DNA of 64,000 nt from a virus, in IMG/VR virus record IMGVR_UViG_3300012953_000019, positions 32,001 to 96,000 of that record. One strand, written 5' to 3'. Both the position numbers and the translations under genes were made by a program. The notes beneath the pieces were generated by a model. That model was not told the DNA's origin. It searched no databases and saw only the letters and a list, made by a program, of their open reading frames with translations. Each line of letters opens with the position of its first letter. Within the stretch, counting starts at the first letter, position 1. Positions 1 through 64,000 of the stretch are shown piece by piece.

Positions 1-720
1 ATTCAAGGTAAATGTGATGGAATTTTTCATCTAGCAAATACTCCAAGAATTCGTCTTGCACAAAAGAAACCACTTCTTGCATTACGTAATGGTATTGATC
101 CAACAATTCACGTTGCTGAAATGGCAAGAAAGTTTAAATGCCCCTTGTATTTTGCCTCAAGTTCTAGTACAATATACTCTAATAAAATATCTAATCCTTA
201 TACACTTTCTAAAGCAGTAAGTGAAGATATTCTTGATATGTACTGGGAACTTTATGGAGTTCCTTCGCATATAATGTATTTTTATAATGTTTATGGACCA
301 AGAGAAGCAAATTATGGTGTACATAGTACGGTAATACGATCATTTAAAACTGCTGTACAGACAGGAAATCCATTACGAATTTTTGGTACAGGAAAAAAGA
401 CTAGAGATTTTACTCATGTTTATGATGTAGTAGATGGTATGTTAAATTTAATTATGATGGAGAAAAGACCAAGACAAACACATTTTGGCAGAGGTGATCC
501 TTACTCCATAAAAGAAATTGCAGATGCATTTAAGCACCCTGTAGTATATGAGTTTGATAGAAAGGGAGAGGCACAAGATACAATATGTGAAAAACCCTTT
601 ATGAAATCAAACTACGATGTTATTGATTACATTAAACACTGGAAAGAAGAGTTTAATGAAGCAAAGAAATATTTTGAAGTTAAAAGTAAATTACAGGAGA
701 TAGATAACCGCAATGCCTAA
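1..720 (+). CDS. NAD-dependent epimerase/dehydratase (extended SDR), 5'-truncated by the window edge
   Basis: Frame is open from base 1 (IQGKCDGIFHLANTPRIR...). It has FASSSS, the catalytic YxxxK (YTLSK), YFYNVYGP and GTGKKTRDFTHVYDVV motifs. Confidence 0.85.
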   Translation: MQGKCDGIFHLANTPRIRLAQKKPLLALRNGIDPTIHVAEMARKFKCPLYFASSSSTIYSNKISNPYTLSKAVSEDILDMYWELYGVPSHIMYFYNVYGPREANYGVHSTVIRSFKTAVQTGNPLRIFGTGKKTRDFTHVYDVVDGMLNLIMMEKRPRQTHFGRGDPYSIKEIADAFKHPVVYEFDRKGEAQDTICEKPFMKSNYDVIDYIKHWKEEFNEAKKYFEVKSKLQEIDNRNA

Positions 721-997
721 AGCAGTAGATATAAATGATAACCTTCCCATGTCAGATCCATATCTGATAACAAAAGAGTTTAAGTCCTCGAATGAATTCT
801 CACAGCACATTGAGCGACTGGCACATAACTCTGGTAGTTTTATTGATGCTATTGTTGATTATTGTGGTGCTAAAGATATTGATGTTGAAAGTGTGAAGAA
901 ATTATTATCTCCTTCACTGAAAGAAAAAATTAAAGCAGAAGCAGAAGATTTGAACTTACTAAAAGGTGGTAACAAGACATACAAGTTACCTATTTAA
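713..997 (+). CDS. gp33: Late-transcription coactivator, T4 gp33-like
   Basis: 94 aa with IDAIVDYC..DIDVESVKKLLSPSLKEKIKAEA..LNLL. Lies upstream of gp59 and gp32 as in T4. Confidence 0.85.
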   Translation: MPKAVDINDNLPMSDPYLITKEFKSSNEFSQHIERLAHNSGSFIDAIVDYCGAKDIDVESVKKLLSPSLKEKIKAEAEDLNLLKGGNKTYKLPI

Positions 998-998
998 T

Positions 999-1580
999 AT
1001 GGTAGAACCCTTTGAAGTCTATAAACTTTACCTTGCACTGAAGTTACATTTCACAAAGAAAGACTATGACATTACAAAGACTAAAGGTGCAGTCAAAGTA
1101 AAGCAAGAAACATTTCTTAAACGTAAAGACTTAACCGTTATAAGAAAGTTGGCTAGAGACTATAGTAGAAGTGAGATCATAGACTTCTTAGTAGCCAACT
1201 TTGTCAGTGGTGAAAAATGGGGTGGGTTGTTTGATGTTGAAGCCAATAGAATATATAAGCAGTGGTCTATTAGAAAATCAAAACGGGAATATACTTTTAT
1301 ACAAGACGTTGATGCCTTGTTACTAGAAATGGAAAAGAATAACATAAAGAATCCTTTTTATGAAAAAAGTTCAAAACACCCCTTGACTTTTAGATTATAT
1401 TTTGCTAAAATGATCACAATTGAAACTCTTGTAATATTAGATAAGATTTTCAATTTCGTAGATAGCGAAACGGATGATGTTTTTATCAGTGATTTATCAT
1501 TGATAGTCAAAAAGTATCGACCGTTCGTTAAGGTTACAGACAAAATGAAGTCTGTGGCACAGTCCTTAAAAGTAGTATAA
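999..1580 (+). CDS. gp59: Helicase loader, T4 gp59-like
   Basis: FEVYKLYLALKLHFT..YD and ETLVILDKIFNF motifs, plus synteny. ATG at 999 is preferred over the ORF-track start at 966. Confidence 0.85.
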   Translation: MVEPFEVYKLYLALKLHFTKKDYDITKTKGAVKVKQETFLKRKDLTVIRKLARDYSRSEIIDFLVANFVSGEKWGGLFDVEANRIYKQWSIRKSKREYTFIQDVDALLLEMEKNNIKNPFYEKSSKHPLTFRLYFAKMITIETLVILDKIFNFVDSETDDVFISDLSLIVKKYRPFVKVTDKMKSVAQSLKVV

Positions 1581-1583
1581 ATA
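1576..1583 (+). promoter_or_regulatory. T4-type late promoter TATAAATA
   Basis: Exact consensus upstream of the 63-aa ORF and gp32. Confidence 0.8.
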
Positions 1584-1598
1584 GGAGTATACTGTAAG

Positions 1599-1790
1599 AT
1601 GGGCAAGAAACGTAATCGCACATCCCAGTGTGGTGACGAAGAAAAACGTGTTCGTAGAGTAGAGAGTGAGGGTAAAACCAAACTCGACAAATACAAGCAC
1701 TTATTATATGATGATGGATCGTATGATGATGAAGTTTATGATGAACTATGTTACCATACACACAAAATACATCGCAAATTAAGTACATAA
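1599..1790 (+). CDS. Small hypothetical protein
   Basis: 63-aa ORF with an AGGAG RBS, after a late promoter, filling the gp59-gp32 gap. Confidence 0.55.
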   Translation: MGKKRNRTSQCGDEEKRVRRVESEGKTKLDKYKHLLYDDGSYDDEVYDELCYHTHKIHRKLST

Positions 1791-1808
1791 CGTAAACAGG
1801 AGAAATAT

Positions 1809-2726
1809 ATGTCTTTTAATTCACTTTCTGACCTCCGCAATTCCCGCGGTAACTTCAACTCTTTGATGAAAGAAGTTGAAAAAATGTCCACTACTACCAC
1901 AACACAATCCCGTGATGATGGTCGTGAGTGGAAACCCACTGTCGATCAAGCTGGTAATGGTTATGCTGTTATCCGATTTTTGCCTGCACCAAAAGGAGAA
2001 GATTTTCCTTGGGCAAGAATTTGGAATCATGGCTTTCAAGGACCAACTGGTAAGTGGTACATCGAAAACTCTCTGACTACTCTTGGTCAACAAGATCCAG
2101 TGTCAGAGTTAAATACTGAACTTTGGAACAGCGGAGTAGATGCTGACAAAGAAACTGCACGTAAGCAGAAACGTAGACTGGCTTACTACGCAAACATTGT
2201 GGTTGTAAAAGACCCCGGTAATCCTGCAAATGAAGGACAAGTATTCCTTTATAAGTTCGGTAAGAAAATCTTTGATAAGATTTCTGAAGCAATGAAACCA
2301 GAGTTTGAAGATGAGACTCCTCTCAACCCTTTCGACTTTTGGGAAGGTGTAAACTTCAAATTGAAGATTCGTCAAGTTGAGGGTTACCGAAACTATGACA
2401 AGTCTGAGTTTGAAGCCTCTCCAGTTCCAGTAGCAGATAACGATGAAGGTATCGAAGCTATCTGGGCAAAGCAATACTCTCTAGCCGAGATTGTTGATCC
2501 AAAAAACTTCAAATCATATGAAGCACTGCAAACTAAATTGCAACAAGTGCTTGGTGGTAAGTCTGTTCCTGCTCCAGCGGCAAGTGTAGCTGACCAAACT
2601 GGTGATGTTGAAGATGATTTGTTCGTAAAGAACAACAAAACACCCGATCTTGCCACAACTGTGGAATCAGCATCTACTGATGATGATGCATTATCCTACT
2701 TTTCGAAGTTGGCTGATGAGGACTAA
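1809..2726 (+). CDS. gp32: Single-stranded DNA-binding protein, T4 gp32
   Basis: DQAGNGYAVIRFLPAP, WYIENSLTTLGQQDPV, LYKFGKKIFDKI and an acidic C-terminus (DDALSYFSKLADED). Confidence 0.97.
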   Translation: MSFNSLSDLRNSRGNFNSLMKEVEKMSTTTTTQSRDDGREWKPTVDQAGNGYAVIRFLPAPKGEDFPWARIWNHGFQGPTGKWYIENSLTTLGQQDPVSELNTELWNSGVDADKETARKQKRRLAYYANIVVVKDPGNPANEGQVFLYKFGKKIFDKISEAMKPEFEDETPLNPFDFWEGVNFKLKIRQVEGYRNYDKSEFEASPVPVADNDEGIEAIWAKQYSLAEIVDPKNFKSYEALQTKLQQVLGGKSVPAPAASVADQTGDVEDDLFVKNNKTPDLATTVESASTDDDALSYFSKLADED

Positions 2727-2746
2727 ATAGTTCTGTCAAGTGTTTA

Positions 2747-2775
2747 GGGGGGAGCCTTGCGCTCCCCTTTTTTTT
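2747..2775 (+). terminator. Rho-independent terminator after gp32
   Basis: GGGGAGC-cttgc-GCTCCCC hairpin followed by a run of T. Confidence 0.9.
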
Positions 2776-2788
2776 CTTTAGGGTTATT

Positions 2789-4291
2789 ATGCACGGAATA
2801 ATATTTGGTGGCTTGTTAGAAGATATGGGAATGGACTCCAGTATGGTAAGCATTCGCAGATCATCTGGCGCACATAAAATTGCTACCTTTTTACGAAAAC
2901 ATAATTATGATATTGAGGTTGTTGATTATATTCATCGATGGTCTTTAGATCAATTAAAAGAATTTGCAACAAAGAAAGTTGATAATGAAACTCTTTTCTT
3001 TGGCTTTAGTTCTACATTTATGATTAGTACACCAGAATTAGTTGAGTTTGTTCATTGGCTCAAAGAAAGATACCCACATATAAAACAAGTTATTGGCAGT
3101 CAGAATCAAACGATGAAAGAATTGCCCTGTGATTGGTATGTTTATGGGTATGGTGAGTACGCTATATTGGCTCTTATAGACCATTTTAGAGGCGGTCCAG
3201 AGCCGATACACGAAGGAAATCTCATAAATGCATACACGAACTACAAGGCATTTCCTAAAGAAGACCTTTCTGTTCAGTATACAGAAAGAGATTTTATCCA
3301 CGACAGAGAAATACTACTATTAGAGATGGCAAGAGGATGTAAGTTTAAATGTTCTTTCTGTAGTTTTCCTATTCTTGGTGTGAAAGATGATCATACAACT
3401 TCAGAACAATATTTCTACGATGAGATGTTGAGAAACTATGACAAATGGGGTACGACTCATTACATGGTTCTAGATGAAACATTCAATGATTCTAGTGCAA
3501 AGATTGCCAAGTATGCGGCTGCCTGTAGAAAACTTCCATTCAAACCTAAAATGACTGCTTATATTAGAGCAGACTTAATGGTATCTAGAATACAAGATTG
3601 GGATAACTTGATAGATATGGGAATCACTTCTCATTTTTATGGTGTTGAATCTATGCACTTGCCTTCAGCGAAATCAATTGGCAAAGGAATGAATAGTGGT
3701 AGAATACAAGATGGATTATTAGCAGTAGATTCTTACTTTAGAAAGAATGCTGGCTTTTATAAAGGACATATATCTTTGATTGCTGGCTTACCACACGAAA
3801 CGTTGGATACACTTAGAGAAACAAAAGACTGGTTAGAAAAGTATTGGCAACAAAATAGTTTTCATTTGAACATATTGATGATTAAAGACTTAGAGAAAAA
3901 TGGTACATCATTGAATCATAATTCTGCTATGGATAAAGATTGGAAAAGATTTGGATACGAGAAAACTACTTTTCCAGAAGAGTGTGATATTGATTGGAGT
4001 AAAAGTTTCAATCCATACTTTAAAAATCTTTATGAGTATGTAGATAACTATGAGTATTATTTAAAATGGAAAAATCCAAATCTAAGTTTATATGATGTTA
4101 CTAAATTTGCTGTTGAAGAATGGAGCCAAGCTAAACTTAAAAATGGTATCGATCCATTTATGTATGATAAGTTCTTTATAGATCCTACAGTGAAATGGAG
4201 TGACTTTGCAGAATTAAATCATTTAGAAAGAAGAACAGAGCATATCAATGCTCAGATAGATTCTTATATAGAAAGAAAATTAGTCTCTTGA
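2789..4291 (+). CDS. Radical SAM protein with an N-terminal B12-binding-like domain (class B-like)
   Basis: CxxxCxxC in ARGCKFKCSFC; also DETFN, YIRADL, GVES and IAGLPHET. The N-terminal region (VIG...D.YVYGYGE) resembles B12-binding domains. Confidence 0.85.
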   Translation: MHGIIFGGLLEDMGMDSSMVSIRRSSGAHKIATFLRKHNYDIEVVDYIHRWSLDQLKEFATKKVDNETLFFGFSSTFMISTPELVEFVHWLKERYPHIKQVIGSQNQTMKELPCDWYVYGYGEYAILALIDHFRGGPEPIHEGNLINAYTNYKAFPKEDLSVQYTERDFIHDREILLLEMARGCKFKCSFCSFPILGVKDDHTTSEQYFYDEMLRNYDKWGTTHYMVLDETFNDSSAKIAKYAAACRKLPFKPKMTAYIRADLMVSRIQDWDNLIDMGITSHFYGVESMHLPSAKSIGKGMNSGRIQDGLLAVDSYFRKNAGFYKGHISLIAGLPHETLDTLRETKDWLEKYWQQNSFHLNILMIKDLEKNGTSLNHNSAMDKDWKRFGYEKTTFPEECDIDWSKSFNPYFKNLYEYVDNYEYYLKWKNPNLSLYDVTKFAVEEWSQAKLKNGIDPFMYDKFFIDPTVKWSDFAELNHLERRTEHINAQIDSYIERKLVS

Positions 4292-5899
4292 AATAAATCT
4301 AGCAGAACCTTGACTATCAGGAGCCATAGAATCTCCGAAACTTACATTTACTGATACCTCTGATTTTGGTGCTGGACCAGAATTTCCACTGGAAGTGTCA
4401 TTAATGACTATAGGCTCTGCTGGCTGTGATTGAAGTTCTTCTACTTCTTCTGTGTTTTGTTGTAACGGAGCAGAATCAACCATTGGTTGTGTGGTAAGAG
4501 GTGTTACATTACTTCTGCTTTCAAGTTCTGATGTTATGAGTGCTTTATTCTCATCGCTGATATCGTCATCTTTAATAATCGCTTGTAGTTGTCCTGTGGT
4601 CGCATCACCAATCATATCAGCATTTACTTCACTATTGCCAATTATGTCTTTATCAAACAGACCACTATCTTTTGCGGAGTCTAAGTTTGTTTTCTGTACT
4701 GCTCTTGCCTTTATTTCGGTTTCTACAAACTCTGTAACTTGTTTAGTTGCTTCTTCAAGAAGTGCTGGCATTCTTTCTTTTACTTTAGGATCACCTTCTG
4801 GATATTGTCCATGAACTTCATTATACGCCTCTCTTGCAATTTCATAACCAGCAACACCCAAAGTACCTACAGTACCTACACCAGGAGCAAGTGCAGTAGC
4901 GGCTAGTCCTGCACCTACCATATCACCTTCTATAAGTTTTTTCACACCTAATACACCACCAGCAACAGTTCCTAAAAAAGGAATTGCTCTAGAAACAAGA
5001 CCTGGTCCTTTTGTAGCCACGATTTTTGCAATGACTGGTGATAGATTCTTGCTACCTGGGCCAGTTGCTACATCAAGTACTTTATCCGCAATTTTTGTTT
5101 TCTGTAATAGCTTGGCTACTGTACCTGTACCCTCTGATGCATTTAAAGCCACTCGACCAGCTACATCGATACCCGCCTGCGCTGTTTTATTTGCTATAGT
5201 TGTAACTGGTTTGCTTGTTAGTACATCTCCGCCGGCTTTAAGTAATCCACCAGTTAGCTTTGAATTGCCTAATACTTTTACTGCTTTGGTTGAATCTAGT
5301 ACATCAAAGTCTGCTGGTTGTTGTGGTGTTGCATTAACTTCACCAAAATTTACTTCACCAGCATTTGCATTGGATGTCAGCATATTTAATGCAGTCAGAC
5401 CTGCCAAGCCACCAATGGCACCTTTACCTACATTCTTTGCTTTTTGTGGTATTGCAGGCATAGAAAATCCTGCTTTGATTTCCTCTTCTGTTTTTTCTTT
5501 AGTTGTAAAAGTTTCTTTTACTTCTGTATTTTTATTAATATCTTTTAGTTCTTCTTTGATGTCTACCAAAACACTTTCAATGTCTTGTAAGGTATCAGTA
5601 GATGATTCTAATACATTTGCATTTACAGTAGTATTTCTTCCGTTGTTATTGGCAACTTCTCCCTGTTGAGATACGTTTGCAGAAGCATTATCTGTTACCG
5701 CCCCAGGATTGTTTGATGCTAGATTTGCTCTAGCCATAGAATTAAAAGGAATTACATTGTCACGATTGCCACCTCTTCCAGCTAACATACCTGCACCAAA
5801 TGTGGCGCCTGTTCTGGCAGCTCCAGCCACTCCGCTTACGAGTGCACCTGCACCTCTTAATATTGGAGTTAATAGTGTAGATAGTGGATTTGGTAGCAT
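4280..5899 (-). CDS. Probable tape-measure/baseplate hub protein (gp29-like position)
   Basis: 539 aa, Ala/Gly-rich helical protein with GG-rich hydrophobic stretches, directly downstream of gp26/gp51. Length is close to T4 gp29. Confidence 0.5.
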   Translation of the reverse strand: MLPNPLSTLLTPILRGAGALVSGVAGAARTGATFGAGMLAGRGGNRDNVIPFNSMARANLASNNPGAVTDNASANVSQQGEVANNNGRNTTVNANVLESSTDTLQDIESVLVDIKEELKDINKNTEVKETFTTKEKTEEEIKAGFSMPAIPQKAKNVGKGAIGGLAGLTALNMLTSNANAGEVNFGEVNATPQQPADFDVLDSTKAVKVLGNSKLTGGLLKAGGDVLTSKPVTTIANKTAQAGIDVAGRVALNASEGTGTVAKLLQKTKIADKVLDVATGPGSKNLSPVIAKIVATKGPGLVSRAIPFLGTVAGGVLGVKKLIEGDMVGAGLAATALAPGVGTVGTLGVAGYEIAREAYNEVHGQYPEGDPKVKERMPALLEEATKQVTEFVETEIKARAVQKTNLDSAKDSGLFDKDIIGNSEVNADMIGDATTGQLQAIIKDDDISDENKALITSELESRSNVTPLTTQPMVDSAPLQQNTEEVEELQSQPAEPIVINDTSSGNSGPAPKSEVSVNVSFGDSMAPDSQGSARFISRD

Positions 5900-6084
5900 T
5901 ATTGTTTCCTTTGTTTATCTGCTTTCTTTTTTAGATGGTCGATTAGCATACTTACGTATACTTCCCTCTCCCATGGAACCCAACTTTCGATCTCTGTTAA
6001 ATTATATTTATGCTCTTGCATTAATAGAAAGTTAGTTTTGAAGAAATTCTCCATAGTTTCATGTGAGAGGGCTAGACGAAAAAA
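5899..6084 (-). CDS. gp51: Baseplate hub assembly factor gp51-like; probably reached by -1 frameshift from gp26 (internal ATG at 6054)
   Basis: ENFFKTNFLLMQEHKYNLTEIESWVPWEREVYV is typical of gp51. The frame overlaps the end of gp26. Confidence 0.8.
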   Translation of the reverse strand, partial: FFRLALSHETMENFFKTNFLLMQEHKYNLTEIESWVPWEREVYVSMLIDHLKKKADKQRKQ

Positions 6085-6779
6085 TCCAAATAGCCATTCA
6101 TATAAAACGTACTGGTCTTTCCACACTCTTTGTTCTTACAAGTGAATTCAATTTCTCTTTCAAGAACTGGCATAGTAGAAAAGAACTTTTTAAATCCGTC
6201 AAACTCTTCAAGAGACAAATTTTCAATAAACTCTACTCTTTCTTCTATGGACAAATCTGAAGCCATTAGAACATCATCTTTAGTATGAATTTCTTCAATA
6301 CAACTAGCAGACGCATGATAGATATCCATTTCTTGTTCTGCTTTTCCAATTTCCATTAGAACTTCTGCTGTTGGATATCCCATAACTACTGCTGTAGAAT
6401 CATTAACTTTTATGGGATTGATATGATCTTCTTTCTCTTGAATATCAAAATTTCTCATATCAATTTCTTCTGGCTGAGTCTCATTACAATGTCCACATAC
6501 AAAGTTTACTTCAAACTTTGGTGAGATTGATTGTGATCTAAGCTCCATAAAAATTTTCTGTAGATCAAAGATTGGTATTTCATCACCTTGAATTTCTCCA
6601 AAAGAACAATTCGTAATTACTTGTTGAATTGCTTTTACAAGATCAAGTTGATCATCTGACTGTGTTGCCATTACTAGTATTTTTTCTTCCTTTACTAGAA
6701 AAGGTCTGAACTTATACGACTTTCTTCGGGACAGTATGTCAATTTCAAAAAGTCGCTGGTCACTTTGGGGTATGCTCAT
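6072..6779 (-). CDS. gp26: Baseplate hub assembly chaperone gp26-like
   Basis: YKFRPFLVKEEKILVMA, FDLQKIFMELRSQS, CGHC and C..KECG motifs. Confidence 0.85.
   Translation of the reverse strand: MSIPQSDQRLFEIDILSRRKSYKFRPFLVKEEKILVMATQSDDQLDLVKAIQQVITNCSFGEIQGDEIPIFDLQKIFMELRSQSISPKFEVNFVCGHCNETQPEEIDMRNFDIQEKEDHINPIKVNDSTAVVMGYPTAEVLMEIGKAEQEMDIYHASASCIEEIHTKDDVLMASDLSIEERVEFIENLSLEEFDGFKKFFSTMPVLEREIEFTCKNKECGKTSTFYMNGYLDFFV
6078..6084 (-). promoter_or_regulatory. Candidate -1 ribosomal frameshift heptamer T TTT TTC
   Basis: X XXY YYZ heptamer in the gp26 frame, one sense codon before its TAG. The -1 frame is the gp51 ORF. Confidence 0.7.
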
Positions 6780-6794
6780 TATAACTCCTAATTA

Positions 6795-7508
6795 TTAAAT
6801 ATCTAATATATCATCAAACGCATTCGATAAACTGTTTTTTATTTGACTCTCAAGACTACCAAAACGTAAGTTTAGTATTTGTCCAAGAATACTTCTTCTA
6901 TCACCCTTCTCATATGGTACCCATCTCTTGTATGAGAATGTTACCGTACACCGAGCCGCACCTTCACCACCAGAATGTGATATTGGTGTAAGCGATATAA
7001 CTCTAGGGAAAGCCTCTTTCAAGCACCATTCGCCTATGATGCCATTAATTCTGTCAAGTGCATAAACAGTTACTTCACCTATCATGTCATTATAAAATGA
7101 AACTTCTTTAGAATATGGGTTTACACTATTCATCATCCACTTTTCAAAGTACTCTCTGACTTCCCAATCAGTATCACAGAAGAATGTAAAGGATGCTGTA
7201 TCACCATAAAATTCTAGATTACTTACACGATTCTCTGTCCAAGATCCAATCTTTACTGGATTGTATACTAATTGTAGTCCTGGAATTGCGGCTTCTTCAC
7301 ATAAGAGAGAAACATCTCTACTCCCAGGAAGACCTGACGGCGCTTGAATATATACAGCAAACCTATTCGCTCGGGCTAAATCATTTCGTCTAACCTTTGT
7401 AACCATATCCCGAAGATCAAATACGGGTTTAGGTTTTCTTTTTTCAACCTTTGCTGGTTCAGGAGAATTCGCATCTGGTTGATTATCTGTTGGTGATGTG
7501 TCTGCCAT
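6795..7508 (-). CDS. gp54: Baseplate tail-tube initiator, gp54-like (gp19 fold)
   Basis: LARANRFAVYI, LLCEEAAIPG, REYFEKWM, LKEAFP and VTFSYKRW motifs. Confidence 0.75.
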   Translation of the reverse strand: MADTSPTDNQPDANSPEPAKVEKRKPKPVFDLRDMVTKVRRNDLARANRFAVYIQAPSGLPGSRDVSLLCEEAAIPGLQLVYNPVKIGSWTENRVSNLEFYGDTASFTFFCDTDWEVREYFEKWMMNSVNPYSKEVSFYNDMIGEVTVYALDRINGIIGEWCLKEAFPRVISLTPISHSGGEGAARCTVTFSYKRWVPYEKGDRRSILGQILNLRFGSLESQIKNSLSNAFDDILDI

Positions 7509-7547
7509 GGTTGATAAATATCCTTTAGTATGTTTATTAACAAAAAC

Positions 7548-7555
7548 TATTTATA
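7548..7555 (-). promoter_or_regulatory. Late promoter (TATAAATA on the minus strand) for the gp54-gp26-gp51-tape measure block
   Basis: TATTTATA on the plus strand, about 40 nt upstream of the gp54 start. Confidence 0.75.
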
Positions 7556-7995
7556 TGACTTATAATAAAGAATTACACCAAGGCAAGTTTATTCCTAAAA
7601 ACCCCAATAAATATTCGGGTAATGTGAAGAATATTGTCTATCGATCTGGTTATGAAGTAAAATTCATGAACTGGTGTGATATGAATGATGATGTATACGA
7701 GTGGTCCTCTGAAGAGGTTGTCATACCATATCGATCTCCATTAGACAAAAGAATACATCGTTACTATATAGATTTTTGTGTCAAGATACGAAATAAGACA
7801 TATCTGATAGAAGTAAAGCCAGAAAGATTTACTAGAGAACCTTCTATACCAAAAAGAAAAACGAAAAGGTTTCTTAATGAAGTAGCACAGTATGCTGTAA
7901 ATCAAGCGAAATGGAAATCTGCTAGAGAGTTTTGTGCCGATAGAAATTGGGAGTTTAAGATTATAACTGAAAAAGAACTAGGAATAAAATATTGA
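7555..7995 (+). CDS. gp4: Head completion nuclease, gp4-like
   Basis: G.FIPKNP.KY.G, YRSGYE..FM.WCD, WSSEE..IPY, RYYIDF, IEVKP and NQAKW motifs. ATG at 7555 is preferred. Confidence 0.9.
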   Translation: MTYNKELHQGKFIPKNPNKYSGNVKNIVYRSGYEVKFMNWCDMNDDVYEWSSEEVVIPYRSPLDKRIHRYYIDFCVKIRNKTYLIEVKPERFTREPSIPKRKTKRFLNEVAQYAVNQAKWKSAREFCADRNWEFKIITEKELGIKY

Positions 7996-8016
7996 CCTAT
8001 AATAACTTTTAACGAG

Positions 8017-8024
8017 TATAAATA
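8017..8024 (+). promoter_or_regulatory. Late promoter TATAAATA
   Basis: Exact consensus, 6 nt before the gp2 ATG. Confidence 0.8.
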
Positions 8025-8030
8025 CTATAT

Positions 8031-8603
8031 ATGCCTAATCCATTTGAACAGATACGAGCCAACTCAAACGATCAGAAGAAAAGTTTCGACTGGTATATGA
8101 GACAGGTCCGTGAAGTATCAAAAAGTATTACATCTGCATCATCTACTTTAAATTCTGGTATAGGAGAACTTACGCAGAAGTTAGAAATGGGAAGTATGTA
8201 TATGTTCAAGTATGATGCTAAACATAAAGATACGTTACCATACTGGGATAGTTTCCCACTGTGTTTGCCTATAGAACCATCTCCTGGTGGATTTTATGGT
8301 ATGAATTTACATTATCTTCCTTATGGACTTAGGGCTCAATTATTAGGAAAGTTGTTAGAAACTGCTGATAGCAGAACTTTATCTAGCGATTCTCAGATGG
8401 GTTATAATTGGGATATGTTAAAAAATGCTTCTAGATTTCCTGAAGTTAAGCCTTGTGTAAAAAGATATCTTACTACACAAATGCAATCTAGATTTTTGAA
8501 GATTAATCCACAAGACTGGAAAGCCGCAATATTCTTACCAGTAGAAGACTTCAACAAAGCATCTCGACAAAAGGTGTATAGAGACAGTAGGGAAATGATT
8601 TAA
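8031..8603 (+). CDS. gp2: DNA end protector, gp2-like
   Basis: YMFKYDAKHKDTLPYWDSFPL, GMNLHYLP and CVKRYL motifs. Confidence 0.9.
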   Translation: MPNPFEQIRANSNDQKKSFDWYMRQVREVSKSITSASSTLNSGIGELTQKLEMGSMYMFKYDAKHKDTLPYWDSFPLCLPIEPSPGGFYGMNLHYLPYGLRAQLLGKLLETADSRTLSSDSQMGYNWDMLKNASRFPEVKPCVKRYLTTQMQSRFLKINPQDWKAAIFLPVEDFNKASRQKVYRDSREMI

Positions 8604-9839
8604 ATGGCAAAAGAAAAAACAGTAGACGAAAAACTATCTAAAACAAATGAAGGATCATTACTTCTCTCATATCCACATGAAATTGATCAGACGGATAATA
8701 AAGAAGATCCTATGTATGTACATTCCGTTATATTCAATATTCTTGTCAGAGAAAAGTCAGCATCTTTTGAAAGAAGTGGTGGCGTGGGAACTCCAGTAGA
8801 GAAAGCAACAGGATCTCAGAATATTGCAATTGAAGACGGGTTTATGGGAAATGTTGCTAGTGTAGGAGTAGGAGCCGCTGCCATTGGTACGGCTCTTGCA
8901 AATCCTGCCGCGGCTGTTGGAGTTGGCTTGGCAGGTCTGACTGCAAAATTTCTTGGTATTGGTGGTTTAGGTTCAGATGATGGAGCATCTGATATTATTG
9001 AATCTACTGCGGAAAAAGTTAGTGAACTTACAAAAAAAGTTGCCGAATATGCAGGAGCTGTTAATCCGATAGTAAGAACAGATAAGATAATTAAGTTATA
9101 TACACCACAATCTCCACAAGAAGAATATGGTGCCGGTTGGACAGATGTAGAATTTGGATTAGCGGGTGCGATAGCAAATTCTGGACAATCTCTAGTGGAT
9201 CAAATAAAACAAATTGGATCTGGTGAAGGAGAGGGTAGAGAACGTGCTATAAGACTTCTTACTGGTATGTCTAGTATCACTCAAGCCGCTGGGTTTAATT
9301 TTAGACTTCAAGATGCAATTGAATTACAAACAGGTAAAATACCAAATCCATTTAAACAGCAGTTATTTAAAGGAATGAACTTTAGATCATTTGCATACAC
9401 ATTTAAATTTATTCCAAGAAATCAAGCAGAACTTACATCGACATATGAAATCATTTCTACATTTAGAAATCATATGCACCCAGAACAAACAGGCGATTTC
9501 TTTATTATGTATCCTTCTACTTTCGAAATTGAATATCAGTATAGAGGCAAAACAAATAAGTGGTTAACAAAAATTGCTGATTGTGCATTGGTCAATATGA
9601 AGGTTGACTTTGGTGCAGGTGGAGCACTAACAACTTTTCAAAATACTGGTGGTGCACCAACTGAGATAACTGTAGAAATGCAGTTTAGAGAACTTGCACT
9701 TATCACGCGGGAACATTTTGATGATTGGAATCCATTAGATACTTTTAAACCGGAAGGCACAGGTAGCACCGGCGAGTCGGATGAATCGGAAGATAACGCC
9801 ACAGATCAAACCGTTGCCCAAACCGCCAACATAACATAG
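8604..9839 (+). CDS. gp48: Baseplate tail-tube cap, gp48-like
   Basis: NPFKQQLFKGMNFRSFAYTFKFIPRNQ and P.TFEIEY motifs; upstream of gp53. Confidence 0.8.
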   Translation: MAKEKTVDEKLSKTNEGSLLLSYPHEIDQTDNKEDPMYVHSVIFNILVREKSASFERSGGVGTPVEKATGSQNIAIEDGFMGNVASVGVGAAAIGTALANPAAAVGVGLAGLTAKFLGIGGLGSDDGASDIIESTAEKVSELTKKVAEYAGAVNPIVRTDKIIKLYTPQSPQEEYGAGWTDVEFGLAGAIANSGQSLVDQIKQIGSGEGEGRERAIRLLTGMSSITQAAGFNFRLQDAIELQTGKIPNPFKQQLFKGMNFRSFAYTFKFIPRNQAELTSTYEIISTFRNHMHPEQTGDFFIMYPSTFEIEYQYRGKTNKWLTKIADCALVNMKVDFGAGGALTTFQNTGGAPTEITVEMQFRELALITREHFDDWNPLDTFKPEGTGSTGESDESEDNATDQTVAQTANIT

Positions 9840-9850
9840 GGAAAAAGATA

Positions 9851-10357
9851 ATGTTTTTTAATCAGTTTCCAATAGCGGCTATCGAAATTGAAGGACAATT
9901 TATTAATTATCCTGATATTTTTAGAAGAGTTGCAGTAAATAATCTTTTTAAAAATTCTGCTTATATTGATACATATACTGTTCAAGATGGTGAGAGACCA
10001 GAACATATCGCGTATAGACTGTATGACAATGCCAAGTATCATTGGATTGTTATTCTAGCAAATAATATCACTAATATACATCACGAATGGCCAAAAAGTC
10101 AGGATGATCTTATTTCTATGTGTAAAGATAAGTATGGTGATAATCAAGTTTATGGTATACACCATTATGCATTTAGTGCAGATAGAACAGTACAGACAGA
10201 CTACGATGAAGCAAAGATAACTTCTGGTGAAATTATTTCTGTGAATAACTACGATTATGAAGCTAGACTAAATGATGATAAAGCAGAAATTCAACTTTTA
10301 AAACCAGAATATGTCCAACAGTTTATAGGACAATTTAAACAACTTATAAAGAAATAA
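9851..10357 (+). CDS. gp53: Baseplate wedge subunit gp53 (LysM-like)
   Basis: YTVQDGERPEHIAYRLYD...HWIVILANNI...EWP motif. Confidence 0.9.
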   Translation: MFFNQFPIAAIEIEGQFINYPDIFRRVAVNNLFKNSAYIDTYTVQDGERPEHIAYRLYDNAKYHWIVILANNITNIHHEWPKSQDDLISMCKDKYGDNQVYGIHHYAFSADRTVQTDYDEAKITSGEIISVNNYDYEARLNDDKAEIQLLKPEYVQQFIGQFKQLIKK

Positions 10358-10361
10358 TTAA

Positions 10362-11771
10362 ATGGCTAAAGAAACTCCAGAAAACGCAGGAGCAATAACA
10401 ATTGACGAACTATATATTACTCTTGCGGGTAATGTAATTGTTGACTTGCGTGAGTTCTTTTTAAATATAAAAATATACGAAAATATTTTTCAACATTGTT
10501 TGTTTGTAGAAATGGCTATTAGTGATTCTGCCAATATATTAGGAAGGCTTGATATATCTGGAAGTAGTACGGTTACAATGAAAGTACGCTCACCTTTTTT
10601 GAATGATGCAGAAGCGTATCATAAAACCTTTTCTATATTTGGAGTATCTGATAGACTACTTAAAGACGATAGAAAACAATATTTTGTGTTAAATCTAATA
10701 TCTATTGAGGGTATGAAAGATTTATCTACTAAATTTTCTCAGAGATTTAAAGGATCTACTGAGTCAATGGCAAAAGATTTATATCAAGATTTTATTCAAG
10801 AAAAAAGAATAAGAGATAAAGAAGGTAATTTTAAAGAGACAACTCCTTTAACAATTTTAGGAACACCACACAAATCAAATAATTTTGCTTTCACTGCAAC
10901 AAATTGGTCTTCATTTGAGTGTATGGAATTTATTGCAAAAAATATTGATCCTGCAGATGTCAATGGTAAACTAGTAATGCCTAATAGTTTGTTCTTTGAA
11001 ACAAGAACAGAATTTATAATGGGTTCTTTAACTGAACTTATAATAGAACAAAAGAAAAATCAACTGTTGTATGACGAGTACAATTTATTACCTTCTGGTT
11101 ATGGTAAACATTTAGAAGGCGAAAGAAAAACTTTAGGAGATTTTAAATATACAAGTCCTTTTATATCACCCCAATATTCTACGGTTCTTTCGGCTGATAT
11201 GAAAGACTATTTTAATGAATTGAACAATCAACAATCTGGATATTATGGTAGCACGACAGTTGGAATTGATATGATCACAAAACAAAACTATCATATGGTA
11301 TTTGATTATACTTCATCTGAAGAGGGAAGAAATAAGATTCCTAAATCATATGATGACTTTGTACATCTATCAGAAGATAATCCTATAGAAGCAAAGCCAA
11401 TATTTTCTCCTTCAGCAATAATGAATGTTAGAATAGGAGCATCAAACTTATATGATGATTCTGATTTTGGATATAATTTAAATTATTTTGAAAACTTAAC
11501 TTATAGAAATACTGCAAGGGCAGAATTGAAACGAATTAGTATGCGTATTCAAGTGCCAGGTAAAACAGATATGAAAGTAGGCAGTCTAATTAGATTTAAT
11601 TTTCCAAGTGTTGGAGAAAAAACAAAAGGTATGACCAGATCAGAAATTTTTGATCCTAAAATATCTGGCATATGGGCAGTTTCTGGTGTCTTACATGATA
11701 TTACTCCGTCCGAACACAAGATGACATTAAATATTGTTAGAGATGCATACGGAGATACCAGTGTCAGCTAA
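10362..11771 (+). CDS. Baseplate hub protein (gp27-like position)
   Basis: 469 aa between gp53 and gp5. Has IYENIF and a C-terminal IQVPG...VGSLIRF...SGIWAVSGVLH hub-like segment. Confidence 0.55.
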   Translation: MAKETPENAGAITIDELYITLAGNVIVDLREFFLNIKIYENIFQHCLFVEMAISDSANILGRLDISGSSTVTMKVRSPFLNDAEAYHKTFSIFGVSDRLLKDDRKQYFVLNLISIEGMKDLSTKFSQRFKGSTESMAKDLYQDFIQEKRIRDKEGNFKETTPLTILGTPHKSNNFAFTATNWSSFECMEFIAKNIDPADVNGKLVMPNSLFFETRTEFIMGSLTELIIEQKKNQLLYDEYNLLPSGYGKHLEGERKTLGDFKYTSPFISPQYSTVLSADMKDYFNELNNQQSGYYGSTTVGIDMITKQNYHMVFDYTSSEEGRNKIPKSYDDFVHLSEDNPIEAKPIFSPSAIMNVRIGASNLYDDSDFGYNLNYFENLTYRNTARAELKRISMRIQVPGKTDMKVGSLIRFNFPSVGEKTKGMTRSEIFDPKISGIWAVSGVLHDITPSEHKMTLNIVRDAYGDTSVS

Positions 11772-13524
11772 AAATAAAAAACAAGCAATATATCCACAGT
11801 TTACTTGGTGGCAAGGAATCGTTGAAGATAGATACGATCCTGACAAACTTGGAAGATACAAAGTTCGCATATTCGGCTATCATACAAACGATAAAACTAA
11901 AATGTCAACGGAAGATTTGCCGTGGGCTATCCCTATGCAACCAGTTACATCTGCAGGTATATCAGGAGTAGGAACAAATACTTCTGGTCTTGTAGAGGGC
12001 AGTGCAGTTATTGGATTTTTTGCTGATGGACCAGATGGACAAATTCCAATTATCATGGGTAGTTGGGGTTCTATGTCATATTTACCAGAAGACGCTGACG
12101 GTAAAGTTGTAGAATTTGATAGAAGTAAAACTGGATTCTATGATCCAAACGGTGTATATCCTAGACAAAAAAAGAAAGATGAACTTGGTGAAGAATATGA
12201 TGAAGGTAAAAATGTATTAAAAGAAGCAGACTCTCCTAGACTTTCTAGGGGTGGGGATGTAGCAGAAGAACATTTCTCATTAAAAGCAAAAAGAGATATT
12301 CGTATAGGTTCTGCTGAAGTTGATGATGGTAAAAAGATTGGTAAAGCATTTGCACCAAAAATGACTGTGTATGAAGTAAACGAAAGTTCTTTATCTCATC
12401 CTAAAGCAGATGCAACACCAGCACCAAAATATGAACAAGAATTTTGGGAAGAGCCACACCCACAAGGAGTGGAAAAATCAGTTTCAGAATATCCACATAA
12501 CAAGGTAACTGAGACAGAAACAGGACACATATTTGAAGTTGATGATACTCCTGGTGCAGGAAGAATTCACCAGATGCACAACTCTGGCACATATGAAGAG
12601 ATACAACCAGATGGTACCAGATCAGTAAGAATTCAATCTGAAGATTACGAAATCATTATCAGTAATAAGCATCTACTTGTTAAGGGAGACTTTAATATTA
12701 CAGTAGAGGGTGATTATAATCTTAATGTTTTAGGTAACAAATACGAAGATATACAAGGTCACTCTTTTGAAACCGTTCGTGGTAGTAAAGTAAGTAAGAC
12801 ACAGGGAAATAGAGTTGAAGAGACTTTAACTGATAAATCTAGTCTTATTGTAGGTAATCAATGGGAAACTGTACAATGTAATCAAGGACAAGGAGTAGTC
12901 TCTAAGAGAATTGCTGGTGAGTATATCAAAGCAATTGGAAGAAAGAACACAACTACTTATGCTTTGGGCACAGATGTTACAGTTAATGGAGATTATAAGA
13001 TTGCAACGTTACCTTCATTTGGCGTGGATCTCACTGAATCTGGTATAGAACCCGTTATTACATATGGTGATTTCCAAGTACTTACTGCGGGTGATGTAAC
13101 TCTCGCAACAAAACTAACACCAAACTTTAACGGTACATTCCCGACAGTATCACTACAGTCTGCGTATATTAATACAATGGGTACTATGGGTCACTTAGAA
13201 GCGATTGGTATAGTACCTGTTGTTCCACCTTTACCAGGACAGATAGTAGGTAAACGTATTATGAATTCCGTCACTGCATTTGATGGAACGTCATACGATG
13301 AGAAAATTATGCTTGGTAATGTGAAGAGGACTGTGGCAGTTGGTAATGTAGTTGAGGCAGTCGCAGTTGGATCATATACGATTAATGCTACATTGTCATT
13401 AATTACGATCTCTCCAAACTTTACCACCAACTTGGCAGCCACCGCAATTGTTGCCACCGGAGCCGCTTCAATTGGTGCTGGTACTAGTATTGCACTTACA
13501 GCACCAGCAATTACACTTAACTAA
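11734..13524 (+). CDS. gp5: Baseplate central spike gp5 (OB-fold plus beta-helix, no lysozyme domain seen)
   Basis: WWQGIVEDRYDPDKLGRYKVRIFGYH, LPWA, GFFADG and YPHNKVTETETGHIFEVDDTPG motifs. Confidence 0.9.
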   Translation: MLEMHTEIPVSAKNKKQAIYPQFTWWQGIVEDRYDPDKLGRYKVRIFGYHTNDKTKMSTEDLPWAIPMQPVTSAGISGVGTNTSGLVEGSAVIGFFADGPDGQIPIIMGSWGSMSYLPEDADGKVVEFDRSKTGFYDPNGVYPRQKKKDELGEEYDEGKNVLKEADSPRLSRGGDVAEEHFSLKAKRDIRIGSAEVDDGKKIGKAFAPKMTVYEVNESSLSHPKADATPAPKYEQEFWEEPHPQGVEKSVSEYPHNKVTETETGHIFEVDDTPGAGRIHQMHNSGTYEEIQPDGTRSVRIQSEDYEIIISNKHLLVKGDFNITVEGDYNLNVLGNKYEDIQGHSFETVRGSKVSKTQGNRVEETLTDKSSLIVGNQWETVQCNQGQGVVSKRIAGEYIKAIGRKNTTTYALGTDVTVNGDYKIATLPSFGVDLTESGIEPVITYGDFQVLTAGDVTLATKLTPNFNGTFPTVSLQSAYINTMGTMGHLEAIGIVPVVPPLPGQIVGKRIMNSVTAFDGTSYDEKIMLGNVKRTVAVGNVVEAVAVGSYTINATLSLITISPNFTTNLAATAIVATGAASIGAGTSIALTAPAITLN

Positions 13525-13535
13525 GGAACAAGTAA

Positions 13536-14180
13536 ATGGCAGATTGTCAAATAGGAGCATTGGGAGAATTAGCTGATAAGCTAGACGAAGGCTTCTCCAT
13601 TATACAAGACAAATTGCAACTTGTTCAAAACAAGATCAATTCAATTCCTGGTATCATTGATGCCGAGTTGGCGGCAGTCTATGCGGAAATACAACTACAA
13701 TTACAGACACAGTTTCCACAACTTACTAGTTTAGCAGATTTAAAAAAGGCTTTACCAGAAGAAATTAAAGACATAGTTTCACTTGCAGGGGATGCCATTG
13801 CATTTGCAACTGAAGTAGAAAGACTTAAAGAAAAGTATGAAGATGCTGATTTGGACTTATTAAAAGATCCACAAAACGTATCCAATCTTCTAAGAGATTT
13901 ACAAGGAGATTTAAACAGACTATGTGATTTAGTTCCTACTTTTAAAGAAGTTACTGATCCAGAAACTGGTGAAAAGAAAACTGAATTGCGTGGTAGAGGC
14001 AATTCAGAAATTGAAGTTAGGTCAAGACCCAACATTGAAGCAAAATCTTTGTTATCAAAAGAAGGTAGAAAACTTGCAATTAAACAGATTACAGATAGTC
14101 TGGGAAGTATTAGGGCAACAGTTCCAGAAGGTGGTACAGGAAATATATCTAGAGAGGGCGAAAATCGCTATGGATGGTAA
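13536..14180 (+). CDS. Hypothetical helical protein between gp5 and gp25
   Basis: 214-aa ORF with an AGGA RBS and coiled-coil character. No motif recognised. Confidence 0.6.
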   Translation: MADCQIGALGELADKLDEGFSIIQDKLQLVQNKINSIPGIIDAELAAVYAEIQLQLQTQFPQLTSLADLKKALPEEIKDIVSLAGDAIAFATEVERLKEKYEDADLDLLKDPQNVSNLLRDLQGDLNRLCDLVPTFKEVTDPETGEKKTELRGRGNSEIEVRSRPNIEAKSLLSKEGRKLAIKQITDSLGSIRATVPEGGTGNISREGENRYGW

Positions 14181-14188
14181 TTAGGAGT

Positions 14189-14196
14189 TATAAATA
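14189..14196 (+). promoter_or_regulatory. Late promoter TATAAATA
   Basis: Exact consensus, 5 nt before the gp25 ATG. Confidence 0.8.
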
Positions 14197-14201
14197 GAAC
14201 T

Positions 14202-14597
14202 ATGAGAAAAGAACCTGTAAGACTCTACAAAGATATTGATATGAAGTTTACAAAGAACTTTATATCCAAAGACATTGGCAAAAAATATGATGTCCATGCT
14301 GTTAGGCAGGCGATGAAAAATATAATTTATACCAATCTGAATGAAAGACCCTTTGAACCTAATTGGGGATCTCAGATACGCCAGTTGATGTTTGAGCCAA
14401 TAGATGATACTACTGGCAATGCATTACAAAAACTTATAGCACAAGCAATTAACAATCACGAACCTAGAGTTAATCTATCAAGAGTGCAAGTGCTTGCAAA
14501 TCAAAATGATAATGAATATCGTGTTTACGTATATTATTACATATTAGGTATCAAAGATTTACAAGAAATGGATTTAGTCCTAACGAGATTAAGATAA
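14202..14597 (+). CDS. gp25: Baseplate wedge subunit gp25
   Basis: YKDIDMKF, AVRQAMKNII.T...ERPFEPNWGS and HEPRV motifs. Confidence 0.92.
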   Translation: MRKEPVRLYKDIDMKFTKNFISKDIGKKYDVHAVRQAMKNIIYTNLNERPFEPNWGSQIRQLMFEPIDDTTGNALQKLIAQAINNHEPRVNLSRVQVLANQNDNEYRVYVYYYILGIKDLQEMDLVLTRLR

Positions 14598-14884
14598 TGC
14601 CAGCTGTAGCAATTTCTCCAGGAACAGTAGTAGACACCGCAGGCACAGGCGCAATAACGGCATCTAATGTTACCGTAAAATCTCTTGGTCAAAATATTCT
14701 TGTTGTAGGAGATGTTGTTGCGGCACATTCATCGGGTGGTAATACTCACCCAGCAACTACAATTACATCTGGATCTGCTACAGTAAAAATAAATGGAAAG
14801 CCAGTTGCATATAGTGGTTCTGTAGCGGGGTGTGCTGGTGCAGTATCAACATCATTTTCCCCAACAGTCAATGTTGGCGCATAA
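14597..14884 (+). CDS. PAAR-type spike tip protein (gp5.4-like)
   Basis: 95 aa with GD..AAH...H....SGSATVKINGKPVA..G...GC (His/His/Cys metal site). Confidence 0.8.
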   Translation: MPAVAISPGTVVDTAGTGAITASNVTVKSLGQNILVVGDVVAAHSSGGNTHPATTITSGSATVKINGKPVAYSGSVAGCAGAVSTSFSPTVNVGA

Positions 14885-14912
14885 ATAAAAATAAAGAGAG
14901 AAGAGAAAAAAC

Positions 14913-16826
14913 ATGGCAATCAAAAACGTCACAAATTTAGACTTTGAAGAAGTAAAACAAAATCTTAAAACTCATCTTCAATCACAAGAAGAGTTTTCTG
15001 ATTATAATTTTGATGCTTCCGGGCTGTCTGTTTTGGTCGATCTTCTTGCTTATAATACACATTATAATGCAGTTATGGCTCATATGATTGCGAATGAATC
15101 ATTTATTGATTCCGCAGTAAAAAGGAATTCAGTTGTTTCTATTGCAAAAACAATGGGATATACTCCTAGATCAGCAAGGTCTGCAAAAGCATATATTGAT
15201 CTGACTATTACACCAGATCCTACATACACTTCCAATACGCTATTTATTCCAAGATCCACAATATTTACTACATCTGTAAATGGTAAATCATATTCTTTCT
15301 TGCCATCAACGGACAGAACAATTACAAAAAGTTTTACTTCTTCTGGTGCTGAACAGTTTGTTACAACAGGGATTGAATTGGTTGAAGGTAGACGTACAAC
15401 AACATCTGAAATTATTAGTGCCAACAACTTACAGGGTCCAATACTATTACCAAATAATAATGTAGACACTACTACAATTCAAGTAACTGTAAAAGAAAAC
15501 ACAAATAGTAGTGTTACAGATACCTATGCATTTTCAGATACAATTTTAGATGTAACAAGCACATCAAAAGTTTTTTATATCGAAGAAGCAACTTCTGGAT
15601 TTTATGAAGTATCTTTTGGTGACGGTGTTTTAGGTAAAAAACTAGAAATAGGAAATATTGTAACAGTAGAATATATTGTTTGTAGTGGCGAAGTCGCAAA
15701 CGGAGCTAGATCATTTAGGAACTCACAAAATTTATCAGGAGCAAACGAAACTATTACTGGAACAGTAACAACAACCGCAAGTGGTGGAGCTGTTAGAGAA
15801 GATGTTGAAAGTATTAGATTCACTGCTCCTAGATATAATGCAGTAAAAAATAGAATCGTAACAAGAACAGATTATGAAACTGTTATTAAAGCCGCAAATC
15901 CAAACATTAAGTCCGTTACCGCGTGGGGTGGAGAAGACAATGATCCTCCTATTTACGGAAGAGTTTTCGTATCGCTACAACCAGAAGACGGATTTACGAT
16001 TACAACAGAAGAAAAGAACACTCTCAAGAATGATGTAATTTCTTTAAAACAACCTATTACAATGGATACCCAGTTTGTAGATCCAGAGTTCACTTTTATT
16101 GGTTTAAATATTTCAGCAACATATGACCCTAAAGTAACCGCACAATCTCCTTCTGCATTAGAAGCATTAATCATTGCCGAAGTACAAAGTTATTTTGCTG
16201 GCACACTAAACGCTCTGAAGAAAAATTTCTATTACTCATTTATAACTAATAGAATTAATAATGTGTCTAAGTCTATTATAGGTAATAATATTGAGTTGCG
16301 TATTCAAAAACGCATTGTTCCAGTATTAAATAATAACACTAGATATGAACCTAAATTCAACAATAAAATTTTACCCAATTCTATTAGAACAAATTACTTT
16401 GATGTAATTATAAACAACGTAACATATTCTAAAGTTTCAATAGTAGATAAACCTAATGCTGATGTTCTTGCTCCAGTTTATTCTGGTTTAGGAGTTTTAG
16501 AACTACGTGACGTTGATTCTTCTACTATTTTGTTAGAAAATTTAGGAACTATTGATTATGATACGGGCGCGCTTGACATAAAATCATTGAATGTATCTTC
16601 TGTTAGTGGTGCAGTGAGTGATATAAGAATTAGTGCAACACCACATGAAGGATCTAAAGACATTTCTACTGATATTTTAATTAGAACTTCAGAAGAACAA
16701 AAATTTGCAGTTACTCCTTTACCGGCAAGAAATATTATATTGAATTTGGACAAAAGTTCGGTTGATACCATCAATAATATAAGAGCAGGAGTAACTGTTA
16801 CAATGGTACCGAGAGTAGCTGATTAA
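14913..16826 (+). CDS. gp6: Baseplate wedge subunit gp6
   Basis: LDFEEVKQNLK, DYNFDASGLSVLVDLLAYNTHY, FGDGVLGKKL and AWGGEDNDPPIYG motifs. Confidence 0.95.
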   Translation: MAIKNVTNLDFEEVKQNLKTHLQSQEEFSDYNFDASGLSVLVDLLAYNTHYNAVMAHMIANESFIDSAVKRNSVVSIAKTMGYTPRSARSAKAYIDLTITPDPTYTSNTLFIPRSTIFTTSVNGKSYSFLPSTDRTITKSFTSSGAEQFVTTGIELVEGRRTTTSEIISANNLQGPILLPNNNVDTTTIQVTVKENTNSSVTDTYAFSDTILDVTSTSKVFYIEEATSGFYEVSFGDGVLGKKLEIGNIVTVEYIVCSGEVANGARSFRNSQNLSGANETITGTVTTTASGGAVREDVESIRFTAPRYNAVKNRIVTRTDYETVIKAANPNIKSVTAWGGEDNDPPIYGRVFVSLQPEDGFTITTEEKNTLKNDVISLKQPITMDTQFVDPEFTFIGLNISATYDPKVTAQSPSALEALIIAEVQSYFAGTLNALKKNFYYSFITNRINNVSKSIIGNNIELRIQKRIVPVLNNNTRYEPKFNNKILPNSIRTNYFDVIINNVTYSKVSIVDKPNADVLAPVYSGLGVLELRDVDSSTILLENLGTIDYDTGALDIKSLNVSSVSGAVSDIRISATPHEGSKDISTDILIRTSEEQKFAVTPLPARNIILNLDKSSVDTINNIRAGVTVTMVPRVAD

Positions 16827-19800
16827 TGAGTGTATCTCCTAGATTTCAGAAATACTTAAAAAATATTACTGTCACAAACGGTGGCAGTGGTTTTCAGGCT
16901 GGCAATTCTAATGTCCTGACTTCTGGAGATCAGCAATATGCTCTTGATTATTTTGGAGAAAATTATGTTCTCTTCTTTGGACAAACTACAACTACACTTG
17001 TAGCAGATTTAAAAGTATTAATTGGTGCACCAACAAGTACAATACCAGGTGATGAATTAGCACAAGCAACCGCTACAGTAACTCTAAATTCTTCTGGTGT
17101 AGTTACCGCAATTAATATTACAAACATTGGTGATGGATACATTACTGCACCAACTGTAGAACTTATAGGTACTCCCAGTCTATTAACAAATACTTCAACC
17201 ACTGATATATTAAGAGATAATGGCACTTATAGCGACATTGCAACTACGTCTGACGGAATAGGAACAGGCGTTACAGTTGATATTATAGTAGAAAATGGAG
17301 ACATTGTTAAGATTCTACCTTCTGGTGGAGAAGATTATAGAATAGGAGAAACTCTTACTGTAAGTGCTATCTCTATAGGTGGTACAGGTGAAGAAGATCC
17401 TATCACATTTACAGTTACAAAAATTAATGGTGGTAGTGGATTTACTGCAACTGTAGAATTAGATCAAGTTGGTAAAGAAAATTCTTATTATCCAGAAAAA
17501 GTATCTACTACTATAACAAATCAAATACCAGAATTTATTCGTGATGAATATCCTGTATTTGCTACATTTATTAAAAAATACTATGAGTATCTTGAATCCA
17601 ATACGACATCGTTTGGAATGGCTCCCACAAATGTTATTAATACCATACAAGATAGATTGGATATTGATTTCAGAGATAATTTAGAAGCAACAAGTACTGA
17701 TTTCTTAGATCAATTTTTTGAAGATTATGGTAAAGATTTTCCTGTTACTATGCAAGCAGATAAAACTCTTCTTGTAAAACACATAACAGATTTCTATACC
17801 TCTAAGGGTACTAAAAAAGCAATAGAAAATCTATTCAAGATAATGTACAATGAGAACGTTGAAGTTTTTGTTCCTAATTCTCTTGTTCTAAGACCATCTG
17901 ATAATAATTGGTCAAGAGAATATGTAGTTAAAGTATATGAAAATATATTCTTACCTTCTACTGGTGGTACAATATATGACCCAGTAGAGTTTGAAGGTAA
18001 AGCAGTTGTTATAAGTTACTTTGAATCTGTCGGATCAGTTACTACTAGAAAAGAAAGAGAAACTGTTGTTAAACAGGTTAAGAAACTTTCTTATACTGTA
18101 CCACAAGCATATGAACTTACTTTAGAGTTGCCAGATGATTTTGTAATTCCAAGTATAGGAACAGGAGCAACTTATACTGCGGTAATTGGTGGTAAAATTG
18201 CTACTGTAAATTCTATAGGCGCAACAGATGCCAGCAGAACTGCTGGTACGTATGCTATAGACACCACGGAATATACAACAAACGGTAACGGCACGGGTGC
18301 AGAATTTAGTGTATTCGTAGACAATAATGGTCAGGCTACGGTATCTATTACCACAGTAGGAGATAACTATGCTCCGGGTGAGACCATTACTATTCCTGAT
18401 ACAAGATTAGGAAATGGTGGTGCCGCGGCATTAACATTTAATATTGCTACAATTACAGATGGTAAGATATTTTCTGTTACTATCGATAGTGCTGGTGAAC
18501 AATACTCAGCAAATTATCCTTTAATCGTAACAGCGGATTCAAGCGATACAATTACGCAAGTTGCTGATCCTCTTGTACGAGTTACGAGTGGTAAAGCAAC
18601 CTCTGTGGTTTTTGTAGATGATGTAAATGGAGTTGGATACAATCATGTTCCTCAATTAAGAGAGGCACTTTATTTCCAAGCCGCTTATATAAGTTTAACA
18701 ACTGATGATAGAACCGATGTAAATAGTAAACGTGCAATACCAAATAGAATTTTACATAAAGTTTCAGTAAAGTCAACTACTGGAGAAGCAAATGGAGGAT
18801 TTGCTGTTGGTCAATCTTATATGGTTGACGAAAACGCATCATTAAGTCCATATGCAATAGATTATTTTTCTGAAGATTATACATTAACTGGTATTGCGAA
18901 TCGCGCATTTGTTAAAGTCGCACAAATTGGAACAGATAATTTTCCAACTGCACTAGACGTAATTGCTATCGGAGCTGGATTCCAATCATCTACATTTGAT
19001 TTTAATATTGTATCTCCTTTAGGTTATACAACAACTCTTACTTGTACTACAGGATATAATGCAATTTATCCTGGAATCTTTGAAGACACAAGTGGGTTCT
19101 TGTCTGATGCAAATAAATTACAAGATAGTAGACTGTATCAAGCATTCTCATATCAAATTAGATCAGAAAGACCTAAAACAGAATGGGGCGAATTTGTAAA
19201 ACGGGCGGCTCATCCATCTGGTATGGTAGCCTTCTCTGATTTACAAATAAGAAATTCTGTTGATTTTACTACTGTTACTTCTGTAGATACTGATCTATTC
19301 TTCTATGTGGTTATGCCAGATATAGAAGAAGTTCTTGTAAGTGAAACCGTTGCCAAAGACATACACTTGCCTTCAGAAGCAGATACATATGCAACATCTG
19401 AACCATACTACTCTATGGAACCAGGTCTTAATAAAGTAGAGACTACAGACTTTATTCATACAATTGCTAAAGATATAGAAACTGTATACATTGATACACT
19501 TACTCCATTCCATGGATCACTTATATTTGGTGTAGAAGCAGTTTTAATTGACAATAGTATAGTTGATGATAATGCTCCAATACTTGTTATTGAAAGTGTA
19601 TTGGCAGATACTTATAGCGCAGATGATACTCCTTCACTAGAAGCTGGTAGAATATTATCAGATAGTTACCAATTTGAAGATACTGATTCTGAATACGCAG
19701 TAGATTATTTTGCAAATGATTCTGGTAATTATACTGCCGGAGTTCCTCTTGTAGTAATTGATTTTGATAAGCATTTCGATCAGTTGACGTTTGGTCCATA

Positions 19801-20320
19801 TGCATTGGATTACTTTGCAGAAGATTATGTAGACGAAACTTCTGAAGCGAACTCAAACAATGCAGGCGATAGAGTACATTACTCAGACGTACCTTCACTT
19901 GAGTGGCAATCAGGAAATATTGTAGATACATTTAGTGTCCAAGATTCTGCTACGGTTACTTTAGTTGTAATCAGAAGTGCGACTGACTCAGTAACAACTG
20001 CCGATAGTGTACAATTATTAAATATTGGATTGGGTCCAACAGAAATAGTTTCAACTGCTGACTCAATAAATGTGATGAATGTCACCACGACATATACAGA
20101 TACTTACACATCACAAGATGTCTTGACAGGAAAAGATGTGGGTATGTTACCTACAGAATCCATAGAAACATCTGAAAATGTGTTGAAATTCCCGAGTATA
20201 AATAAAACAGATACATCAAACGCAAATGAATCTGGATCAGTTACAAAATCAGATTTTGTTGATAGTACTGATTACTTCTTAGAAGATTATGTCGCATCTG
20301 AAGTAAGAAGCATTGCGTAA
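16826..20320 (+). CDS. gp7: Baseplate wedge initiator gp7-like with inserted repeat domains
   Basis: QIPEFIRDEYP.F..FIKKYYEYLE, FYTSKGT, LFKIMYNE, LQDSRLYQAFSYQIRS and HPSGM motifs. Lies between gp6 and gp8. Confidence 0.75.
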   Translation: MSVSPRFQKYLKNITVTNGGSGFQAGNSNVLTSGDQQYALDYFGENYVLFFGQTTTTLVADLKVLIGAPTSTIPGDELAQATATVTLNSSGVVTAINITNIGDGYITAPTVELIGTPSLLTNTSTTDILRDNGTYSDIATTSDGIGTGVTVDIIVENGDIVKILPSGGEDYRIGETLTVSAISIGGTGEEDPITFTVTKINGGSGFTATVELDQVGKENSYYPEKVSTTITNQIPEFIRDEYPVFATFIKKYYEYLESNTTSFGMAPTNVINTIQDRLDIDFRDNLEATSTDFLDQFFEDYGKDFPVTMQADKTLLVKHITDFYTSKGTKKAIENLFKIMYNENVEVFVPNSLVLRPSDNNWSREYVVKVYENIFLPSTGGTIYDPVEFEGKAVVISYFESVGSVTTRKERETVVKQVKKLSYTVPQAYELTLELPDDFVIPSIGTGATYTAVIGGKIATVNSIGATDASRTAGTYAIDTTEYTTNGNGTGAEFSVFVDNNGQATVSITTVGDNYAPGETITIPDTRLGNGGAAALTFNIATITDGKIFSVTIDSAGEQYSANYPLIVTADSSDTITQVADPLVRVTSGKATSVVFVDDVNGVGYNHVPQLREALYFQAAYISLTTDDRTDVNSKRAIPNRILHKVSVKSTTGEANGGFAVGQSYMVDENASLSPYAIDYFSEDYTLTGIANRAFVKVAQIGTDNFPTALDVIAIGAGFQSSTFDFNIVSPLGYTTTLTCTTGYNAIYPGIFEDTSGFLSDANKLQDSRLYQAFSYQIRSERPKTEWGEFVKRAAHPSGMVAFSDLQIRNSVDFTTVTSVDTDLFFYVVMPDIEEVLVSETVAKDIHLPSEADTYATSEPYYSMEPGLNKVETTDFIHTIAKDIETVYIDTLTPFHGSLIFGVEAVLIDNSIVDDNAPILVIESVLADTYSADDTPSLEAGRILSDSYQFEDTDSEYAVDYFANDSGNYTAGVPLVVIDFDKHFDQLTFGPYALDYFAEDYVDETSEANSNNAGDRVHYSDVPSLEWQSGNIVDTFSVQDSATVTLVVIRSATDSVTTADSVQLLNIGLGPTEIVSTADSINVMNVTTTYTDTYTSQDVLTGKDVGMLPTESIETSENVLKFPSINKTDTSNANESGSVTKSDFVDSTDYFLEDYVASEVRSIA
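16937..20293 (+). repeat. Five dispersed copies of a YxxDYFx(E/N)DY-like peptide motif in gp7
   Basis: YALDYFGENYV (16937), YAIDYFSEDY (18851), YAVDYFAND (19694), YALDYFAEDYV (19799) and DYFLEDYV (20270). Confidence 0.85.
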
Positions 20321-20324
20321 GTGT

Positions 20325-20332
20325 TATAAATA
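20325..20332 (+). promoter_or_regulatory. Late promoter TATAAATA
   Basis: Exact consensus in the gap after gp7. Confidence 0.8.
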
Positions 20333-20371
20333 GAATTGTAAAATGTTCGTAAAAACCCATAGGAGATAAAA

Positions 20372-20824
20372 ATGGACAGCAAGTTAAAACTAAACGCTAC
20401 AGGCAAGTTGCACGTAGCACTTTATGGACCGGATGGTTCTTTGAAAGAAGAGCGTTCGGTTACCAACGTGGTAGTAGACGATGGTCTAGACCACATCGCA
20501 AGTAGATTAGGGGCATCCTCTGCACCAACTGCAATGTCACACATGGCAATTGGATCAAGCAGTACTGCCGCAGCCGCCGCGGACTCATCACTTGGAACAG
20601 AACTAGGTAGAGTTGCACTAACATCTACGACTGTTACTAATTCATCCGTACAGTACATTGGAGATTTTCCAGCTGGTACTGGTACAGGTGCAGTAGTTGA
20701 AGCCGGTGTATTAAATGCATCAAGTGGTGGAACATTATTGTGCCGAACTGTTTTTGCAGTGGTTAACAAAGGTGCCGCGGATACGTTGAAGATTACTTGG
20801 ACCGTAACTGTAGCTGATTCTTAA
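20372..20824 (+). CDS. Virion structural protein (tail-collar/fibre-attachment-like)
   Basis: 150 aa with NVVVDDG, MAIGS...A..D..LGTE..R and EAGV motifs typical of tail-collar fibre domains. Confidence 0.55.
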   Translation: MDSKLKLNATGKLHVALYGPDGSLKEERSVTNVVVDDGLDHIASRLGASSAPTAMSHMAIGSSSTAAAAADSSLGTELGRVALTSTTVTNSSVQYIGDFPAGTGTGAVVEAGVLNASSGGTLLCRTVFAVVNKGAADTLKITWTVTVADS

Positions 20825-20844
20825 TATAGTTTAGGTATCTAATA

Positions 20845-22470
20845 GTGACTTTACTACTTACAAATCAGGCTAGAGTACAGAACGCCAGATCATTCTACAG
20901 GGATGTATTCAATAATAAGGACTACTTTTATTTTTATGCAAGTAGACCCTTACCTTGGACAGATGATCTGGTGCCAACTACTCCTGAAGATGCCCAGTCG
21001 CAACTTTCTGATGTTAGACGAGATACTCTTTTTGTAAAAAGAGTCCAGGGAGCAGATTGCTGTCTTCTTGCCACACGCAGAGATTGGGTAAGTGGTACGG
21101 TTTATGATCAGTATGATGACTCTTATACAGCATCAAATACTGCAACCAGTGGTGCCACATCTTTAGCCACATCATTGTTTTATGTGATGACAAGTGATTT
21201 CAATGTATATAAATGTATTGAAAATAATAATGGTGCTCAAAGTACTAGAAAACCAACCAGCACAGGCGCAGAAGTTTTTGAGTTAAATGACGGATACAAA
21301 TGGAAATTTATGTATCAAGTTGCTGTTGCAGATAGAGGTAAGTTTTTAACGGATGATTATATTCCTGTAAGAAAGGCTTCTGGTTCTGGTCAACCAGCAT
21401 TTGATGTGAATGGAGAAATTGATACTTTAACCATAACTGCTGGTGGTTCTGGATATACTAGTGCGCCCATTGTTACTATTGAAGGTGATGGAACAGGAGC
21501 ATCTGCAACTGCTACATTATCTGGTGGAGCAGTATCGGCAATTACTTTAGATACAGAAGGAATGGGATATTCATTCGCTTTTGTTAAGTTTACTGGCGGT
21601 GGGGGCACTGGTGCTACCGCTACAGCTACTTTAGGATCAACAGAGACAGATACACTACAGTCAAACGTTGAATCACAAGCAGTTGCAGGAACCCTTGATC
21701 GCATTATCGTTACTGCTGCCGGGGTAGATTATACTTCTGGAGATGCACTAATTAGTATTATAGGTGATGGAACAGGCGCAACTGCTACTCCAACTATTAA
21801 TGCGAGAGGAGAAATTACCGGAATTACCGTAGTATCACCAGGAACAGGATACTCTTTTGCTGATATTACAGTAACACAAACTTTGGGTACTGGTAGTGGA
21901 GCAACATTCCGTGCAGTGAGTTCTCCTATTAATGGGCACGGATCTCACGCACAAAAAGAATTGTTTGCAAAAAATGTTGGCGTAAATGTATCGTTCTCAA
22001 ATGACAATGATGATATTATTGTTGGAGATCCACTCTCATCACCACCTGCAGGTCAAGATTTTAGACAGATAGGTATTATAAAAAATATTACACAGTATGG
22101 AAGTAGCACATTGTTTACCAATACAACTGCAACTCCATGTTTTATAATTTCAGTATCAAACACAGGCGAGTATAGTTTAGACGATGTTATAACATCATCC
22201 GACGGTGGAAAATTTATTGTAATACAAAAAGTAGATTCTGACAACAACGCCGCATACGATCAAATATACTTACAACGAATATATGGCAATATAACTGCTT
22301 CATCAACATTAACAAATGCAACAACATCAACTGGAAATTTGAGTATAAATAGTATTACAAATCCAGAGATTAATGTATTTTCAGGAGATATTCTTTACGT
22401 TGACAATAGACGACCTGTTGTCAGAGATGTTGATCAAACAGAAACTATTAAAGTCGTATTTAAATTTTAG
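20845..22470 (+). CDS. gp8: Baseplate wedge subunit gp8 with inserted repeat domains
   Basis: R.DWVSGTVYDQY, FYVMTSDFNVYKCIENN, DGYKWKFMY, DFRQIGIIKN and GDILYVDNRRPV motifs. GTG start. Confidence 0.88.
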   Translation: MTLLLTNQARVQNARSFYRDVFNNKDYFYFYASRPLPWTDDLVPTTPEDAQSQLSDVRRDTLFVKRVQGADCCLLATRRDWVSGTVYDQYDDSYTASNTATSGATSLATSLFYVMTSDFNVYKCIENNNGAQSTRKPTSTGAEVFELNDGYKWKFMYQVAVADRGKFLTDDYIPVRKASGSGQPAFDVNGEIDTLTITAGGSGYTSAPIVTIEGDGTGASATATLSGGAVSAITLDTEGMGYSFAFVKFTGGGGTGATATATLGSTETDTLQSNVESQAVAGTLDRIIVTAAGVDYTSGDALISIIGDGTGATATPTINARGEITGITVVSPGTGYSFADITVTQTLGTGSGATFRAVSSPINGHGSHAQKELFAKNVGVNVSFSNDNDDIIVGDPLSSPPAGQDFRQIGIIKNITQYGSSTLFTNTTATPCFIISVSNTGEYSLDDVITSSDGGKFIVIQKVDSDNNAAYDQIYLQRIYGNITASSTLTNATTSTGNLSINSITNPEINVFSGDILYVDNRRPVVRDVDQTETIKVVFKF

Positions 22471-22479
22471 GACAAAGAA

Positions 22480-25400
22480 ATGGCACTAGACCTTAACGTA
22501 TCACCATATTATGACGATTTTGATGCATCAAAACAGTTTGAAAAAGTTCTTTTCAAACCTGGTGTAGCCGTACAGGCGCGAGAATTAACTCAACTTCAGT
22601 CATATCTTTCTAACGCTATCAACAATTCTGCTAGGTTTGCTCTTTCAGATGGTCAAAGAGTATTTGGTGGTGAGTCCACAATTTTACGTAAACCATATAT
22701 TAAAATCAATGATGTTGACGCTTCTGGCACTACCGTTGTAGATGCTGATCTATCAACATATGTAGGAGATACGATTACAGGATCAGTTACTGGAATCACA
22801 GCAAAAATTTTATCATCGCAAACTGGTACTGACTCTGATAATAGAGATAAGAAAACTTTTTACCTAGCTTATACTGGTGGTAATCCTACTGGCGCTGGAT
22901 CTGAGGGTAGTTCGATTCACTTTGACACAGGAGAAACTCTCACTGTATCATCAACTGTAACTGCTAGAAATGGTAAGACATTTGTAGTTGATAATACAGT
23001 AAGTAATACTGACGTATCTTTAAACTATTATGGGTATGGATTGTTTTTCGTAATTGCAGATGGTGTATTTTTTGCAAAAAAACAATTTGTAACTCACAAC
23101 AGACAAGAAATTTTATTAGACAAATATAAAACTAATGGAAGTTTTTACGTAGGTCTTAAAGTAACTGAATCTGTAGTAAATTCTGATTCTGATGCATCTC
23201 TACTTGATCCTTCATCTGGTTCATTTAATTACAACGCACCGGGTGCAGATAGATATAAAGTCACAACGACACTTTCTAAGAAATCACTTACAGTCGATAA
23301 CAATTTCCAGTTAGAAGCCGACGAAGATTTCGTTGCGGTTGACAAAATTATAGATGGTAGTTATTATCAAAAACTTCCAGACGATGCTGGCGCTCTTGCT
23401 GAATTGGGTAGAATTCTTGCTGAAAGAACGCATGAAGAATCTGGTAACTACATGGTTCATCCATTTACTTTGCAGGTTCAAGAGCATCTTAAAACTTCTT
23501 TTAACAAGGGTAGATTTGCGCCTGACGATCCTGACAGACCAGGAAACTCGCAAAAATTAGCGTGTATTATTGGTAATGGTACTGCATATGTTGGTGGATA
23601 TAGATATAATTTTCAAACTCCAACAGTAGTAGATATTGATAAAGCAACAACGACCGCAATTCAAGAAGGACAAACAATATCGACAGGATACGGAAACTAT
23701 TTCATTGTAGATGAATTTGTCGGTGCTTGGAATATTAAAGATGGAGATACAGTAACACTTTATGACACCGCAAAAAATGCGGCATCTGGTGGTGGTTATG
23801 GTTCTACAGCCGCACCAACATCTAGTAATATTGTTGGTCAAGCAAAAATTAAAAATCTATATTACGAATCTGGTACTATTGGCACATCAACTTGTAAGTA
23901 TAGAATATACTTGTATGATATTTCCATAACAAAAGGTAAACTTGAAGACGCTGAAGGAATATACTATTCAAATAGTACTGATAGTGGATTTGCTGATATA
24001 GTTCTTGAGGGTAGTCCTGCAATTGCAAAAATTAAAGAACAAACACAAAACAAATTAATCTTTAGGGCTCCATACTCAAATGCAAAAACTCTTGCGGCAG
24101 CCGGTGGTGGTAGCTATGATACGCAATATTACTATCAAGAAGAATTTGATGTAACTTTTGCTTCTGATGGTACTACAACCATAAGCACTACAGGAACATC
24201 TCAATTCCCATATTCAGGAAGTGTTACCCAAACAATCATCGATCAAAATTTCATATTGGTAGCAACTCAGGCTGCAACTATTAATAGCACTGCAACCCAA
24301 GAAGGAAGAGTAATTCCACTAACTCCTTCTATGATTACAAGTGCTAGTACTGGTGCAATCAGTTTCGATTTAGGAACTGTTAGTGGAGCATTTACGGCAA
24401 AAATGTTTGTAAAGGTCGTTAATGTTGATGCTCAACCAACACCAAAAATTTTAGTATCTAATGTTTATGTTAAAATCGATACTGCTACAAATTTTGGTGG
24501 AGCAAACGGTCCATGGGATTTAGGAATATCTGATGTTTTCCAAATAGATGAAGTTTATGTGGGTTCAACTTATTCAGAAGCAACAAATAATGTACAAGCC
24601 AATTTTGTTTTAGATACTGGTCAAACAGACAATGTTTATGGTCACGGTAAATTAGTTAAGAGTGATACAAAACCAATTTCTACTACCAATAAAAAAATAG
24701 TTGTAAAATTAAAATGTTTCACACCAAACTATGCGGCTACTGGTGGCACTTATTTTGCAATTGATTCATATCCCGTAGACGATACAGGAAATACTGGTAT
24801 TTTTTCATATCAGATGCCTACATATAAATCAATAAAAACAGGACCTTATAGATTACAAGACTGTATTGACTTTAGACCTTATGTTGTTAATACTGCGGTT
24901 ACATCAACAGCAACTTTGGCTGCCGCAACTGAAAATCCAACCAGAAGTAATACTATTAATCCTCCTTCTGACGGACTACAACACCCATCACCCATAAACA
25001 ATTTTACAACTGATGTAGAATTTTATCTTGCTAGACAAGATGTAGTAACGATTACACCTACAGGAAAATTTAATGTAATTAAAGGTGTTCCTTCTCTTAA
25101 TCCTCAAGTGCCTATAATTCCGGAATCAGAAGGAATGTCAATTGCAGGTATAGGTATTCCTCCATATCCTAGTGTATCTCCATTTCTCGGAGCTGTTACA
25201 GGACATCCAAATGTAGTAGGTAGAAAGCTGACGTTAGCTCGTAGATATTCTATGGCGGACATTAAGAGAATCGAAACAAGAATTGGTCGATTAGAATACT
25301 ACACTGCACTTTCTCTCATGGAGCAAGAACAACAAAACATGAACATAGAAGATGCAGATGGAAATACTAGATTTAAAAATGGTATTTTTATTAATACCTT

Positions 25401-28400
25401 TTCGGATCATTCTCTTAGTGATGTAGGAGATCCTGGATTTAAATGTGGTATTGATCCTATATTCAGAAGAGTTGGTCCTGCAAGAGATCAAACCCATATT
25501 GGATTACAACTGAATTCTACTACTTCTACTGGAATACAACAATCAGCCGAAATTGTTACTCTTCCTTTTACAAAGACAGTATTTTCAGAAAACAGATTTT
25601 CCTCTAAACCAAGAAATTGTGTAGGCGAGTTATTGTTTGATTGGGCAGGAGATTTAGATATTTCGCCTAGAGGCTCTAATTCTGAATTGCCACAAGATGC
25701 TGGAACTAGATATGTTGATGACAATAGCCTTAATACATTTGGTCAGATGTTAGCAGATGATATTAACAAGGCTCAAATTATAGCAGACTATGATATATCA
25801 TTTACAGGGACAGAAAACGACCCAGTAGTACAGCCATTTGAAAAGATCATACCAGAAAACGAAAAAATCACCGGTCTACATCCCAACGGTGGAACCGAGA
25901 TGTTTCCGCCAGTGGGCATGTCAACAAACGGTGTTTATCAGGAATCCAACACCAGCACTACCATTAATGCTTCGGGGACCGATCAAAGTGGTCGTCTTGT
26001 GGTAGATGTTGATACCAAGGGTACTGTGTCTATGGATGCATATATTGGAGCAGACACAACTACTACTACAAGTGCAAAACTTATAGGTGAAACAAAATCA
26101 AATAGTACTACCATGACGGCTACTGCAACTAAACAAATGCTTACGGCATCCTCGTCAGTTCATGGTATTCAACAAGTAGACGTAGGTAAAAAATTAATAT
26201 CGGCTACTTTAGATATGTATATGAGAGAAAAACTGCTCTTCTTTATAGGACAAAGATTAAAACCCAACACTAGAATGTATGGTTTCTTTGACGGAGAAAA
26301 ACTAGTTGGTAGTGAATTGTGGTCAATAAGAGATGGCAATACGACTATTGGTGGAGTTACAAAATCTTATATTAAACACGTGGTTGATTATAAAAATAAT
26401 GCAAGCACTCCTAATGATTCTCAAAATTGGTTTGACTATGCTTGGAACATTGGTTCTTTTGGCGGCACTGTACAATCTGGTCATATTTCACATGGTAATG
26501 TAAAATCAAATGCTGATGGACTTATAGCTGGATTTTTCGAGCTGAGACCAGGAAGATTTCTTGTTGGTGAAAGAATTTTAAGATTTACCGATGATGTTAG
26601 AGATCGTGCTGAATTTGTAACTACTTCTTGTGAAGCGCCATTCAGTTCCAATGGTATTACTACACAAGCACAAAACACCATTATATCTACTGCTGTACCA
26701 AAAATTCATTTGGGTAAGACCGCTCCCGCAACTGAACAGGTAGGTGAATGGACACACGTTACTAGTGTTTCTACTACAATTAAAGAATTCGATGTTAGTG
26801 TGGAAGTAACGACTGATCCCAAACTGCATATTAATCTTGAGAATGATGTTACCACTCACGTTGAAGTATCTGGAGGATTTGATCCTATTGCACAAACTTT
26901 CTTTGTATCAGAGCCAGACGGTGTTTTTGCTACAGAAGTTAAAGTATTCTTTAGAACAAAATCTGCTACTGAAGGTATTACGTGTCAAATTAGAGAAGTT
27001 ATGAATGGATACCCATCAAGAAGCATTTTACCTTATGGTGAAGTCTTTCTCTCGCCATCTGAAGTTGTAACAACTGTAGAAGAAAATGATGGAACATTAA
27101 GATTCTCACCAGTTGGTCAAGAAGATCAGCCATATGTTACAACGTTTACATTCCCTGCACCAGTTCAACTTAAAGGTGCAACAGAGTATTGTTTTGTTCT
27201 TCTACCAGCTGGTAATAGTCCTGACTATCAAGTTTGGGTTTCTCAACTTGGAGAAAATAGAGTTGGAGTAGGAGTACAAAATCAACGTATCTTTGCAGAA
27301 GATACAAATATTGGAGGTATGTTATTTACATCATCTAACAATAGAACTTGGAATGCTCACCAAGATGAAGATATGACTTATCAAATAACAAAAGCACAAT
27401 TTGCCACATCTGATGGTACAGTAATGCTTGAAAATCAAAACATTGATTATATGGTAACTACTGATTACACTTCTGGAAGACCAGAAACAAACTCTAGAAT
27501 TACGGGAGTTGATGCCACTTTGGCAAATGGTGGTTCTGGTCACGTAGCGGGTGATATTATTACTATGGCAGATGTTGTTGATGATGATGGTAATGTCTTG
27601 ACTGGTATGAAAATAAAAGTTTTAGCTCCAGCATCTGCAGGAACAATTACATCTTTTGAAATTACTGATCCTGGTACTCCTGCTGTAGGATTTAATAAAG
27701 TATCTTTAGGAACAATTAATCAATCTAGTACAACTGGTACAGGAACAGGAGCATCTATTAGTGCTAATCTGGTAACGGGTCAATTGAAGTTTATTGATGC
27801 CCAAAAGGAGAAAATGGAAGTTAATGTTACTAATGGTTTCTTTAGAAATCAAACTACCGGTGCTTTAATTACTCCACTAAAAGCTATTAAAAACCCGAAC
27901 ACTGGTGATCTTACACAGACCATATTTACTGTTACTGATCTTGAAGATAGAAAATATAATCAAGTTAGAACAACGATGAATCTTGTTGAAAATGATGGTA
28001 AAATTGGCTTTGAATATGCACCAACAAAATCAGCAAATGTAAATTCTGCCGGCACAACATATGAACCCCTATCATTAGATACTAGAAAAGTTACTGATAA
28101 TGAGAAGTCTGTTCGGTCGTATTCTAATGAAGGATACACTCTAAGTGGTGCAGATACCAAATCTCTACATAAAAGAATTAGTCTAAATTCAGGTAGTAAT
28201 CCAGACTTATCACCAGTCCTCGAAGTTACTGCATTAGGACTATTAACTAGTTCTAATCTAATTAACAATGATAGTACAAATGAAACTTTACCAGCATCTG
28301 GTAATGCACTATCAAGATTCATTAATTCACCTGTGCAACTTGCAGACGGAATGGAAGCCCAAGATATTCTTGTTCAATGTGCCCTATTGCAACCACCTGG

Positions 28401-29106
28401 ATCTAGTATCGAAGTTTATGGTAAATTCCAAGCTGCCGCAGATTTTGATGCAGATTTCAATAATGATTTGCCTTGGATAAAACTAGACAGAGATGATAAT
28501 CATTCACCTTATGGAAATTCTGCGTCTGAAACTGCATTTACAGATTTTGGATTTAAAATTCCTGATGCAAATCTGGTAAACGGATCATTTGCATATACAA
28601 CTGATAGAGTAACAGAACTGACTCTCACACAAGCTGGAGCAGGATATACATCTGCACCAGAATTATCTTTTAGTACTGGCGAGGCAACTGCGATTGCATT
28701 ATTATCTGGTAATACTGTTGGTTCAATACAATTAACAAATCCAGGAAGAGATTATGCGGGTGTAACTCCAACAGTTACAGTAGGAACGCAATACGCAAAT
28801 TCAACATCATATGCTACTGGACAACAAGTTGCAACTGCCGCTGGAAATCTATATACTGTACAAACTGGTGGCACTAGCGCGGCTAGTGGAACTGGTCCAT
28901 CTGGAACTCAAGCATCGCCACCCGTTCAAGAAACTGATGGAACTGCCGTATTTGTATATGTAGGACCAGCCGCTCAAGTAACAGCAACAGTAAGCACAGT
29001 AACTTTTGATGAATATAAAAAGTTTGCTACTAAACTAGTATTCTTGGCTTCTAATACGTCAAACATACCGTATGCAAAACAACTACGTGTAATAAACGTA
29101 ACTTAA
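22480..29106 (+). CDS. Large virion structural protein (DUF4815/VrlC-like), putative fibre or receptor-binding protein
   Basis: 2208 aa. LNVSPYYDDFD..K.F.KVLFKPG.AVQARELTQLQS, GADRYK, RLEYYTALSL.E, RFKNG.F.N.F and DPIAQTF motifs. CBM-like Y..G..V...G..Y near the C-terminus. Confidence 0.75.
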   Translation: MALDLNVSPYYDDFDASKQFEKVLFKPGVAVQARELTQLQSYLSNAINNSARFALSDGQRVFGGESTILRKPYIKINDVDASGTTVVDADLSTYVGDTITGSVTGITAKILSSQTGTDSDNRDKKTFYLAYTGGNPTGAGSEGSSIHFDTGETLTVSSTVTARNGKTFVVDNTVSNTDVSLNYYGYGLFFVIADGVFFAKKQFVTHNRQEILLDKYKTNGSFYVGLKVTESVVNSDSDASLLDPSSGSFNYNAPGADRYKVTTTLSKKSLTVDNNFQLEADEDFVAVDKIIDGSYYQKLPDDAGALAELGRILAERTHEESGNYMVHPFTLQVQEHLKTSFNKGRFAPDDPDRPGNSQKLACIIGNGTAYVGGYRYNFQTPTVVDIDKATTTAIQEGQTISTGYGNYFIVDEFVGAWNIKDGDTVTLYDTAKNAASGGGYGSTAAPTSSNIVGQAKIKNLYYESGTIGTSTCKYRIYLYDISITKGKLEDAEGIYYSNSTDSGFADIVLEGSPAIAKIKEQTQNKLIFRAPYSNAKTLAAAGGGSYDTQYYYQEEFDVTFASDGTTTISTTGTSQFPYSGSVTQTIIDQNFILVATQAATINSTATQEGRVIPLTPSMITSASTGAISFDLGTVSGAFTAKMFVKVVNVDAQPTPKILVSNVYVKIDTATNFGGANGPWDLGISDVFQIDEVYVGSTYSEATNNVQANFVLDTGQTDNVYGHGKLVKSDTKPISTTNKKIVVKLKCFTPNYAATGGTYFAIDSYPVDDTGNTGIFSYQMPTYKSIKTGPYRLQDCIDFRPYVVNTAVTSTATLAAATENPTRSNTINPPSDGLQHPSPINNFTTDVEFYLARQDVVTITPTGKFNVIKGVPSLNPQVPIIPESEGMSIAGIGIPPYPSVSPFLGAVTGHPNVVGRKLTLARRYSMADIKRIETRIGRLEYYTALSLMEQEQQNMNIEDADGNTRFKNGIFINTFSDHSLSDVGDPGFKCGIDPIFRRVGPARDQTHIGLQLNSTTSTGIQQSAEIVTLPFTKTVFSENRFSSKPRNCVGELLFDWAGDLDISPRGSNSELPQDAGTRYVDDNSLNTFGQMLADDINKAQIIADYDISFTGTENDPVVQPFEKIIPENEKITGLHPNGGTEMFPPVGMSTNGVYQESNTSTTINASGTDQSGRLVVDVDTKGTVSMDAYIGADTTTTTSAKLIGETKSNSTTMTATATKQMLTASSSVHGIQQVDVGKKLISATLDMYMREKLLFFIGQRLKPNTRMYGFFDGEKLVGSELWSIRDGNTTIGGVTKSYIKHVVDYKNNASTPNDSQNWFDYAWNIGSFGGTVQSGHISHGNVKSNADGLIAGFFELRPGRFLVGERILRFTDDVRDRAEFVTTSCEAPFSSNGITTQAQNTIISTAVPKIHLGKTAPATEQVGEWTHVTSVSTTIKEFDVSVEVTTDPKLHINLENDVTTHVEVSGGFDPIAQTFFVSEPDGVFATEVKVFFRTKSATEGITCQIREVMNGYPSRSILPYGEVFLSPSEVVTTVEENDGTLRFSPVGQEDQPYVTTFTFPAPVQLKGATEYCFVLLPAGNSPDYQVWVSQLGENRVGVGVQNQRIFAEDTNIGGMLFTSSNNRTWNAHQDEDMTYQITKAQFATSDGTVMLENQNIDYMVTTDYTSGRPETNSRITGVDATLANGGSGHVAGDIITMADVVDDDGNVLTGMKIKVLAPASAGTITSFEITDPGTPAVGFNKVSLGTINQSSTTGTGTGASISANLVTGQLKFIDAQKEKMEVNVTNGFFRNQTTGALITPLKAIKNPNTGDLTQTIFTVTDLEDRKYNQVRTTMNLVENDGKIGFEYAPTKSANVNSAGTTYEPLSLDTRKVTDNEKSVRSYSNEGYTLSGADTKSLHKRISLNSGSNPDLSPVLEVTALGLLTSSNLINNDSTNETLPASGNALSRFINSPVQLADGMEAQDILVQCALLQPPGSSIEVYGKFQAAADFDADFNNDLPWIKLDRDDNHSPYGNSASETAFTDFGFKIPDANLVNGSFAYTTDRVTELTLTQAGAGYTSAPELSFSTGEATAIALLSGNTVGSIQLTNPGRDYAGVTPTVTVGTQYANSTSYATGQQVATAAGNLYTVQTGGTSAASGTGPSGTQASPPVQETDGTAVFVYVGPAAQVTATVSTVTFDEYKKFATKLVFLASNTSNIPYAKQLRVINVT

Positions 29107-29117
29107 GGAGCATATAT

Positions 29118-29321
29118 ATGAGACAAGATAATTTTATTAGAGATGAGGCTTCTGGTGCAATACTTTCGACTGATGTGGTTGGGCTGAGAAACCATAAAAA
29201 ACGAAGAGCGCAAATGAAGGAAAAGGACAATCAAATACTTGAAATGTCCAATGATATAAATAGTCTAAAAGATGAACTCTCAGAGATTAAATTACTTTTA
29301 AAGTCTATAAACCAACGATAA
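29118..29321 (+). CDS. Small coiled-coil hypothetical protein
   Basis: 67 aa with an AGGAG RBS and IRDEASGAILSTD...ELSEIKLLL. Confidence 0.65.
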   Translation: MRQDNFIRDEASGAILSTDVVGLRNHKKRRAQMKEKDNQILEMSNDINSLKDELSEIKLLLKSINQR

Positions 29322-29334
29322 ATGGGAAGAGCAA

Positions 29335-30171
29335 ATGGCCACAATCACATTAAGATCAGCTAAGGGTAGTCCCCTTACTAATACTGAGGTAGATAATAAC
29401 TTTACTAACCTCAATAACGATAAGTATGAAAGTGGTGACAATATCTCCGTAGCTGCCTTAACCGCTAGTGGCGATGTCACCCTAGGAGTCGCAACTGTTA
29501 CTGCCGCTGGTAGTACACAGGGAGATGCCCAAGCAATTACTAAAACTTACAATATTATTACTAGTGCTTCTGCCAATCAAGGTGTTAAATTACCTGACGC
29601 GGCAGCCGGACTAGTTATTAATGTCTACAACACATCTGGTGCAACTATTAAAGTTTATCCCGCTTCTGGTGATACTATTGATGGTGGAAGTGCTGATGCT
29701 CCTGTAGATGTTGTTACTGACAATGGCGCAGAATATGTAGGAACTTCTTCTGGCGCATGGAGAGCAGTTGGTTCTGGTGGTAATAACGTACAAGATTTTA
29801 CTGTTAATGGAACTGCAAGTCTTCTAGGAAATATTAAGTACGGAGTACAAACTGCAACTGCCGCTGGTACTACTCAGGGTGGTGGATTAGCAATTACTGA
29901 AACAGTAGTAGTTGTAACTGCAGGTTCTACTGATAACGGAGTTGTACTTCCTACTGCGGCTGCTGGACTTACTATCATTGTTCAAAACGCCACTACAACA
30001 GATTTTAAATTATATCCAAACACTTCAGATACCATTGATGGTGGTTCTGTTAATGCGGCAGTGACTTTGCCAGCTAAAACAACAGTTACAGTTACTTGTA
30101 AAGACTCAACTGATTGGCAAAGACATAGACCATTAGCAGTATATAATTCATCTGGTACATTGATTAACTAA
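29335..30171 (+). CDS. Tail-fibre-like virion protein with an internal duplication
   Basis: N-terminal LRSAKGSPLT..EVD.NF.NLN fibre motif and two copies of a LP.AAAGL.I.V.N.....K.YP...DTIDGGS domain. Confidence 0.7.
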   Translation: MATITLRSAKGSPLTNTEVDNNFTNLNNDKYESGDNISVAALTASGDVTLGVATVTAAGSTQGDAQAITKTYNIITSASANQGVKLPDAAAGLVINVYNTSGATIKVYPASGDTIDGGSADAPVDVVTDNGAEYVGTSSGAWRAVGSGGNNVQDFTVNGTASLLGNIKYGVQTATAAGTTQGGGLAITETVVVVTAGSTDNGVVLPTAAAGLTIIVQNATTTDFKLYPNTSDTIDGGSVNAAVTLPAKTTVTVTCKDSTDWQRHRPLAVYNSSGTLIN

Positions 30172-30182
30172 GAGGATTCACA

Positions 30183-31157
30183 ATGGCTGGCCCAATTACA
30201 CTAAAAGCAAGTTCGTACCCAGCATCTGCTAGTACAATTCAAGGCGTTAGGGAACTTACGACTGCTGAAATTAGAGATCATATTGCATATGTTATTACTA
30301 ATAAATTTGCAACCGATACCGATGGGACGGGCACTGCTGAATTACAAGTTATTACGGATGCTTTAGATACCGACTACACTGAAGTAGGAACTTTTACCAA
30401 TAGAGAAAGAACCGAAGCAGTGGGTACTCACCCAGCTGGTGGTGGCACGACTACTACCACATATAGAATCCAACAGAAAAATGCTGTAATTTCTGAAAGT
30501 GTTACCAGACCATTAAGATGGGATGATAAAAATATCGATGAAATGACTGACGGTCTTATCGATACAGAACTCTTAGATGAAGTTATTACTGCTATGGTAA
30601 CTGAAGATGCCAATACAGTTGGTCAATATCATATTAATACATCAACACCATCTGGTGGAACTTGGGCAGTAAGAGGTACCATTACAGAAACACAAGTTGA
30701 TGGAACTGATGTAGCATATAATCTGTATCAAAAAACTGCACCAACAACAGCTGCCGCTACCAATATAAACAGATTGTTAAAGAGTGATGGCACGGGTGGT
30801 CAAGCAGAAATGACCGATGCTGAAATGGAAACTCTTAACACAGCAATGAGAAATAGAATCATTAGTACTGGTATAGGAACTTATCTATTAAATAATGGTC
30901 AACCTTCTGCCGCCGGAACTTGGGCTCAGATGGGTTCAACAATGACCGACCAATTAAAAGATGTTACTTCACAAAACTATTCCGGAGACTATACAGGATC
31001 GTACACTGGTTACTATAACAGATTCTTTTCTGGATTTTTAAATGGTGCATATGCTGGTTCATACTCTGGTACATATACTGGAACTTATGCTGGCAACACA
31101 GTACAATCATCTAGTTCTACACAAGAAACAAAACAGTTGTTCGTAAGAACTGCTTAA
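30183..31157 (+). CDS. Virion structural or fibre-like protein with a C-terminal Tyr-Gly repeat
   Basis: 324 aa, Thr-rich, with YSGDYTGSYTGY...YAGSYSGTYTGTYAG near the end. Confidence 0.6.
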   Translation: MAGPITLKASSYPASASTIQGVRELTTAEIRDHIAYVITNKFATDTDGTGTAELQVITDALDTDYTEVGTFTNRERTEAVGTHPAGGGTTTTTYRIQQKNAVISESVTRPLRWDDKNIDEMTDGLIDTELLDEVITAMVTEDANTVGQYHINTSTPSGGTWAVRGTITETQVDGTDVAYNLYQKTAPTTAAATNINRLLKSDGTGGQAEMTDAEMETLNTAMRNRIISTGIGTYLLNNGQPSAAGTWAQMGSTMTDQLKDVTSQNYSGDYTGSYTGYYNRFFSGFLNGAYAGSYSGTYTGTYAGNTVQSSSSTQETKQLFVRTA

Positions 31158-31175
31158 AGAGTCTCTTTAAAGTGA

Positions 31176-31183
31176 TATAAATA
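31176..31183 (+). promoter_or_regulatory. Late promoter TATAAATA upstream of the chaperone-GT-oxygenase genes
   Basis: Exact consensus. Confidence 0.8.
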
Positions 31184-31185
31184 AT

Positions 31186-31216
31186 AAGGCAGAGCATACC
31201 ACTCTGCCTTTATTTT
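31186..31216 (+). terminator. Hairpin terminator overlapping the late-promoter start region
   Basis: AAGGCAGAG-catacca-CTCTGCCTT followed by TATTTT. Confidence 0.7.
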
Positions 31217-31233
31217 AATTATGAGGATATATA

Positions 31234-31695
31234 ATGTCAGATCAACCTAAGTACAAAAACCCAAAATGGATTAATAAAGAAGTACGCTCTTTAGAGTGTG
31301 AGATTCTTATGGGCGAAGAATATCAAAACTGTATTGTCAATGCTGGACCAGTAAAAGATGGATTTGTCAATAAAGACTTTGATGCAATTATGGAACTTAT
31401 TGGTGAAGAAGAAGTGGATCGTCTTACTGCAATAGAAGACGAAAAGAAACTAGCAGAAGAAGAAAAAAAGAAAGAACAAGCAGAAGTTCATAAAAATAGA
31501 ATTAAACAAGAAGCCTTGTTTGAAATGAAACTAGAAGCATTTGAAATTCCTATCATCAAAAACTCAAAAAATTCTGAAATGAAAAAGAATATCCGTAGAG
31601 CAAAATCTATTGTAGAAGTGCAGGCGTATTCAACGATACTAATTCAAGAAGAATTAACAGATAGTAATTTGAAGGAACTATTATCTAATGACTAA
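31234..31695 (+). CDS. Possible tail-fibre assembly chaperone (Tfa-like)
   Basis: The N-terminal KNPKWINKE..LECEI resembles the NPxW....IxCE start of Tfa-type chaperones, followed by a charged helix. Follows fibre genes. Confidence 0.45.
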   Translation: MSDQPKYKNPKWINKEVRSLECEILMGEEYQNCIVNAGPVKDGFVNKDFDAIMELIGEEEVDRLTAIEDEKKLAEEEKKKEQAEVHKNRIKQEALFEMKLEAFEIPIIKNSKNSEMKKNIRRAKSIVEVQAYSTILIQEELTDSNLKELLSND

Positions 31696-32404
31696 AGGCT
31701 ACGTTTATGTGGCTTCATTAAATAAAGATTATTATCGTGCCGCAAAGATGTCGGCAGAGTCTCTTAAAGATTTTTATCCAGAAGCAAATATAACACTGTT
31801 TACTCACGATGAATGGGTAACAGACGAAGACTATTTAATTTTCAATAACATCATAACCGAAGATGTTCCTGCTAATAACAGAGCAAAGTTATGGGCATTA
31901 TCACAAACACCATATGATTTGACTATGTATTTAGATTGTGATACGATGATTGAACATGAAGACATATCTACTATATTTGATTATATAGGCAATCATGATA
32001 TTATCTTTACTAAGAACAGACCATATAATGCAAAAATAACAAAGCTAAATGATACAGAAGAAATGATTTATCATTGTGGTGTGTTTTTATATAAAAAAAC
32101 TTCCAAAATAAAATCACTAATGGACAATTGGTACAAAGAATATTTGATACAAATTGATCCTGAATATTGTCTTGACCCTTATCCAGAAAAAGTAAGACCG
32201 TGGGACACATTTACTATGTGGTGGCTTTTAAATAAAACAAGTTTTAAAGATTTAATTAATGTAGGTGAATTTCCATTACCAGATGCCAGATGGAATTTTT
32301 GTATGGGTCAAAGACCAGAAGAATTGAAAGATAAAGATGTTATCATAAGACATTATACATTGAATAGGGTATTTGATTCAAATGAATATTATAGACAACC
32401 TTAA
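31688..32404 (+). CDS. GT-A fold glycosyltransferase (GT8-like)
   Basis: KLWALSQTPYD.TMYLDCDT (DxD), HCGVFLY, WDTFTM and RWNF motifs. Confidence 0.8.
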   Translation: MTKGYVYVASLNKDYYRAAKMSAESLKDFYPEANITLFTHDEWVTDEDYLIFNNIITEDVPANNRAKLWALSQTPYDLTMYLDCDTMIEHEDISTIFDYIGNHDIIFTKNRPYNAKITKLNDTEEMIYHCGVFLYKKTSKIKSLMDNWYKEYLIQIDPEYCLDPYPEKVRPWDTFTMWWLLNKTSFKDLINVGEFPLPDARWNFCMGQRPEELKDKDVIIRHYTLNRVFDSNEYYRQP

Positions 32405-33026
32405 TCCAGAACTAAAAAAGATGTTAGAAGATTGGCGAAAATGGTTTGATAAGCAAGATGATCATGATACAATCTTACCAGACCCGGGTAGAGATTTTGG
32501 ACATACTTTACAAACAGCAACGTCTTCTGACTATCTTGAAGAGGTAAGAAAAGAAAGCCATAAAGGCACACCAGAATGTGCCATAGTTACAGACTTTCAT
32601 GTAAGTCCGGGCTCTCCTAAAAAATATAGAGATTCTTCTTTAGAGTTGTGTACTAATGTTTGTGGTTTTTTAGGAGCAAAGTTTACTGCTGTTCACGCAT
32701 ATTATCCAACAAATGGATTTATGGGATGGCATTGCAATTGGGACACTCCTGGGTATAATATTTTGTTGAGTTATACTAAAAATGGAGAAGGATTCTTTAG
32801 ACATACTAAAGATTCTAGTATTAAAACGCTACAAGATACTCCTGGTTGGTCAGCAAAAGTTGGATACTTTGGAGGTAAAGATGAAGACTCATCTAAACAC
32901 GTTTGGCATTGTGCTGGTAGTACAGAACCAAGACATACATTAGGATTTGTTATACCAGATTTTAATATGTGGGAAATGATGTGTCAAGATATAGATGAAG
33001 ACTGGCGAAGAAGTTTATTTCCTTAA
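32382..33026 (+). CDS. 2OG-Fe(II) oxygenase-like protein
   Basis: YYPTNGFMGWHCNWD...GEGF...VWHCAG...R (His...His...Arg double-stranded beta-helix pattern). Start at 32382 is preferred. Confidence 0.65.
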   Translation: MNIIDNLNPELKKMLEDWRKWFDKQDDHDTILPDPGRDFGHTLQTATSSDYLEEVRKESHKGTPECAIVTDFHVSPGSPKKYRDSSLELCTNVCGFLGAKFTAVHAYYPTNGFMGWHCNWDTPGYNILLSYTKNGEGFFRHTKDSSIKTLQDTPGWSAKVGYFGGKDEDSSKHVWHCAGSTEPRHTLGFVIPDFNMWEMMCQDIDEDWRRSLFP

Positions 33027-33718
33027 AAGAACCCCTCTCTTTGTCCAATAATCATATAACGATCATAGACTTTTTTGCCATCCCATGAATAATATGTTTG
33101 TTGTTTAGTACCCTCATAGCCTACTTCTTCAATACCAACTTGGTCTTTCAATGCTTCTATTGAATTTACACAGTTAATACCATACATCTCTTCAACTACA
33201 TTACTATTCTGTACAGCTAAAATTGCTTGAGGATTCTTTGTTGTCAATTCTTTTAGTGGATACATCTGTTCTGTACACATACAGATAACTAGATCAACAT
33301 CAATCTTATTGAGATTTTCAAACTCAAATGGGACATCTAAATTCCAATGACGAATGTTGACAAACTTTTCTTGAGCATAATGTTTGTGAAAAATCTTTGA
33401 CAATTCAATTGACTCTTCATCAATATCTACAAGGTGTATTTGAGATACATCTATATTTTCACACAACAGAGGAACTATTGGAATACCTAACCAAGAGTTT
33501 AATATTAACACTCGCATAGAACCAGTCTTAGTATAATACTCTTCAATATACTCTTTAACTTCTTCTATTAACCACGTACTGGCTTCCATGTTATTACCTT
33601 CAAGAGATTGTCTAAAGTCAGCCAGCTTATGTGGCATTCTTTTTTCAATTACTGAAAGTGCTTCACCCCAATTCTTAAAGTTGTTTAGAAAGTTATAATT
33701 TAAATTAGAATTTGACAT
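33023..33718 (-). CDS. Class I SAM-dependent methyltransferase-like protein
   Basis: RVLILNSWLG (motif I-like), HLVDIDEE, DLVICMCTEQM and a terminal RYMIIG strand. The true start is probably MSNSN at 33718. Confidence 0.65.
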   Translation of the reverse strand: MSNSNLNYNFLNNFKNWGEALSVIEKRMPHKLADFRQSLEGNNMEASTWLIEEVKEYIEEYYTKTGSMRVLILNSWLGIPIVPLLCENIDVSQIHLVDIDEESIELSKIFHKHYAQEKFVNIRHWNLDVPFEFENLNKIDVDLVICMCTEQMYPLKELTTKNPQAILAVQNSNVVEEMYGINCVNSIEALKDQVGIEEVGYEGTKQQTYYSWDGKKVYDRYMIIGQREGFF

Positions 33719-34379
33719 CTTCACTTTTCCCCATTGAGTCAAAAATACATACATATGGTAAGTCTCTATACACATGAGTTTCAGTATCATGTGGATAAAC
33801 ATACCCTTGATTAAAACTATATACCCAACCAATTGGGAATAGTTTTGTCTTTACAATTCTTCTATTATAGAAAAAGTTATCTAGACCACGATAGTACCAT
33901 AATATTTGATTTTGATATTCATTAAAATATTCGATAATTTCATTACTATTTAGACTGTCATTCCAACGAAGAACTGACGAATTTAAATCAGTAAACTTGT
34001 GTGGAACATGGCGAGTGTCTTTATACTGTGTATCTAAATCATGCCACCAAGTCTTAACAAAACATAAGCAGTCTTCTGCATCAAAGTTTGCTATATCATC
34101 AATGTTCTTTTGCAGTATGGTATCTAAATCAAAGAACATTTTCTCTCCCCTTTGAGTAACAATAGTCTCATCGAAGAGGTACATTTTATTCCACCACTTC
34201 TCCAATTTGTTACCACCAGGCAATGACAGTATTTTAATTTTAGAATTTATATCTTTACTATCTTCAGTTAGACAATGAAATGTAAAATCCATACTCAAGT
34301 TTTCAAGACAACTTTCATATAGTTGATTGACATGAGATGCATTGTATTTTGTACCCCATTTTACAGTATAGATATTCAT
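33705..34379 (-). CDS. Glycosyltransferase (KWGxKY family, DxD)
   Basis: VKWGTKY, FHCLTED, WWNKMYLF, FFDLDTIL and NSSVLRW motifs. Confidence 0.8.
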   Translation of the reverse strand: MNIYTVKWGTKYNASHVNQLYESCLENLSMDFTFHCLTEDSKDINSKIKILSLPGGNKLEKWWNKMYLFDETIVTQRGEKMFFDLDTILQKNIDDIANFDAEDCLCFVKTWWHDLDTQYKDTRHVPHKFTDLNSSVLRWNDSLNSNEIIEYFNEYQNQILWYYRGLDNFFYNRRIVKTKLFPIGWVYSFNQGYVYPHDTETHVYRDLPYVCIFDSMGKSEDVKF

Positions 34380-35194
34380 TCGCCTCTCCAGTGTTTCAAG
34401 AGTTCTGGATGTGTTAAGTTATCTTGTTTTGTACTGCCTCTACTTGCATCTTCAAACGGAAGTAGATCAATATTGAATACACAGACAATACAGTTTTCTC
34501 TATACTTGGCTACATTCAAATCATCTTCTTCCCATGATCTACCCCTGTTCCAAGAGTATGCCATCCAGGATGGGAAATGATCCCACAAGTCTTCTCCGTA
34601 TCTACCCCATTTCCAGGAGTGATAATTATCAGTACCATCAGTATATGTAAACCAAATCTTTTCTTGATTTGCTAGTACGTCTTCCCATATACATTCACAT
34701 TGATCATCTGACCACGCTTTACATGAACCATTTGTATACGCTCCATGTGATAGTTTAAATCTTCTTGTTTGCATTGGTCTTGGGTCTTGCCACCAAGACT
34801 TCATCTTTGTAGGTCTTTCCATATTGTATGTAATTATAGGAGTTAGATCACCTTGAATAATTACGTCCAAATCGAAAAATATGAAGCGACCGTTAGGTTT
34901 GTCAGGAGCAAAATTATGAGTATTAAATACAAAAGTTTTTGCTCTGTCCCAACACCTTGCCATCCCGTACTTGAAATCTTCCGCACCAAACCAATACTTA
35001 GGATGAATGTTAGGAATATCAGGAAAATCAATAATAGTAACATCATCATCTATACCTTCTGCGTCATCAGTGTAGCAATAGAAATGAAACTCAAACTGGT
35101 CAGGAGTATTTCTTTTTGCCATATCTTTTAGTCTATTCACAAAATGGGGACCATATTTCGTACCCCATTTAGCACATATATAATTTACTCTCAT
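34376..35194 (-). CDS. Glycosyltransferase (KWGxKY family, DxD)
   Basis: CAKWGTKY, FYCYTDD, FFDLDVII and NGSCKAW motifs. Confidence 0.8.
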   Translation of the reverse strand: MRVNYICAKWGTKYGPHFVNRLKDMAKRNTPDQFEFHFYCYTDDAEGIDDDVTIIDFPDIPNIHPKYWFGAEDFKYGMARCWDRAKTFVFNTHNFAPDKPNGRFIFFDLDVIIQGDLTPIITYNMERPTKMKSWWQDPRPMQTRRFKLSHGAYTNGSCKAWSDDQCECIWEDVLANQEKIWFTYTDGTDNYHSWKWGRYGEDLWDHFPSWMAYSWNRGRSWEEDDLNVAKYRENCIVCVFNIDLLPFEDASRGSTKQDNLTHPELLKHWRGE

Positions 35195-37692
35195 CTACAT
35201 TTTCCACATTTTTTGGTGCATATATCTAGTGGCTTTCTTTTTAAATGCTCACTGATATTTGCAAAATCATTATTATGTATTACTTCACCTGTAGTAAACC
35301 CTGCTAGGTTATTATACTTCATATTGTAAGGATAGTCAATAGGGTGATATGGTAAAAGTTTATTTTCTACCACATCTCTTGCAATGAAGGCGCAAGGAAA
35401 AGCATTGCTAGATGAACCAATATAAAAGTATCCACTTTTTCTAGCATCGCACCACACTGGATCTTTTTCTTTCATTTTAGGTTTAGTTGTTCTTATTTCA
35501 TTTTTCTTTGCAAACTGCTTTAGAGTATGAAAGTCTATTGGTTTATCTTTTGCAATAGTATCTTCAATTTGATTCTCTTGTTCTGACTTTAACTCAGGCA
35601 ATACTTTTTGTATATGATCAACATATACAAGAGATTCTATATCACTAAATGTCTGTAAAGTTATAGTAATATTTTTGTCTTTTAGATACTTGCATATTTC
35701 TTCCAACTCTACACAGTTTACTGGGTCTGTTATCTCACACATAAAAGTTACCCAAGAAACTTTGTAACTATCGAATATATTTTTTATACTTTTTAGAGTG
35801 TGTTCATTGCCGTCTACAAAAATGTCATTGAACTCTATGTTCGTATCATTCTGGCGAGTACTTAATTGTATCAGTGCGCCATCTGGTTCTTCATCTTCAT
35901 ATAGACCACGATACAAATCACTGTATTGTTCTCCATGCATTTGAAAATACTTTATGAGTGTATTTGTATCATCATCTTTCTGATTCATGATAGAAAGTAA
36001 TTCTTCTTTGGGCATGATATTGTATAATCGCTCAAAGACTTTTTCATAATCTTCTTTGTAAAACAATTCTTTTAGATATTCAATATAATATTTTTTATAT
36101 AGTGATTGTATCTCATCCGAATCAGTGTCCCAAAAGATACACTGAATACCATGATCTACTACATTCTTCATAAAGTCTACTTTAATTGATGGTAAAGTAT
36201 TTTTATGCCACATTCTTCTATACAATGCGATTGCTTGTAGTCTAGTTATTTTCCAAAAGTATCTTACTGGTCCGTGTACTTTTACTTCTTCTGCTACGAC
36301 TTTGTGCATCTTAGAAATATATCTTTCTTTGTAGAAATCATATACTTCCATTACAGTCTTGTTCCAGTACAATGATTCGTCACCATTTACGAGTATTGAA
36401 TCGTCTGGATAATCAGCAATAAATTTCTTGTGCATAGAAATCATATCACCAGTTTCATAGAGTTCTCTTATAGTCTGTAAATGTATTGAATCTATTTGTC
36501 TAATAAATGTAGTATCTGATATTTCTCTTTCTAGTTCCGGAAGAGATTTCTTTATATCGTCTACATTACCAGTTAAGTGTGCATCTATCTCCGGAAAATC
36601 ATTTACGAATTTATTTACAAGAGACTGTAAATCATTGCTCTTTATAAGTGATTCGATATCTTCAACAACTTCTTTATTCATAAAACGATTCTCTAGCATT
36701 TCATCTGTCAGAGATTTCATTCCTAACCATTCTTTTAGGGTATTGAAATTCTTTGAGTACTGGTCCCAATCAGACTGTAAGCTAGGTAAATCTTTTGCAA
36801 ACTTTTTTTCTAGTGTATCGTAGTCTTTATTTGTGAGAAGATTCTCAATCTTAACCGTGTGCTTGTTTCTAGTAAAGAAGTTTTTAGGAAATTTAGGTAA
36901 CCACAACTTTTCAAATTCATCTTTGCCGTGCCAATGTATGAGTAGATTGTAGTTTTTTAATTCATGTGGCTTTACATTTTTACTTTTTTTATTTACTAAA
37001 TCTACATTGAATAGACAAAATTTGGCATTTTCTCTGTATAGTTGTTCTGTAGTATCATCGGGATATTGTTTACCTCTATTATAAGAGTACACCCAATCTA
37101 CTGGTAAGAAACTCCAGTAGTTATCACCCACTACTTGATGTTCTCTGTAGGGATAGTAATTATCTGTGCCTTTGTAGAATGTTTTAAATACAACATCTTT
37201 GTGTTGCATAACATCGTTATAAATCTTTTCTCCTTGATCAGTACACCATAACATTACACTTGAGTTATACAGTGACCCTCTTATATCTAAGAATCTTCTA
37301 TCAGAAGTTACTTCTGGATTTTCCCAGTTAGAATATATCATGTGAGGAGATTTGGCTAGCTGTTCTATATCATCTATGTTGTTTTGAATCACAACATCTA
37401 AATCTAAGTAGCAGAAGGGTCCTTTAGTTTTTAGCCATATATGAGAATTGAGCATGAGAAACTTGGCTCTATCCCAGCAATAATTTTCTTTACCAAACCA
37501 ATATCTTGGATGAAGTGGGTCAACATTAGGAATAGGTCGAGTAGTAATACCCTTGTTTATACCTTCTGGCTCATCTGTATAGCAGATAAATTTAAAACGC
37601 TTGGAGTAATTGCGCTTAACCATTCCATGAAGGTTGTTTACATAATCCGAGGTGTATTTGTTACCCCATTTTATGCATAGAAAATGCATCAT
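35191..37692 (-). CDS. Fusion: glycosyltransferase + helical repeats + degenerate radical SAM/SPASM-like domain
   Basis: N-terminal CIKWGNKY, ICYTDEP, YLDLDVVI and NSSVMLW; central I..L...D....KF..D.P repeats; C-terminal C-x15-AFPCA...CTKKCGKC. Confidence 0.7.
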   Translation of the reverse strand: MMHFLCIKWGNKYTSDYVNNLHGMVKRNYSKRFKFICYTDEPEGINKGITTRPIPNVDPLHPRYWFGKENYCWDRAKFLMLNSHIWLKTKGPFCYLDLDVVIQNNIDDIEQLAKSPHMIYSNWENPEVTSDRRFLDIRGSLYNSSVMLWCTDQGEKIYNDVMQHKDVVFKTFYKGTDNYYPYREHQVVGDNYWSFLPVDWVYSYNRGKQYPDDTTEQLYRENAKFCLFNVDLVNKKSKNVKPHELKNYNLLIHWHGKDEFEKLWLPKFPKNFFTRNKHTVKIENLLTNKDYDTLEKKFAKDLPSLQSDWDQYSKNFNTLKEWLGMKSLTDEMLENRFMNKEVVEDIESLIKSNDLQSLVNKFVNDFPEIDAHLTGNVDDIKKSLPELEREISDTTFIRQIDSIHLQTIRELYETGDMISMHKKFIADYPDDSILVNGDESLYWNKTVMEVYDFYKERYISKMHKVVAEEVKVHGPVRYFWKITRLQAIALYRRMWHKNTLPSIKVDFMKNVVDHGIQCIFWDTDSDEIQSLYKKYYIEYLKELFYKEDYEKVFERLYNIMPKEELLSIMNQKDDDTNTLIKYFQMHGEQYSDLYRGLYEDEEPDGALIQLSTRQNDTNIEFNDIFVDGNEHTLKSIKNIFDSYKVSWVTFMCEITDPVNCVELEEICKYLKDKNITITLQTFSDIESLVYVDHIQKVLPELKSEQENQIEDTIAKDKPIDFHTLKQFAKKNEIRTTKPKMKEKDPVWCDARKSGYFYIGSSSNAFPCAFIARDVVENKLLPYHPIDYPYNMKYNNLAGFTTGEVIHNNDFANISEHLKRKPLDICTKKCGKCR

Positions 37693-38314
37693 AATATTTC
37701 TGTCTCAAATTTACTTTTGTTTCATTTTGTCCATTCAACAATACAATAGGATATTCTGGTTTTATTTGAAATTCTCTTGGTGAAGTATCAGTGTCTTGAT
37801 CCACTCCACATAGGAAAGAATATATCATACCTTTAGGAAAAGTATGCTGTATTAACTTTTCATGATACAGAAACCAATCATCATTGTCGTTATATTTAGT
37901 CATGTAGTAATACGGATTTTCTATCCAGTGATCAAATATGTATTTACAATCTTTTGAATTCCATGTCATAACAGAAGAATTAAACTCACTACCAAAATCT
38001 TTCCAATATGTTTTACATATCGTGGGGTGCTTACAATATTTAAAAAATATATCTACATCAGATTGTAACACAATATCTAGGTCTAAGTAAAGAACTTTAC
38101 CAATATTTGTTAGACTAAATAGTTGTATCTTTTTCCAATGACTTTCGATATCTTTATTAATGAACTTAACATCTATTTCAGGTCGAAGTAGATGGGCATG
38201 ATCTTTATCGGTTAAACAAACATAGTTATATTTGCCACCAGTGGCATCATATATTCTGTGAACATCATCTACGGTGTACTTATTTCCGTAAAGAAGCGTA
38301 AGAATAGTCTTCAA
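37661..38314 (-). CDS. Glycosyltransferase (KWGxKY-related, DxD)
   Basis: LLYGNKY, VCLTD, HWKKIQLF, YLDLDIVL and FNSSVMTW motifs. TTG start with a GGAG RBS. Confidence 0.78.
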   Translation of the reverse strand: MKTILTLLYGNKYTVDDVHRIYDATGGKYNYVCLTDKDHAHLLRPEIDVKFINKDIESHWKKIQLFSLTNIGKVLYLDLDIVLQSDVDIFFKYCKHPTICKTYWKDFGSEFNSSVMTWNSKDCKYIFDHWIENPYYYMTKYNDNDDWFLYHEKLIQHTFPKGMIYSFLCGVDQDTDTSPREFQIKPEYPIVLLNGQNETKVNLRQKYYDAFSMHKMG

Positions 38315-38331
38315 GTCTAAACTCCATGTTA

Positions 38332-38339
38332 TATAAATA
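38332..38339 (+). promoter_or_regulatory. Late promoter TATAAATA
   Basis: Exact consensus upstream of the second fibre block. Confidence 0.8.
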
Positions 38340-38366
38340 GATTACAGAACAGAGGAACTGCAATAT

Positions 38367-38693
38367 ATGGCAACGGTAAATAATATCGTGATTGATCAGG
38401 GCACTACCTTTTCATTTACGGTCAATCTTACGAATGACGATGGCACTAAGAAAGATTTGACGAATTATACCGTCACTTCTCAGATGCGTAAAAGTTATTA
38501 TACTACTACTTATACGTCATTTACCACAGCTAAAATAGCACTAGAGGGGCAGATTACCATATCTTTGACCGCCGCTCAATCATCTGCTATAAAGGCTGGC
38601 AGATATGTTTATGATATTGAGATTGCTAGTTCAACTGAAACATTAAGAATTATGGAAGGAATCGTGACTGTAACTCCTGAGGTTACCAAGTAA
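38367..38693 (+). CDS. Virion structural protein (BppU-N/Ig-like)
   Basis: IDQGTTF, DLTNYT..SQMRKSY and AGRYVYDIEI...R..EGIVTVTPEVT motifs. Confidence 0.7.
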   Translation: MATVNNIVIDQGTTFSFTVNLTNDDGTKKDLTNYTVTSQMRKSYYTTTYTSFTTAKIALEGQITISLTAAQSSAIKAGRYVYDIEIASSTETLRIMEGIVTVTPEVTK

Positions 38694-38971
38694 TGGCAGT
38701 AAAAGTAAACATACCATCAAACTCAAGTACTACTAAGGTTAGTATACCATCAACGAGTACTATTGCTACAGTTACGACTACACAATCTCAGGCAATTACA
38801 AATGCAAAGTTACAAAATTTAGCCAATATTGATACCGCAACTAATGGTTTATTGGATGGACACACTTTGGTTTATGATGAAGAAACGGGCAACTTTGTTG
38901 CTCAAGCATTAACTGCTTCCGTTGATATTGATTCATTGAATCTAACATCATTGGATGGCGGAACTTATTAG
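38693..38971 (+). CDS. Small Ser/Thr-rich fibre-associated protein ending in DGGTY
   Basis: L.NL.NID....LDGHTLVYD motif and C-terminal LDGGTY. Confidence 0.65.
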   Translation: MAVKVNIPSNSSTTKVSIPSTSTIATVTTTQSQAITNAKLQNLANIDTATNGLLDGHTLVYDEETGNFVAQALTASVDIDSLNLTSLDGGTY

Positions 38972-39030
38972 TGACTTTTTATTTCGTTATGAACAAAGAT
39001 TTCAATAAACCTAGAATGAGGAAACATTAA

Positions 39031-40293
39031 ATGGCAACAACAATTCAAATAAAGCGATCCACTGCTTCAGCCGCACCCGGAACAGGTGACTTAGCAGAAG
39101 CGGAACTCGCGTATAGCCAAGATAAAAGTAACGATGGCGCAGGTGCCATACTTTATATTGAATCCGTAAATAACGATAGTAGCCAAGTAATTCATAAACT
39201 TGGTGGTAAATTTTACACTGATATCGTTGACGGCGCAACCAATGCAAATACTGCAAATAAACTTGTAAAAAGAGATGCTAGTGGCAACTTTGCGGCTGGT
39301 ACTATTACGTTTGGCAGTCTTACTGATGGTACAATCACAGCAACTGGCTTTGTTGACGAAGATAATATGGCATCTAATAGTGCTACACTTATCCCAACTC
39401 AACAATCAGTTAAAGCATACGTAGATTCTAAAGATTTCTATGTAGACCTTGGTATAGCTGGCGATTCTGGTACTGGAGCAATTACAGATGCAGAAACACT
39501 TACTCTTACTGGTGGAACAGGTATCACAACAGCGGTATCTGGTAACGCAGTTACCCACACACTAGATAACACCGCTGTATCAGCAGGTAGTTATGGTAGT
39601 GCTACTGCTATTCCTACTTTTACAGTAGACGCACAAGGTAGATTGACAGCCGCAGGCACTGCTTCAGTTTCAACTTCATTTACTATTGCTGGTGATAGTG
39701 GTACTTCAAATGATATTGATGGTGGAGAAACTCTTACTTTTAATGGTACAACAAATGAAATAGAAACCGCAGTATCAGCAAATGCAGTTACTATTGGTCT
39801 TCCTACTAATCCAACTATTGGTGGTAATCTTACTGTTTCTGGTAACTTAACAGTATCAGGTACAACTACAACAGTTGATTCACAGAACTTGTCAGTAGTT
39901 GATCCTTTGTTTGCACTCGCATCAGGTAACAATTCATCAGATGCAGTTGACATTGGTTTTTACGGACTGTATGACACTTCTGGTTCACAAGACTTATATT
40001 CAGGTTTCTTTAGAGATGCAAATGACGGTAAGTGGAAACTGTTTAAAGATACACAAACCGTACCGACAACAGTTGTTGATACCACTGCTACTGGTTATAC
40101 TGTAGCAACTTTGGTAGCAACTCTGGAAGGTAACGTAACTGGTAATGTTACTGGTACAGTTTCAAGTATTGCAAACCACGATACAGACTCATTGAGTGAA
40201 GGATCAAGTAATCTTTACTACACATCCGCACGTTTCAATAGTGCATTTGATACTAGACTTGACGCCTCAACTATAGACGGTGGTACTTACTAA
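39031..40293 (+). CDS. Tail fibre protein
   Basis: N-terminal TIQIKRS motif; LVKRDASGNF, GSYGSATAIPTFTVDAQGRLTAA and TDSLSEGSSNLYYT; C-terminal IDGGTY. Confidence 0.8.
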   Translation: MATTIQIKRSTASAAPGTGDLAEAELAYSQDKSNDGAGAILYIESVNNDSSQVIHKLGGKFYTDIVDGATNANTANKLVKRDASGNFAAGTITFGSLTDGTITATGFVDEDNMASNSATLIPTQQSVKAYVDSKDFYVDLGIAGDSGTGAITDAETLTLTGGTGITTAVSGNAVTHTLDNTAVSAGSYGSATAIPTFTVDAQGRLTAAGTASVSTSFTIAGDSGTSNDIDGGETLTFNGTTNEIETAVSANAVTIGLPTNPTIGGNLTVSGNLTVSGTTTTVDSQNLSVVDPLFALASGNNSSDAVDIGFYGLYDTSGSQDLYSGFFRDANDGKWKLFKDTQTVPTTVVDTTATGYTVATLVATLEGNVTGNVTGTVSSIANHDTDSLSEGSSNLYYTSARFNSAFDTRLDASTIDGGTY

Positions 40294-40320
40294 TAATTAA
40301 TTATTTTTTGGAGATGTTAC

Positions 40321-40470
40321 ATGGATGAGAAATTAGTGAATCAATATATTCAAACTATGGCGGAAGAAATTAATCGCCTAACACAAGAAAATATTGTTTT
40401 GAAATCAAAGTTAGTGGTTGCTACACAATCATTGAATGCTCAGAATGAAGAAACAAAAGAAGAGGACTAA
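40321..40470 (+). CDS. Small coiled-coil protein (49 aa, not in the ORF track)
   Basis: GGAG RBS, then MDEKLVNQYIQTMAEEINRLTQENIVLKSKL...KEED*. Fills the intergenic gap. Confidence 0.6.
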   Translation: MDEKLVNQYIQTMAEEINRLTQENIVLKSKLVVATQSLNAQNEETKEED

Positions 40471-40893
40471 ATGGCTACAGTAATACGATTAAAGCGATCT
40501 GAAACAGCAAGTGATGCACCAAGCACATCAGACTTAGCTGTGGGTGAAATTGCCATAAATATGGCAGATCGTTTACTGTACTCTAAGAAAACCGACGGAA
40601 GCATAATTTCTATAGGCGATGCAAGATTACCAGAATCTTTTACTTGGTCAAACGATTTAGATTTTGGTACCTTAGCTACTGCGACTGGAGATGCTTACGA
40701 TTGGGGTGACCTCACAACTGCTTCAACTGCATATGATATGGGCGCTGTAGTAACAATAACTAATATTCATTCAGATGCGCCTGCCAGTGCAACTGCAAGT
40801 GGAACAAAAGGGGATTTAACTTTCGACTCGGACTATATGTACGTCTGTGTCGCTACTAATACCTGGAAACGTGTTGCACTTTCAAGTTGGTAA
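40471..40893 (+). CDS. Short tail-fibre-like protein
   Basis: VIRLKRS..A..PS...LAVGEIAINMAD..LY N-terminus and PASATASGTKGD...DSDYMYVCVATNTWKRVAL..W C-terminus. Confidence 0.75.
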   Translation: MATVIRLKRSETASDAPSTSDLAVGEIAINMADRLLYSKKTDGSIISIGDARLPESFTWSNDLDFGTLATATGDAYDWGDLTTASTAYDMGAVVTITNIHSDAPASATASGTKGDLTFDSDYMYVCVATNTWKRVALSSW

Positions 40894-40929
40894 GCTAATA
40901 TATATTTATAGAGAGTAAAGAGATAAACT

Positions 40930-41949
40930 ATGCCAACAAAATTACAATTACGAAGAGGAACTACGTCAGATCATTCTAGTTTTACTGGAGCGGTTGGAGA
41001 AGTAACTGTCGATACCACACTAGATACTCTGGTAGTCCACGATGGATCAACTGCCGGTGGATTTACTCTTGCTAAACTTTCAAATATAAGTGTAACAGAT
41101 TCGGGTGGTGATGGATCTCTTTCTTACAACAGTTCAACTGGAGTACTTACTTATACTGGACCAAGTGCATCAGAAGTTAGAGCGCACATTACTGCTGGTG
41201 CTGGTATTTCAGTCTCAAGTGGTGTTGTTACATTAGATATACTTGACGAAGACAATATGGCAACAGACAGTGCCACAAAAGCACCGTCACAACAATCAGT
41301 AAAAGCATATGTAGCGAGTCAAATAGCCACAAAAGATAATACAGATGAGATGACTGAGGGGTCAACTAATCTTTATTTTACAAATGCAAGAGCAGATGCT
41401 AGAATTTCAAATGCTTTAATTGACGAAGATAATATGGCAAGTGACAGTGCCACTAAACTTCCAAGTCAACAATCAGTAAAAGCATATGTTGATGCACAGA
41501 CAACAGATGAAACTGCGGAAGGTTCATCTAATTTATATTACACTAATGCCCGAGTTAATTCACAAGTAGATTCATATCTCAATGCAGGAACTGGTATAAC
41601 TCTTGCTGGTAGTGGCTCTATTGCTGTTAATACCACTGTTATACCAACAGTAACCGCAATGAACACTGCTATCTCAACCGCAACCGATGCGCTAGTTGAC
41701 TCAGCACCAGGTGCATTGGACACATTAAACGAATTAGCGGCTGCTTTAGGCGATGACGCAAACTTTAGCACAACAGTAACAAACAGTATAGCAACAAAAG
41801 CACCACTTGCTAGTGCGGCTCTTACGGGTACACCAACAGCACCAACAGCTAGTACGGGTACAGATACCACACAATTGGCTACTACTGCATTTGTGAAACA
41901 AGAAATTGATGCACTCAAGGCACTCTTGTATGCATATGATCAATCATAA
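40930..41949 (+). CDS. Tail fibre protein (Mtd-N-like N-terminus)
   Basis: LQLRRGTT..H..FTGAVGEVTVDT...LVVHDG, APGALDTLNELAAALGDDANF and ALTGTPTAPTA..GTDTTQLATTAFV motifs. Confidence 0.8.
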   Translation: MPTKLQLRRGTTSDHSSFTGAVGEVTVDTTLDTLVVHDGSTAGGFTLAKLSNISVTDSGGDGSLSYNSSTGVLTYTGPSASEVRAHITAGAGISVSSGVVTLDILDEDNMATDSATKAPSQQSVKAYVASQIATKDNTDEMTEGSTNLYFTNARADARISNALIDEDNMASDSATKLPSQQSVKAYVDAQTTDETAEGSSNLYYTNARVNSQVDSYLNAGTGITLAGSGSIAVNTTVIPTVTAMNTAISTATDALVDSAPGALDTLNELAAALGDDANFSTTVTNSIATKAPLASAALTGTPTAPTASTGTDTTQLATTAFVKQEIDALKALLYAYDQS

Positions 41950-41960
41950 GGCGGTTTTAA

Positions 41961-42926
41961 ATGGCATTATCAAGTAGACAAGGACTTATAGACTATTGTT
42001 TAAGACGCTTAGGTTTTCCTGTAATCGAAATTAATATTGACGATGATCAGATAGAAGACCGAGTGGATGATGCTTTACAATTATTTCAAGAATATCACTT
42101 TGATGGTGTAGAAAGAACTTATGTAAAGCATCAAGTTACAGGTTCTACATTAAATATATCTACTTCAATTGCAAGCAACTTTAGTAATGGAGAAACTTTA
42201 ACTGGTGCAACTAGTGGAGCAAAAGCAATTTTAGTTAGTGGAACTGGTACTGCTTTTACTATAGATAATATTGTAGGCACATTTACTGCTGGAGAAGTTG
42301 TTAATGGTTCAGTAAGTGGATTATCTGCCACACTAACATCTTCTGGTCATTACACCGCAGGCGATATGGAAAATGGATATATTCCTATAGGCAATGAGAT
42401 TTTAAGCATACAAAGATTATTCCCAGTTGGACAAAATGATGCTACAACTGGCACAAATAATATGTTTGATCTTATGTATCAATTTAGATTAAATGATATG
42501 TATAGTCTGCTAAGTGCTGACCTGACGTATTACACCATGGTACAAAGTCATTTAACAACACTGGATCAAATGTTTGTCAATCAAAGACAGATACGTTGGA
42601 ACAGAAAAACTAATAGACTTTATATAGATACTGATTGGGATATAACGTTTGATGTAGGAGATTACGTTATTGCAGAAGCATATGCAATCTTAGATCCAGA
42701 AACATATACAGAAGTATATGATGATATGTTCTTAAAGAAGTATCTCACTGCATTGTTGAAAAGACAATGGGGAGAAAACATGAAAAAATTTGGTGGAATA
42801 CAATTACCGGGTGGAGTAACTTTAAACGGAGCAGAACTTTTTCAAGAGGCAGTCGCTGAAATCGCACAGATAGAAGACGAAATGCAAATGAAATATGAAT
42901 TGCCACCGTCATTTATGGTGGGATAA
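41961..42926 (+). CDS. gp13: Neck protein gp13 with an inserted domain
   Basis: LIDYCLRRLG.PVIEIN.DDDQIEDRVDDALQ.FQEYHFDG and KRQWGENM.KF.G.QLPGGVTLNG motifs. Confidence 0.92.
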   Translation: MALSSRQGLIDYCLRRLGFPVIEINIDDDQIEDRVDDALQLFQEYHFDGVERTYVKHQVTGSTLNISTSIASNFSNGETLTGATSGAKAILVSGTGTAFTIDNIVGTFTAGEVVNGSVSGLSATLTSSGHYTAGDMENGYIPIGNEILSIQRLFPVGQNDATTGTNNMFDLMYQFRLNDMYSLLSADLTYYTMVQSHLTTLDQMFVNQRQIRWNRKTNRLYIDTDWDITFDVGDYVIAEAYAILDPETYTEVYDDMFLKKYLTALLKRQWGENMKKFGGIQLPGGVTLNGAELFQEAVAEIAQIEDEMQMKYELPPSFMVG

Positions 42927-42933
42927 ATAGAGC

Positions 42934-43671
42934 ATGGCTACTAACTTTTATTTCCAAAATGGCGACACTTCAGGAACAACTTCAGAACAAAGGCTAGTAG
43001 AAAGCCTTGTTGTAGAAAGTCTGAAGATTTACGGTCATGATATTTTCTATTTACCTAGAACTTTGGTAAACAGAGATACTATCTTTGATGAAGATGCGCT
43101 ATCTAAATTCACACAATCTTATCCTCTAGAGATGTATCTTGAGAATGTGGAGGGGTTTGAGGGTGAAGGAGATATATTCCAAAAGTTTGGTATTGAGATA
43201 AGAGATTCTGCGACATTTGTTTTAGCCAAAAAACGTTGGGATGATCTAGTAGACACTTCGGGTGGTACATTCCAATTAGAAGCAAGACCAGCAGAAGGAG
43301 ACTTGTTGTATTTTGCTAAGACAGGATCATTATTTGAAATTAAATTTGTAGAGTTTCAAAATCCATTCTATCAACTAGGAAAAATATACGTATTTAGATT
43401 ACAGTGTGAGTTGTTCGAATACAGTTCAGAAGCACTTGACACTGGTAATACAGAAATAGATGCAATCGAAGATGGTAATTCACTAGACACATTCTTGTAT
43501 CAATTGAAGACTGAAACAGGTGATAATCTATTAACAGAAACTAGGGATGCACTTATCAAGGAAGATTTTGCAACTAATAAAACTAATGCAAACACAGATA
43601 ATGCAGACTTCATGAACTTTAGTGATATACTTGACTTTACTGAAGTAAACCCATTTGGTGAGGTAGGCTAA
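42934..43671 (+). CDS. gp14: Neck protein gp14
   Basis: EQRLVESLVVESLKIYG.D..YLPR, EGDIFQKFG.EIRD, RPAEGDLLYF and PFYQLGK motifs. Confidence 0.93.
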   Translation: MATNFYFQNGDTSGTTSEQRLVESLVVESLKIYGHDIFYLPRTLVNRDTIFDEDALSKFTQSYPLEMYLENVEGFEGEGDIFQKFGIEIRDSATFVLAKKRWDDLVDTSGGTFQLEARPAEGDLLYFAKTGSLFEIKFVEFQNPFYQLGKIYVFRLQCELFEYSSEALDTGNTEIDAIEDGNSLDTFLYQLKTETGDNLLTETRDALIKEDFATNKTNANTDNADFMNFSDILDFTEVNPFGEVG

Positions 43672-44675
43672 TGTTTAAAGATAAACAATTTTATCACTCT
43701 ACTACAAAGAAAGCCATTATTGCATTTGGTACAATCTTTAGTAACATACAGATCGAAAGAAAAAACTCTGCTGGTGAAGTAGCACAGTCAATAAGAGTAC
43801 CTCTTGCGTACTCACCAAAACAGAAATTTCTGTCTAGAATTGCGGCTATACCAGATATAGAATCTAGAGGCGAAGTTGCAATAACATTACCTAGAATTGG
43901 GTTTGAAATTACTGGTATCGCATACGATCCTAATAGAAAAATTTCTCCAATCAATAAGAATGTTGCATTACATACAGACAGCACTCTTACTGCTAGAACT
44001 AGTTTTGTATCAACACCATATGATTTAAATATAACTCTGTACTCTTTTGCAAAGAATCAAGAAGATGCTTTACAAATTGCAGAACAGATAATGCCACATT
44101 TTAATCCAGATTTTAATGTAACTGTAAATGATTTACCTGAAATGGGTATTAAAAGAGATATTAAAATTATATTGGACAGCATTACATACGAAGATCAATA
44201 CGAAGGTTCGTATTCCGGTGATAGACAAAGTATTATATGGTCTTTTAATTTTACTATGAAATTAAATTATTATGGCTATGTAGGCACACAAGGAATGATT
44301 CGTAAAGTTATTGCATCTACTTGGCAAAATCCCGAACTATTGGGCGAATATGTAAAGCAAACTTATTCTGTAGAAAATGTAAAAGCAACAGCAACTGCCA
44401 CAATTTCTGGTGATGCAGTCAATGCTGTTAATATAGTGTATAGTGGTGATCAATACACTTACGCACCAAATGTTACGTTCTCAGCTGGTAATGCTAGAGC
44501 GACAGCCGTATTAGGAACAGATGGCAAAATAAAATCTATAACAGTAACCGATGGTGGTTCTGGTTATAGTACTGCTCCCACAGTAGATATTGAAGCACCA
44601 GAAGGATATCAAGAGTTCCCTGGACCAGCAGATGCATATAGATTTGTGGAAGAGTTTGAACAGGAATTTAAATAA
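43671..44675 (+). CDS. gp15: Tail sheath stabiliser/terminator gp15 with an inserted beta-repeat module
   Basis: FYH...KAIIAFGTIF, VPLAYSPKQKFL, LPRIGFE and EQIMPHFNP motifs. Confidence 0.92.
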   Translation: MFKDKQFYHSTTKKAIIAFGTIFSNIQIERKNSAGEVAQSIRVPLAYSPKQKFLSRIAAIPDIESRGEVAITLPRIGFEITGIAYDPNRKISPINKNVALHTDSTLTARTSFVSTPYDLNITLYSFAKNQEDALQIAEQIMPHFNPDFNVTVNDLPEMGIKRDIKIILDSITYEDQYEGSYSGDRQSIIWSFNFTMKLNYYGYVGTQGMIRKVIASTWQNPELLGEYVKQTYSVENVKATATATISGDAVNAVNIVYSGDQYTYAPNVTFSAGNARATAVLGTDGKIKSITVTDGGSGYSTAPTVDIEAPEGYQEFPGPADAYRFVEEFEQEFK

Positions 44676-45106
44676 TGACAAATAAAGTATTCGATGCTCT
44701 GGATAAAACTTTTCAAGTTAGTCAGACTAAAACAGATGAACCAAAAACTCCTGCTATTGTTATAGACTCAGAAGATAGTGTTGAGGGTGACTTTGAAGAA
44801 GCTAGGCAAGCACTTAAAAGATCAATGTCTTACAACGAAGAAGCTATACAAGGCATTTTAGGTATAGCACAGAACAGTGACAATCCTAGAGCATTTGAAG
44901 TTGCGGGTCAACTTATCAAATCTATGGCTGAAGGTGCTAAAGATATTATGGAAGTACAAGAAAAGAAACAAAAGATTGACAAAGTAAATGGCAATATAGA
45001 TCCAAGCAATGTCACTAATAATAATCTTTTTGTTGGTAGTACTTCTGATCTTCTTAAAATGATTAATAAACAGCAAGAGAAAACGGTAGAGAATGACACA
45101 GATTGA
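44675..45106 (+). CDS. gp16: Terminase small subunit gp16
   Basis: DFEEAR, PRAFEVAGQLIK and NVTNNNLFVGSTSDL motifs. Confidence 0.92.
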   Translation: MTNKVFDALDKTFQVSQTKTDEPKTPAIVIDSEDSVEGDFEEARQALKRSMSYNEEAIQGILGIAQNSDNPRAFEVAGQLIKSMAEGAKDIMEVQEKKQKIDKVNGNIDPSNVTNNNLFVGSTSDLLKMINKQQEKTVENDTD

Positions 45107-46727
45107 AACCTCATATCACGGTAATCCAAATCTAAAACCGGTAGGGTATCAACACGATTTTACTCAAGAACAAATTGAAGAGTATTTGAAATGTAAAGAT
45201 GATGTGATCTATTTCATCGAAACTTACTGTCAAATAGTAACTTTGGACCAAGGCTTACAGCCATTTAAACTTTACGATTGTCAAAAAAGAAAAGTAGAGT
45301 TTATCATGAAAGAGCGCAAAGCGATTCTCATGGAAGGCAGACAGCAAGGTAAAACAATTACAGCCGCAGCCTGTATATTACACTATAGTATATTTAACGA
45401 TAGTAAAACTATTGCTATTATGGCAAACAAGACTGCCGCTGCCCGAGAAGTTCTATCTCGTTATCAGATTATGTATGAACATCTACCTATATGGATGCAA
45501 CAGGGTGTTAAGACTTGGAATAAAGGTAACGTAGACCTAGAAAATGGATCAGTAATATTTACTGCGGCAACAACAGCCTCTGGTATTCGTGGTAAATCTG
45601 TAAACTGGTTGTACATTGATGAGGCTGCCATCATACCAAACAACGTAGCAGATGAATTTTTTACTTCAGTATATCCTACAATTTCTGCTGGTGACACTAC
45701 AAAAATTCTACTTACTTCTACGCCACTTGGATATAACCATTTTTGGAAATTCTGGAATGAATCTAAAAAAGGATTAAATGGATTTGAGAATATGTTTATA
45801 CCATATTCAGAAATTCCAGGAAGAGATGAGCAGTGGGCAGAAGAGCAATTCAAACTTTTAGGAGAATTAAAGTTTAACCAAGAAGTTCTTTGTGACTTTC
45901 TTGGTTCATCTAACACATTAATAAGTGGTAAAGCATTGGGAATGATGTCTTCATATGACCCAATATACACAAAAGATGGATTAGATATATATGAAGAACC
46001 AAAAGAAAATAAATACTATGTTGTGGTAGTAGACACCTCTAGAGGTATTGGTGGAGACTATTCGGCATTTACATTATTAGATATAACTGAGATGCCTTTT
46101 AAGGTAGTGGGTAAGTATAGAAACAATAAAATTTCACCACTACTTTATCCAAATATTATTGGTAAAGTTGCATCTGATTACAACAATGCATATGTTTTGA
46201 TAGAAACAAATGATATTGGACAACAAGTATCAGATATACTTCATCAAGAATTAGAATATGAAAATATATTTAGTACAGTTTCGGAGAATAACAAACAATA
46301 TGTTTCTCCTGGATTTGGTAAGAAGAGTACTTTAGGTGTAAGAACATCAAAAGCAGTAAAACGACAAGGATGTTTTGCTCTAAAAGCACTTATTGAAGAA
46401 CAAAAGTTACTACTTTTCGATGCCGACTGTATTAGTGAGATGTCTACCTTTGTAGAAAAAAGTGGTACCTTTGTAGCAGATGAAGGTTATCACGATGATT
46501 TAGCCATGACCTTAGTGTTATTTGCGTGGCTTAGTACGAATACATTTTTTAAAGACTTAACTAATGTTGATATTAGAGAAAATCTTTATAACTCTGAGAT
46601 GAGAACAATAGAAAAAGATTTGACTCCATTCGGTATTATAGATGATGGTCAGAAAGAAGAAGTGTTTGTAGCAAGTGGTGATGTGTGGATGTGGGCAGAC
46701 GAGAAAGAGAAATATGGATTATTATAA
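45093..46727 (+). CDS. gp17: Terminase large subunit gp17
   Basis: YHGNPNLK, Walker A RQQGKT, Walker B LYIDEAA, STPLGYNHF, DTSRGIGGDYS and HDDLAM motifs. Confidence 0.97.
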   Translation: MTQIETSYHGNPNLKPVGYQHDFTQEQIEEYLKCKDDVIYFIETYCQIVTLDQGLQPFKLYDCQKRKVEFIMKERKAILMEGRQQGKTITAAACILHYSIFNDSKTIAIMANKTAAAREVLSRYQIMYEHLPIWMQQGVKTWNKGNVDLENGSVIFTAATTASGIRGKSVNWLYIDEAAIIPNNVADEFFTSVYPTISAGDTTKILLTSTPLGYNHFWKFWNESKKGLNGFENMFIPYSEIPGRDEQWAEEQFKLLGELKFNQEVLCDFLGSSNTLISGKALGMMSSYDPIYTKDGLDIYEEPKENKYYVVVVDTSRGIGGDYSAFTLLDITEMPFKVVGKYRNNKISPLLYPNIIGKVASDYNNAYVLIETNDIGQQVSDILHQELEYENIFSTVSENNKQYVSPGFGKKSTLGVRTSKAVKRQGCFALKALIEEQKLLLFDADCISEMSTFVEKSGTFVADEGYHDDLAMTLVLFAWLSTNTFFKDLTNVDIRENLYNSEMRTIEKDLTPFGIIDDGQKEEVFVASGDVWMWADEKEKYGLL

Positions 46728-46730
46728 ATA
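46723..46730 (+). promoter_or_regulatory. Late promoter TATAAATA
   Basis: Exact consensus upstream of gp18. Confidence 0.85.
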
Positions 46731-46780
46731 ATTCAAGGAACATTACACGATAACCGTAATTTAACATCGAGGAGAATAAC

Positions 46781-48691
46781 ATGGCTTTTCAGCTATCACC
46801 AGGAGTTCAGGTCAGAGAACAAGACTTGACTAATGTTGTTCCCGCAGTTGCAACCACAATTGGTGCGATTGTTGGAGACTTTAGTTGGGGTCCTGCCCAT
46901 CAGATACAAAACGTAGACTCTGAAAATAATTTAGTAAGTTTGTTCGGTAAACCGACAACAAGTAATTTCTTAGATTTCATGACTGCCTCTTCATTTTTGG
47001 CATATGGATCTAATTGTTTAACAGTAAGAGAAGTTGGAACAGCCGCAAGAAATGCGACTGCCGATGGAACAGGTATCTTAATTAAAAATAGAGATATTTA
47101 TGAAGCATCATATGGAAATAATGAAGGTAGTGTAGGAGTTTGGGCTGCCAAATATCCTGGTACACTAGGCAACTCACTTAAAGTCTCAATGGCAGACTTA
47201 ACATCTTTTTCATCAACTTCAGTTGCAAGCATTGCAGTTACCGCTGGTGGATCAGGATATACTTCAGTACCAACTGTTACTATTGCAAACCCAGACACCG
47301 GCACTACGATTGCAACAGCAACCGCAACAATTTCCGGTGATGCAGTCAATGCAATTGTAGTTGTTTTTGGTGGAGTAGGATATACTTCAGCACCAACTGT
47401 TACAATTTCTGGCGGTGGTGGTTCTGGTGCAACAGCAACAGCAACCCTATCTACTGCTTGGACTTATGCTGGTCAGTTTGATAGTACACCAATTACTACT
47501 TCATGGGGAACCTCAACAGGAACTTCTGTAGACGAACTTCATATCATCGTAATCGATGAAGATGGTGCTATTACTGGTATTGCAGGAACTGTTCTTGAAA
47601 AATTCCCAGGAGTATCTAAAGCATCTGACGCTAAAGATGACGTTAACCAGTCTAACTATTGGAAAAATGTTATTAACCAGAGATCAAAGTATGTTTGGGT
47701 AATGGATAATCCAACTGGTGGTACAGATTGGGGTACAGTTGGTGCCGGCAATGCTGGTTACGATACATTAACTGCGGCAGATGAGAGTTCACTTTCTGGT
47801 GCAGTAGATGCCGCACCCGCTAGTGCTGACTTACAAGCTGGTTATCTAATGTTTGATAACGATGAGTTGCTTGATGTTTCATTAATCATGACTTCAGGAC
47901 ACCCACTTACGGTATCAGATTATGTAATCGATAACGTTGCAGAAATCAGAAAAGACTGTATGGTATTTGTATCTCCAGAAAGAGATTCAGTTGTAAATAA
48001 TGCTGGATCAGAAGTAACCGCAATTGTTACTGATAGAGGTTCTTTAACTAGAAGTTCTTTTGCAGTGATGGATAGTGGTTGGAAATATATGTACGACAAG
48101 TACAATGATCAGTATGTCTATGTGCCATTAAATGGTGACGTAGCTGGTGCTTGTGTTGTCGCAGATAATCAAAACGATCCTTGGTTCTCACCTGCTGGTT
48201 ATAATCGCGGTGTAATCAAGAATGCTGTTAAACTCGCATTCTCTCCTAAAAAGTCTGAAAGAGATGAATTGTATCGTCAAGGTATCAACCCAATTGTTGG
48301 ATTCCCTGGTAACGGCATCGTTCTCTTCGGAGATAAAACTTTGTTAGACAAGCCTTCTGCATTTAATAGGATTAATGTACGTAGATTGTTTATTGTCCTT
48401 GAAAAGGCAGTAGCAACAGCCGCTAAGTTTCAACTCTTTGACTTCAATGACGCTTTCACAAGAGCGCAATTTAGGTCATTAGTAGAACCGTTCTTGCGTG
48501 ATGTACAAGGCAGAAGAGGTATCTATGACTTCAGAGTAGTTTGTGACGAAACAAACAATACTGCTGAGACAATAGATGCAAATGAATTCAGAGCAGATAT
48601 CTTTGTCAAGCCCGCAAAGTCTATCAACTTTATTACGTTGACCTTTGTTGCTACTCGTACAGGTATCTCTTTTGAAGAACTTGGTGCCTAA
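46781..48691 (+). CDS. gp18: Tail sheath protein gp18
   Basis: [38 protein letters not shown] and FNDAFTR motifs. Confidence 0.97.
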
Positions 48692-48696
48692 CCCAT

Positions 48697-48704
48697 TATA
48701 AATA
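48697..48704 (+). promoter_or_regulatory. Late promoter TATAAATA
   Basis: Exact consensus upstream of gp19. Confidence 0.85.
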
Positions 48705-48731
48705 ATCATATTCAACTAGGAGATAAATTAA

Positions 48732-49247
48732 ATGAATATTGAAGAATTTAAAGCGAGGCTAGGCGCTGGTGGAGCTAGACCAAACCAGTTTCGGGTTTCT
48801 CTTGCTTTTCCAAGCTATGTACCAGGAGTTGATCCATCATATAGCTTACTGGTAACAGGCGCCGCATTGCCCGCATCAAACGTAAACCCCGCGATCATTC
48901 AGTACAGAGGTCGTGAAATTAAAATGGCTGGTGAAAGAATCTTTGATCCATGGACAATTACAGTTGTTAATGATTCAAACTTCTCTCTACGTAAACCATT
49001 TGAAATATGGATGAACGGTCTTAATGATCGTGAAACAAACGAAGGTGTACTTACTCCAAGAGACTATCAGTCCGACTTGGTTGTTGAACATCTTGACAGA
49101 AATGACGAAGTATTAACTGGTGGTACTTATACGCTACGAAATGCTTTCCCAATACAGATGTCAGAAATTGCATTACAATATGCACAGAATGATATTTTTG
49201 AAGAATTTACAGTGACGTTCCAATATATGCATTATGATGTAAGCTAA
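48732..49247 (+). CDS. gp19: Tail tube protein gp19
   Basis: GGARPNQFRV, YRGREIKMAGER.FDPWTITVVND and EEFTVTFQY motifs. Confidence 0.95.
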   Translation: MNIEEFKARLGAGGARPNQFRVSLAFPSYVPGVDPSYSLLVTGAALPASNVNPAIIQYRGREIKMAGERIFDPWTITVVNDSNFSLRKPFEIWMNGLNDRETNEGVLTPRDYQSDLVVEHLDRNDEVLTGGTYTLRNAFPIQMSEIALQYAQNDIFEEFTVTFQYMHYDVS

Positions 49248-49269
49248 TTGGACATAGGATTATTATAAC

Positions 49270-50850
49270 ATGGAATTATTTGGATTTGAGATTAACAGGA
49301 AAAAGGCGCCTAAGACAGAGAAATCTTTCGTAGCGCCAGATTCTGATGGAGCCCTGGAAAGTATTCAGGCAGGTGGTTATTTTGGTACATACTTTGATGT
49401 AGAAGGTGTAGCAAACAATGAAGCGGAACTTATTAAAAGATACCGCGATATATCAATGATGGCAGATGTTGATTCTGCTATTGAAGATATTATTAATGAT
49501 AGTATTTCTAATATGGATGACGAAAAGCCCTTGACATTAAATGTCGATTCGCTTAAACAGTCTGCCGCAGTGAAGAAAGCTATCCAAGCTGAGTTTGATA
49601 ACATCGTTTCATTGATGGACTTCAACGACAAGGCACAAGATTATTTTAGACGTTGGTATGTTGACGGAAGAATTTACTTTCATAAAGTAATTGATACTGC
49701 AAAAGCAAAAGAAGGTATCAAAGATGTAAGATACATTGATCCCAGAAAGATCAAGAAAGTAAGGAAAGTAAAGAAAGAAAAAGATGCAAATGGTGTTGCA
49801 GTTATTACGGACATCGATGAACATTTTATATTTGATGATAAAGGACTAGCCACTAAGTCTGGACAGTATAAAGCAGGCAATGCTCAAGACAAAGCAGTAA
49901 AGATTGCCAAAGATGCTATTACATATTGTACTTCGGGTTTGATGGATCAGGATAAACAAATCCCAATATCGTATATGCACAAAGCAATACGACCAGCAAA
50001 CCAACTTAGAATGATGGAAAACGCTGTAGTAATTTATCGTATTACTAGAGCGCCAGAAAGGCGAATCTTTTATATAGATGTTGGTAATTTACCTACTGGT
50101 AAAGCAGAACAATATCTAAAAGACATTATGGAAAGATATCGTAATAAACTAGTATACGATGCTGGCACAGGTGAGATCAGAGATGATAAAAAATTTATGT
50201 CAATGCTTGAAGATTTCTGGCTACCAAGAAAAGAAGGTGGCAGAGGGACAGAGATTCAAACATTGCCTGGTGGTGCAAATTTAGGACAAATTGAAGATGT
50301 TGAGTATTTTCAACGTAAACTATATCAAGCACTAAATGTACCACTATCTAGATTAGAACAACAAGCTGGACTAAATTTTGGTAGATCAGCAGAGATTACA
50401 AGAGATGAACTTAAATTTACTAAGTTTATTTCTAAGTTAAGAAGAAGATTCTCAGGAATTTTCCATGACTTATTGAAGACACAACTTGTTCTTAAAGGTA
50501 TTATAAATGAACAAGATTGGTTAGAGATTAAAGAAGACTTGCACTATGAATTTGCAAGTGATGTCTACTACACAGAATCTAAAGAACAAGAGATTCTCCG
50601 TAGTAGAATTGAAGTTCTTAACGGTGTTGCACCATTTATGGGACAACTATACAGTAAGAGATATGTGCAGAAAAATATTCTGCGTCTTACTGACGAAGAA
50701 ATTTCTGAGATTGACGCAGAAATTCAAGGTGCTGATAAAGATGATCACCTTGTTGGTGACGCCGCAGAGGCAGAAAGAGATCGACAACATCAAATTGCAA
50801 TGTCGCAAGGTAACGATGATGCCGATGAAGAACAAACAGATGGAGAATAA
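49270..50850 (+). CDS. gp20: Portal protein gp20
   Basis: RRWYVDGRIYFHK, RAPERRIFYIDVGNLP and MLEDFWLPRKEGGRGTEI motifs. Confidence 0.97.
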   Translation: MELFGFEINRKKAPKTEKSFVAPDSDGALESIQAGGYFGTYFDVEGVANNEAELIKRYRDISMMADVDSAIEDIINDSISNMDDEKPLTLNVDSLKQSAAVKKAIQAEFDNIVSLMDFNDKAQDYFRRWYVDGRIYFHKVIDTAKAKEGIKDVRYIDPRKIKKVRKVKKEKDANGVAVITDIDEHFIFDDKGLATKSGQYKAGNAQDKAVKIAKDAITYCTSGLMDQDKQIPISYMHKAIRPANQLRMMENAVVIYRITRAPERRIFYIDVGNLPTGKAEQYLKDIMERYRNKLVYDAGTGEIRDDKKFMSMLEDFWLPRKEGGRGTEIQTLPGGANLGQIEDVEYFQRKLYQALNVPLSRLEQQAGLNFGRSAEITRDELKFTKFISKLRRRFSGIFHDLLKTQLVLKGIINEQDWLEIKEDLHYEFASDVYYTESKEQEILRSRIEVLNGVAPFMGQLYSKRYVQKNILRLTDEEISEIDAEIQGADKDDHLVGDAAEAERDRQHQIAMSQGNDDADEEQTDGE

Positions 50851-50852
50851 TT

Positions 50853-51146
50853 ATGTCAGATATTGAACTTGAAGTGAATGATCAAACAGATGCACAAGAT
50901 ATTGTTCGTGCAATGATGGACAAGATGGCATCTGGCGACACAACAGGTGCCGCAGATGATTTTAATGTTGCAATGGGACAGCGAGTGGGTAATGTACTCG
51001 CAGATCGAAAAGCTGAAATTGCAAATGGTGTATTCAATAATAGTGAAATGCAAAAAATGGGACTTGAAGCAGAGCCTGAAGTAGAAGTAGAAGAGCCAGC
51101 AGAAGAGTCCGAAGAAGAAAACGGAGAAACAAATGAAGACGTTTAG
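50853..51146 (+). CDS. Prohead core protein (gp67/gp68-like position)
   Basis: Acidic 97-aa ORF immediately after the portal gene. Confidence 0.55.
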   Translation: MSDIELEVNDQTDAQDIVRAMMDKMASGDTTGAADDFNVAMGQRVGNVLADRKAEIANGVFNNSEMQKMGLEAEPEVEVEEPAEESEEENGETNEDV

Positions 51147-51483
51147 GCAATTTAAAGAAGAAGCACTGGCAGTAAAGAAGCCCAGTAAAGAAAAGCCTAC
51201 TGCAAACCATCCAGCAGAAGATGGCGTAGAAGGTGATAAGTTACCTCCTAAACAGGGTTCTTCAGAAGATCCTAAAGTTACACATAATTGCGCGATGAAA
51301 GTATTGCACAAAGAACATGGTGAAGGGCGCCCACTTCACTCAGAACACGCTATTCCAGATGCTGACGGCAACGTTGCTTGGTACAAAGTGATGTTTGAAC
51401 ACGGAATTGAAACTTGTGATACCATAGACCTTGATGTTTTATTAACAGAGGCGCATTCCAATCACAAGAAAAAAGGTTATTAG
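51133..51483 (+). CDS. His-rich putative internal head protein
   Basis: Starts MKTFRQFKEE (T4 capsid-targeting-like) and contains THNCA, HKEHG, HSEHA, FEHG and HSNH. Confidence 0.55.
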   Translation: MKTFRQFKEEALAVKKPSKEKPTANHPAEDGVEGDKLPPKQGSSEDPKVTHNCAMKVLHKEHGEGRPLHSEHAIPDADGNVAWYKVMFEHGIETCDTIDLDVLLTEAHSNHKKKGY

Positions 51484-51493
51484 GAGAAAGTAA

Positions 51494-51880
51494 ATGGCAG
51501 TCGTAGTAGACGTTTTAAAACTAACCCAAGTACAAGGGGTTGTCGCCGTTCGGGGAACATCTGCGACTGGCTCAATTGCACTTGCAACTACATTAAAAAA
51601 ATCAACAGAAACTCAATCATCACCAAAAGCCAATATCAGAGCGATTCATTGGACTTTGGGCGCGTCTGGTGCCGCTGTTATCTCTAGAGACAGTAACGTT
51701 TTATATGATTTAACAGAATCTGGTTCAATTGAATTCAATGGGTTCTCAGACAATCAGCATAATGATCAAAACGTTGATGTTGCAATTTCTGGTGCATCTG
51801 GTACAGTAATCATTGAACTTACTAAAGTTGATGGTTATGGTTCACAACAGCACCAAGGTGCAGATGGGAGTCTAGGATAA
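51494..51880 (+). CDS. Hypothetical head-region protein
   Basis: 128-aa ORF with an AGGAG RBS whose stop overlaps the gp21 start. Confidence 0.6.
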   Translation: MAVVVDVLKLTQVQGVVAVRGTSATGSIALATTLKKSTETQSSPKANIRAIHWTLGASGAAVISRDSNVLYDLTESGSIEFNGFSDNQHNDQNVDVAISGASGTVIIELTKVDGYGSQQHQGADGSLG

Positions 51881-52533
51881 TGAAACTTATTACTGAAACA
51901 GTAGATGATGTCAAGTACATCGTAGAAGAGAAAGACGGCAAGAAATCAATGTATATTGAAGGTGTCTTTCTTCAATCAGATTTAAAAAACAGAAACGGTA
52001 GAATGTACCCAAAAGAAATTATGCAACGGGAAGTTGCTAGGTACACTAAAGAGAACATCGATACTAAGAGAGCAATGGGCGAACTTGGTCATCCCGATGG
52101 ACCTACTGTTAATCTTGACCGTGTATCACATCTTATCACTTCACTAAAAGAAGATGGTAATAACTACATAGGTAAAGCAAAAATTCTTGATACTCCAATG
52201 GGAAACATCGCTAGAAATCTTATTGAAGAGGGTGCTCAACTAGGAGTTAGTTCACGTGGACTAGGTTCTCTTAAAGAGCGTAATGGTATCAATGAAGTGC
52301 AGGACGATTTCATGCTATCAACTGCCGCGGACATAGTTTCTGATCCTTCAGCACCTGATGCATTCGTAAGAGGTATTATGGAGAACAGAGAGTGGATTCT
52401 AGAGAATGGCATCTGGCAAGAAAGAGAAGTTGATATGGCAAAGACTTATATTAGTAAGACTTCTGCCCGTGAACTGGAAGAAGCAAAATTAGTAGTCTTT
52501 GAATCCTTCATGAAAAGGTTGTCAGAAATCTAA
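51880..52533 (+). CDS. gp21: Prohead protease gp21
   Basis: YIEGVFLQ..KNRNGRMYP, GELGHPDGPTVNLDRVSH, GVSSRGLGS and D.VSDPSAPDAFV motifs. Confidence 0.97.
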   Translation: MKLITETVDDVKYIVEEKDGKKSMYIEGVFLQSDLKNRNGRMYPKEIMQREVARYTKENIDTKRAMGELGHPDGPTVNLDRVSHLITSLKEDGNNYIGKAKILDTPMGNIARNLIEEGAQLGVSSRGLGSLKERNGINEVQDDFMLSTAADIVSDPSAPDAFVRGIMENREWILENGIWQEREVDMAKTYISKTSARELEEAKLVVFESFMKRLSEI

Positions 52534-52538
52534 TTTTT

Positions 52539-52546
52539 TATAAATA
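52539..52546 (+). promoter_or_regulatory. Late promoter TATAAATA
   Basis: Exact consensus upstream of gp22. Confidence 0.85.
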
Positions 52547-52583
52547 ATTATCAGAAACATAATCCTAAAAGGAGATCAGTAAC

Positions 52584-53801
52584 ATGAGTGTAGAAAACAA
52601 GATTAGAGAGTTTCTTGCTAAGGGCCGAGAAGTTGGTCAACTTAGTGAAGAACTCCAAGAACTGGACGAGAAGGCAGACAACCTTTCGCCCAATAGTAAA
52701 CCAGGTGATTCATCTGCCCCTACTCAGGGAAGTTCAGATGCTAATCCTGAACAGGACGATTTAAGTGGAAAGGGCAACAAAGAAGGTGGTCTAACATCTG
52801 AAGTTGGTAAAGCCGCATCTGCTAAAGCGAAAAAAGATGGAACATTGCCTAAAGGTAATGGTGCTAAAGAAGCTCCTTCTAATTTCGAAAATGAAGCAAA
52901 CACTGAAGACTCAGTAAACAATGCAACTTCTCAAGGCGTAGTAGCTAAAGAAGAAGCAGTATCTGAGGAAGAAGAAGTTATTTCTGAAGAAGAAGGCACC
53001 GAAGAAGAATTAGAAGTCGTTGCTGAAGATGAAGAAGTCGTTGCAGAAGAAGATCAAGAAGTTGTTTCAGAAGAAGAAGAAACTCTTTTCGGTCAAGATA
53101 TTAAAGGTCTGTTTGAATCAGAAGAACAACTTTCTGAAGAATTCAAGACTAAGGCAGCTGGTATTTTTGAAGCCGTTGTCACTGCACGTATTGCAAACGA
53201 AATGGAAACAATCGAAGCAGAACTAAAAGAAGAAGCACAGTTACAGCAAGAAACATTCAAGGAAGAAATGGTAGAAAAACTAGATTCGTTCCTTTCCTAT
53301 GTTGCTGAGAACTGGATGAAAGAAAATGAACTTGCCATAGAGCGAGGTCTACGTGCTGAGATCACTGAAGACTTCATTTCTGGTATGAAAACCCTATTCG
53401 CTGAACACTACATCCAAGTACCCGAAGAAAAGTATGATGTACTGGGCGAAATGCAGGACAAAATTGACTCTTTGGAAACAAAGTTAAATGAGTCCCTTGA
53501 AGAAAAGATCGAAGTTGTTGCAGAAAAGCAAAATCTTCAGAAGCAAGCAATCATCAAAGAAGCCAGTGACGATTTAACACTGACTGAAGCTGAAAAATTT
53601 GCGAAACTTGTTGAAGACATTGATTTTGGTAGCACTGAAATCTTTACCGAAAAAGTTGCAGTAGTTAAGGAAAACTATTTTCCAAAGCAAGGGCAACAAG
53701 ATTCCGAAGATAAGTTGGAAGACACTGTAGAAGGGTTAGCCCAAGATGACAGTTATATTTCCAGATATGCTCAGGCAATCTCTCAATCAGCAAAGTTCTA
53801 A
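52584..53801 (+). CDS. gp22: Prohead core scaffold gp22
   Basis: Glu-rich; LSEEFKTKAAGIFEAVV, YVAENWMKEN..AIE.GL..EITEDF and KVAVVKENYF motifs. Confidence 0.92.
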   Translation: MSVENKIREFLAKGREVGQLSEELQELDEKADNLSPNSKPGDSSAPTQGSSDANPEQDDLSGKGNKEGGLTSEVGKAASAKAKKDGTLPKGNGAKEAPSNFENEANTEDSVNNATSQGVVAKEEAVSEEEEVISEEEGTEEELEVVAEDEEVVAEEDQEVVSEEEETLFGQDIKGLFESEEQLSEEFKTKAAGIFEAVVTARIANEMETIEAELKEEAQLQQETFKEEMVEKLDSFLSYVAENWMKENELAIERGLRAEITEDFISGMKTLFAEHYIQVPEEKYDVLGEMQDKIDSLETKLNESLEEKIEVVAEKQNLQKQAIIKEASDDLTLTEAEKFAKLVEDIDFGSTEIFTEKVAVVKENYFPKQGQQDSEDKLEDTVEGLAQDDSYISRYAQAISQSAKF

Positions 53802-53813
53802 AATATTTTATTT

Positions 53814-53821
53814 TATAAATA
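53814..53821 (+). promoter_or_regulatory. Late promoter TATAAATA
   Basis: Exact consensus upstream of gp23. Confidence 0.85.
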
Positions 53822-53854
53822 ATAGTACTAAAACCCCAATAGGAGAAACGAAAA

Positions 53855-55132
53855 ATGTATCTTTCTGAACAAATTCAAGAGAAGTGGGCTCCAGTTCTGG
53901 ACCACGAAGCTCTTGGCGAAATCAAAGACCCATACAAGAAAGCAGTTACCGCTGTTATTCTTGAAAACCAAGAGAAGGCTTGTCGTGAAGAACGCCTTGC
54001 TCTTAACGAAGTCGCGGCCAATAGTAATACTGGCGGCGGAATCGACAACTATGACCCAATTCTCATCAGTCTTGTAAGACGGGCACTGCCTAATCTTATG
54101 GCTTATGACGTAGCTGGTGTTCAACCAATGACTGGACCTACTGGTCTTATCTTTGCAATGAAGTCACACTTTACTAGTCAATCTGGTACAGAGGCTTTAT
54201 TCAACGAAGCAGACACAGACTTTTCTGGTACTGGTACTCATGCTGGCTCAAACCCAGTTGACGGTACTTTTACTACTGGTACAGCAATTGCCACTAACAC
54301 TGGTGAAGCACTTGGCGATGCAGGTGGAACAGACTTCAATGAAATGGCTTTCTCAATTGAGAAAACAACCGTTACTGCGAAGACTCGCGCACTTAAAGCT
54401 GAGTACACAGTAGAATTGGCTCAAGACCTTAAAGCTATCCATGGTTTGGATGCTGAAGGCGAGTTGTCAAACATTCTTTCACAAGAAATTCTTGCTGAAA
54501 TTAACCGTGAAGTTATTAGAACAATCTACAAAGTCGCTAAGCCTGGTTCTGCATCTACTGCAACAGCTGGTACTTTCGACCTTGACGTTGATTCAAATGG
54601 CAGATGGTCAGTTGAGCGATTCAAAGGTCTTCTCTTCAACATTGAAAGAGATGCTAACGTAATCGCGCAAGACACACGTAGAGGGAAAGGTAACTTCATC
54701 ATCACATCTGCTGATGTTGCGGCTGCTCTCTCAATGGCAGGTGTTCTTGACACTGGTTCAGCATTACAAGGTGCAGGCCCTCTTAACGTTGACGATACTG
54801 GTAATACATTTGCTGGTGTTCTTAACGGTCGTTACAAAGTATATGTTGATCCATATTCAGCAAATACTGGAGCCGCTTCACAGTTCTACGTAGTTGGTTA
54901 TAAAGGATCTAGTGCATATGACGCTGGTATCTTCTACTGCCCATACGTACCTCTGCAAATGGTTAGAGCGATTGACCCAGGTAATTTCCAGCCTAAGATT
55001 GGCTTCAAGACACGATATGGCATGATTGCAAACCCATACGTGACTCAAGCTAACGGTACTACTGACGGTGCAACATTTACTGCTGACCGTAACCAGTACT
55101 ACAGACTGTCTAAAGTTACTAACCTTATGTAA
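53855..55132 (+). CDS. gp23: Major capsid protein gp23
   Basis: EKWAPVLDH, GVQPMTGPTGLIFAM, TRALKAEYTVELAQDLKAIHGLDAE and YCPYVPL motifs. Confidence 0.98.
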   Translation: MYLSEQIQEKWAPVLDHEALGEIKDPYKKAVTAVILENQEKACREERLALNEVAANSNTGGGIDNYDPILISLVRRALPNLMAYDVAGVQPMTGPTGLIFAMKSHFTSQSGTEALFNEADTDFSGTGTHAGSNPVDGTFTTGTAIATNTGEALGDAGGTDFNEMAFSIEKTTVTAKTRALKAEYTVELAQDLKAIHGLDAEGELSNILSQEILAEINREVIRTIYKVAKPGSASTATAGTFDLDVDSNGRWSVERFKGLLFNIERDANVIAQDTRRGKGNFIITSADVAAALSMAGVLDTGSALQGAGPLNVDDTGNTFAGVLNGRYKVYVDPYSANTGAASQFYVVGYKGSSAYDAGIFYCPYVPLQMVRAIDPGNFQPKIGFKTRYGMIANPYVTQANGTTDGATFTADRNQYYRLSKVTNLM

Positions 55133-55162
55133 TATAAAAAGAATCTCATTAGAGACACTTTT

Positions 55163-55189
55163 AAGGGAGCTTTCGGGCTCCCTTTTTTT
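55163..55189 (+). terminator. Rho-independent terminator after gp23
   Basis: AAGGGAGC-tTTCGg-GCTCCCTT with a UUCG loop and a T-run. Confidence 0.92.
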
Positions 55190-55194
55190 GTGCG

Positions 55195-55202
55195 TATAAA
55201 TA
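55195..55202 (+). promoter_or_regulatory. Late promoter TATAAATA upstream of iscU
   Basis: Exact consensus immediately after the gp23 terminator. Confidence 0.85.
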
Positions 55203-55234
55203 GTAGTACTTCTAACAGTACAGGAGATACTGAA

Positions 55235-55612
55235 GTGGCATATAGCGATAAAGTTATAGATCACTATGAAAATCCTCGAAACGTAGGCAAATGGGATCCA
55301 GACACAGATGGTATTGGCACCGGCATGGTAGGTGCACCCGCGTGTGGAGATGTTATGAGACTACAGATTAAAGTCGAAGATGATGTGATCACAGATGCAA
55401 AATTTAAAACATACGGATGCGGTTCTGCAATCGCTTCCAGTTCATTACTAACAGAGTGGGTAAAGAACAAGACCCTAGAAGAAGCAGGTCAGATAAAGAA
55501 TACAGAACTTGCTGAAGAATTGGCTCTTCCACCTGTAAAAATACATTGCAGTGTACTAGCAGAGGATGCTATTAAGGCTGCCATTGAAGACTACAAGGAA
55601 AAATATGCCTAA
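55235..55612 (+). CDS. iscU: Fe-S cluster scaffold IscU
   Basis: YSDKVIDHYENPRNVG, GAPACGDVM, TYGCGSAIASSS and LPPVKIHCSVLAEDAIKAA, with all ligands intact. GTG start after a GGAG RBS. Confidence 0.95.
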   Translation: MAYSDKVIDHYENPRNVGKWDPDTDGIGTGMVGAPACGDVMRLQIKVEDDVITDAKFKTYGCGSAIASSSLLTEWVKNKTLEEAGQIKNTELAEELALPPVKIHCSVLAEDAIKAAIEDYKEKYA

Positions 55613-56348
55613 AATAATGATATTTGGTGATAGTTATGCGGCAGATTATGAAATCGCAAAATCTTGGACTCGGAGTGTAGCAGAAGAATTTCCTGAGTAT
55701 ACATTTCAAAATCTTGCTGTGGCTGCTTCTAGTTTAGATTATCTTTACTTCACATATGAAAAATGGAGAGCGCACCTTAAGGCAAATGATATTGTTATTA
55801 TGTCTCTGACAGCCATGGAAAGATTATTTTTAAGAGATCCTACAATATCTGGTCGTCCAAGATTTATGACTACTCATCAAATAACACCTGCGAAAAATGA
55901 TCGTACTCCAGCACCAGATGACCATAAACTTCAAGAGTTTTTTGCAGGAGATATGTTCAATCCGGATGCACATGGTGCCATAATGAATATTTTCTTAAAC
56001 GCTTTACAATATGATGCAATAACAAAAGATATAACAGTAGTTGTAATACCTATAGGTGGTGATAACTATATAAACAGAGAAGATAAAGAACATATTGAAA
56101 TAGCAATGTGCGGAGAAGATCCAGGTTCGGCTGAAGCTGGCTTGACAGGAGTTACAAAAAGACAGATGGAAGCCATGTTTGATTTAAAAGGTAAATTCTG
56201 GCATGAAAGAAAAGAATGTTGGGAACAAGATTTTAAACACGCAAACCATCTTACTCCAAGAAACAATAAAGTATTAGCAAATAAAGTTATACGAAACATT
56301 CGTACAAAAGAACCTATAGATTTGAGAACAGAATGGGTGTATAAATAG
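55605..56348 (+). CDS. SGNH/GDSL-like hydrolase or acyltransferase
   Basis: IFGDSY (block I), NLAVAASS (block II-like) and a C-terminal ANHLT..NN His motif. ATG at 55605 overlaps the iscU stop. Confidence 0.6.
   Translation: MPKIMIFGDSYAADYEIAKSWTRSVAEEFPEYTFQNLAVAASSLDYLYFTYEKWRAHLKANDIVIMSLTAMERLFLRDPTISGRPRFMTTHQITPAKNDRTPAPDDHKLQEFFAGDMFNPDAHGAIMNIFLNALQYDAITKDITVVVIPIGGDNYINREDKEHIEIAMCGEDPGSAEAGLTGVTKRQMEAMFDLKGKFWHERKECWEQDFKHANHLTPRNNKVLANKVIRNIRTKEPIDLRTEWVYK
56340..56347 (+). promoter_or_regulatory. Late promoter TATAAATA upstream of iscA
   Basis: Exact consensus, 5 nt before the ATG. Confidence 0.8.
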
Positions 56349-56352
56349 TAGC

Positions 56353-56664
56353 ATGATACAAATTTCAGCAGATGCAAAGAAATACTGGACCGAACTATTA
56401 GAGTCTTCGGGACAAAAGTATGTGCGACTATCTCTTAAAGGTGGTGGTTGTGCTGGATTCGCTTACACATGGGATTATACAGAAGATGATTCGAATGGTA
56501 CACTTGTAGATAACATCATTGTAGTAGATGATGTATGCACAGATATTATGTCAGGTTCTATAATTAATTTTGTTACCAGTATGACTGGTTCTGAAATACA
56601 GATCATAAATCCCAATGAAGCAAGTTCATGTGGTTGTGGTGAAAGTATTCAGTTTAGTGTTTAA
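56353..56664 (+). CDS. iscA: A-type Fe-S carrier (IscA/SufA/HesB family)
   Basis: RLSLKGGGCAGFAY and NPNEASSCGCGES, with three conserved Cys. Confidence 0.92.
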   Translation: MIQISADAKKYWTELLESSGQKYVRLSLKGGGCAGFAYTWDYTEDDSNGTLVDNIIVVDDVCTDIMSGSIINFVTSMTGSEIQIINPNEASSCGCGESIQFSV

Positions 56665-56675
56665 CGGAGAGACAA

Positions 56676-57263
56676 ATGGCTTTTAATAATATATCATCGG
56701 TAACAGAAGGAACTTTTGATGGAGCAAATCCGTCAGAACTAGATTATCTGCGCCCAAATGGTTTCAAGTTTCAAGTACATAATATGCCAAACGTATCTTT
56801 CTTTTGTCAAGCAGCCAATATCCCAGAAATTTCTATGGGATTTCCGGAACAGGTAACACCACTTGTAGACATTGCATACCCCGGAGACAAGTTAAGATTT
56901 GGGGAATTGATGATCAGATTTCTTATTCAAGAAGACATGAGTAACTATAAAGAGTTATACTCTTGGCTACGTGGTCTCGGCTTCCCTGAGAACCACCAAG
57001 AGTTTACAGACTACATCAAAAGTCAAGAATATAGGACAGCAACATCAAATAAGGGTGTGAAAGAAGGTATAGCACAAGTAAGTGACGCTACACTGTTTGT
57101 ATTAGACTCAAACAATAATCCTAATGTTAAGGTTACATTCAAAGATTCTTTTCCTATATCACTATCAGGATTAGATTTTGATATCACAAATGGTGCTGGT
57201 GATTATTTCATTGGTATTGCCGCATTTAAATATAGAACATACTCAATTGATGCTATCACATAG
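56676..57263 (+). CDS. gp3: Tail tube terminator gp3
   Basis: YL.PNGFKF, VSFFCQAANIP, PGDKL.FGEL..RFLIQED.SNY and FKDSFPISLSGLDFD motifs. Confidence 0.9.
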   Translation: MAFNNISSVTEGTFDGANPSELDYLRPNGFKFQVHNMPNVSFFCQAANIPEISMGFPEQVTPLVDIAYPGDKLRFGELMIRFLIQEDMSNYKELYSWLRGLGFPENHQEFTDYIKSQEYRTATSNKGVKEGIAQVSDATLFVLDSNNNPNVKVTFKDSFPISLSGLDFDITNGAGDYFIGIAAFKYRTYSIDAIT

Positions 57264-57265
57264 CA

Positions 57266-57273
57266 TATAAATA
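57266..57273 (+). promoter_or_regulatory. Late promoter TATAAATA upstream of uvsY-uvsW
   Basis: Exact consensus. Confidence 0.8.
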
Positions 57274-57296
57274 GTATTATATTATGGAGATATATT

Positions 57297-57740
57297 ATGA
57301 TTTCGTTAAAAGACCTACAAGTTATGTGGGTCGAAGATTGCAAAATTGATGAATTGAACTTAGGCAAAGAGAGTACCAAAACTCCAGAACTTCATGCCAA
57401 ATATCTGAATCATCTTTCTACCGCAAAACTACAATATAGAAAAGCAGAGACTAGTCTAATTAAACTGAAAAGAATTAAGTCTCAGTATTTTCGTGGCGAG
57501 TTATCCAGACAAGAATTGGAAGCATTGGGTTGGGATCAGTATTTAGGTAATAAACCACTGAAGTCTGATATGCATGAGTATCTTGATTCTGATGAGGACA
57601 TTATTCAACAGACTGATAAACTAGAGTACATTGGGACTGTAGTTGACTACCTAGAAAGAGTGCTACGAGCAGTACAGGGTAGAGGCTGGGACATCAAAAA
57701 CAGTATAGAATGGACAAAATTTACCAACGGATTAATGTAA
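57297..57740 (+). CDS. uvsY: Recombination mediator UvsY
   Basis: W.EDCKID, ES.KTPELHAKYL, YF.GEL and RGWDIKN.IEW.KF motifs. Confidence 0.92.
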   Translation: MISLKDLQVMWVEDCKIDELNLGKESTKTPELHAKYLNHLSTAKLQYRKAETSLIKLKRIKSQYFRGELSRQELEALGWDQYLGNKPLKSDMHEYLDSDEDIIQQTDKLEYIGTVVDYLERVLRAVQGRGWDIKNSIEWTKFTNGLM

Positions 57741-59219
57741 ATGATTACTGTCACTAAGAAAGATGAAGTACATCTTTTAATAGACACTGATCCAAGTACC
57801 GCAAAAGAAATAGTAGAGTTCTTTACATTTGAGGTACCTGGCGCAAAATTTATGCCTGCCTACAGAAATAGAATGTGGGATGGCAAAGCACGAATGTTTA
57901 ATATGTACACAAGAGAACTATACGTTGGTCTTTTAGATTACCTTATAGAATTCTGTGAGCAGTTAGAATATAAAGTAGAAATCAAACTTGACGAGATTGG
58001 AGAAGATGGCACACTTGATCAAGTAACAAAATTCACAAAGTCTTTAAATCTACATAGTCAAGATAAGCCTATTGATATTAGAGACTATCAACTAGAGGCA
58101 ATAACTCATGCGATTAACAATGGTCGATCTCTTCTTCTATCTCCTACTGCTAGTGGTAAGTCTCTTATCATTTACAGCCTTCTACGTTATCACCAAGCAC
58201 ACGGACGTAAACAGCTTATCATCGTGCCAACGACTTCCCTCGTTGAGCAAATGTGGGGAGATTTTAATGACTACGCATCAAAAGATGAATGGCAAGCAAA
58301 CAAATATTGTCATAGAATCTACAGTGGCAAAGACAAATCAAACAAAGCCGCAGTTGTAATATCAACTTGGCAATCAATATACAAATTTCCTAAATCTTGG
58401 TTTGATGAATTCGATGTAATCTATGGTGATGAAGCACACAACTTCAAAGCAAAATCTTTAACTACATTGATGGATAAACTTACCAACGCAAAATATAGAA
58501 TAGGTACAACCGGTACACTTGATGGTACAAAAACGCATAGACTTGTTTTAGAAGGAGTTTTTGGTAGAGTCTACAAAGTAACTACTACAAAGAAGTTAAT
58601 GGATAATAAGCAACTGGCTGAGTTGAAGATTGTTTGTTTACTTTTAGAATACTCTGAAACAGAAAGAAAACTAGTAAGTAAAATGCCATATCAAGAAGAA
58701 ATGAATTGGTTAGTAACCAACCCAAAAAGAAATGCAGTCATAACAAATTTATCTATTGCACAAACTGGCAACACATTAGTACTCTATCAATTTGTTGAAA
58801 AACATGGAGCAGTACTACATAAAATGATAAGCGAAAAGGTAAAAGATGGTAGAAAAGTATTCTTTGTCCATGGAGGTACAGATACAGAACAAAGAGAAGA
58901 AATTCGCCACTTGACAGAGCAAGAAAAAGATGCTATAATCATTGCTTCATATGGTACTTTTTCTACGGGTATAAATATTAGAAACTTACATAATGTTGTT
59001 TTTGCTTCACCAAGTAAGTCTCGTATTAGAAATCTACAATCAATTGGTAGAGGACTTAGAAAAGGTAATCAAAAAGAAGCGTGTAACTTATTTGATGTTG
59101 GAGATGATCTCTCTTGGAAATCAAAGAAAAATTTTACACTTAACCATATGTTAGAACGAATTAAAATTTACAACGAAGAATCTTTTAATTATAAGATAGC
59201 AAAGGTAGAAATTAAATGA
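57741..59219 (+). CDS. uvsW: SF2 DNA helicase UvsW
   Basis: RDYQ, SPTASGKS, STWQS, GDEAH, GTTGT, GTFSTGINI and QSIGRGLR motifs. Confidence 0.96.
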   Translation: MITVTKKDEVHLLIDTDPSTAKEIVEFFTFEVPGAKFMPAYRNRMWDGKARMFNMYTRELYVGLLDYLIEFCEQLEYKVEIKLDEIGEDGTLDQVTKFTKSLNLHSQDKPIDIRDYQLEAITHAINNGRSLLLSPTASGKSLIIYSLLRYHQAHGRKQLIIVPTTSLVEQMWGDFNDYASKDEWQANKYCHRIYSGKDKSNKAAVVISTWQSIYKFPKSWFDEFDVIYGDEAHNFKAKSLTTLMDKLTNAKYRIGTTGTLDGTKTHRLVLEGVFGRVYKVTTTKKLMDNKQLAELKIVCLLLEYSETERKLVSKMPYQEEMNWLVTNPKRNAVITNLSIAQTGNTLVLYQFVEKHGAVLHKMISEKVKDGRKVFFVHGGTDTEQREEIRHLTEQEKDAIIIASYGTFSTGINIRNLHNVVFASPSKSRIRNLQSIGRGLRKGNQKEACNLFDVGDDLSWKSKKNFTLNHMLERIKIYNEESFNYKIAKVEIK

Positions 59220-59596
59220 ACGAACTAGAACCTAAAGTAATTACTCTAACAAACGAGACTCAGCTGGTTGCGTCTGTTGAAGAAATTTCTGAGGATCAAG
59301 TAAAACTCCATACGCCTTTGAAAATCACAAGACATTATTCTGAAGGCCCTAGGGGAATGCAAGAGTCTTTCGCTCTTATGGGATGGATCCCTTTCTCTGA
59401 TGATTTAGAATATTTTATGAGTAGAAATATAATTGCAAACATATCGACCTTAGGGCGGGCGTATGTACAAGATTACTATGCTATAGTAGAAAAGACTTTT
59501 TATCCCGAACAGGACTCAGGGCATGAAGATCCAGACGAAACACTTGCTGATCTATTTGCTTACGCTCAAGCAGTTGAAGATGATCAAGTACATTAG
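59216..59596 (+). CDS. Conserved hypothetical protein after uvsW (possible Sm-like fold)
   Basis: 126 aa with VITL.NE..LVA.V...LHTPL.I...WIPFSDD. Start overlaps the uvsW stop (ATGA). Confidence 0.6.
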   Translation: MNELEPKVITLTNETQLVASVEEISEDQVKLHTPLKITRHYSEGPRGMQESFALMGWIPFSDDLEYFMSRNIIANISTLGRAYVQDYYAIVEKTFYPEQDSGHEDPDETLADLFAYAQAVEDDQVH

Positions 59597-59622
59597 TATT
59601 CTTTCTGAAAGGGACACGCCCT

Positions 59623-59650
59623 ATTATACACAGTATTTTAGGAATGTCAA
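59623..59650 (-). promoter_or_regulatory. Consensus sigma70 promoter pointing leftward (antisense to uvsW and the following ORF)
   Basis: The minus strand reads TTGACA-16 nt-TATAAT. Confidence 0.65.
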
Positions 59651-59678
59651 GTCTTTTTTTACATTATGAGGAAATAAA

Positions 59679-60260
59679 ATGAAAAAAACTACACCGAAAC
59701 AACATTACGTTGATAACAAAGAATTTTTGGTAGCAATCACTGCATACCGAGAACTAAGATTGGCAGCCGAAGCCGCTGGCGATCCTAAACCAAGAGTAAC
59801 AGACTATCTAGGAGAATGTTTTGTCAAGATTGCAAATCATTTAGCCTACAAATCAAACTTTGTCAACTATACATTTCGTGATGAGATGATTCTAGACGGG
59901 ATCGAAAATTGCATAACGTATATTGATAACTTCAATCCAGAAAAATCTAAGAACCCCTTTGCTTACTTTACACAGATCACATACTATGCTTTCATACGTA
60001 GGATCAAAAAAGAAAAAAAGCATATTGACATTAAGATGAAGATGATTACCAATATGGACTTCACTGAAATGTTTGCCGAGGGTGAAGATACTGTCGGAAG
60101 CGAATACTTGGACTATATGAAGAATCAAATAGATCAAGCAAATAAGCACAACGAAGATCATAAAGAAACTAATTCTAAGATTCCTAAACGTAAGCCCAAA
60201 TACCTGAGCGATAGGGAAGCCGTAGACTTAGCTAAAGAAAAGATCGAAGCACTAAAATAA
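59679..60260 (+). CDS. gp55: Late sigma factor gp55
   Basis: HYVDNKEF, YLGECFVKIANHL...NF.NYTFRDEMI.DGIENC and NPFAYFTQI.YYAFIRRI.KEKK motifs. Confidence 0.97.
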   Translation: MKKTTPKQHYVDNKEFLVAITAYRELRLAAEAAGDPKPRVTDYLGECFVKIANHLAYKSNFVNYTFRDEMILDGIENCITYIDNFNPEKSKNPFAYFTQITYYAFIRRIKKEKKHIDIKMKMITNMDFTEMFAEGEDTVGSEYLDYMKNQIDQANKHNEDHKETNSKIPKRKPKYLSDREAVDLAKEKIEALK

Positions 60261-60273
60261 TTTAAAAAACCAC

Positions 60274-60302
60274 TTGACATTTGGTAGCACATGACATATA
60301 CT
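60274..60302 (+). promoter_or_regulatory. sigma70-type early promoter
   Basis: TTGACA-17 nt-TATACT upstream of the exonuclease/gp47/gp46 block. Confidence 0.85.
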
Positions 60303-60327
60303 GTGTGTTACTTGGAGAACTGTATCT

Positions 60328-60549
60328 ATGAAAGACGATAACGTAATACAGGTAGATTTCACAAACAAAAAACAAAAATATGACTTAAACGATGCCTATG
60401 CTATAACACCAGAAGGCACCGTAACGTTTACATTTGGTGATGGAGAAGAATTTGTCACTGAGTTGCCTGAACTTAGCAAGCAAGATTGGGTTAAATTTTT
60501 TCAACTGCAATCTCAAGGAATATTTGATATAGAGATAGAGGATAAATAA
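60328..60549 (+). CDS. Small hypothetical protein
   Basis: 73-aa ORF with a GGAG RBS after an early promoter; starts DNVIQVDF. Confidence 0.6.
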   Translation: MKDDNVIQVDFTNKKQKYDLNDAYAITPEGTVTFTFGDGEEFVTELPELSKQDWVKFFQLQSQGIFDIEIEDK

Positions 60550-61094
60550 TGGCATCACCAACTGACCCCAAGCAAGTTCACATTATGGTGGACTTAGAAA
60601 CTTTAAGTACTCGCGCCAATTCTACAATTGTATCTATTGGTGCAACTAAATTTAGGTTAGATGGCAAACCAGAAGAAGAATTCTATATTAATGTTGATGC
60701 AAAGTCTTGCAAAGATAGAGGCTTACATATTGATAAGAAGACTGTAGAATGGTGGCAAAAACAAAAACCAGAAGCACTCAAAGCACTTATGGTTGATCCA
60801 GTAGATATTGAAGATGCGCTAGAAGCATTCACTCAATTTATTGGCAACGATCAAGTAATGATTTGGGGTAATGGTGCATCTTTTGATGTTACTATTCTAG
60901 AAGAAGCCTATGAAGCCTGTGGTATATCAGACTACCCATGGAAACATTGGAACATTATGTGTTTTAGAACTGTGATGAATCTGATGGGTATAAGAAACGC
61001 TGATATTCGTGCCGCGGATAATGATCTGCACCATCACGCATTAGATGATGCAAAAAGCCAAGCTAATACACTGAGAAAAATTCTAACTACATGA
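60549..61094 (+). CDS. DEDDh 3'-5' exonuclease (DexA/DUF5051-like)
   Basis: IMVDLETL, WGNGASFD and HHALDDAKSQA motifs. Confidence 0.85.
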   Translation: MASPTDPKQVHIMVDLETLSTRANSTIVSIGATKFRLDGKPEEEFYINVDAKSCKDRGLHIDKKTVEWWQKQKPEALKALMVDPVDIEDALEAFTQFIGNDQVMIWGNGASFDVTILEEAYEACGISDYPWKHWNIMCFRTVMNLMGIRNADIRAADNDLHHHALDDAKSQANTLRKILTT

Positions 61095-62155
61095 AAATAG
61101 CTACTATTAATGATACCCACTTCGGAGCAAGAAGTGATTCATTACAATTCGATGCATTCTTTAAAAAGTTTTATGATGATTTCTTTTTTCCTACTCTAGT
61201 AGAAAGAGAGATCAAAACTGTTATGCATTTAGGAGATGTATTTGATAGAAGAAAGTATATCAATTACAACACTCTCCGCAATTGTAAAGAATACTTCTTT
61301 GACAAGGCTGCCAGTCTAGATATTGATATCCATATGATACCTGGTAACCATGATACATACTTTAAGAACACCAATGATGTAAACTCTCCGGAACTTTTAT
61401 TGAGAGAATATAAAAATGTTAAAATTTATCCTACAATCCAAGAACTGGAATTTGATGGTAGAAAAATTCTATTTGTACCTTGGATTTGTTCAGAAAATTA
61501 CGATGACAGCATGGCAAAAATCAAAAGTACTGACGCCAAAGTTTGTTTTGGACACTTTGAGTTTGCTGGGTTCCAAATGTATAAGGGTATGCCAAACGAC
61601 CATGGAATGGGTATTGACAATTTTAGTGAGTTCGATTTGGTATGCAGTGGGCATTATCATCATCGTTCTAAGTCTAGTAACATTTTGTATCTTGGTAATC
61701 CTTATGAAATTACATGGTCTGATTACGATGATCCAAGGGGATTTAATATATATGACACCCATACGAATGATGTCGAATTTTTACAAAACCCGTTTACAAT
61801 TTTTCATAAATTCCATTATGACGATACCAGTGACGATTTTAGAGACCGCCTTGATTCTTTCGACTTTACTTCTATTCAAGGCACTTGCATAAAATTAATT
61901 GTAGTCAAGAAAAATGACTTTCAATACTTTGATTCTTTTGTTGAAAAATTATACCAATGTAATCTTACTGAATTAAAAATCATTGAAGACTTTTCAGAGT
62001 TCGAAGATGATGCGGTAGGTGATGTAGAGGTAAACTTAGATGACACTATGACATTGCTTAATGATTATGTAGACAGTACCAACACGGATCTTGATAAAGA
62101 TAAATTAAAAACTGTTCTACGTACATTGTATGTAGAGGCACAGAGTATTGATTAA
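61091..62155 (+). CDS. gp47: Recombination nuclease gp47 (Mre11/SbcD-like)
   Basis: INDTHFGAR, HLGDVFDRRK, GNHD, GHFE, SGHYH and YLGNPY motifs. Confidence 0.96.
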   Translation: MKIATINDTHFGARSDSLQFDAFFKKFYDDFFFPTLVEREIKTVMHLGDVFDRRKYINYNTLRNCKEYFFDKAASLDIDIHMIPGNHDTYFKNTNDVNSPELLLREYKNVKIYPTIQELEFDGRKILFVPWICSENYDDSMAKIKSTDAKVCFGHFEFAGFQMYKGMPNDHGMGIDNFSEFDLVCSGHYHHRSKSSNILYLGNPYEITWSDYDDPRGFNIYDTHTNDVEFLQNPFTIFHKFHYDDTSDDFRDRLDSFDFTSIQGTCIKLIVVKKNDFQYFDSFVEKLYQCNLTELKIIEDFSEFEDDAVGDVEVNLDDTMTLLNDYVDSTNTDLDKDKLKTVLRTLYVEAQSID

Positions 62156-62891
62156 CAAGATAGTATCAAGTGGTTGTTCTTTTACACACCCATTTATTGG
62201 TAATACTTGGGCAGAGTATCTAGCAAAACATCTAGATGTTGAATTGATTAGCACCGCTTCTTCTTCTCAAGGAAACAATCTTATTGCTAGAAGAGTTATT
62301 CATGCAGTAGAAGAATGTCGCCAATCAGATGAACTGTTGGTTGCTGTACAATGGTCAGCACAAAATAGATTTGCAAGATTTCTATCTGAGCCACAGATTG
62401 AATTGTGGGAAATAGAAAATAAACATCACACTATGATAGCACAAAATACAGGAAACCCGATTAAGATATTTAAAGATGACGGATCAGGTTCTTGGTTGTT
62501 ATCAAACTACAACTGGCCCGATTCTGTATCTGAAAACCATATGCAGTTTTCTGATCCAATAGATGAATTAATACGAACATATGAAGACATTCTTCGGGTT
62601 GAAAATTATTTGAAAAGACATAAAATAAATTACTTTATGTTTTTGGGATGGGATGATTGTTTAAGTAAACAACATTTACAAAATAAAAATGTTAAATATT
62701 TACATGATATGGTAGATCATACTAAATGGGTTGATTCAGAGTATCAATGGTGCTCAGATAATACTGGGCTAGATTTCTGTGAAGGGTTACCTCCAAAATC
62801 GACAACATCTCAACACCCAACACCAACGCAACATAAGATGTACACTGAGGGTGCTATCATTCCTCACTTGAAGTCTAGAGGACTTATATGA
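62148..62891 (+). CDS. SGNH-like hydrolase or acyltransferase inserted between gp47 and gp46
   Basis: SSGCSFT, SQGNNLIARR, VQWS...R and C-terminal QHPT..QH motifs. Confidence 0.6.
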   Translation: MINKIVSSGCSFTHPFIGNTWAEYLAKHLDVELISTASSSQGNNLIARRVIHAVEECRQSDELLVAVQWSAQNRFARFLSEPQIELWEIENKHHTMIAQNTGNPIKIFKDDGSGSWLLSNYNWPDSVSENHMQFSDPIDELIRTYEDILRVENYLKRHKINYFMFLGWDDCLSKQHLQNKNVKYLHDMVDHTKWVDSEYQWCSDNTGLDFCEGLPPKSTTSQHPTPTQHKMYTEGAIIPHLKSRGLI

Positions 62892-64000
62892 TTATATTTG
62901 AAAAGTTACGATGGAAGAATTTTCTTTCTACTGGTAACGCATTTACCGAAATTGATTTTACACGTAGTCCAAATACACTTATTGTAGGTGAAAATGGCAG
63001 TGGTAAATCTACCATGCTTGATGCTTTATGTTTTGGACTATTCAATAAACCATTCAGATCAATTAGTAAAGGACAACTACTAAACTCAGTCAATGGTAAA
63101 GGGTTATCTGTAGAAGTAGAATTTAAAATAGGAACAAAAGAATATAAAGTAATTCGTGGTGTAAAACCAAACTTGTTTGAAATTCATTGTGATGGTTCAT
63201 TGATAGATCAAGATGCATCATTAAGAGATACACAGAAGTATCTAGAAGACTCTGTACTCAAACTAAATTTCAAGTCATTTACTCAAATTGTTATATTGGG
63301 TAGTGCTTCTTTCACACCATTTATGCAATTACCATTAGGTAGTAGAAGAGAAATCATTGAGGACATTCTAGACATACAAATTTTTACCACAATGAATCAA
63401 GTCTTGAAAGACAAAGTAAACAAGATGAAAGAAACCATTCGTGATATAGAAGCGAATGTAGAAGTTTCTAAACAGAAAGCAATACTTCAAAAACAGTACA
63501 TTGAAAATCTTGAGAACGACAAGAAAATAAAAATTGCTGAAATAGAAAAACAAATAGAAGATATTCATGCATCTATAGAAGAGCATGAAAAACAGATTGT
63601 AGAAAAAGAAACAGAAAAAAATTCTTTGGGTAATCCAAAAGATAGAATGAAGAAACTCAATGTATTCAAAGAAAAATTCAGTAGTCAGATCACTAAGGTA
63701 AATAAAGAGTTGGATTTTTACCACAATCATGATGACTGCCCTACTTGTAAACAGGGCATACCACATGACTTCAAAGAAGAAATTAAGAACGAAAGACAAA
63801 AAAAGATTGAAGAACTTACCAATGCATCTGAACAGATTGATACTGAGTTTGAAACTTTAAATAAATCTATGGAAAAGTTTATTGATATTACTGATAGTAT
63901 TGCAGATATCAATAGCGAGATCATTACCAGTCAAAAATATCTAACTAGATTACAGTCTGATATATCTACAGCAAAATCAAATGTAGCAGACATTGATGAA
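62888..64000 (+). CDS. gp46: Recombination ATPase gp46 (Rad50/SbcC-like), 3'-truncated by the window edge
   Basis: WKNFLSTGN, Walker A GENGSGKSTMLDAL, FTQIVILGS..F.PFMQL, coiled coil and CPTC zinc hook. The frame is open to the end of the window. Confidence 0.96.
   Translation, partial: MIIFEKLRWKNFLSTGNAFTEIDFTRSPNTLIVGENGSGKSTMLDALCFGLFNKPFRSISKGQLLNSVNGKGLSVEVEFKIGTKEYKVIRGVKPNLFEIHCDGSLIDQDASLRDTQKYLEDSVLKLNFKSFTQIVILGSASFTPFMQLPLGSRREIIEDILDIQIFTTMNQVLKDKVNKMKETIRDIEANVEVSKQKAILQKQYIENLENDKKIKIAEIEKQIEDIHASIEEHEKQIVEKETEKNSLGNPKDRMKKLNVFKEKFSSQITKVNKELDFYHNHDDCPTCKQGIPHDFKEEIKNERQKKIEELTNASEQIDTEFETLNKSMEKFIDITDSIADINSEIITSQKYLTRLQSDISTAKSNVADIDE

Follow-up and report, generated by a model that had tools for sequence, protein, structure and literature searches.

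A probable -1 frameshift in the tail assembly chaperone gene of an uncultured marine T4-like phage

Tail assembly chaperones and the gp26 locus

Xu, Hendrix and Duda are said to have described, in 2004, a conserved -1 frameshift in the genes that encode tail assembly chaperones in long-tailed phages, and Christie et al. reportedly found in 2002 that phage P2, a myovirus, makes its chaperone pair E/E+E' through -1 slippage on a T6 run that sits just upstream of the tape measure gene. The lambda gpG/gpGT type of chaperone frameshift is summarised in PMC9603447 and PMC12846349. In T4, gp26 and gp51 are listed as "hub assembly chaperones" (Leiman et al. 2010, PMC3004832, Table 2), and the gp51 of cyanophages and marine vibriophages has ∼20% of the T4 length, without the first ∼200 residues (Sullivan et al. 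2010, PMC3037559). The tail assembly chaperone (TAC) genes of T4-like phages are the subject for which Vladimirov, Gautam and Davidson (Virology 2022;566:9-15; doi 10.1016/j.virol.2021.11.003) are cited: the Adele phage paper refers to them for poly-T signals of -1 frameshifting in the TAC-N genes that T4-like phages carry, and the PRFect paper for T4-like phages that have a short gene and a long fusion gene instead. The earlier note on this DNA knew of no description of such a frameshift for T4-like phages; the view that it is undescribed is, going by these two citing papers, probably wrong. As cited there, the frameshift in T4-like chaperone genes was probably already reported in 2022, and the present locus is one more instance, from an uncultured marine phage.

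The window analysed here is a 64,000-nucleotide stretch of viral DNA. Sequence comparisons and structural models indicate that its gp26 is very probably the tail assembly chaperone gene of an uncultured marine T4-like phage, decoded in two ways to give a short form and a frameshifted long form (Table 1). gp26 matches Pfam PF12322 (T4_baseplate) with an E-value of 1.2e-45 (156 bits against a cut-off of 24.5), covers positions 6–232 of the 282 of PHROG phrog_150, and is preceded by an AGGAG Shine-Dalgarno sequence at 6789..6785. Its 3′ end reads GAT TTT TTC GTC TAG. On re-reading the window sequence, every coordinate claimed for this end and for the heptamer, as well as the phase, proved correct. 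The conceptual fusion of gp26 with the -1 frame has 293 residues (about 290 had been claimed), with ...GYLDFF joined to RLALSH... at the junction. The predicted masses are ∼27 kDa for the short form and ∼34 kDa for the long form. Among the predicted tryptic peptides, TSTFYMNGYLDFFR or LALSHETMENFFK would be diagnostic of the fusion and TSTFYMNGYLDFFV of the short form, and independent initiation in the -1 frame would give an N-terminal MENFFK.

Table 1. Features of the gp26 locus, in window coordinates
Feature	Position	Strand	Remarks
Upstream gene, 237 aa, tail-tube-like (gp48/gp54 class)	6795..7508	minus	phrog_45 "tail tube", E 7.9e-32
gp26, short chaperone form (TAC-N), 235 aa, 0 frame	6072..6779	minus	PF12322, phrog_150
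Slippery heptamer T_TTT_TTC	6078..6084	minus	X_XXY_YYZ phase with gp26
gp26 0-frame stop TAG	6072..6074	minus	One sense codon beyond heptamer; heptamer start 10 nt before stop
Weak hairpin, probably not functional	6048..6068	minus	-6.0 kcal/mol, z = -0.63
Internal -1 frame ATG, possible independent start	6052..6054	minus	Residue 11 after slip
-1 extension, gp51-like, TAC-C part	5899..6084	minus	61 codons from slip site plus stop TAA
Downstream gene, 539 aa, Gly/Ala-rich, tape measure candidate	4280..5899	minus	Position

The position of the tube-like gene upstream of gp26 is annotated as gp54, the tail tube initiator, in Vibrio nt-1, phiM9, Cronobacter S13 and Mosig. On the other side, the -1 frame stop TAA (5901..5899) overlaps the ATG of the 539-aa gene (TAATG), which closes the operon, with a terminator-like hairpin beyond it at 4253..4238. 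This gene has the place, size and composition of a tape measure gene but matches no tape measure family, and we treat it as a candidate for that role by position and composition only. The 539-aa protein hit no family in Pfam or PHROG, and a Pfam scan of each of 13 homologues returned nothing. It showed no similarity to T4 gp29 by BLASTP or hhalign, no match to Vibrio nt-1 ORF206 by BLASTP and no match to phage records by tblastn. Only close relatives were found, in metagenomes, and the ESM Atlas model, of low confidence (pLDDT 0.42), gave no lead to a tape measure identity. The earlier placement of the frameshift "just upstream of the tape measure" thus fits in place and composition, but finds no homology to T4 gp29 or to any family behind it.

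A spiral chaperone fold is reportedly described for HK97 gp13, YqbN and Rbstp2171 by Pell et al. in 2013. gp26 and the -1 part were modelled separately. The AF2 model of gp26 has a pLDDT of 85.7, and residues 1–95 retrieved 3fgx (Z 7.2, rmsd 4.7, 88 aligned), 2ob9 (Z 6.6, rmsd 4.8, 79 aligned) and 3klu (Z 6.1, rmsd 3.8, 82 aligned) as ranks 1–3 of 48,161 chains, Z-scores of 6–7 being moderate and within the range where the tool warns of a common arrangement. These entries are the three solved tail assembly chaperones (PMC9603447). Foldseek of the gp26 model against the PDB gave nothing significant, and searching the sequences of solved structures with gp26 gave no match. The models support a chaperone-like fold of the spiral type for the N-terminal domain of gp26, which also carries a four-Cys zinc-ribbon-like insertion. 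The -1 part is modelled as three helices (pLDDT 80.7), the helical domain starting at about residue 11, near the internal ATG.

Conservation of the slip site and of the -1 frame

TTTTTTC occurs 29 times in the window, compared to 28.8 ± 5.7 expected; the signal is therefore the position, phase and conservation of the heptamer, not the heptamer alone. The 56 related loci come from both isolates and metagenomes and form 18 clusters at a gp26 identity below 60%; they span cyanophages, pelagiphage and methylophilales phages, Vibrio nt-1, Aeromonas phiAS5, Cronobacter S13, Stenotrophomonas YB07, Ralstonia RSP15 and Sinorhizobium phiM9. All 56 have an in-phase T_TTT_TTN: TTTTTTC at 54, TTTTTTT in RSP15 and TTTTTTG in phiM9, the last of which we take to be the P2 sequence. 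The heptamer starts 10 nt ahead of the stop in 54 of the 56, the exceptions being L029 (7 nt) and Mosig (31 nt). At the junction columns, the preceding base is T (42/42), the first codon is TTT (42/42) and the second is TTC (40/41). By comparison, six other conserved Phe columns of gp26, used as a control, mix TTT and TTC and also vary in the preceding third base. An in-phase slippery site short of the gp26 stop is thus kept across the relatives, as in a chaperone frameshift, which is what the earlier note had proposed to look for at the 3′ ends of T4-like gp26 genes. In Stenotrophomonas YB07 the heptamer sits in a GC-rich context.

Read from 6084, the -1 frame begins FFRLALSHETMENFFKTNF... 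and matches phrog_634 ("baseplate hub assembly catalyst") with an E-value of 7.9e-26. It also matches positions 224–280 of phrog_150, a single profile that spans both gp26 and the -1 ORF. In tblastn searches with the -1 peptide, matches begin at residue 1 in at least 495 phage records; the peptide is conserved from residue 1 onward, with F1, F2, H8, N18 and F19 invariant. The codon-position entropies of residues 3–10 (1.14/0.85/1.51) and residues 11–25 (1.06/0.74/1.44) follow the same pattern. Judged by these comparisons, the -1 frame is under coding selection from the slip site, with periodicity from residue 3, and the earlier reading of it as a gp51 ORF that looks coding from the slip site onward is borne out. 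At related loci, the frame opens 0–17 codons before the heptamer and extends 58–67 codons from it.

The hairpin noted earlier downstream of the slip site does exist, but it is not significant (46 of 200 shuffles fold equally well) and not conserved, and is no credible stimulator. Per-sequence folds of 36 junctions, with energies of 0 to -15 kcal/mol, share no common stem, and RNAalifold predicted no pairs for 28 aligned junctions. Based on the z-score of the hairpin and the lack of a consensus structure across junctions, we rejected a stimulatory RNA structure downstream of the slip site; the heptamer therefore probably acts alone. Many cyanophage loci have GAGGG or GGAGGG 9–14 nt upstream of the heptamer, where the window has only TGG; this element coincides with a conserved Gly codon.

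In the proposed decoding, most ribosomes would read gp26 in frame, stop at TAG and release the 235-aa TAC-N. A minority would slip back one base with tRNA-Phe on the UUU-UUC of U_UUU_UUC, where both tRNAs could re-pair perfectly with UUU-UUU, and would then translate 59 more codons in the -1 frame to complete the 293-aa TAC-NC. The C-terminal three-helix part of this long form would be the "short gp51" known from marine T4-like phages. If the division of labour resembles that of lambda gpG/gpGT, coating of the tape measure would fall to the N part and recruitment of tube subunits to the C part. The efficiency of the lambda frameshift is a few per cent. For the present locus, we infer the ribosomal nature of the slip, its efficiency and the functional split between the N and C parts. 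The comparative and structural evidence supports the earlier proposal that the gp26/gp51 pair is the equivalent of G/GT through a -1 slip.

Other routes to expression of the -1 frame

The internal ATG, together with a modelled helical domain that begins near it, makes a free 51-aa protein physically plausible, and such a protein could coexist with the fusion. In many lineages an ATG lies just past the gp26 stop, as TAATG or TGATG in nt-1, phiM9, RSP15 and YB07 and at +15 in many cyanophage loci, which would allow coupled re-initiation. The -1 ORF may then be expressed twice, within the 293-aa product and as a free three-helix protein of 51 residues (from the ATG at 6054 or from stop-overlapping ATGs), giving three chaperone species, although we consider this doubtful. 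With no conserved RNA stimulator at the slip site, the ratio of short to long form would be set by the heptamer alone.

An alternative without frameshifting is that a separate small gene makes up the gp51-like ORF and is translated either from a start of its own (the ATG at 6054, 51 aa) or by termination-reinitiation after gp26, and that the T-run is kept only for the Phe-Phe of gp26. The ATG in the window, the modelled helical domain that starts beside it, and the overlapping or adjacent stop-start arrangement in several lineages would all suit such a gene. So would current annotation, as the 12 GenBank/RefSeq records examined all keep the ORFs apart or leave the second unannotated (as in S-CAM4, S-CAM1 and Cronobacter S13), none has a joined CDS, and the phiAS5 record cuts the second ORF to 40 aa. 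However, the ATG is not conserved. In other lineages the first start codon is found at +15, +30 or +33, or not before +48 to +63; no -1 frame start codon precedes +48 to +63 in S-CAM4, L011-14, L018, L029, Mosig, phiAS5 or S13, leaving several lineages without a start ahead of conserved residues. In the window, the invariant His8 and the coding periodicity are already found upstream of the ATG. As the earlier note had observed, no Shine-Dalgarno-like purine stretch precedes this ATG, whereas gp26 (AGGAG) and the 539-aa gene (AAGGA) each have one. A need for Phe-Phe also leaves the invariant preceding T and the fixed TTT-TTC order unexplained, since other Phe codons vary; T4 gp26 itself retains Phe-Phe with the non-slippery coding G TTC TTT, and T4 gp51 is the fused form. 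The -1 ORF was tested for opening at the slip site, for coding selection and for the lack of a conserved start of its own, and all three were found. We regard a separate gene as improbable, and favor a fusion by frameshifting.

The fusion could instead arise if RNA polymerase slipped on the T6 run and put one extra U into some transcripts. This would agree with a signal that is a homopolymer run (even T7 in RSP15) and with the lack of a conserved RNA stimulator for ribosomal frameshifting. A polymerase would be indifferent to phase, however, while tandem tRNA slippage needs both the strict 0-frame phase of the T_TTT_TTC type, seen at 56 of 56 loci, and the fixed base 7. Moreover, productive transcriptional slippage in bacteria generally needs about 8–9 or more A/T, for which a run of six is short. 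Polymerase slippage is thus very improbable, and ribosomal slippage is the preferred reading. The last alternative is a chance T-run next to an ORF that overlaps, or else a pseudogene or an error of assembly. TTTTTTC does occur at chance frequency in this AT-rich window, but the same geometry recurs at 56 independent loci under purifying selection, and this alternative is effectively refuted.

Comparison with described systems

T4 gp26 (208 aa) is homologous to the short form, and T4 gp51 (249 aa) to the domain of the short form joined to the C-terminal part. The two T4 genes are separate, divergently transcribed and without a slippery heptamer, compared to one gene plus a -1 frame here; the earlier note was right that T4 arranges them differently. 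T4-type gp51 proteins (247–249 aa) consist of PF12322 and a C-terminal part homologous to the -1 extension. Aligned with T4 gp51, the conceptual fusion gives a single HSP (residues 22–279 and 14–244) that crosses the junction without a gap. There are two PF12322 genes in T4, one in each of four complete frameshift-type genomes and one in the window's own 116-kb record, which is about 70% complete. The T4-type organization, two separate paralogues of which the long one is a single ORF, is not found in that record.

The frameshift would account for the short gp51 of marine T4-like phages, the missing part being gp26, joined by the slip. T4-like phages would then fit the general rule for tail chaperones of long-tailed phages, with T4 itself as a derived two-gene variant. 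The practical value of the locus is for annotation; as a discovery it is not new. The T4-like TAC genes of Vladimirov et al. 2022, as they are cited, share with it the family (PF12322), the gene pair and the logic of a short TAC-N and a long TAC-NC.

Like lambda gpG/gpGT, the locus has the order tube-like gene, chaperone, -1 extension and long Gly/Ala-rich gene, a slip site a few codons ahead of the short-form stop, a predicted chaperone-like fold of the N-domain and a long form that is probably the minor product. Unlike lambda, the heptamer is U_UUU_UUC instead of G_GGA_AAG, no sequence similarity is detectable, gp26 is larger (235 aa) and has the zinc-ribbon-like insertion, and the downstream gene is only a candidate tape measure. 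P2 E belongs to a different protein family by sequence and is much smaller, but the P2 pair and the one proposed here have in common a -1 slip on a T6 run in a myovirus tail chaperone pair.

The gp26 slip site

Four consecutive genes, tube-like, gp26, a short -1 frame ORF and a 539-residue gene, occupy the minus strand of the window. The 3' end of gp26 reads GAT TTT TTC GTC TAG. An earlier note had proposed that a -1 slip on this T run joins gp26 to a gp51-like ORF, and its coordinates for the gp26 end, the heptamer and the -1 frame were all correct on re-reading the window sequence. The conceptual fusion is a protein of 293 residues, 234 from the 0 frame and 59 from the -1 frame. The -1 ORF stop (TAA) and the start codon of the 539-residue gene overlap as TAATG (5895-5903, minus), and in many related loci this overlap is again TAATG, TAAATG or TGATG; frameshifted ribosomes would thus terminate exactly at the next start codon.

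Features around the gp26 junction in the window
Feature	Coordinates	Strand	Remarks
Tube-like gene	7508..6795	minus	phrog_45
gp26, 235 aa	6779..6072	minus	Pfam PF12322 T4_baseplate, E 1.2e-45
Slippery heptamer T_TTT_TTC	6084..6078	minus	X_XXY_YYZ phase with gp26
Short ORF in -1 frame	from 6084 to TAA at 5901..5899	minus	reads FFRLALSHETMENFFKTNF...
539-aa gene	5899..4280	minus	Gly/Ala-rich; terminator-like hairpin next
Terminator-like hairpin	4238-4253	minus	within 3' end of radical SAM gene
Radical SAM gene	2789..4291	plus	convergent; overlaps 539-aa gene by 12 bp (4280-4291)

The heptamer by itself is not above chance, as TTTTTTC occurs 29 times in the AT-rich window versus an expected 28.8 +/- 5.7; the signal is comparative. 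We compared 56 loci: the window, 45 IMG/VR contigs found with gp26, four marine isolates (S-CAM4, S-CAM1, pelagiphage Mosig and P-HM1) and six distant T4-like phages (Vibrio nt-1, Sinorhizobium phiM9, Aeromonas phiAS5, Cronobacter S13, Ralstonia RSP15 and Stenotrophomonas YB07). Their gp26 proteins form 18 clusters at <60% identity. The heptamer and the -1 phase were kept throughout, with an in-phase T_TTT_TTN in 56/56 loci (last base C in 54, G in one and T in one) that starts exactly 10 nt upstream of the gp26 stop in 54. The site is TTTTTTT in RSP15 (locus L057) and TTTTTTG in phiM9 (L053), where the second codon becomes Leu. Mosig (L003, 1503-1536) has seven more 0-frame sense codons after the heptamer before its stop, and in the related locus L029 (2214-2223) the gp26 stop follows the heptamer immediately.

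Codon usage provides a control. Elsewhere in gp26, six conserved Phe columns mix TTT and TTC, and the third base before them is mixed too. At the junction, among unique sequences, the preceding base is T in 42/42, the first codon TTT in 42/42 and the second TTC in 40/41. T4 is a natural control, since its gp26 has Phe-Phe at the junction position encoded by the non-slippery GAG TTC TTT. The in-phase heptamer, the Phe-codon control and the conservation of the -1 peptide from its first residue (see below) bear out the slip-site reading of the earlier note. We conclude that the gp26/gp51 recoding site is real and strongly conserved, with the slip itself predicted from sequence.

Probable decoding of the -1 frame

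Across the loci, the -1 frame opens 0-17 codons upstream of the heptamer and extends 58-67 codons downstream. In 21 sequences the -1 peptide is conserved from residue 1, with F1, F2, H8, N18, F19, L21, Q23, H25, Y27, P37, E39, R40, Y43 and L47 invariant. The window ATG is residue 11 and is thus preceded by the invariant His8. Codon-position entropies are alike for residues 3-10 (1.14/0.85/1.51) and 11-25 (1.06/0.74/1.44), both segments having the coding pattern of position 2 < position 1 < position 3. The first -1 frame start codon varies among loci (+15, +30 or +33), and in S-CAM4, Mosig, phiAS5, S13 and the related loci L011-14, L018 and L029 none occurs until +48 to +63, within the conserved core. 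A tblastn search with the 61-residue -1 peptide matched 552 phage records, almost all from query residue 1. Among records listed for gp26 as well, the -1 peptide match begins 6 nt ahead of the gp26 match end, which is what the heptamer requires.

Most probably, two tRNA-Phe slip back by one base in tandem, from UUU-UUC to UUU-UUU; this would need no stimulator and would yield the long form as a minor product. The hairpin at 6068..6048, pointed out in the earlier note, is unremarkable (z -0.63; 46/200 shuffles fold equally well), and no shared RNA structure was found among 28 aligned junctions. A free small gp51, made by independent or coupled initiation, is possible as an additional route. The model of the -1 peptide (pLDDT 80.7) has a linker at residues 1-10 (pLDDT about 60) followed by helices 11-24, 29-33 and 37-60, so that the modelled helical domain would start roughly at the window ATG; however, separate initiation does not explain the codon-level data at the junction. 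Polymerase slippage is disfavoured, since the T run, at six bases, is short and the strict heptamer phase favours tRNA slippage. We infer the ribosomal nature of the slip, its efficiency and a lambda-like division of labour, in which, by analogy, the N part would bind the tape measure and the C part recruit the tube protein.

Chaperone-like fold of gp26 and the tape-measure candidate

AlphaFold2 gave a confident gp26 model (pLDDT 85.7, pTM 0.80). Foldseek returned no significant match to it. Exhaustive comparison by VIA-align with 48,161 chains placed 3fgx_B (Z 7.2), 2ob9_B (Z 6.6; the tail assembly chaperone of HK97) and 3klu_A (Z 6.1; YqbN) first to third, all covering gp26 residues 1-95. 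The passage of PMC9603447 that cites Pell et al. 2013 names 3fgx, 2ob9 and 3klu as the solved phage tail assembly chaperones. Although the Z scores are moderate, the coincidence of the top three matches to the model with these three structures is hard to ascribe to chance. Apart from residues 1-95, four cysteines of gp26 are invariant. They form two pairs (C95, C98 and C214, C219) separated by 120 residues and converge in the model, where the cysteine region weakly matches zinc ribbons (ZitP, NrdR, LysW and ribosomal proteins). The three solved chaperones have no zinc ribbon inserted in the fold, unlike the putative one in gp26. T4 gp51 retains CPKC...CC.

The 539-residue gene had been taken for the tape measure. 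Position, size and composition agree with this assignment, but no homology was detected by any route tried; we consider it a tape-measure candidate on these three properties only.

Published work and relation to T4

Our literature search found no paper directly linking gp26, gp51 and a frameshift, and the prior art (Vladimirov et al. 2022) was reached through papers citing it. As cited in the PRFect paper, some T4-like phages carry a short gene and a long fusion gene, with no frameshifting; as cited in the Adele phage paper (PMC12846349), T4-like TAC-N genes contain poly-T -1 frameshift signals. Judging from these citations, the family, the chaperone assignment, the poly-T slip and the two-gene alternative appear to be already published, and as a discovery the gp26/gp51 slip is ordinary. 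No experimental demonstration of it was found in the literature. The recoding site is still absent from public annotations: 0/12 records examined join the two ORFs. The second is unannotated in three (S-CAM4, S-CAM1 and Cronobacter S13), and in phiAS5 it is truncated to a 40-aa product that begins at an internal Met.

A single profile, phrog_150 (282 positions), spans gp26 (6-232) and the -1 ORF (224-280). The gp51 proteins of T4 (249 aa) and Yersinia phage JC221 (247 aa) combine the PF12322 domain and the same C-terminal part in one ORF; gp26 of both phages is a gp51 paralogue without that part. A single HSP (22-279 against 14-244) covers the alignment of the conceptual fusion with T4 gp51. 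It has no gap at the junction, where the fusion segment YLDFFRLALSHETMENFFKTNF is paired with 22 T4 residues. The complete genomes of S-CAM4, P-HM1, nt-1 and phiAS5, which have the slip site, each contain one PF12322 gene, compared to two in T4; the window's own record (116 kb, ~70% complete) contains one. Thus, the products that T4 encodes in two genes are available to slip-site phages only from one gene, through recoding. The -1 slip joining gp26 to the short gp51 part would also explain why some 200 N-terminal residues are missing from gp51 of cyanophages and vibriophages (Sullivan et al. 2010, PMC3037559). T4 gp26 (locus L054, 3803-3860, minus) ends ...KEFFELL, with FF encoded TTC TTT; this end is a junction relic that lacks the slip site. 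Gene order differs as well: genes 54, 51, 26 and 25 share one strand in JC221 (L051), whereas 26 and 51 are divergent in T4, where the tape measure gp29 does not adjoin gene 51.

Follow-up and report, generated by a model that had tools for sequence, protein, structure and literature searches.

A conserved two-part glycosyltransferase cassette beside a Tyr-repeat fibre-region protein in marine T4-like phages

The 64,000-nucleotide stretch of viral DNA analysed here (the window) raises the question of what target is served by five glycosyltransferase (GT) domains, an oxygenase-like protein and a methyltransferase-like protein encoded together in the fibre region of a phage. The initial annotation had proposed a pathway of hydroxylation, glycosylation and methylation that builds a glycan on the virion. 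The convergent cluster that it placed at 31688-38314 was recovered as seven ORFs (A-G) in two arms, whose stop codons overlap at 33023-33026; the island genes are real and their assignment as sugar transferases stands. Our preferred reading, to which we give a probability of about 40%, is that an abundant clade of uncultured marine T4-like phages shares this region as a conserved cassette in two parts, which glycosylates in the cytoplasm and decorates the neighbouring repeat protein. The features are as follows.

f324, 30183-31157, plus strand: Thr/Gly-rich fibre-region protein, candidate acceptor
Late-type promoter and terminator-like hairpin, 31176-31210, plus strand
o153, 31234-31695, plus strand: 153-aa Glu/Lys-rich coiled-coil partner
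A, 31688-32404, plus strand: glycogenin-like GT8, DxD is D83-C-D85
B, 32382-33026, plus strand: prolyl-hydroxylase-like 2OG-oxygenase fold, H117-x-N119 ... H176 ... R184-x-T
C, 33023-33718, minus strand: Rossmann-type, spermidine-synthase/methyltransferase-like
D, 33705-34379, minus strand: PmgQ-like GT8-type, KWGTKY, DLD84
E, 34376-35194, minus strand: PmgQ-like GT8-type, KWGTKY, DLD108
Internal sigma70-like promoter, 35311-35339, minus strand: within the 3' end of F
F, 35191-37692, minus strand: PmgQ-like GT domain fused to a 563-aa C-terminal region, KWGNKY, DLD97
G, 37661-38314, minus strand: PmgQ-like GT8-type, LYGNKY, DLD78, leading the minus arm
Late promoter TATAAATA (38332-38339) and p108, 38332-38693, plus strand: small LtfC-like beta-sandwich protein

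The wider locus falls in the interval from a giant, VrlC-like baseplate gene to gp13/gp14, which encode neck proteins. All of the A-G proteins are soluble and have no membrane segments, and none of the genes listed for the island encodes a lipid carrier, a flippase or a polymerase. The five GT domains that had been claimed are all GT8-like with a GT-A fold, and DxD is retained in 5/5. D, E, the N-terminal domain of F (aa 1-270, nt 36883-37692) and G are paralogues of the P1 PmgQ-like family. The AF2 model of G (pLDDT 92) matched LgtC, which was the top Foldseek match, as well as glycogenin, LARGE1, XXYLT1 and Gat1 (TM ~0.6), and the best PDB sequence match of the G-family profile was Gat1 (E=0.007). 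G matched phrog_1962 (E=1e-14), as did D, and hhalign placed D, E and the F N-terminal domain with the G family at probabilities of 99.4, 98.5 and 99.5, respectively. Each paralogue has its own orthologues, and their order does not change, even in relatives whose B is only 42% identical. The paralogues are better conserved than the flanking structural proteins, and E stands out as the best-conserved gene there (relatives share 72-98% identity); they appear to be four separate genes or domains of ancient divergence. The C-terminal region of F, which some relatives lack, had no match in Pfam or NCBIfam and no similarity to the genome's other ORFs or to a radical-SAM/SPASM ORF of the divergent relative L080, and 24 sequences all share its C652, C667, C748, C767, C825, C829 and C832.

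The A-family profile matched glycogenin-1 and -2 (E 2.6e-8 to 8e-7) over the N-terminal half only (profile positions 7-100). PF01501 and PF03407 were each matched by 7/43 family members, a Pfam search with the A protein of the window itself gave no match, and D83 and D85 are invariant across the family. Glycogenin is a GT8 enzyme that glucosylates itself on tyrosine. Like glycogenin, which is its best profile match (E=2.6e-8), A has a DxD, and the gene two places upstream codes for a Tyr-rich candidate acceptor; the acceptor would, however, be a separate protein, and a Tyr linkage is purely what we infer. It is supported that the transferases of the cassette are soluble nucleotide-sugar enzymes with a prolyl-hydroxylase-like partner.

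As had been noticed earlier, the neighbouring proteins are rich in Ser and Thr (together 23-29%) and f324 has a Tyr-Gly repeat, which is C-terminal, of the form Tyr-x-Gly-x (about aa 262-303, nt 30966-31092), and contains neither Pro nor Lys. Of 45 unique relatives, nearly all have a Tyr repeat in the ORF that precedes o153, with a median of 10 Tyr per 40 aa against a background of 5. The upstream "fibre block" described at 29335-31695 was sustained only in part, as it had no family match (family-library searches with f324 and o153 included) and its last member, at 31234-31695, is the Glu/Lys-rich coiled-coil protein and not a fibre. That protein, o153, is always first in the o153-A-B unit. 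On the other side of the island p108 gave a weak Pfam match to LtfC. We regard f324 as a candidate acceptor and a candidate virion protein.

The oxygenase-like gene B was found in at least 582 viral contigs, and the whole layout is syntenic in the best 80 of these at least 582 loci, so the recurrence of four paralogues and of the gene order is more than chance; a sporadic island was rejected on the same synteny. B and C-G remain adjacent in all close and middle-distance relatives. B sits on the minus-arm strand in the relatives L011-L013, and in divergent relatives GTs and a C-like gene are again next to B, which in L080 is accompanied by GT25, radical SAM/SPASM, QueC-like and GNAT genes. In the distant phage C48C1 the order [Tyr-repeat protein]-o153-A-B-p108 is present at 27-42% identity (41.6% for o153 against the equivalent ORF), with a repeat protein of 3347 aa and dozens of repeat copies, and with a p108 homologue directly after B (34% identity) that is annotated as a tail-fibre assembly protein. 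The minus arm is absent beside this module and a G-like GT lies elsewhere. Among 50,697 GenBank phage records none besides C48C1 had A, B, o153 or f324. The linkage to fibre genes was thus borne out for the plus arm, which is tied to a fibre-region protein over a large evolutionary distance. Judged from these comparisons, the cassette appears to consist of an older plus-arm module and a minus-strand operon inserted behind it.

The late promoter claimed at 31176 is indeed present, as TATAAATA at 31176-31183 (plus strand), and is directly followed by a terminator-like hairpin (31186-31210), so that o153-A-B forms a transcription unit of its own. At the same spot, relatives have nATAAATA in 20/47 cases and a match of at least 10/12 to TTGACA-N16-18-TATAAT in 22/47 (perfect in 13), the sigma70 -10 box lying in the hairpin loop. 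TATAAATA precedes the flanking structural genes in 30/30 and 28/29 unique relatives, and a late promoter precedes f278-f324 in 30/30. Between G and p108 it occurs on the plus strand in 20/26 unique intergenic regions and never on the strand of G, and no late promoter for the minus arm was found in any relative examined. Inside F, 117 nt before E and with E-D-C downstream, there is TTGACT-N17-TATAAT, an 11/12 match being kept in 28/49 unique relatives against a background of 1.6%; Asp786 of F is always GAC in the listed relatives with the F C-terminal domain, GAC making up 24-26% of Asp codons. These sigma70-type promoters of E-D-C and of many o153-A-B units resemble those before the genome's non-structural genes, and most of the cassette promoters look early rather than late. 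The argument for a virion role from late transcription does not hold, since the minus arm never stands behind a late promoter and o153-A-B has a sigma70 match in 22/47 relatives.

As o153-A-B always follows a Tyr-repeat fibre-region protein, it is probably this repeat protein that is decorated. In the scheme that we propose, f324, o153, A and B would be an old module that most likely modifies the repeat protein, A using a UDP-sugar to glycosylate a hydroxyl group within the repeat (either on Tyr, as glycogenin does, or on Ser/Thr) and B preparing or binding the substrate. The C-G operon would be a tail-to-tail insertion behind B, its GTs most likely extending the same glycan with sugars added one by one, plus a small tailoring group. 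We infer the acceptor, the sugars and the order of the steps from genes and their arrangement; the product may end on the virion. Decoration is favoured by the GT8-type folds with DxD in all five domains, by soluble proteins without lipid-carrier machinery, by a plus-arm module retained as far as C48C1 with its Tyr repeat upstream of o153, by the fixed paralogue order, by B on the minus-arm strand in L011-L013 and by the tailoring enzymes of L080. The epimerase also favours it: the ORF at 1-720, proposed as a sugar supplier, was confirmed as an NAD-dependent epimerase/dehydratase, and one epimerase gene is kept in 4/4 genomes of the clade searched. Of the two SGNH proteins named as possible tailoring enzymes, that at 55566-56348 was without Pfam support. 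Decoration is disfavoured by the minus arm having no late promoter, by the sigma70-type promoters, by B being without an acidic ligand and the repeat without Pro and Lys, by the non-structural location of the G-family GTs in two cultured phages, Mosig and C48C1, by GT8 being typical of the LPS core, and by a published O-chain reading of similar clusters. Thus the GT enzymes, the fibre-region linkage and the epimerase of the pathway first proposed stand, while its late-promoter argument, hydroxylation and methylation are not supported.

A strong rival to decoration, though in itself unlikely, is that the cassette remodels the host surface. Soluble GT8-type enzymes would then act early at the inner membrane face of the host, on the LPS/LOS core or another envelope glycan, so that superinfection is blocked or progeny are kept off lysed cells, and the fibre location would mean no more than that insertion is tolerated there. 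The GT8 family is also typical of LPS-core synthesis, and its member LgtC, an LPS/LOS enzyme, is the top Foldseek match; the early-type promoters agree with this, as do the G-family GTs of the cultured phage Mosig, which belong to a methyltransferase/GT/sulfotransferase cluster next to nrdB and RuvC. Host-surface remodelling is also the published reading for the host recognition clusters of pelagimyophages and cyanomyophages, in which tail fibres are mixed with GTs, mostly GT8, and which that study portrays as non-syntenic and hypervariable and interprets as modifying the host O-chain (Zaragoza-Solas et al. 2020, PMC7029224). Our locus is alike in its marine T4-like phages, in the interval from the VrlC-like baseplate gene to gp13/gp14 and in its fibres and GT8 genes, but the 80 loci that we examined (the best of at least 582) share one gene order, and the Tyr-repeat/GT8/H-x-N oxygenase-like module is unmentioned there ("oxygenase" has 0 occurrences; PMC7029224). 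Remodelling leaves unexplained why the cluster is syntenic and not hypervariable and why o153-A-B is strictly linked to the Tyr repeat in very distant phages, and it is not obvious what a prolyl-hydroxylase-like protein would contribute to LPS.

Rather less probable is a split function, in which o153-A-B modifies the Tyr-repeat protein or helps it to assemble, and the minus-arm operon is an early accessory glycan cluster that works independently and has a different target. The arms differ in promoter class in the window, and no terminator lies between them, which together with their overlapping stop codons suggests that they are not transcribed simultaneously; C48C1, moreover, has the plus-arm module without the minus arm. 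A split does not sit well with B and C-G staying neighbours in every close or middle-distance relative, with B joining the minus-arm strand in L011-L013, or with the GTs and C-like gene again beside B in divergent relatives.

The protein B, annotated as an oxygenase, does have the 2OG-oxygenase double-stranded beta-helix fold, but its sequence had no match in Pfam or PDB, and 97/97 homologues have H-x-N instead of H-x-D. The best Foldseek and VIA matches of its AF2 model (pLDDT 93.5) are PHD-type prolyl hydroxylases (Z 9.2-9.8), the top 50 being all 2OG oxygenases, and include DdPhyA (Z 9.3) and, at Z 8.2-9.1, NgTET1 and AlkB homologues. Because the acidic iron ligand is missing, the proposed hydroxylation is doubtful, and B may hydroxylate nothing. 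In Skp1, the prolyl hydroxylase PhyA works together with cytoplasmic GTs, Gat1 of family GT8 among them, to assemble a short hydroxyproline-linked glycan. The cassette is similar in having a PHD-type oxygenase-like protein and several soluble GTs, with matches to DdPhyA and Gat1, but B has no Asp iron ligand and the repeat no proline, and the likeness is at the level of fold and superfamily only. It is improbable that B, and perhaps A, are catalytically altered assembly factors that bind or chaperone the Tyr-repeat protein. T4 late operons do encode non-structural fibre chaperones, and the missing ligand, the ever-present coiled-coil partner o153 and the weakly LtfC-like p108, with its C48C1 homologue, point in this direction; nevertheless, B shows little or no variation at H117, H176, R184 and T186, as a working metal/2OG site should, the DxD of A is invariant, and some iron enzymes bind their metal with just two His (AspH) or use Asn as a ligand (lipoxygenase).

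The methyltransferase assignment of C was upheld only in part, by weak spermidine-synthase-like matches (E 0.004-0.19), namely Pfam Spermine_synth (E=0.0037), NCBIfam speE (E=0.008) and, with a profile, PDB spermidine synthase (E=0.19), and by a language-model lead to Methyltransf_31, but the GxGxG motif is absent, S-W-L-G-x-P standing in its place, and a methylation step is not established. At E<=0.001 C has 301 homologues, of which the 120 listed all lack a Pfam domain; the residues D98 and D100 do not vary. Hypermodification of DNA, with the oxygenase-like protein hydroxylating a base and the GTs glycosylating it as in base J and phage TET-GT clusters, is very improbable, for although pathways of this kind combine similar genes (oxygenase, GT-A, possible methyltransferase), early-type promoters would fit and B has TET and AlkB fold matches, the thymidylate-synthase/dCMP-hydroxymethylase family is absent from the record and three relatives at least 91% complete, the window's own record has no Tet_JBP match, no library (Pfam, NCBIfam) identifies C as a C5-cytosine methyltransferase, the cluster is tied to repeat-protein and fibre genes and not to replication genes, and five GT domains are many for base modification.

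Decoration of the repeat protein has parallels in other systems. Streptococcal serine-rich-repeat adhesins are glycosylated stepwise in the cytoplasm by adjacent soluble GT-A/GT8 enzymes such as GlyE; here too a repeat-rich protein has several soluble GT-A/GT8 genes beside it, but there is no GtfA/B-type initiating pair and no accessory Sec system, and the repeat is of another type. In mycobacteriophages, Freeman and colleagues reportedly described in 2023 O-glycosylation of capsid and tail-tube proteins, and phage-encoded soluble GTs adjoining structural genes are said to act directly on virion proteins. Our GTs likewise are soluble and adjoin structural genes, whereas decoration in the present system is a prediction, with GT8-like enzymes, a Tyr-Gly repeat as candidate acceptor and mostly non-late promoters. 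Finally, P1 PmgQ and P7 HdmD (phrog_1962) belong to the family of D, E, the F N-terminal domain and G (~25% identity, E 1e-5 to 1e-4), but in P1 the gene is single and lies beside a phosphatase gene.

The source virus is a marine T4-like myophage, represented by a 116 kb record that IMG/VR estimates to be 70% complete. Matches to baseplate, neck, sheath, portal and capsid genes were obtained in PHROGs, and the major capsid protein has 67-68% identity to its counterparts in OM43 phage Melnitz and Pelagibacter phage HTVC008M. As psbA was found neither in the record nor in three relatives that are at least 91% complete, the virus is not a typical cyanomyovirus. The island lies between a giant baseplate protein on one side and gp13/gp14 on the other, with gp13, gp14 and gp15 downstream of it. 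Two proteins downstream of the island, p420 and p339, gave fibre or baseplate family matches and are fibre-like, while the upstream proteins f278 and f324 are rich in Thr, Gly and Ala and had no family match. At the DNA level, the island matched none of 50,697 GenBank phage records. The features discussed below are as follows.

1-720: NAD-dependent epimerase/dehydratase
2789-4291: 500-residue B12-binding radical SAM protein
22480-29106: giant DUF4815 baseplate protein
30183-31157: f324, fibre-region protein with Tyr-x-Gly-x repeats, candidate acceptor
31234-31695: o153, coiled-coil partner of f324
31688-32404, plus strand: A, glycogenin-like GT8
32382-33026, plus strand: B, protein with a 2OG-oxygenase fold
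33023-38314, minus strand: C (weakly spermidine-synthase-like), D, E, F (GT domain F-N and a C-terminal region) and G
35191-36882, minus strand: C-terminal region of F, 563 residues
35311-35339: sigma70-like site in the 3' end of F
38693-38971: p92, fibre-side gene
39031-40293: p420, fibre-side gene

Both p92 and p420 end in DGGTY, and the motif IDGG occurs twice in f278 and also within p420; from their sequences, these may represent a shared C-terminal docking or processing motif of fibre proteins. The radical SAM protein adjoins gp32 and gp59, and one epimerase like that at 1-720 was found in each of four clade genomes searched.

The initial annotation had described an island with five glycosyltransferase (GT) domains, and this description was largely borne out. 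Seven ORFs at 31688-38314 form two convergent arms that meet at 33023-33026, where the last codons of B and C overlap as stops and leave no spacer. No membrane segment was found in any island protein, and a Pfam search with all seven gave a single sub-threshold match and none for the GT proteins themselves. A DxD motif is present in all five GT domains (DCD83 in A, DLD84 in D, DLD108 in E, DLD97 in F and DLD78 in G) and is invariant in the family alignments. The four minus-strand domains (D, E, F-N and G) belong to one family, phrog_1962, whose members include PmgQ of P1 and HdmD of P7. A model of G, built with 31 homologues (pLDDT 92), matched the folds of LgtC, glycogenin, LARGE1, XXYLT1 and Gat1, all of them GT8 enzymes (probability 1.0, TM about 0.6), which places the nearest solved structures of this GT-A fold in GT8; D, E and residues 1-270 of F were tied to the G family by hhalign (probability 98.5-99.5). 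The G-family profile reached Gat1 as its best PDB match, weakly (E=0.007). A is a GT8 relative distinct from the minus-arm family; its family profile matches glycogenin (E=2.6e-8), and the Pfam GT8 family PF01501 was matched by 7 of 43 family members. The profile comparisons and the model of G together point to five GT8-type GT-A glycosyltransferase domains, for which retaining transfer from UDP-sugars is predicted.

That GTs cluster among tail-fibre genes in marine T4-like phages is already known as a general phenomenon, and to our knowledge nobody has shown what they glycosylate. Like the host recognition cluster of pelagimyophages and cyanomyophages, the island is situated between a giant baseplate gene and gp13/gp14 and is accompanied by fibres and GTs. 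Unlike that cluster, which is hypervariable and non-syntenic, it has a fixed arrangement. A profile search of IMG/VR with B recovered at least 582 loci, and the proteins of the window were mapped onto the best 80. In these 80, down to 42% B identity, the genes, their order and their strands were all kept: the giant protein, p67, f278, f324, o153, A and B, then C, D, E, F and G on the opposite strand, followed by the weakly LtfC-like protein p108 and the fibres. At many loci identity is 72-100% for C, D and E against 42-69% for B, f324 and the giant protein, and the enzymes are therefore more constrained than their structural neighbours. F was without its C-terminal extension in some lineages. 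At three loci (L011-L013) B is turned round relative to o153-A and shares the strand of C-G, as though it closed their operon.

The ORF upstream of o153 carries the Tyr-x-Gly-x repeat in almost all of 45 unique relatives. The sole GenBank phage with homologues of f324, o153, A or B is C48C1 (Kyanoviridae), which has all four: downstream of a 3347-residue protein with dozens of f324-type Tyr-rich repeats come o153, A, B and a homologue of p108, and the minus arm is absent. Because C48C1 carries this module without the minus arm, and the repeat is kept in the relatives, sequence comparison identifies Tyr-repeat protein-o153-A-B-p108 as the old module and C-G as a later insertion between B and p108. 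In a divergent relative (L080:5660-13036), B is accompanied by a GT25, two PmgQ-like GTs, a C-like gene, a radical SAM/SPASM enzyme, a QueC-like protein, a GNAT acetyltransferase and a sodium:solute symporter. In Pelagibacter phage Mosig (MT647606, 124832-130666), a G-family GT is clustered with two methyltransferases, two GTs and a sulfotransferase, adjoining RuvC and nrdB, and it is possible that this cluster is an early-region counterpart of the minus arm.

B had previously been annotated as an oxygenase, an assignment that was upheld for the fold and not for the metal site. The B model (pLDDT 93.5) has the 2OG-oxygenase double-stranded beta-helix fold, and its top 50 structural matches in VIA were all 2OG oxygenases. 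These were led by PHD-type prolyl hydroxylases (Z 9.2-9.8), with AlkB-type enzymes reaching 9.1; the two types score within one Z unit, too close for the matches to tell the subfamilies apart. In place of the H-x-D/E of the facial triad, B has H117-x-N119, and all 97 of 97 homologues share this N. Its distal His (H176) is kept, and R184-x-T186 is invariant 8 residues past it; judged by spacing, R184 may be the basic residue for the 2OG C5-carboxylate, expected 8-10 residues after the distal His. B itself had no Pfam or PDB sequence match, a Pfam scan of 30 homologues gave noise only, and the family profile found nothing meaningful among PDB sequences. No canonical 2OG oxygenase (PF13640) was found in the genome or its relatives to guide the alignment of B. 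Collagen-like G-X-Y runs were looked for as a prolyl/lysyl hydroxylase substrate and none were found.

The reading that we tentatively prefer, with a probability of about 0.4, is that the Tyr-repeat protein is decorated and that the minus arm extends its glycan. The virion decoration pathway proposed in the initial annotation is partly supported. The more detailed scheme is a cytoplasmic protein-glycosylation pathway of an ocean-abundant clade, in which A would start the glycan on Tyr, or on neighbouring Ser/Thr, of the repeat-bearing tail appendage, the four PmgQ-like GT8 enzymes, each specialised, would build it up into a defined oligosaccharide, and B, representing a new prolyl-hydroxylase-like branch marked by H-x-N, would also participate; taken as a whole we regard this scheme as unlikely. 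The literature searched contained no fixed cassette that combines a Tyr-repeat partner with a glycogenin-like GT8 and an oxygenase-like family of the H-x-N type. The clade offers a compact cassette with a named candidate acceptor, which makes the choice between virion and host surface decidable by co-expression and mass spectrometry. Should the fibre prove to be the target, virion glycosylation would occur in an ocean phage group that is abundant; it could alter how hosts are recognised, how stable the particles are and how readily they stick to marine polysaccharides, and would give a first functional context to the H-x-N oxygenase-like family and to the PmgQ-like GT family shared with coliphage P1.

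It was earlier suggested that a late promoter favours the virion as the target, and this argument did not hold. Of the 19 copies of the motif TATAAATA in the window, 17 are on the plus strand, mostly upstream of late genes. Among unique relatives, a copy stands before f278 in 30 of 30 and before p108 in 28 of 29; in the G/p108 spacer (17-66 nt) of the unique relatives the motif was never found on the strand of G. A lone minus-strand copy at 40903-40910, in the p140/p339 spacer, points towards G, which lies 2.6 kb off across the fibre genes, and is antisense to the latter. Within the 3'-terminal part of F, 117 nt ahead of E, lies TTGACT-N17-TATAAT (11/12 match), a sigma70-like site kept in 28 of 49 unique relatives versus 1.6% of random windows. 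The site overlaps conserved codons; even so, Asp786 of F is always GAC in the listed relatives with the C-terminal domain, a codon that makes up just 24-26% of Asp codons. Before o153 (31176-31210) the window has TATAAATA followed directly by a terminator-like hairpin, and at the same spot in relatives (L006-L085) a sigma70 match of at least 10/12 was found in 22 of 47 (13 perfect) and nATAAATA in 20 of 47, the promoter class switching between relatives. Judged by sequence, transcripts from this spot would lack the 5' arm of the hairpin (late type) or start past its loop (sigma70 type, whose -10 box lies in that loop). Consensus sigma70 promoters of this genome precede non-structural genes. 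Since sigma70-like sites precede E and, in relatives, o153, and the minus arm is without TATAAATA, analogy with T4 and cyanophages makes the greater part of the island early-type, in contrast to the structural genes beside it.

Such promoters fit remodelling of the host surface, which is also the published reading of the GT8-rich host recognition clusters of pelagimyophages (PMC7029224) and agrees with the non-structural position of the G-family GTs in Mosig and C48C1. Host-surface remodelling leaves the deep linkage of o153-A-B to the repeat protein unexplained, and we consider it the strongest rival, less probable than decoration of the repeat protein; modifying enzymes made early are compatible with a late substrate. 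That the plus-arm module and the minus arm have split functions seems quite improbable. Still less probable is that the proteins are assembly factors rather than enzymes, even though H-x-N would allow B a chaperone-only role. The ORF at 31234-31695, formerly taken for a fibre gene, encodes the Glu/Lys-rich coiled-coil protein o153.

The name methyltransferase, given to C in the initial annotation, is unproven, because C is weakly spermidine-synthase-like in three libraries and lacks GxGxG. The same stretch matched speE (E=0.008), a PDB spermidine synthase (E=0.19) and Spermine_synth, the last at E=0.0037, which does not pass the cut-off; in place of motif I, C has an invariant S75-W-L-G78-x-P80. 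A family search with C found unnamed close relatives only, and a protein atlas gave weak methyltransferase leads only. Unlike phages with T4-type DNA glucosylation or TET-GT hypermodification, this phage has no thymidylate-synthase/hydroxymethylase family (PF00303) in the record or the three relatives at least 91% complete, a search for TET/JBP (PF12851), confined to the record of the window itself, gave no match, and no C5-methyltransferase identity was found for C; modification of DNA by the island is therefore considered highly unlikely.

The C-terminal region of F had no Pfam or NCBIfam match, found only itself in a phmmer search of all ORFs of at least 80 residues, and gave no significant BLASTP match to the radical SAM/SPASM ORF of L080. 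Seven Cys residues (652, 667, 748, 767, 825, 829 and 832) are invariant in this region across 24 sequences, down to 47% identity, a pattern that suggests a metal or Fe-S site.
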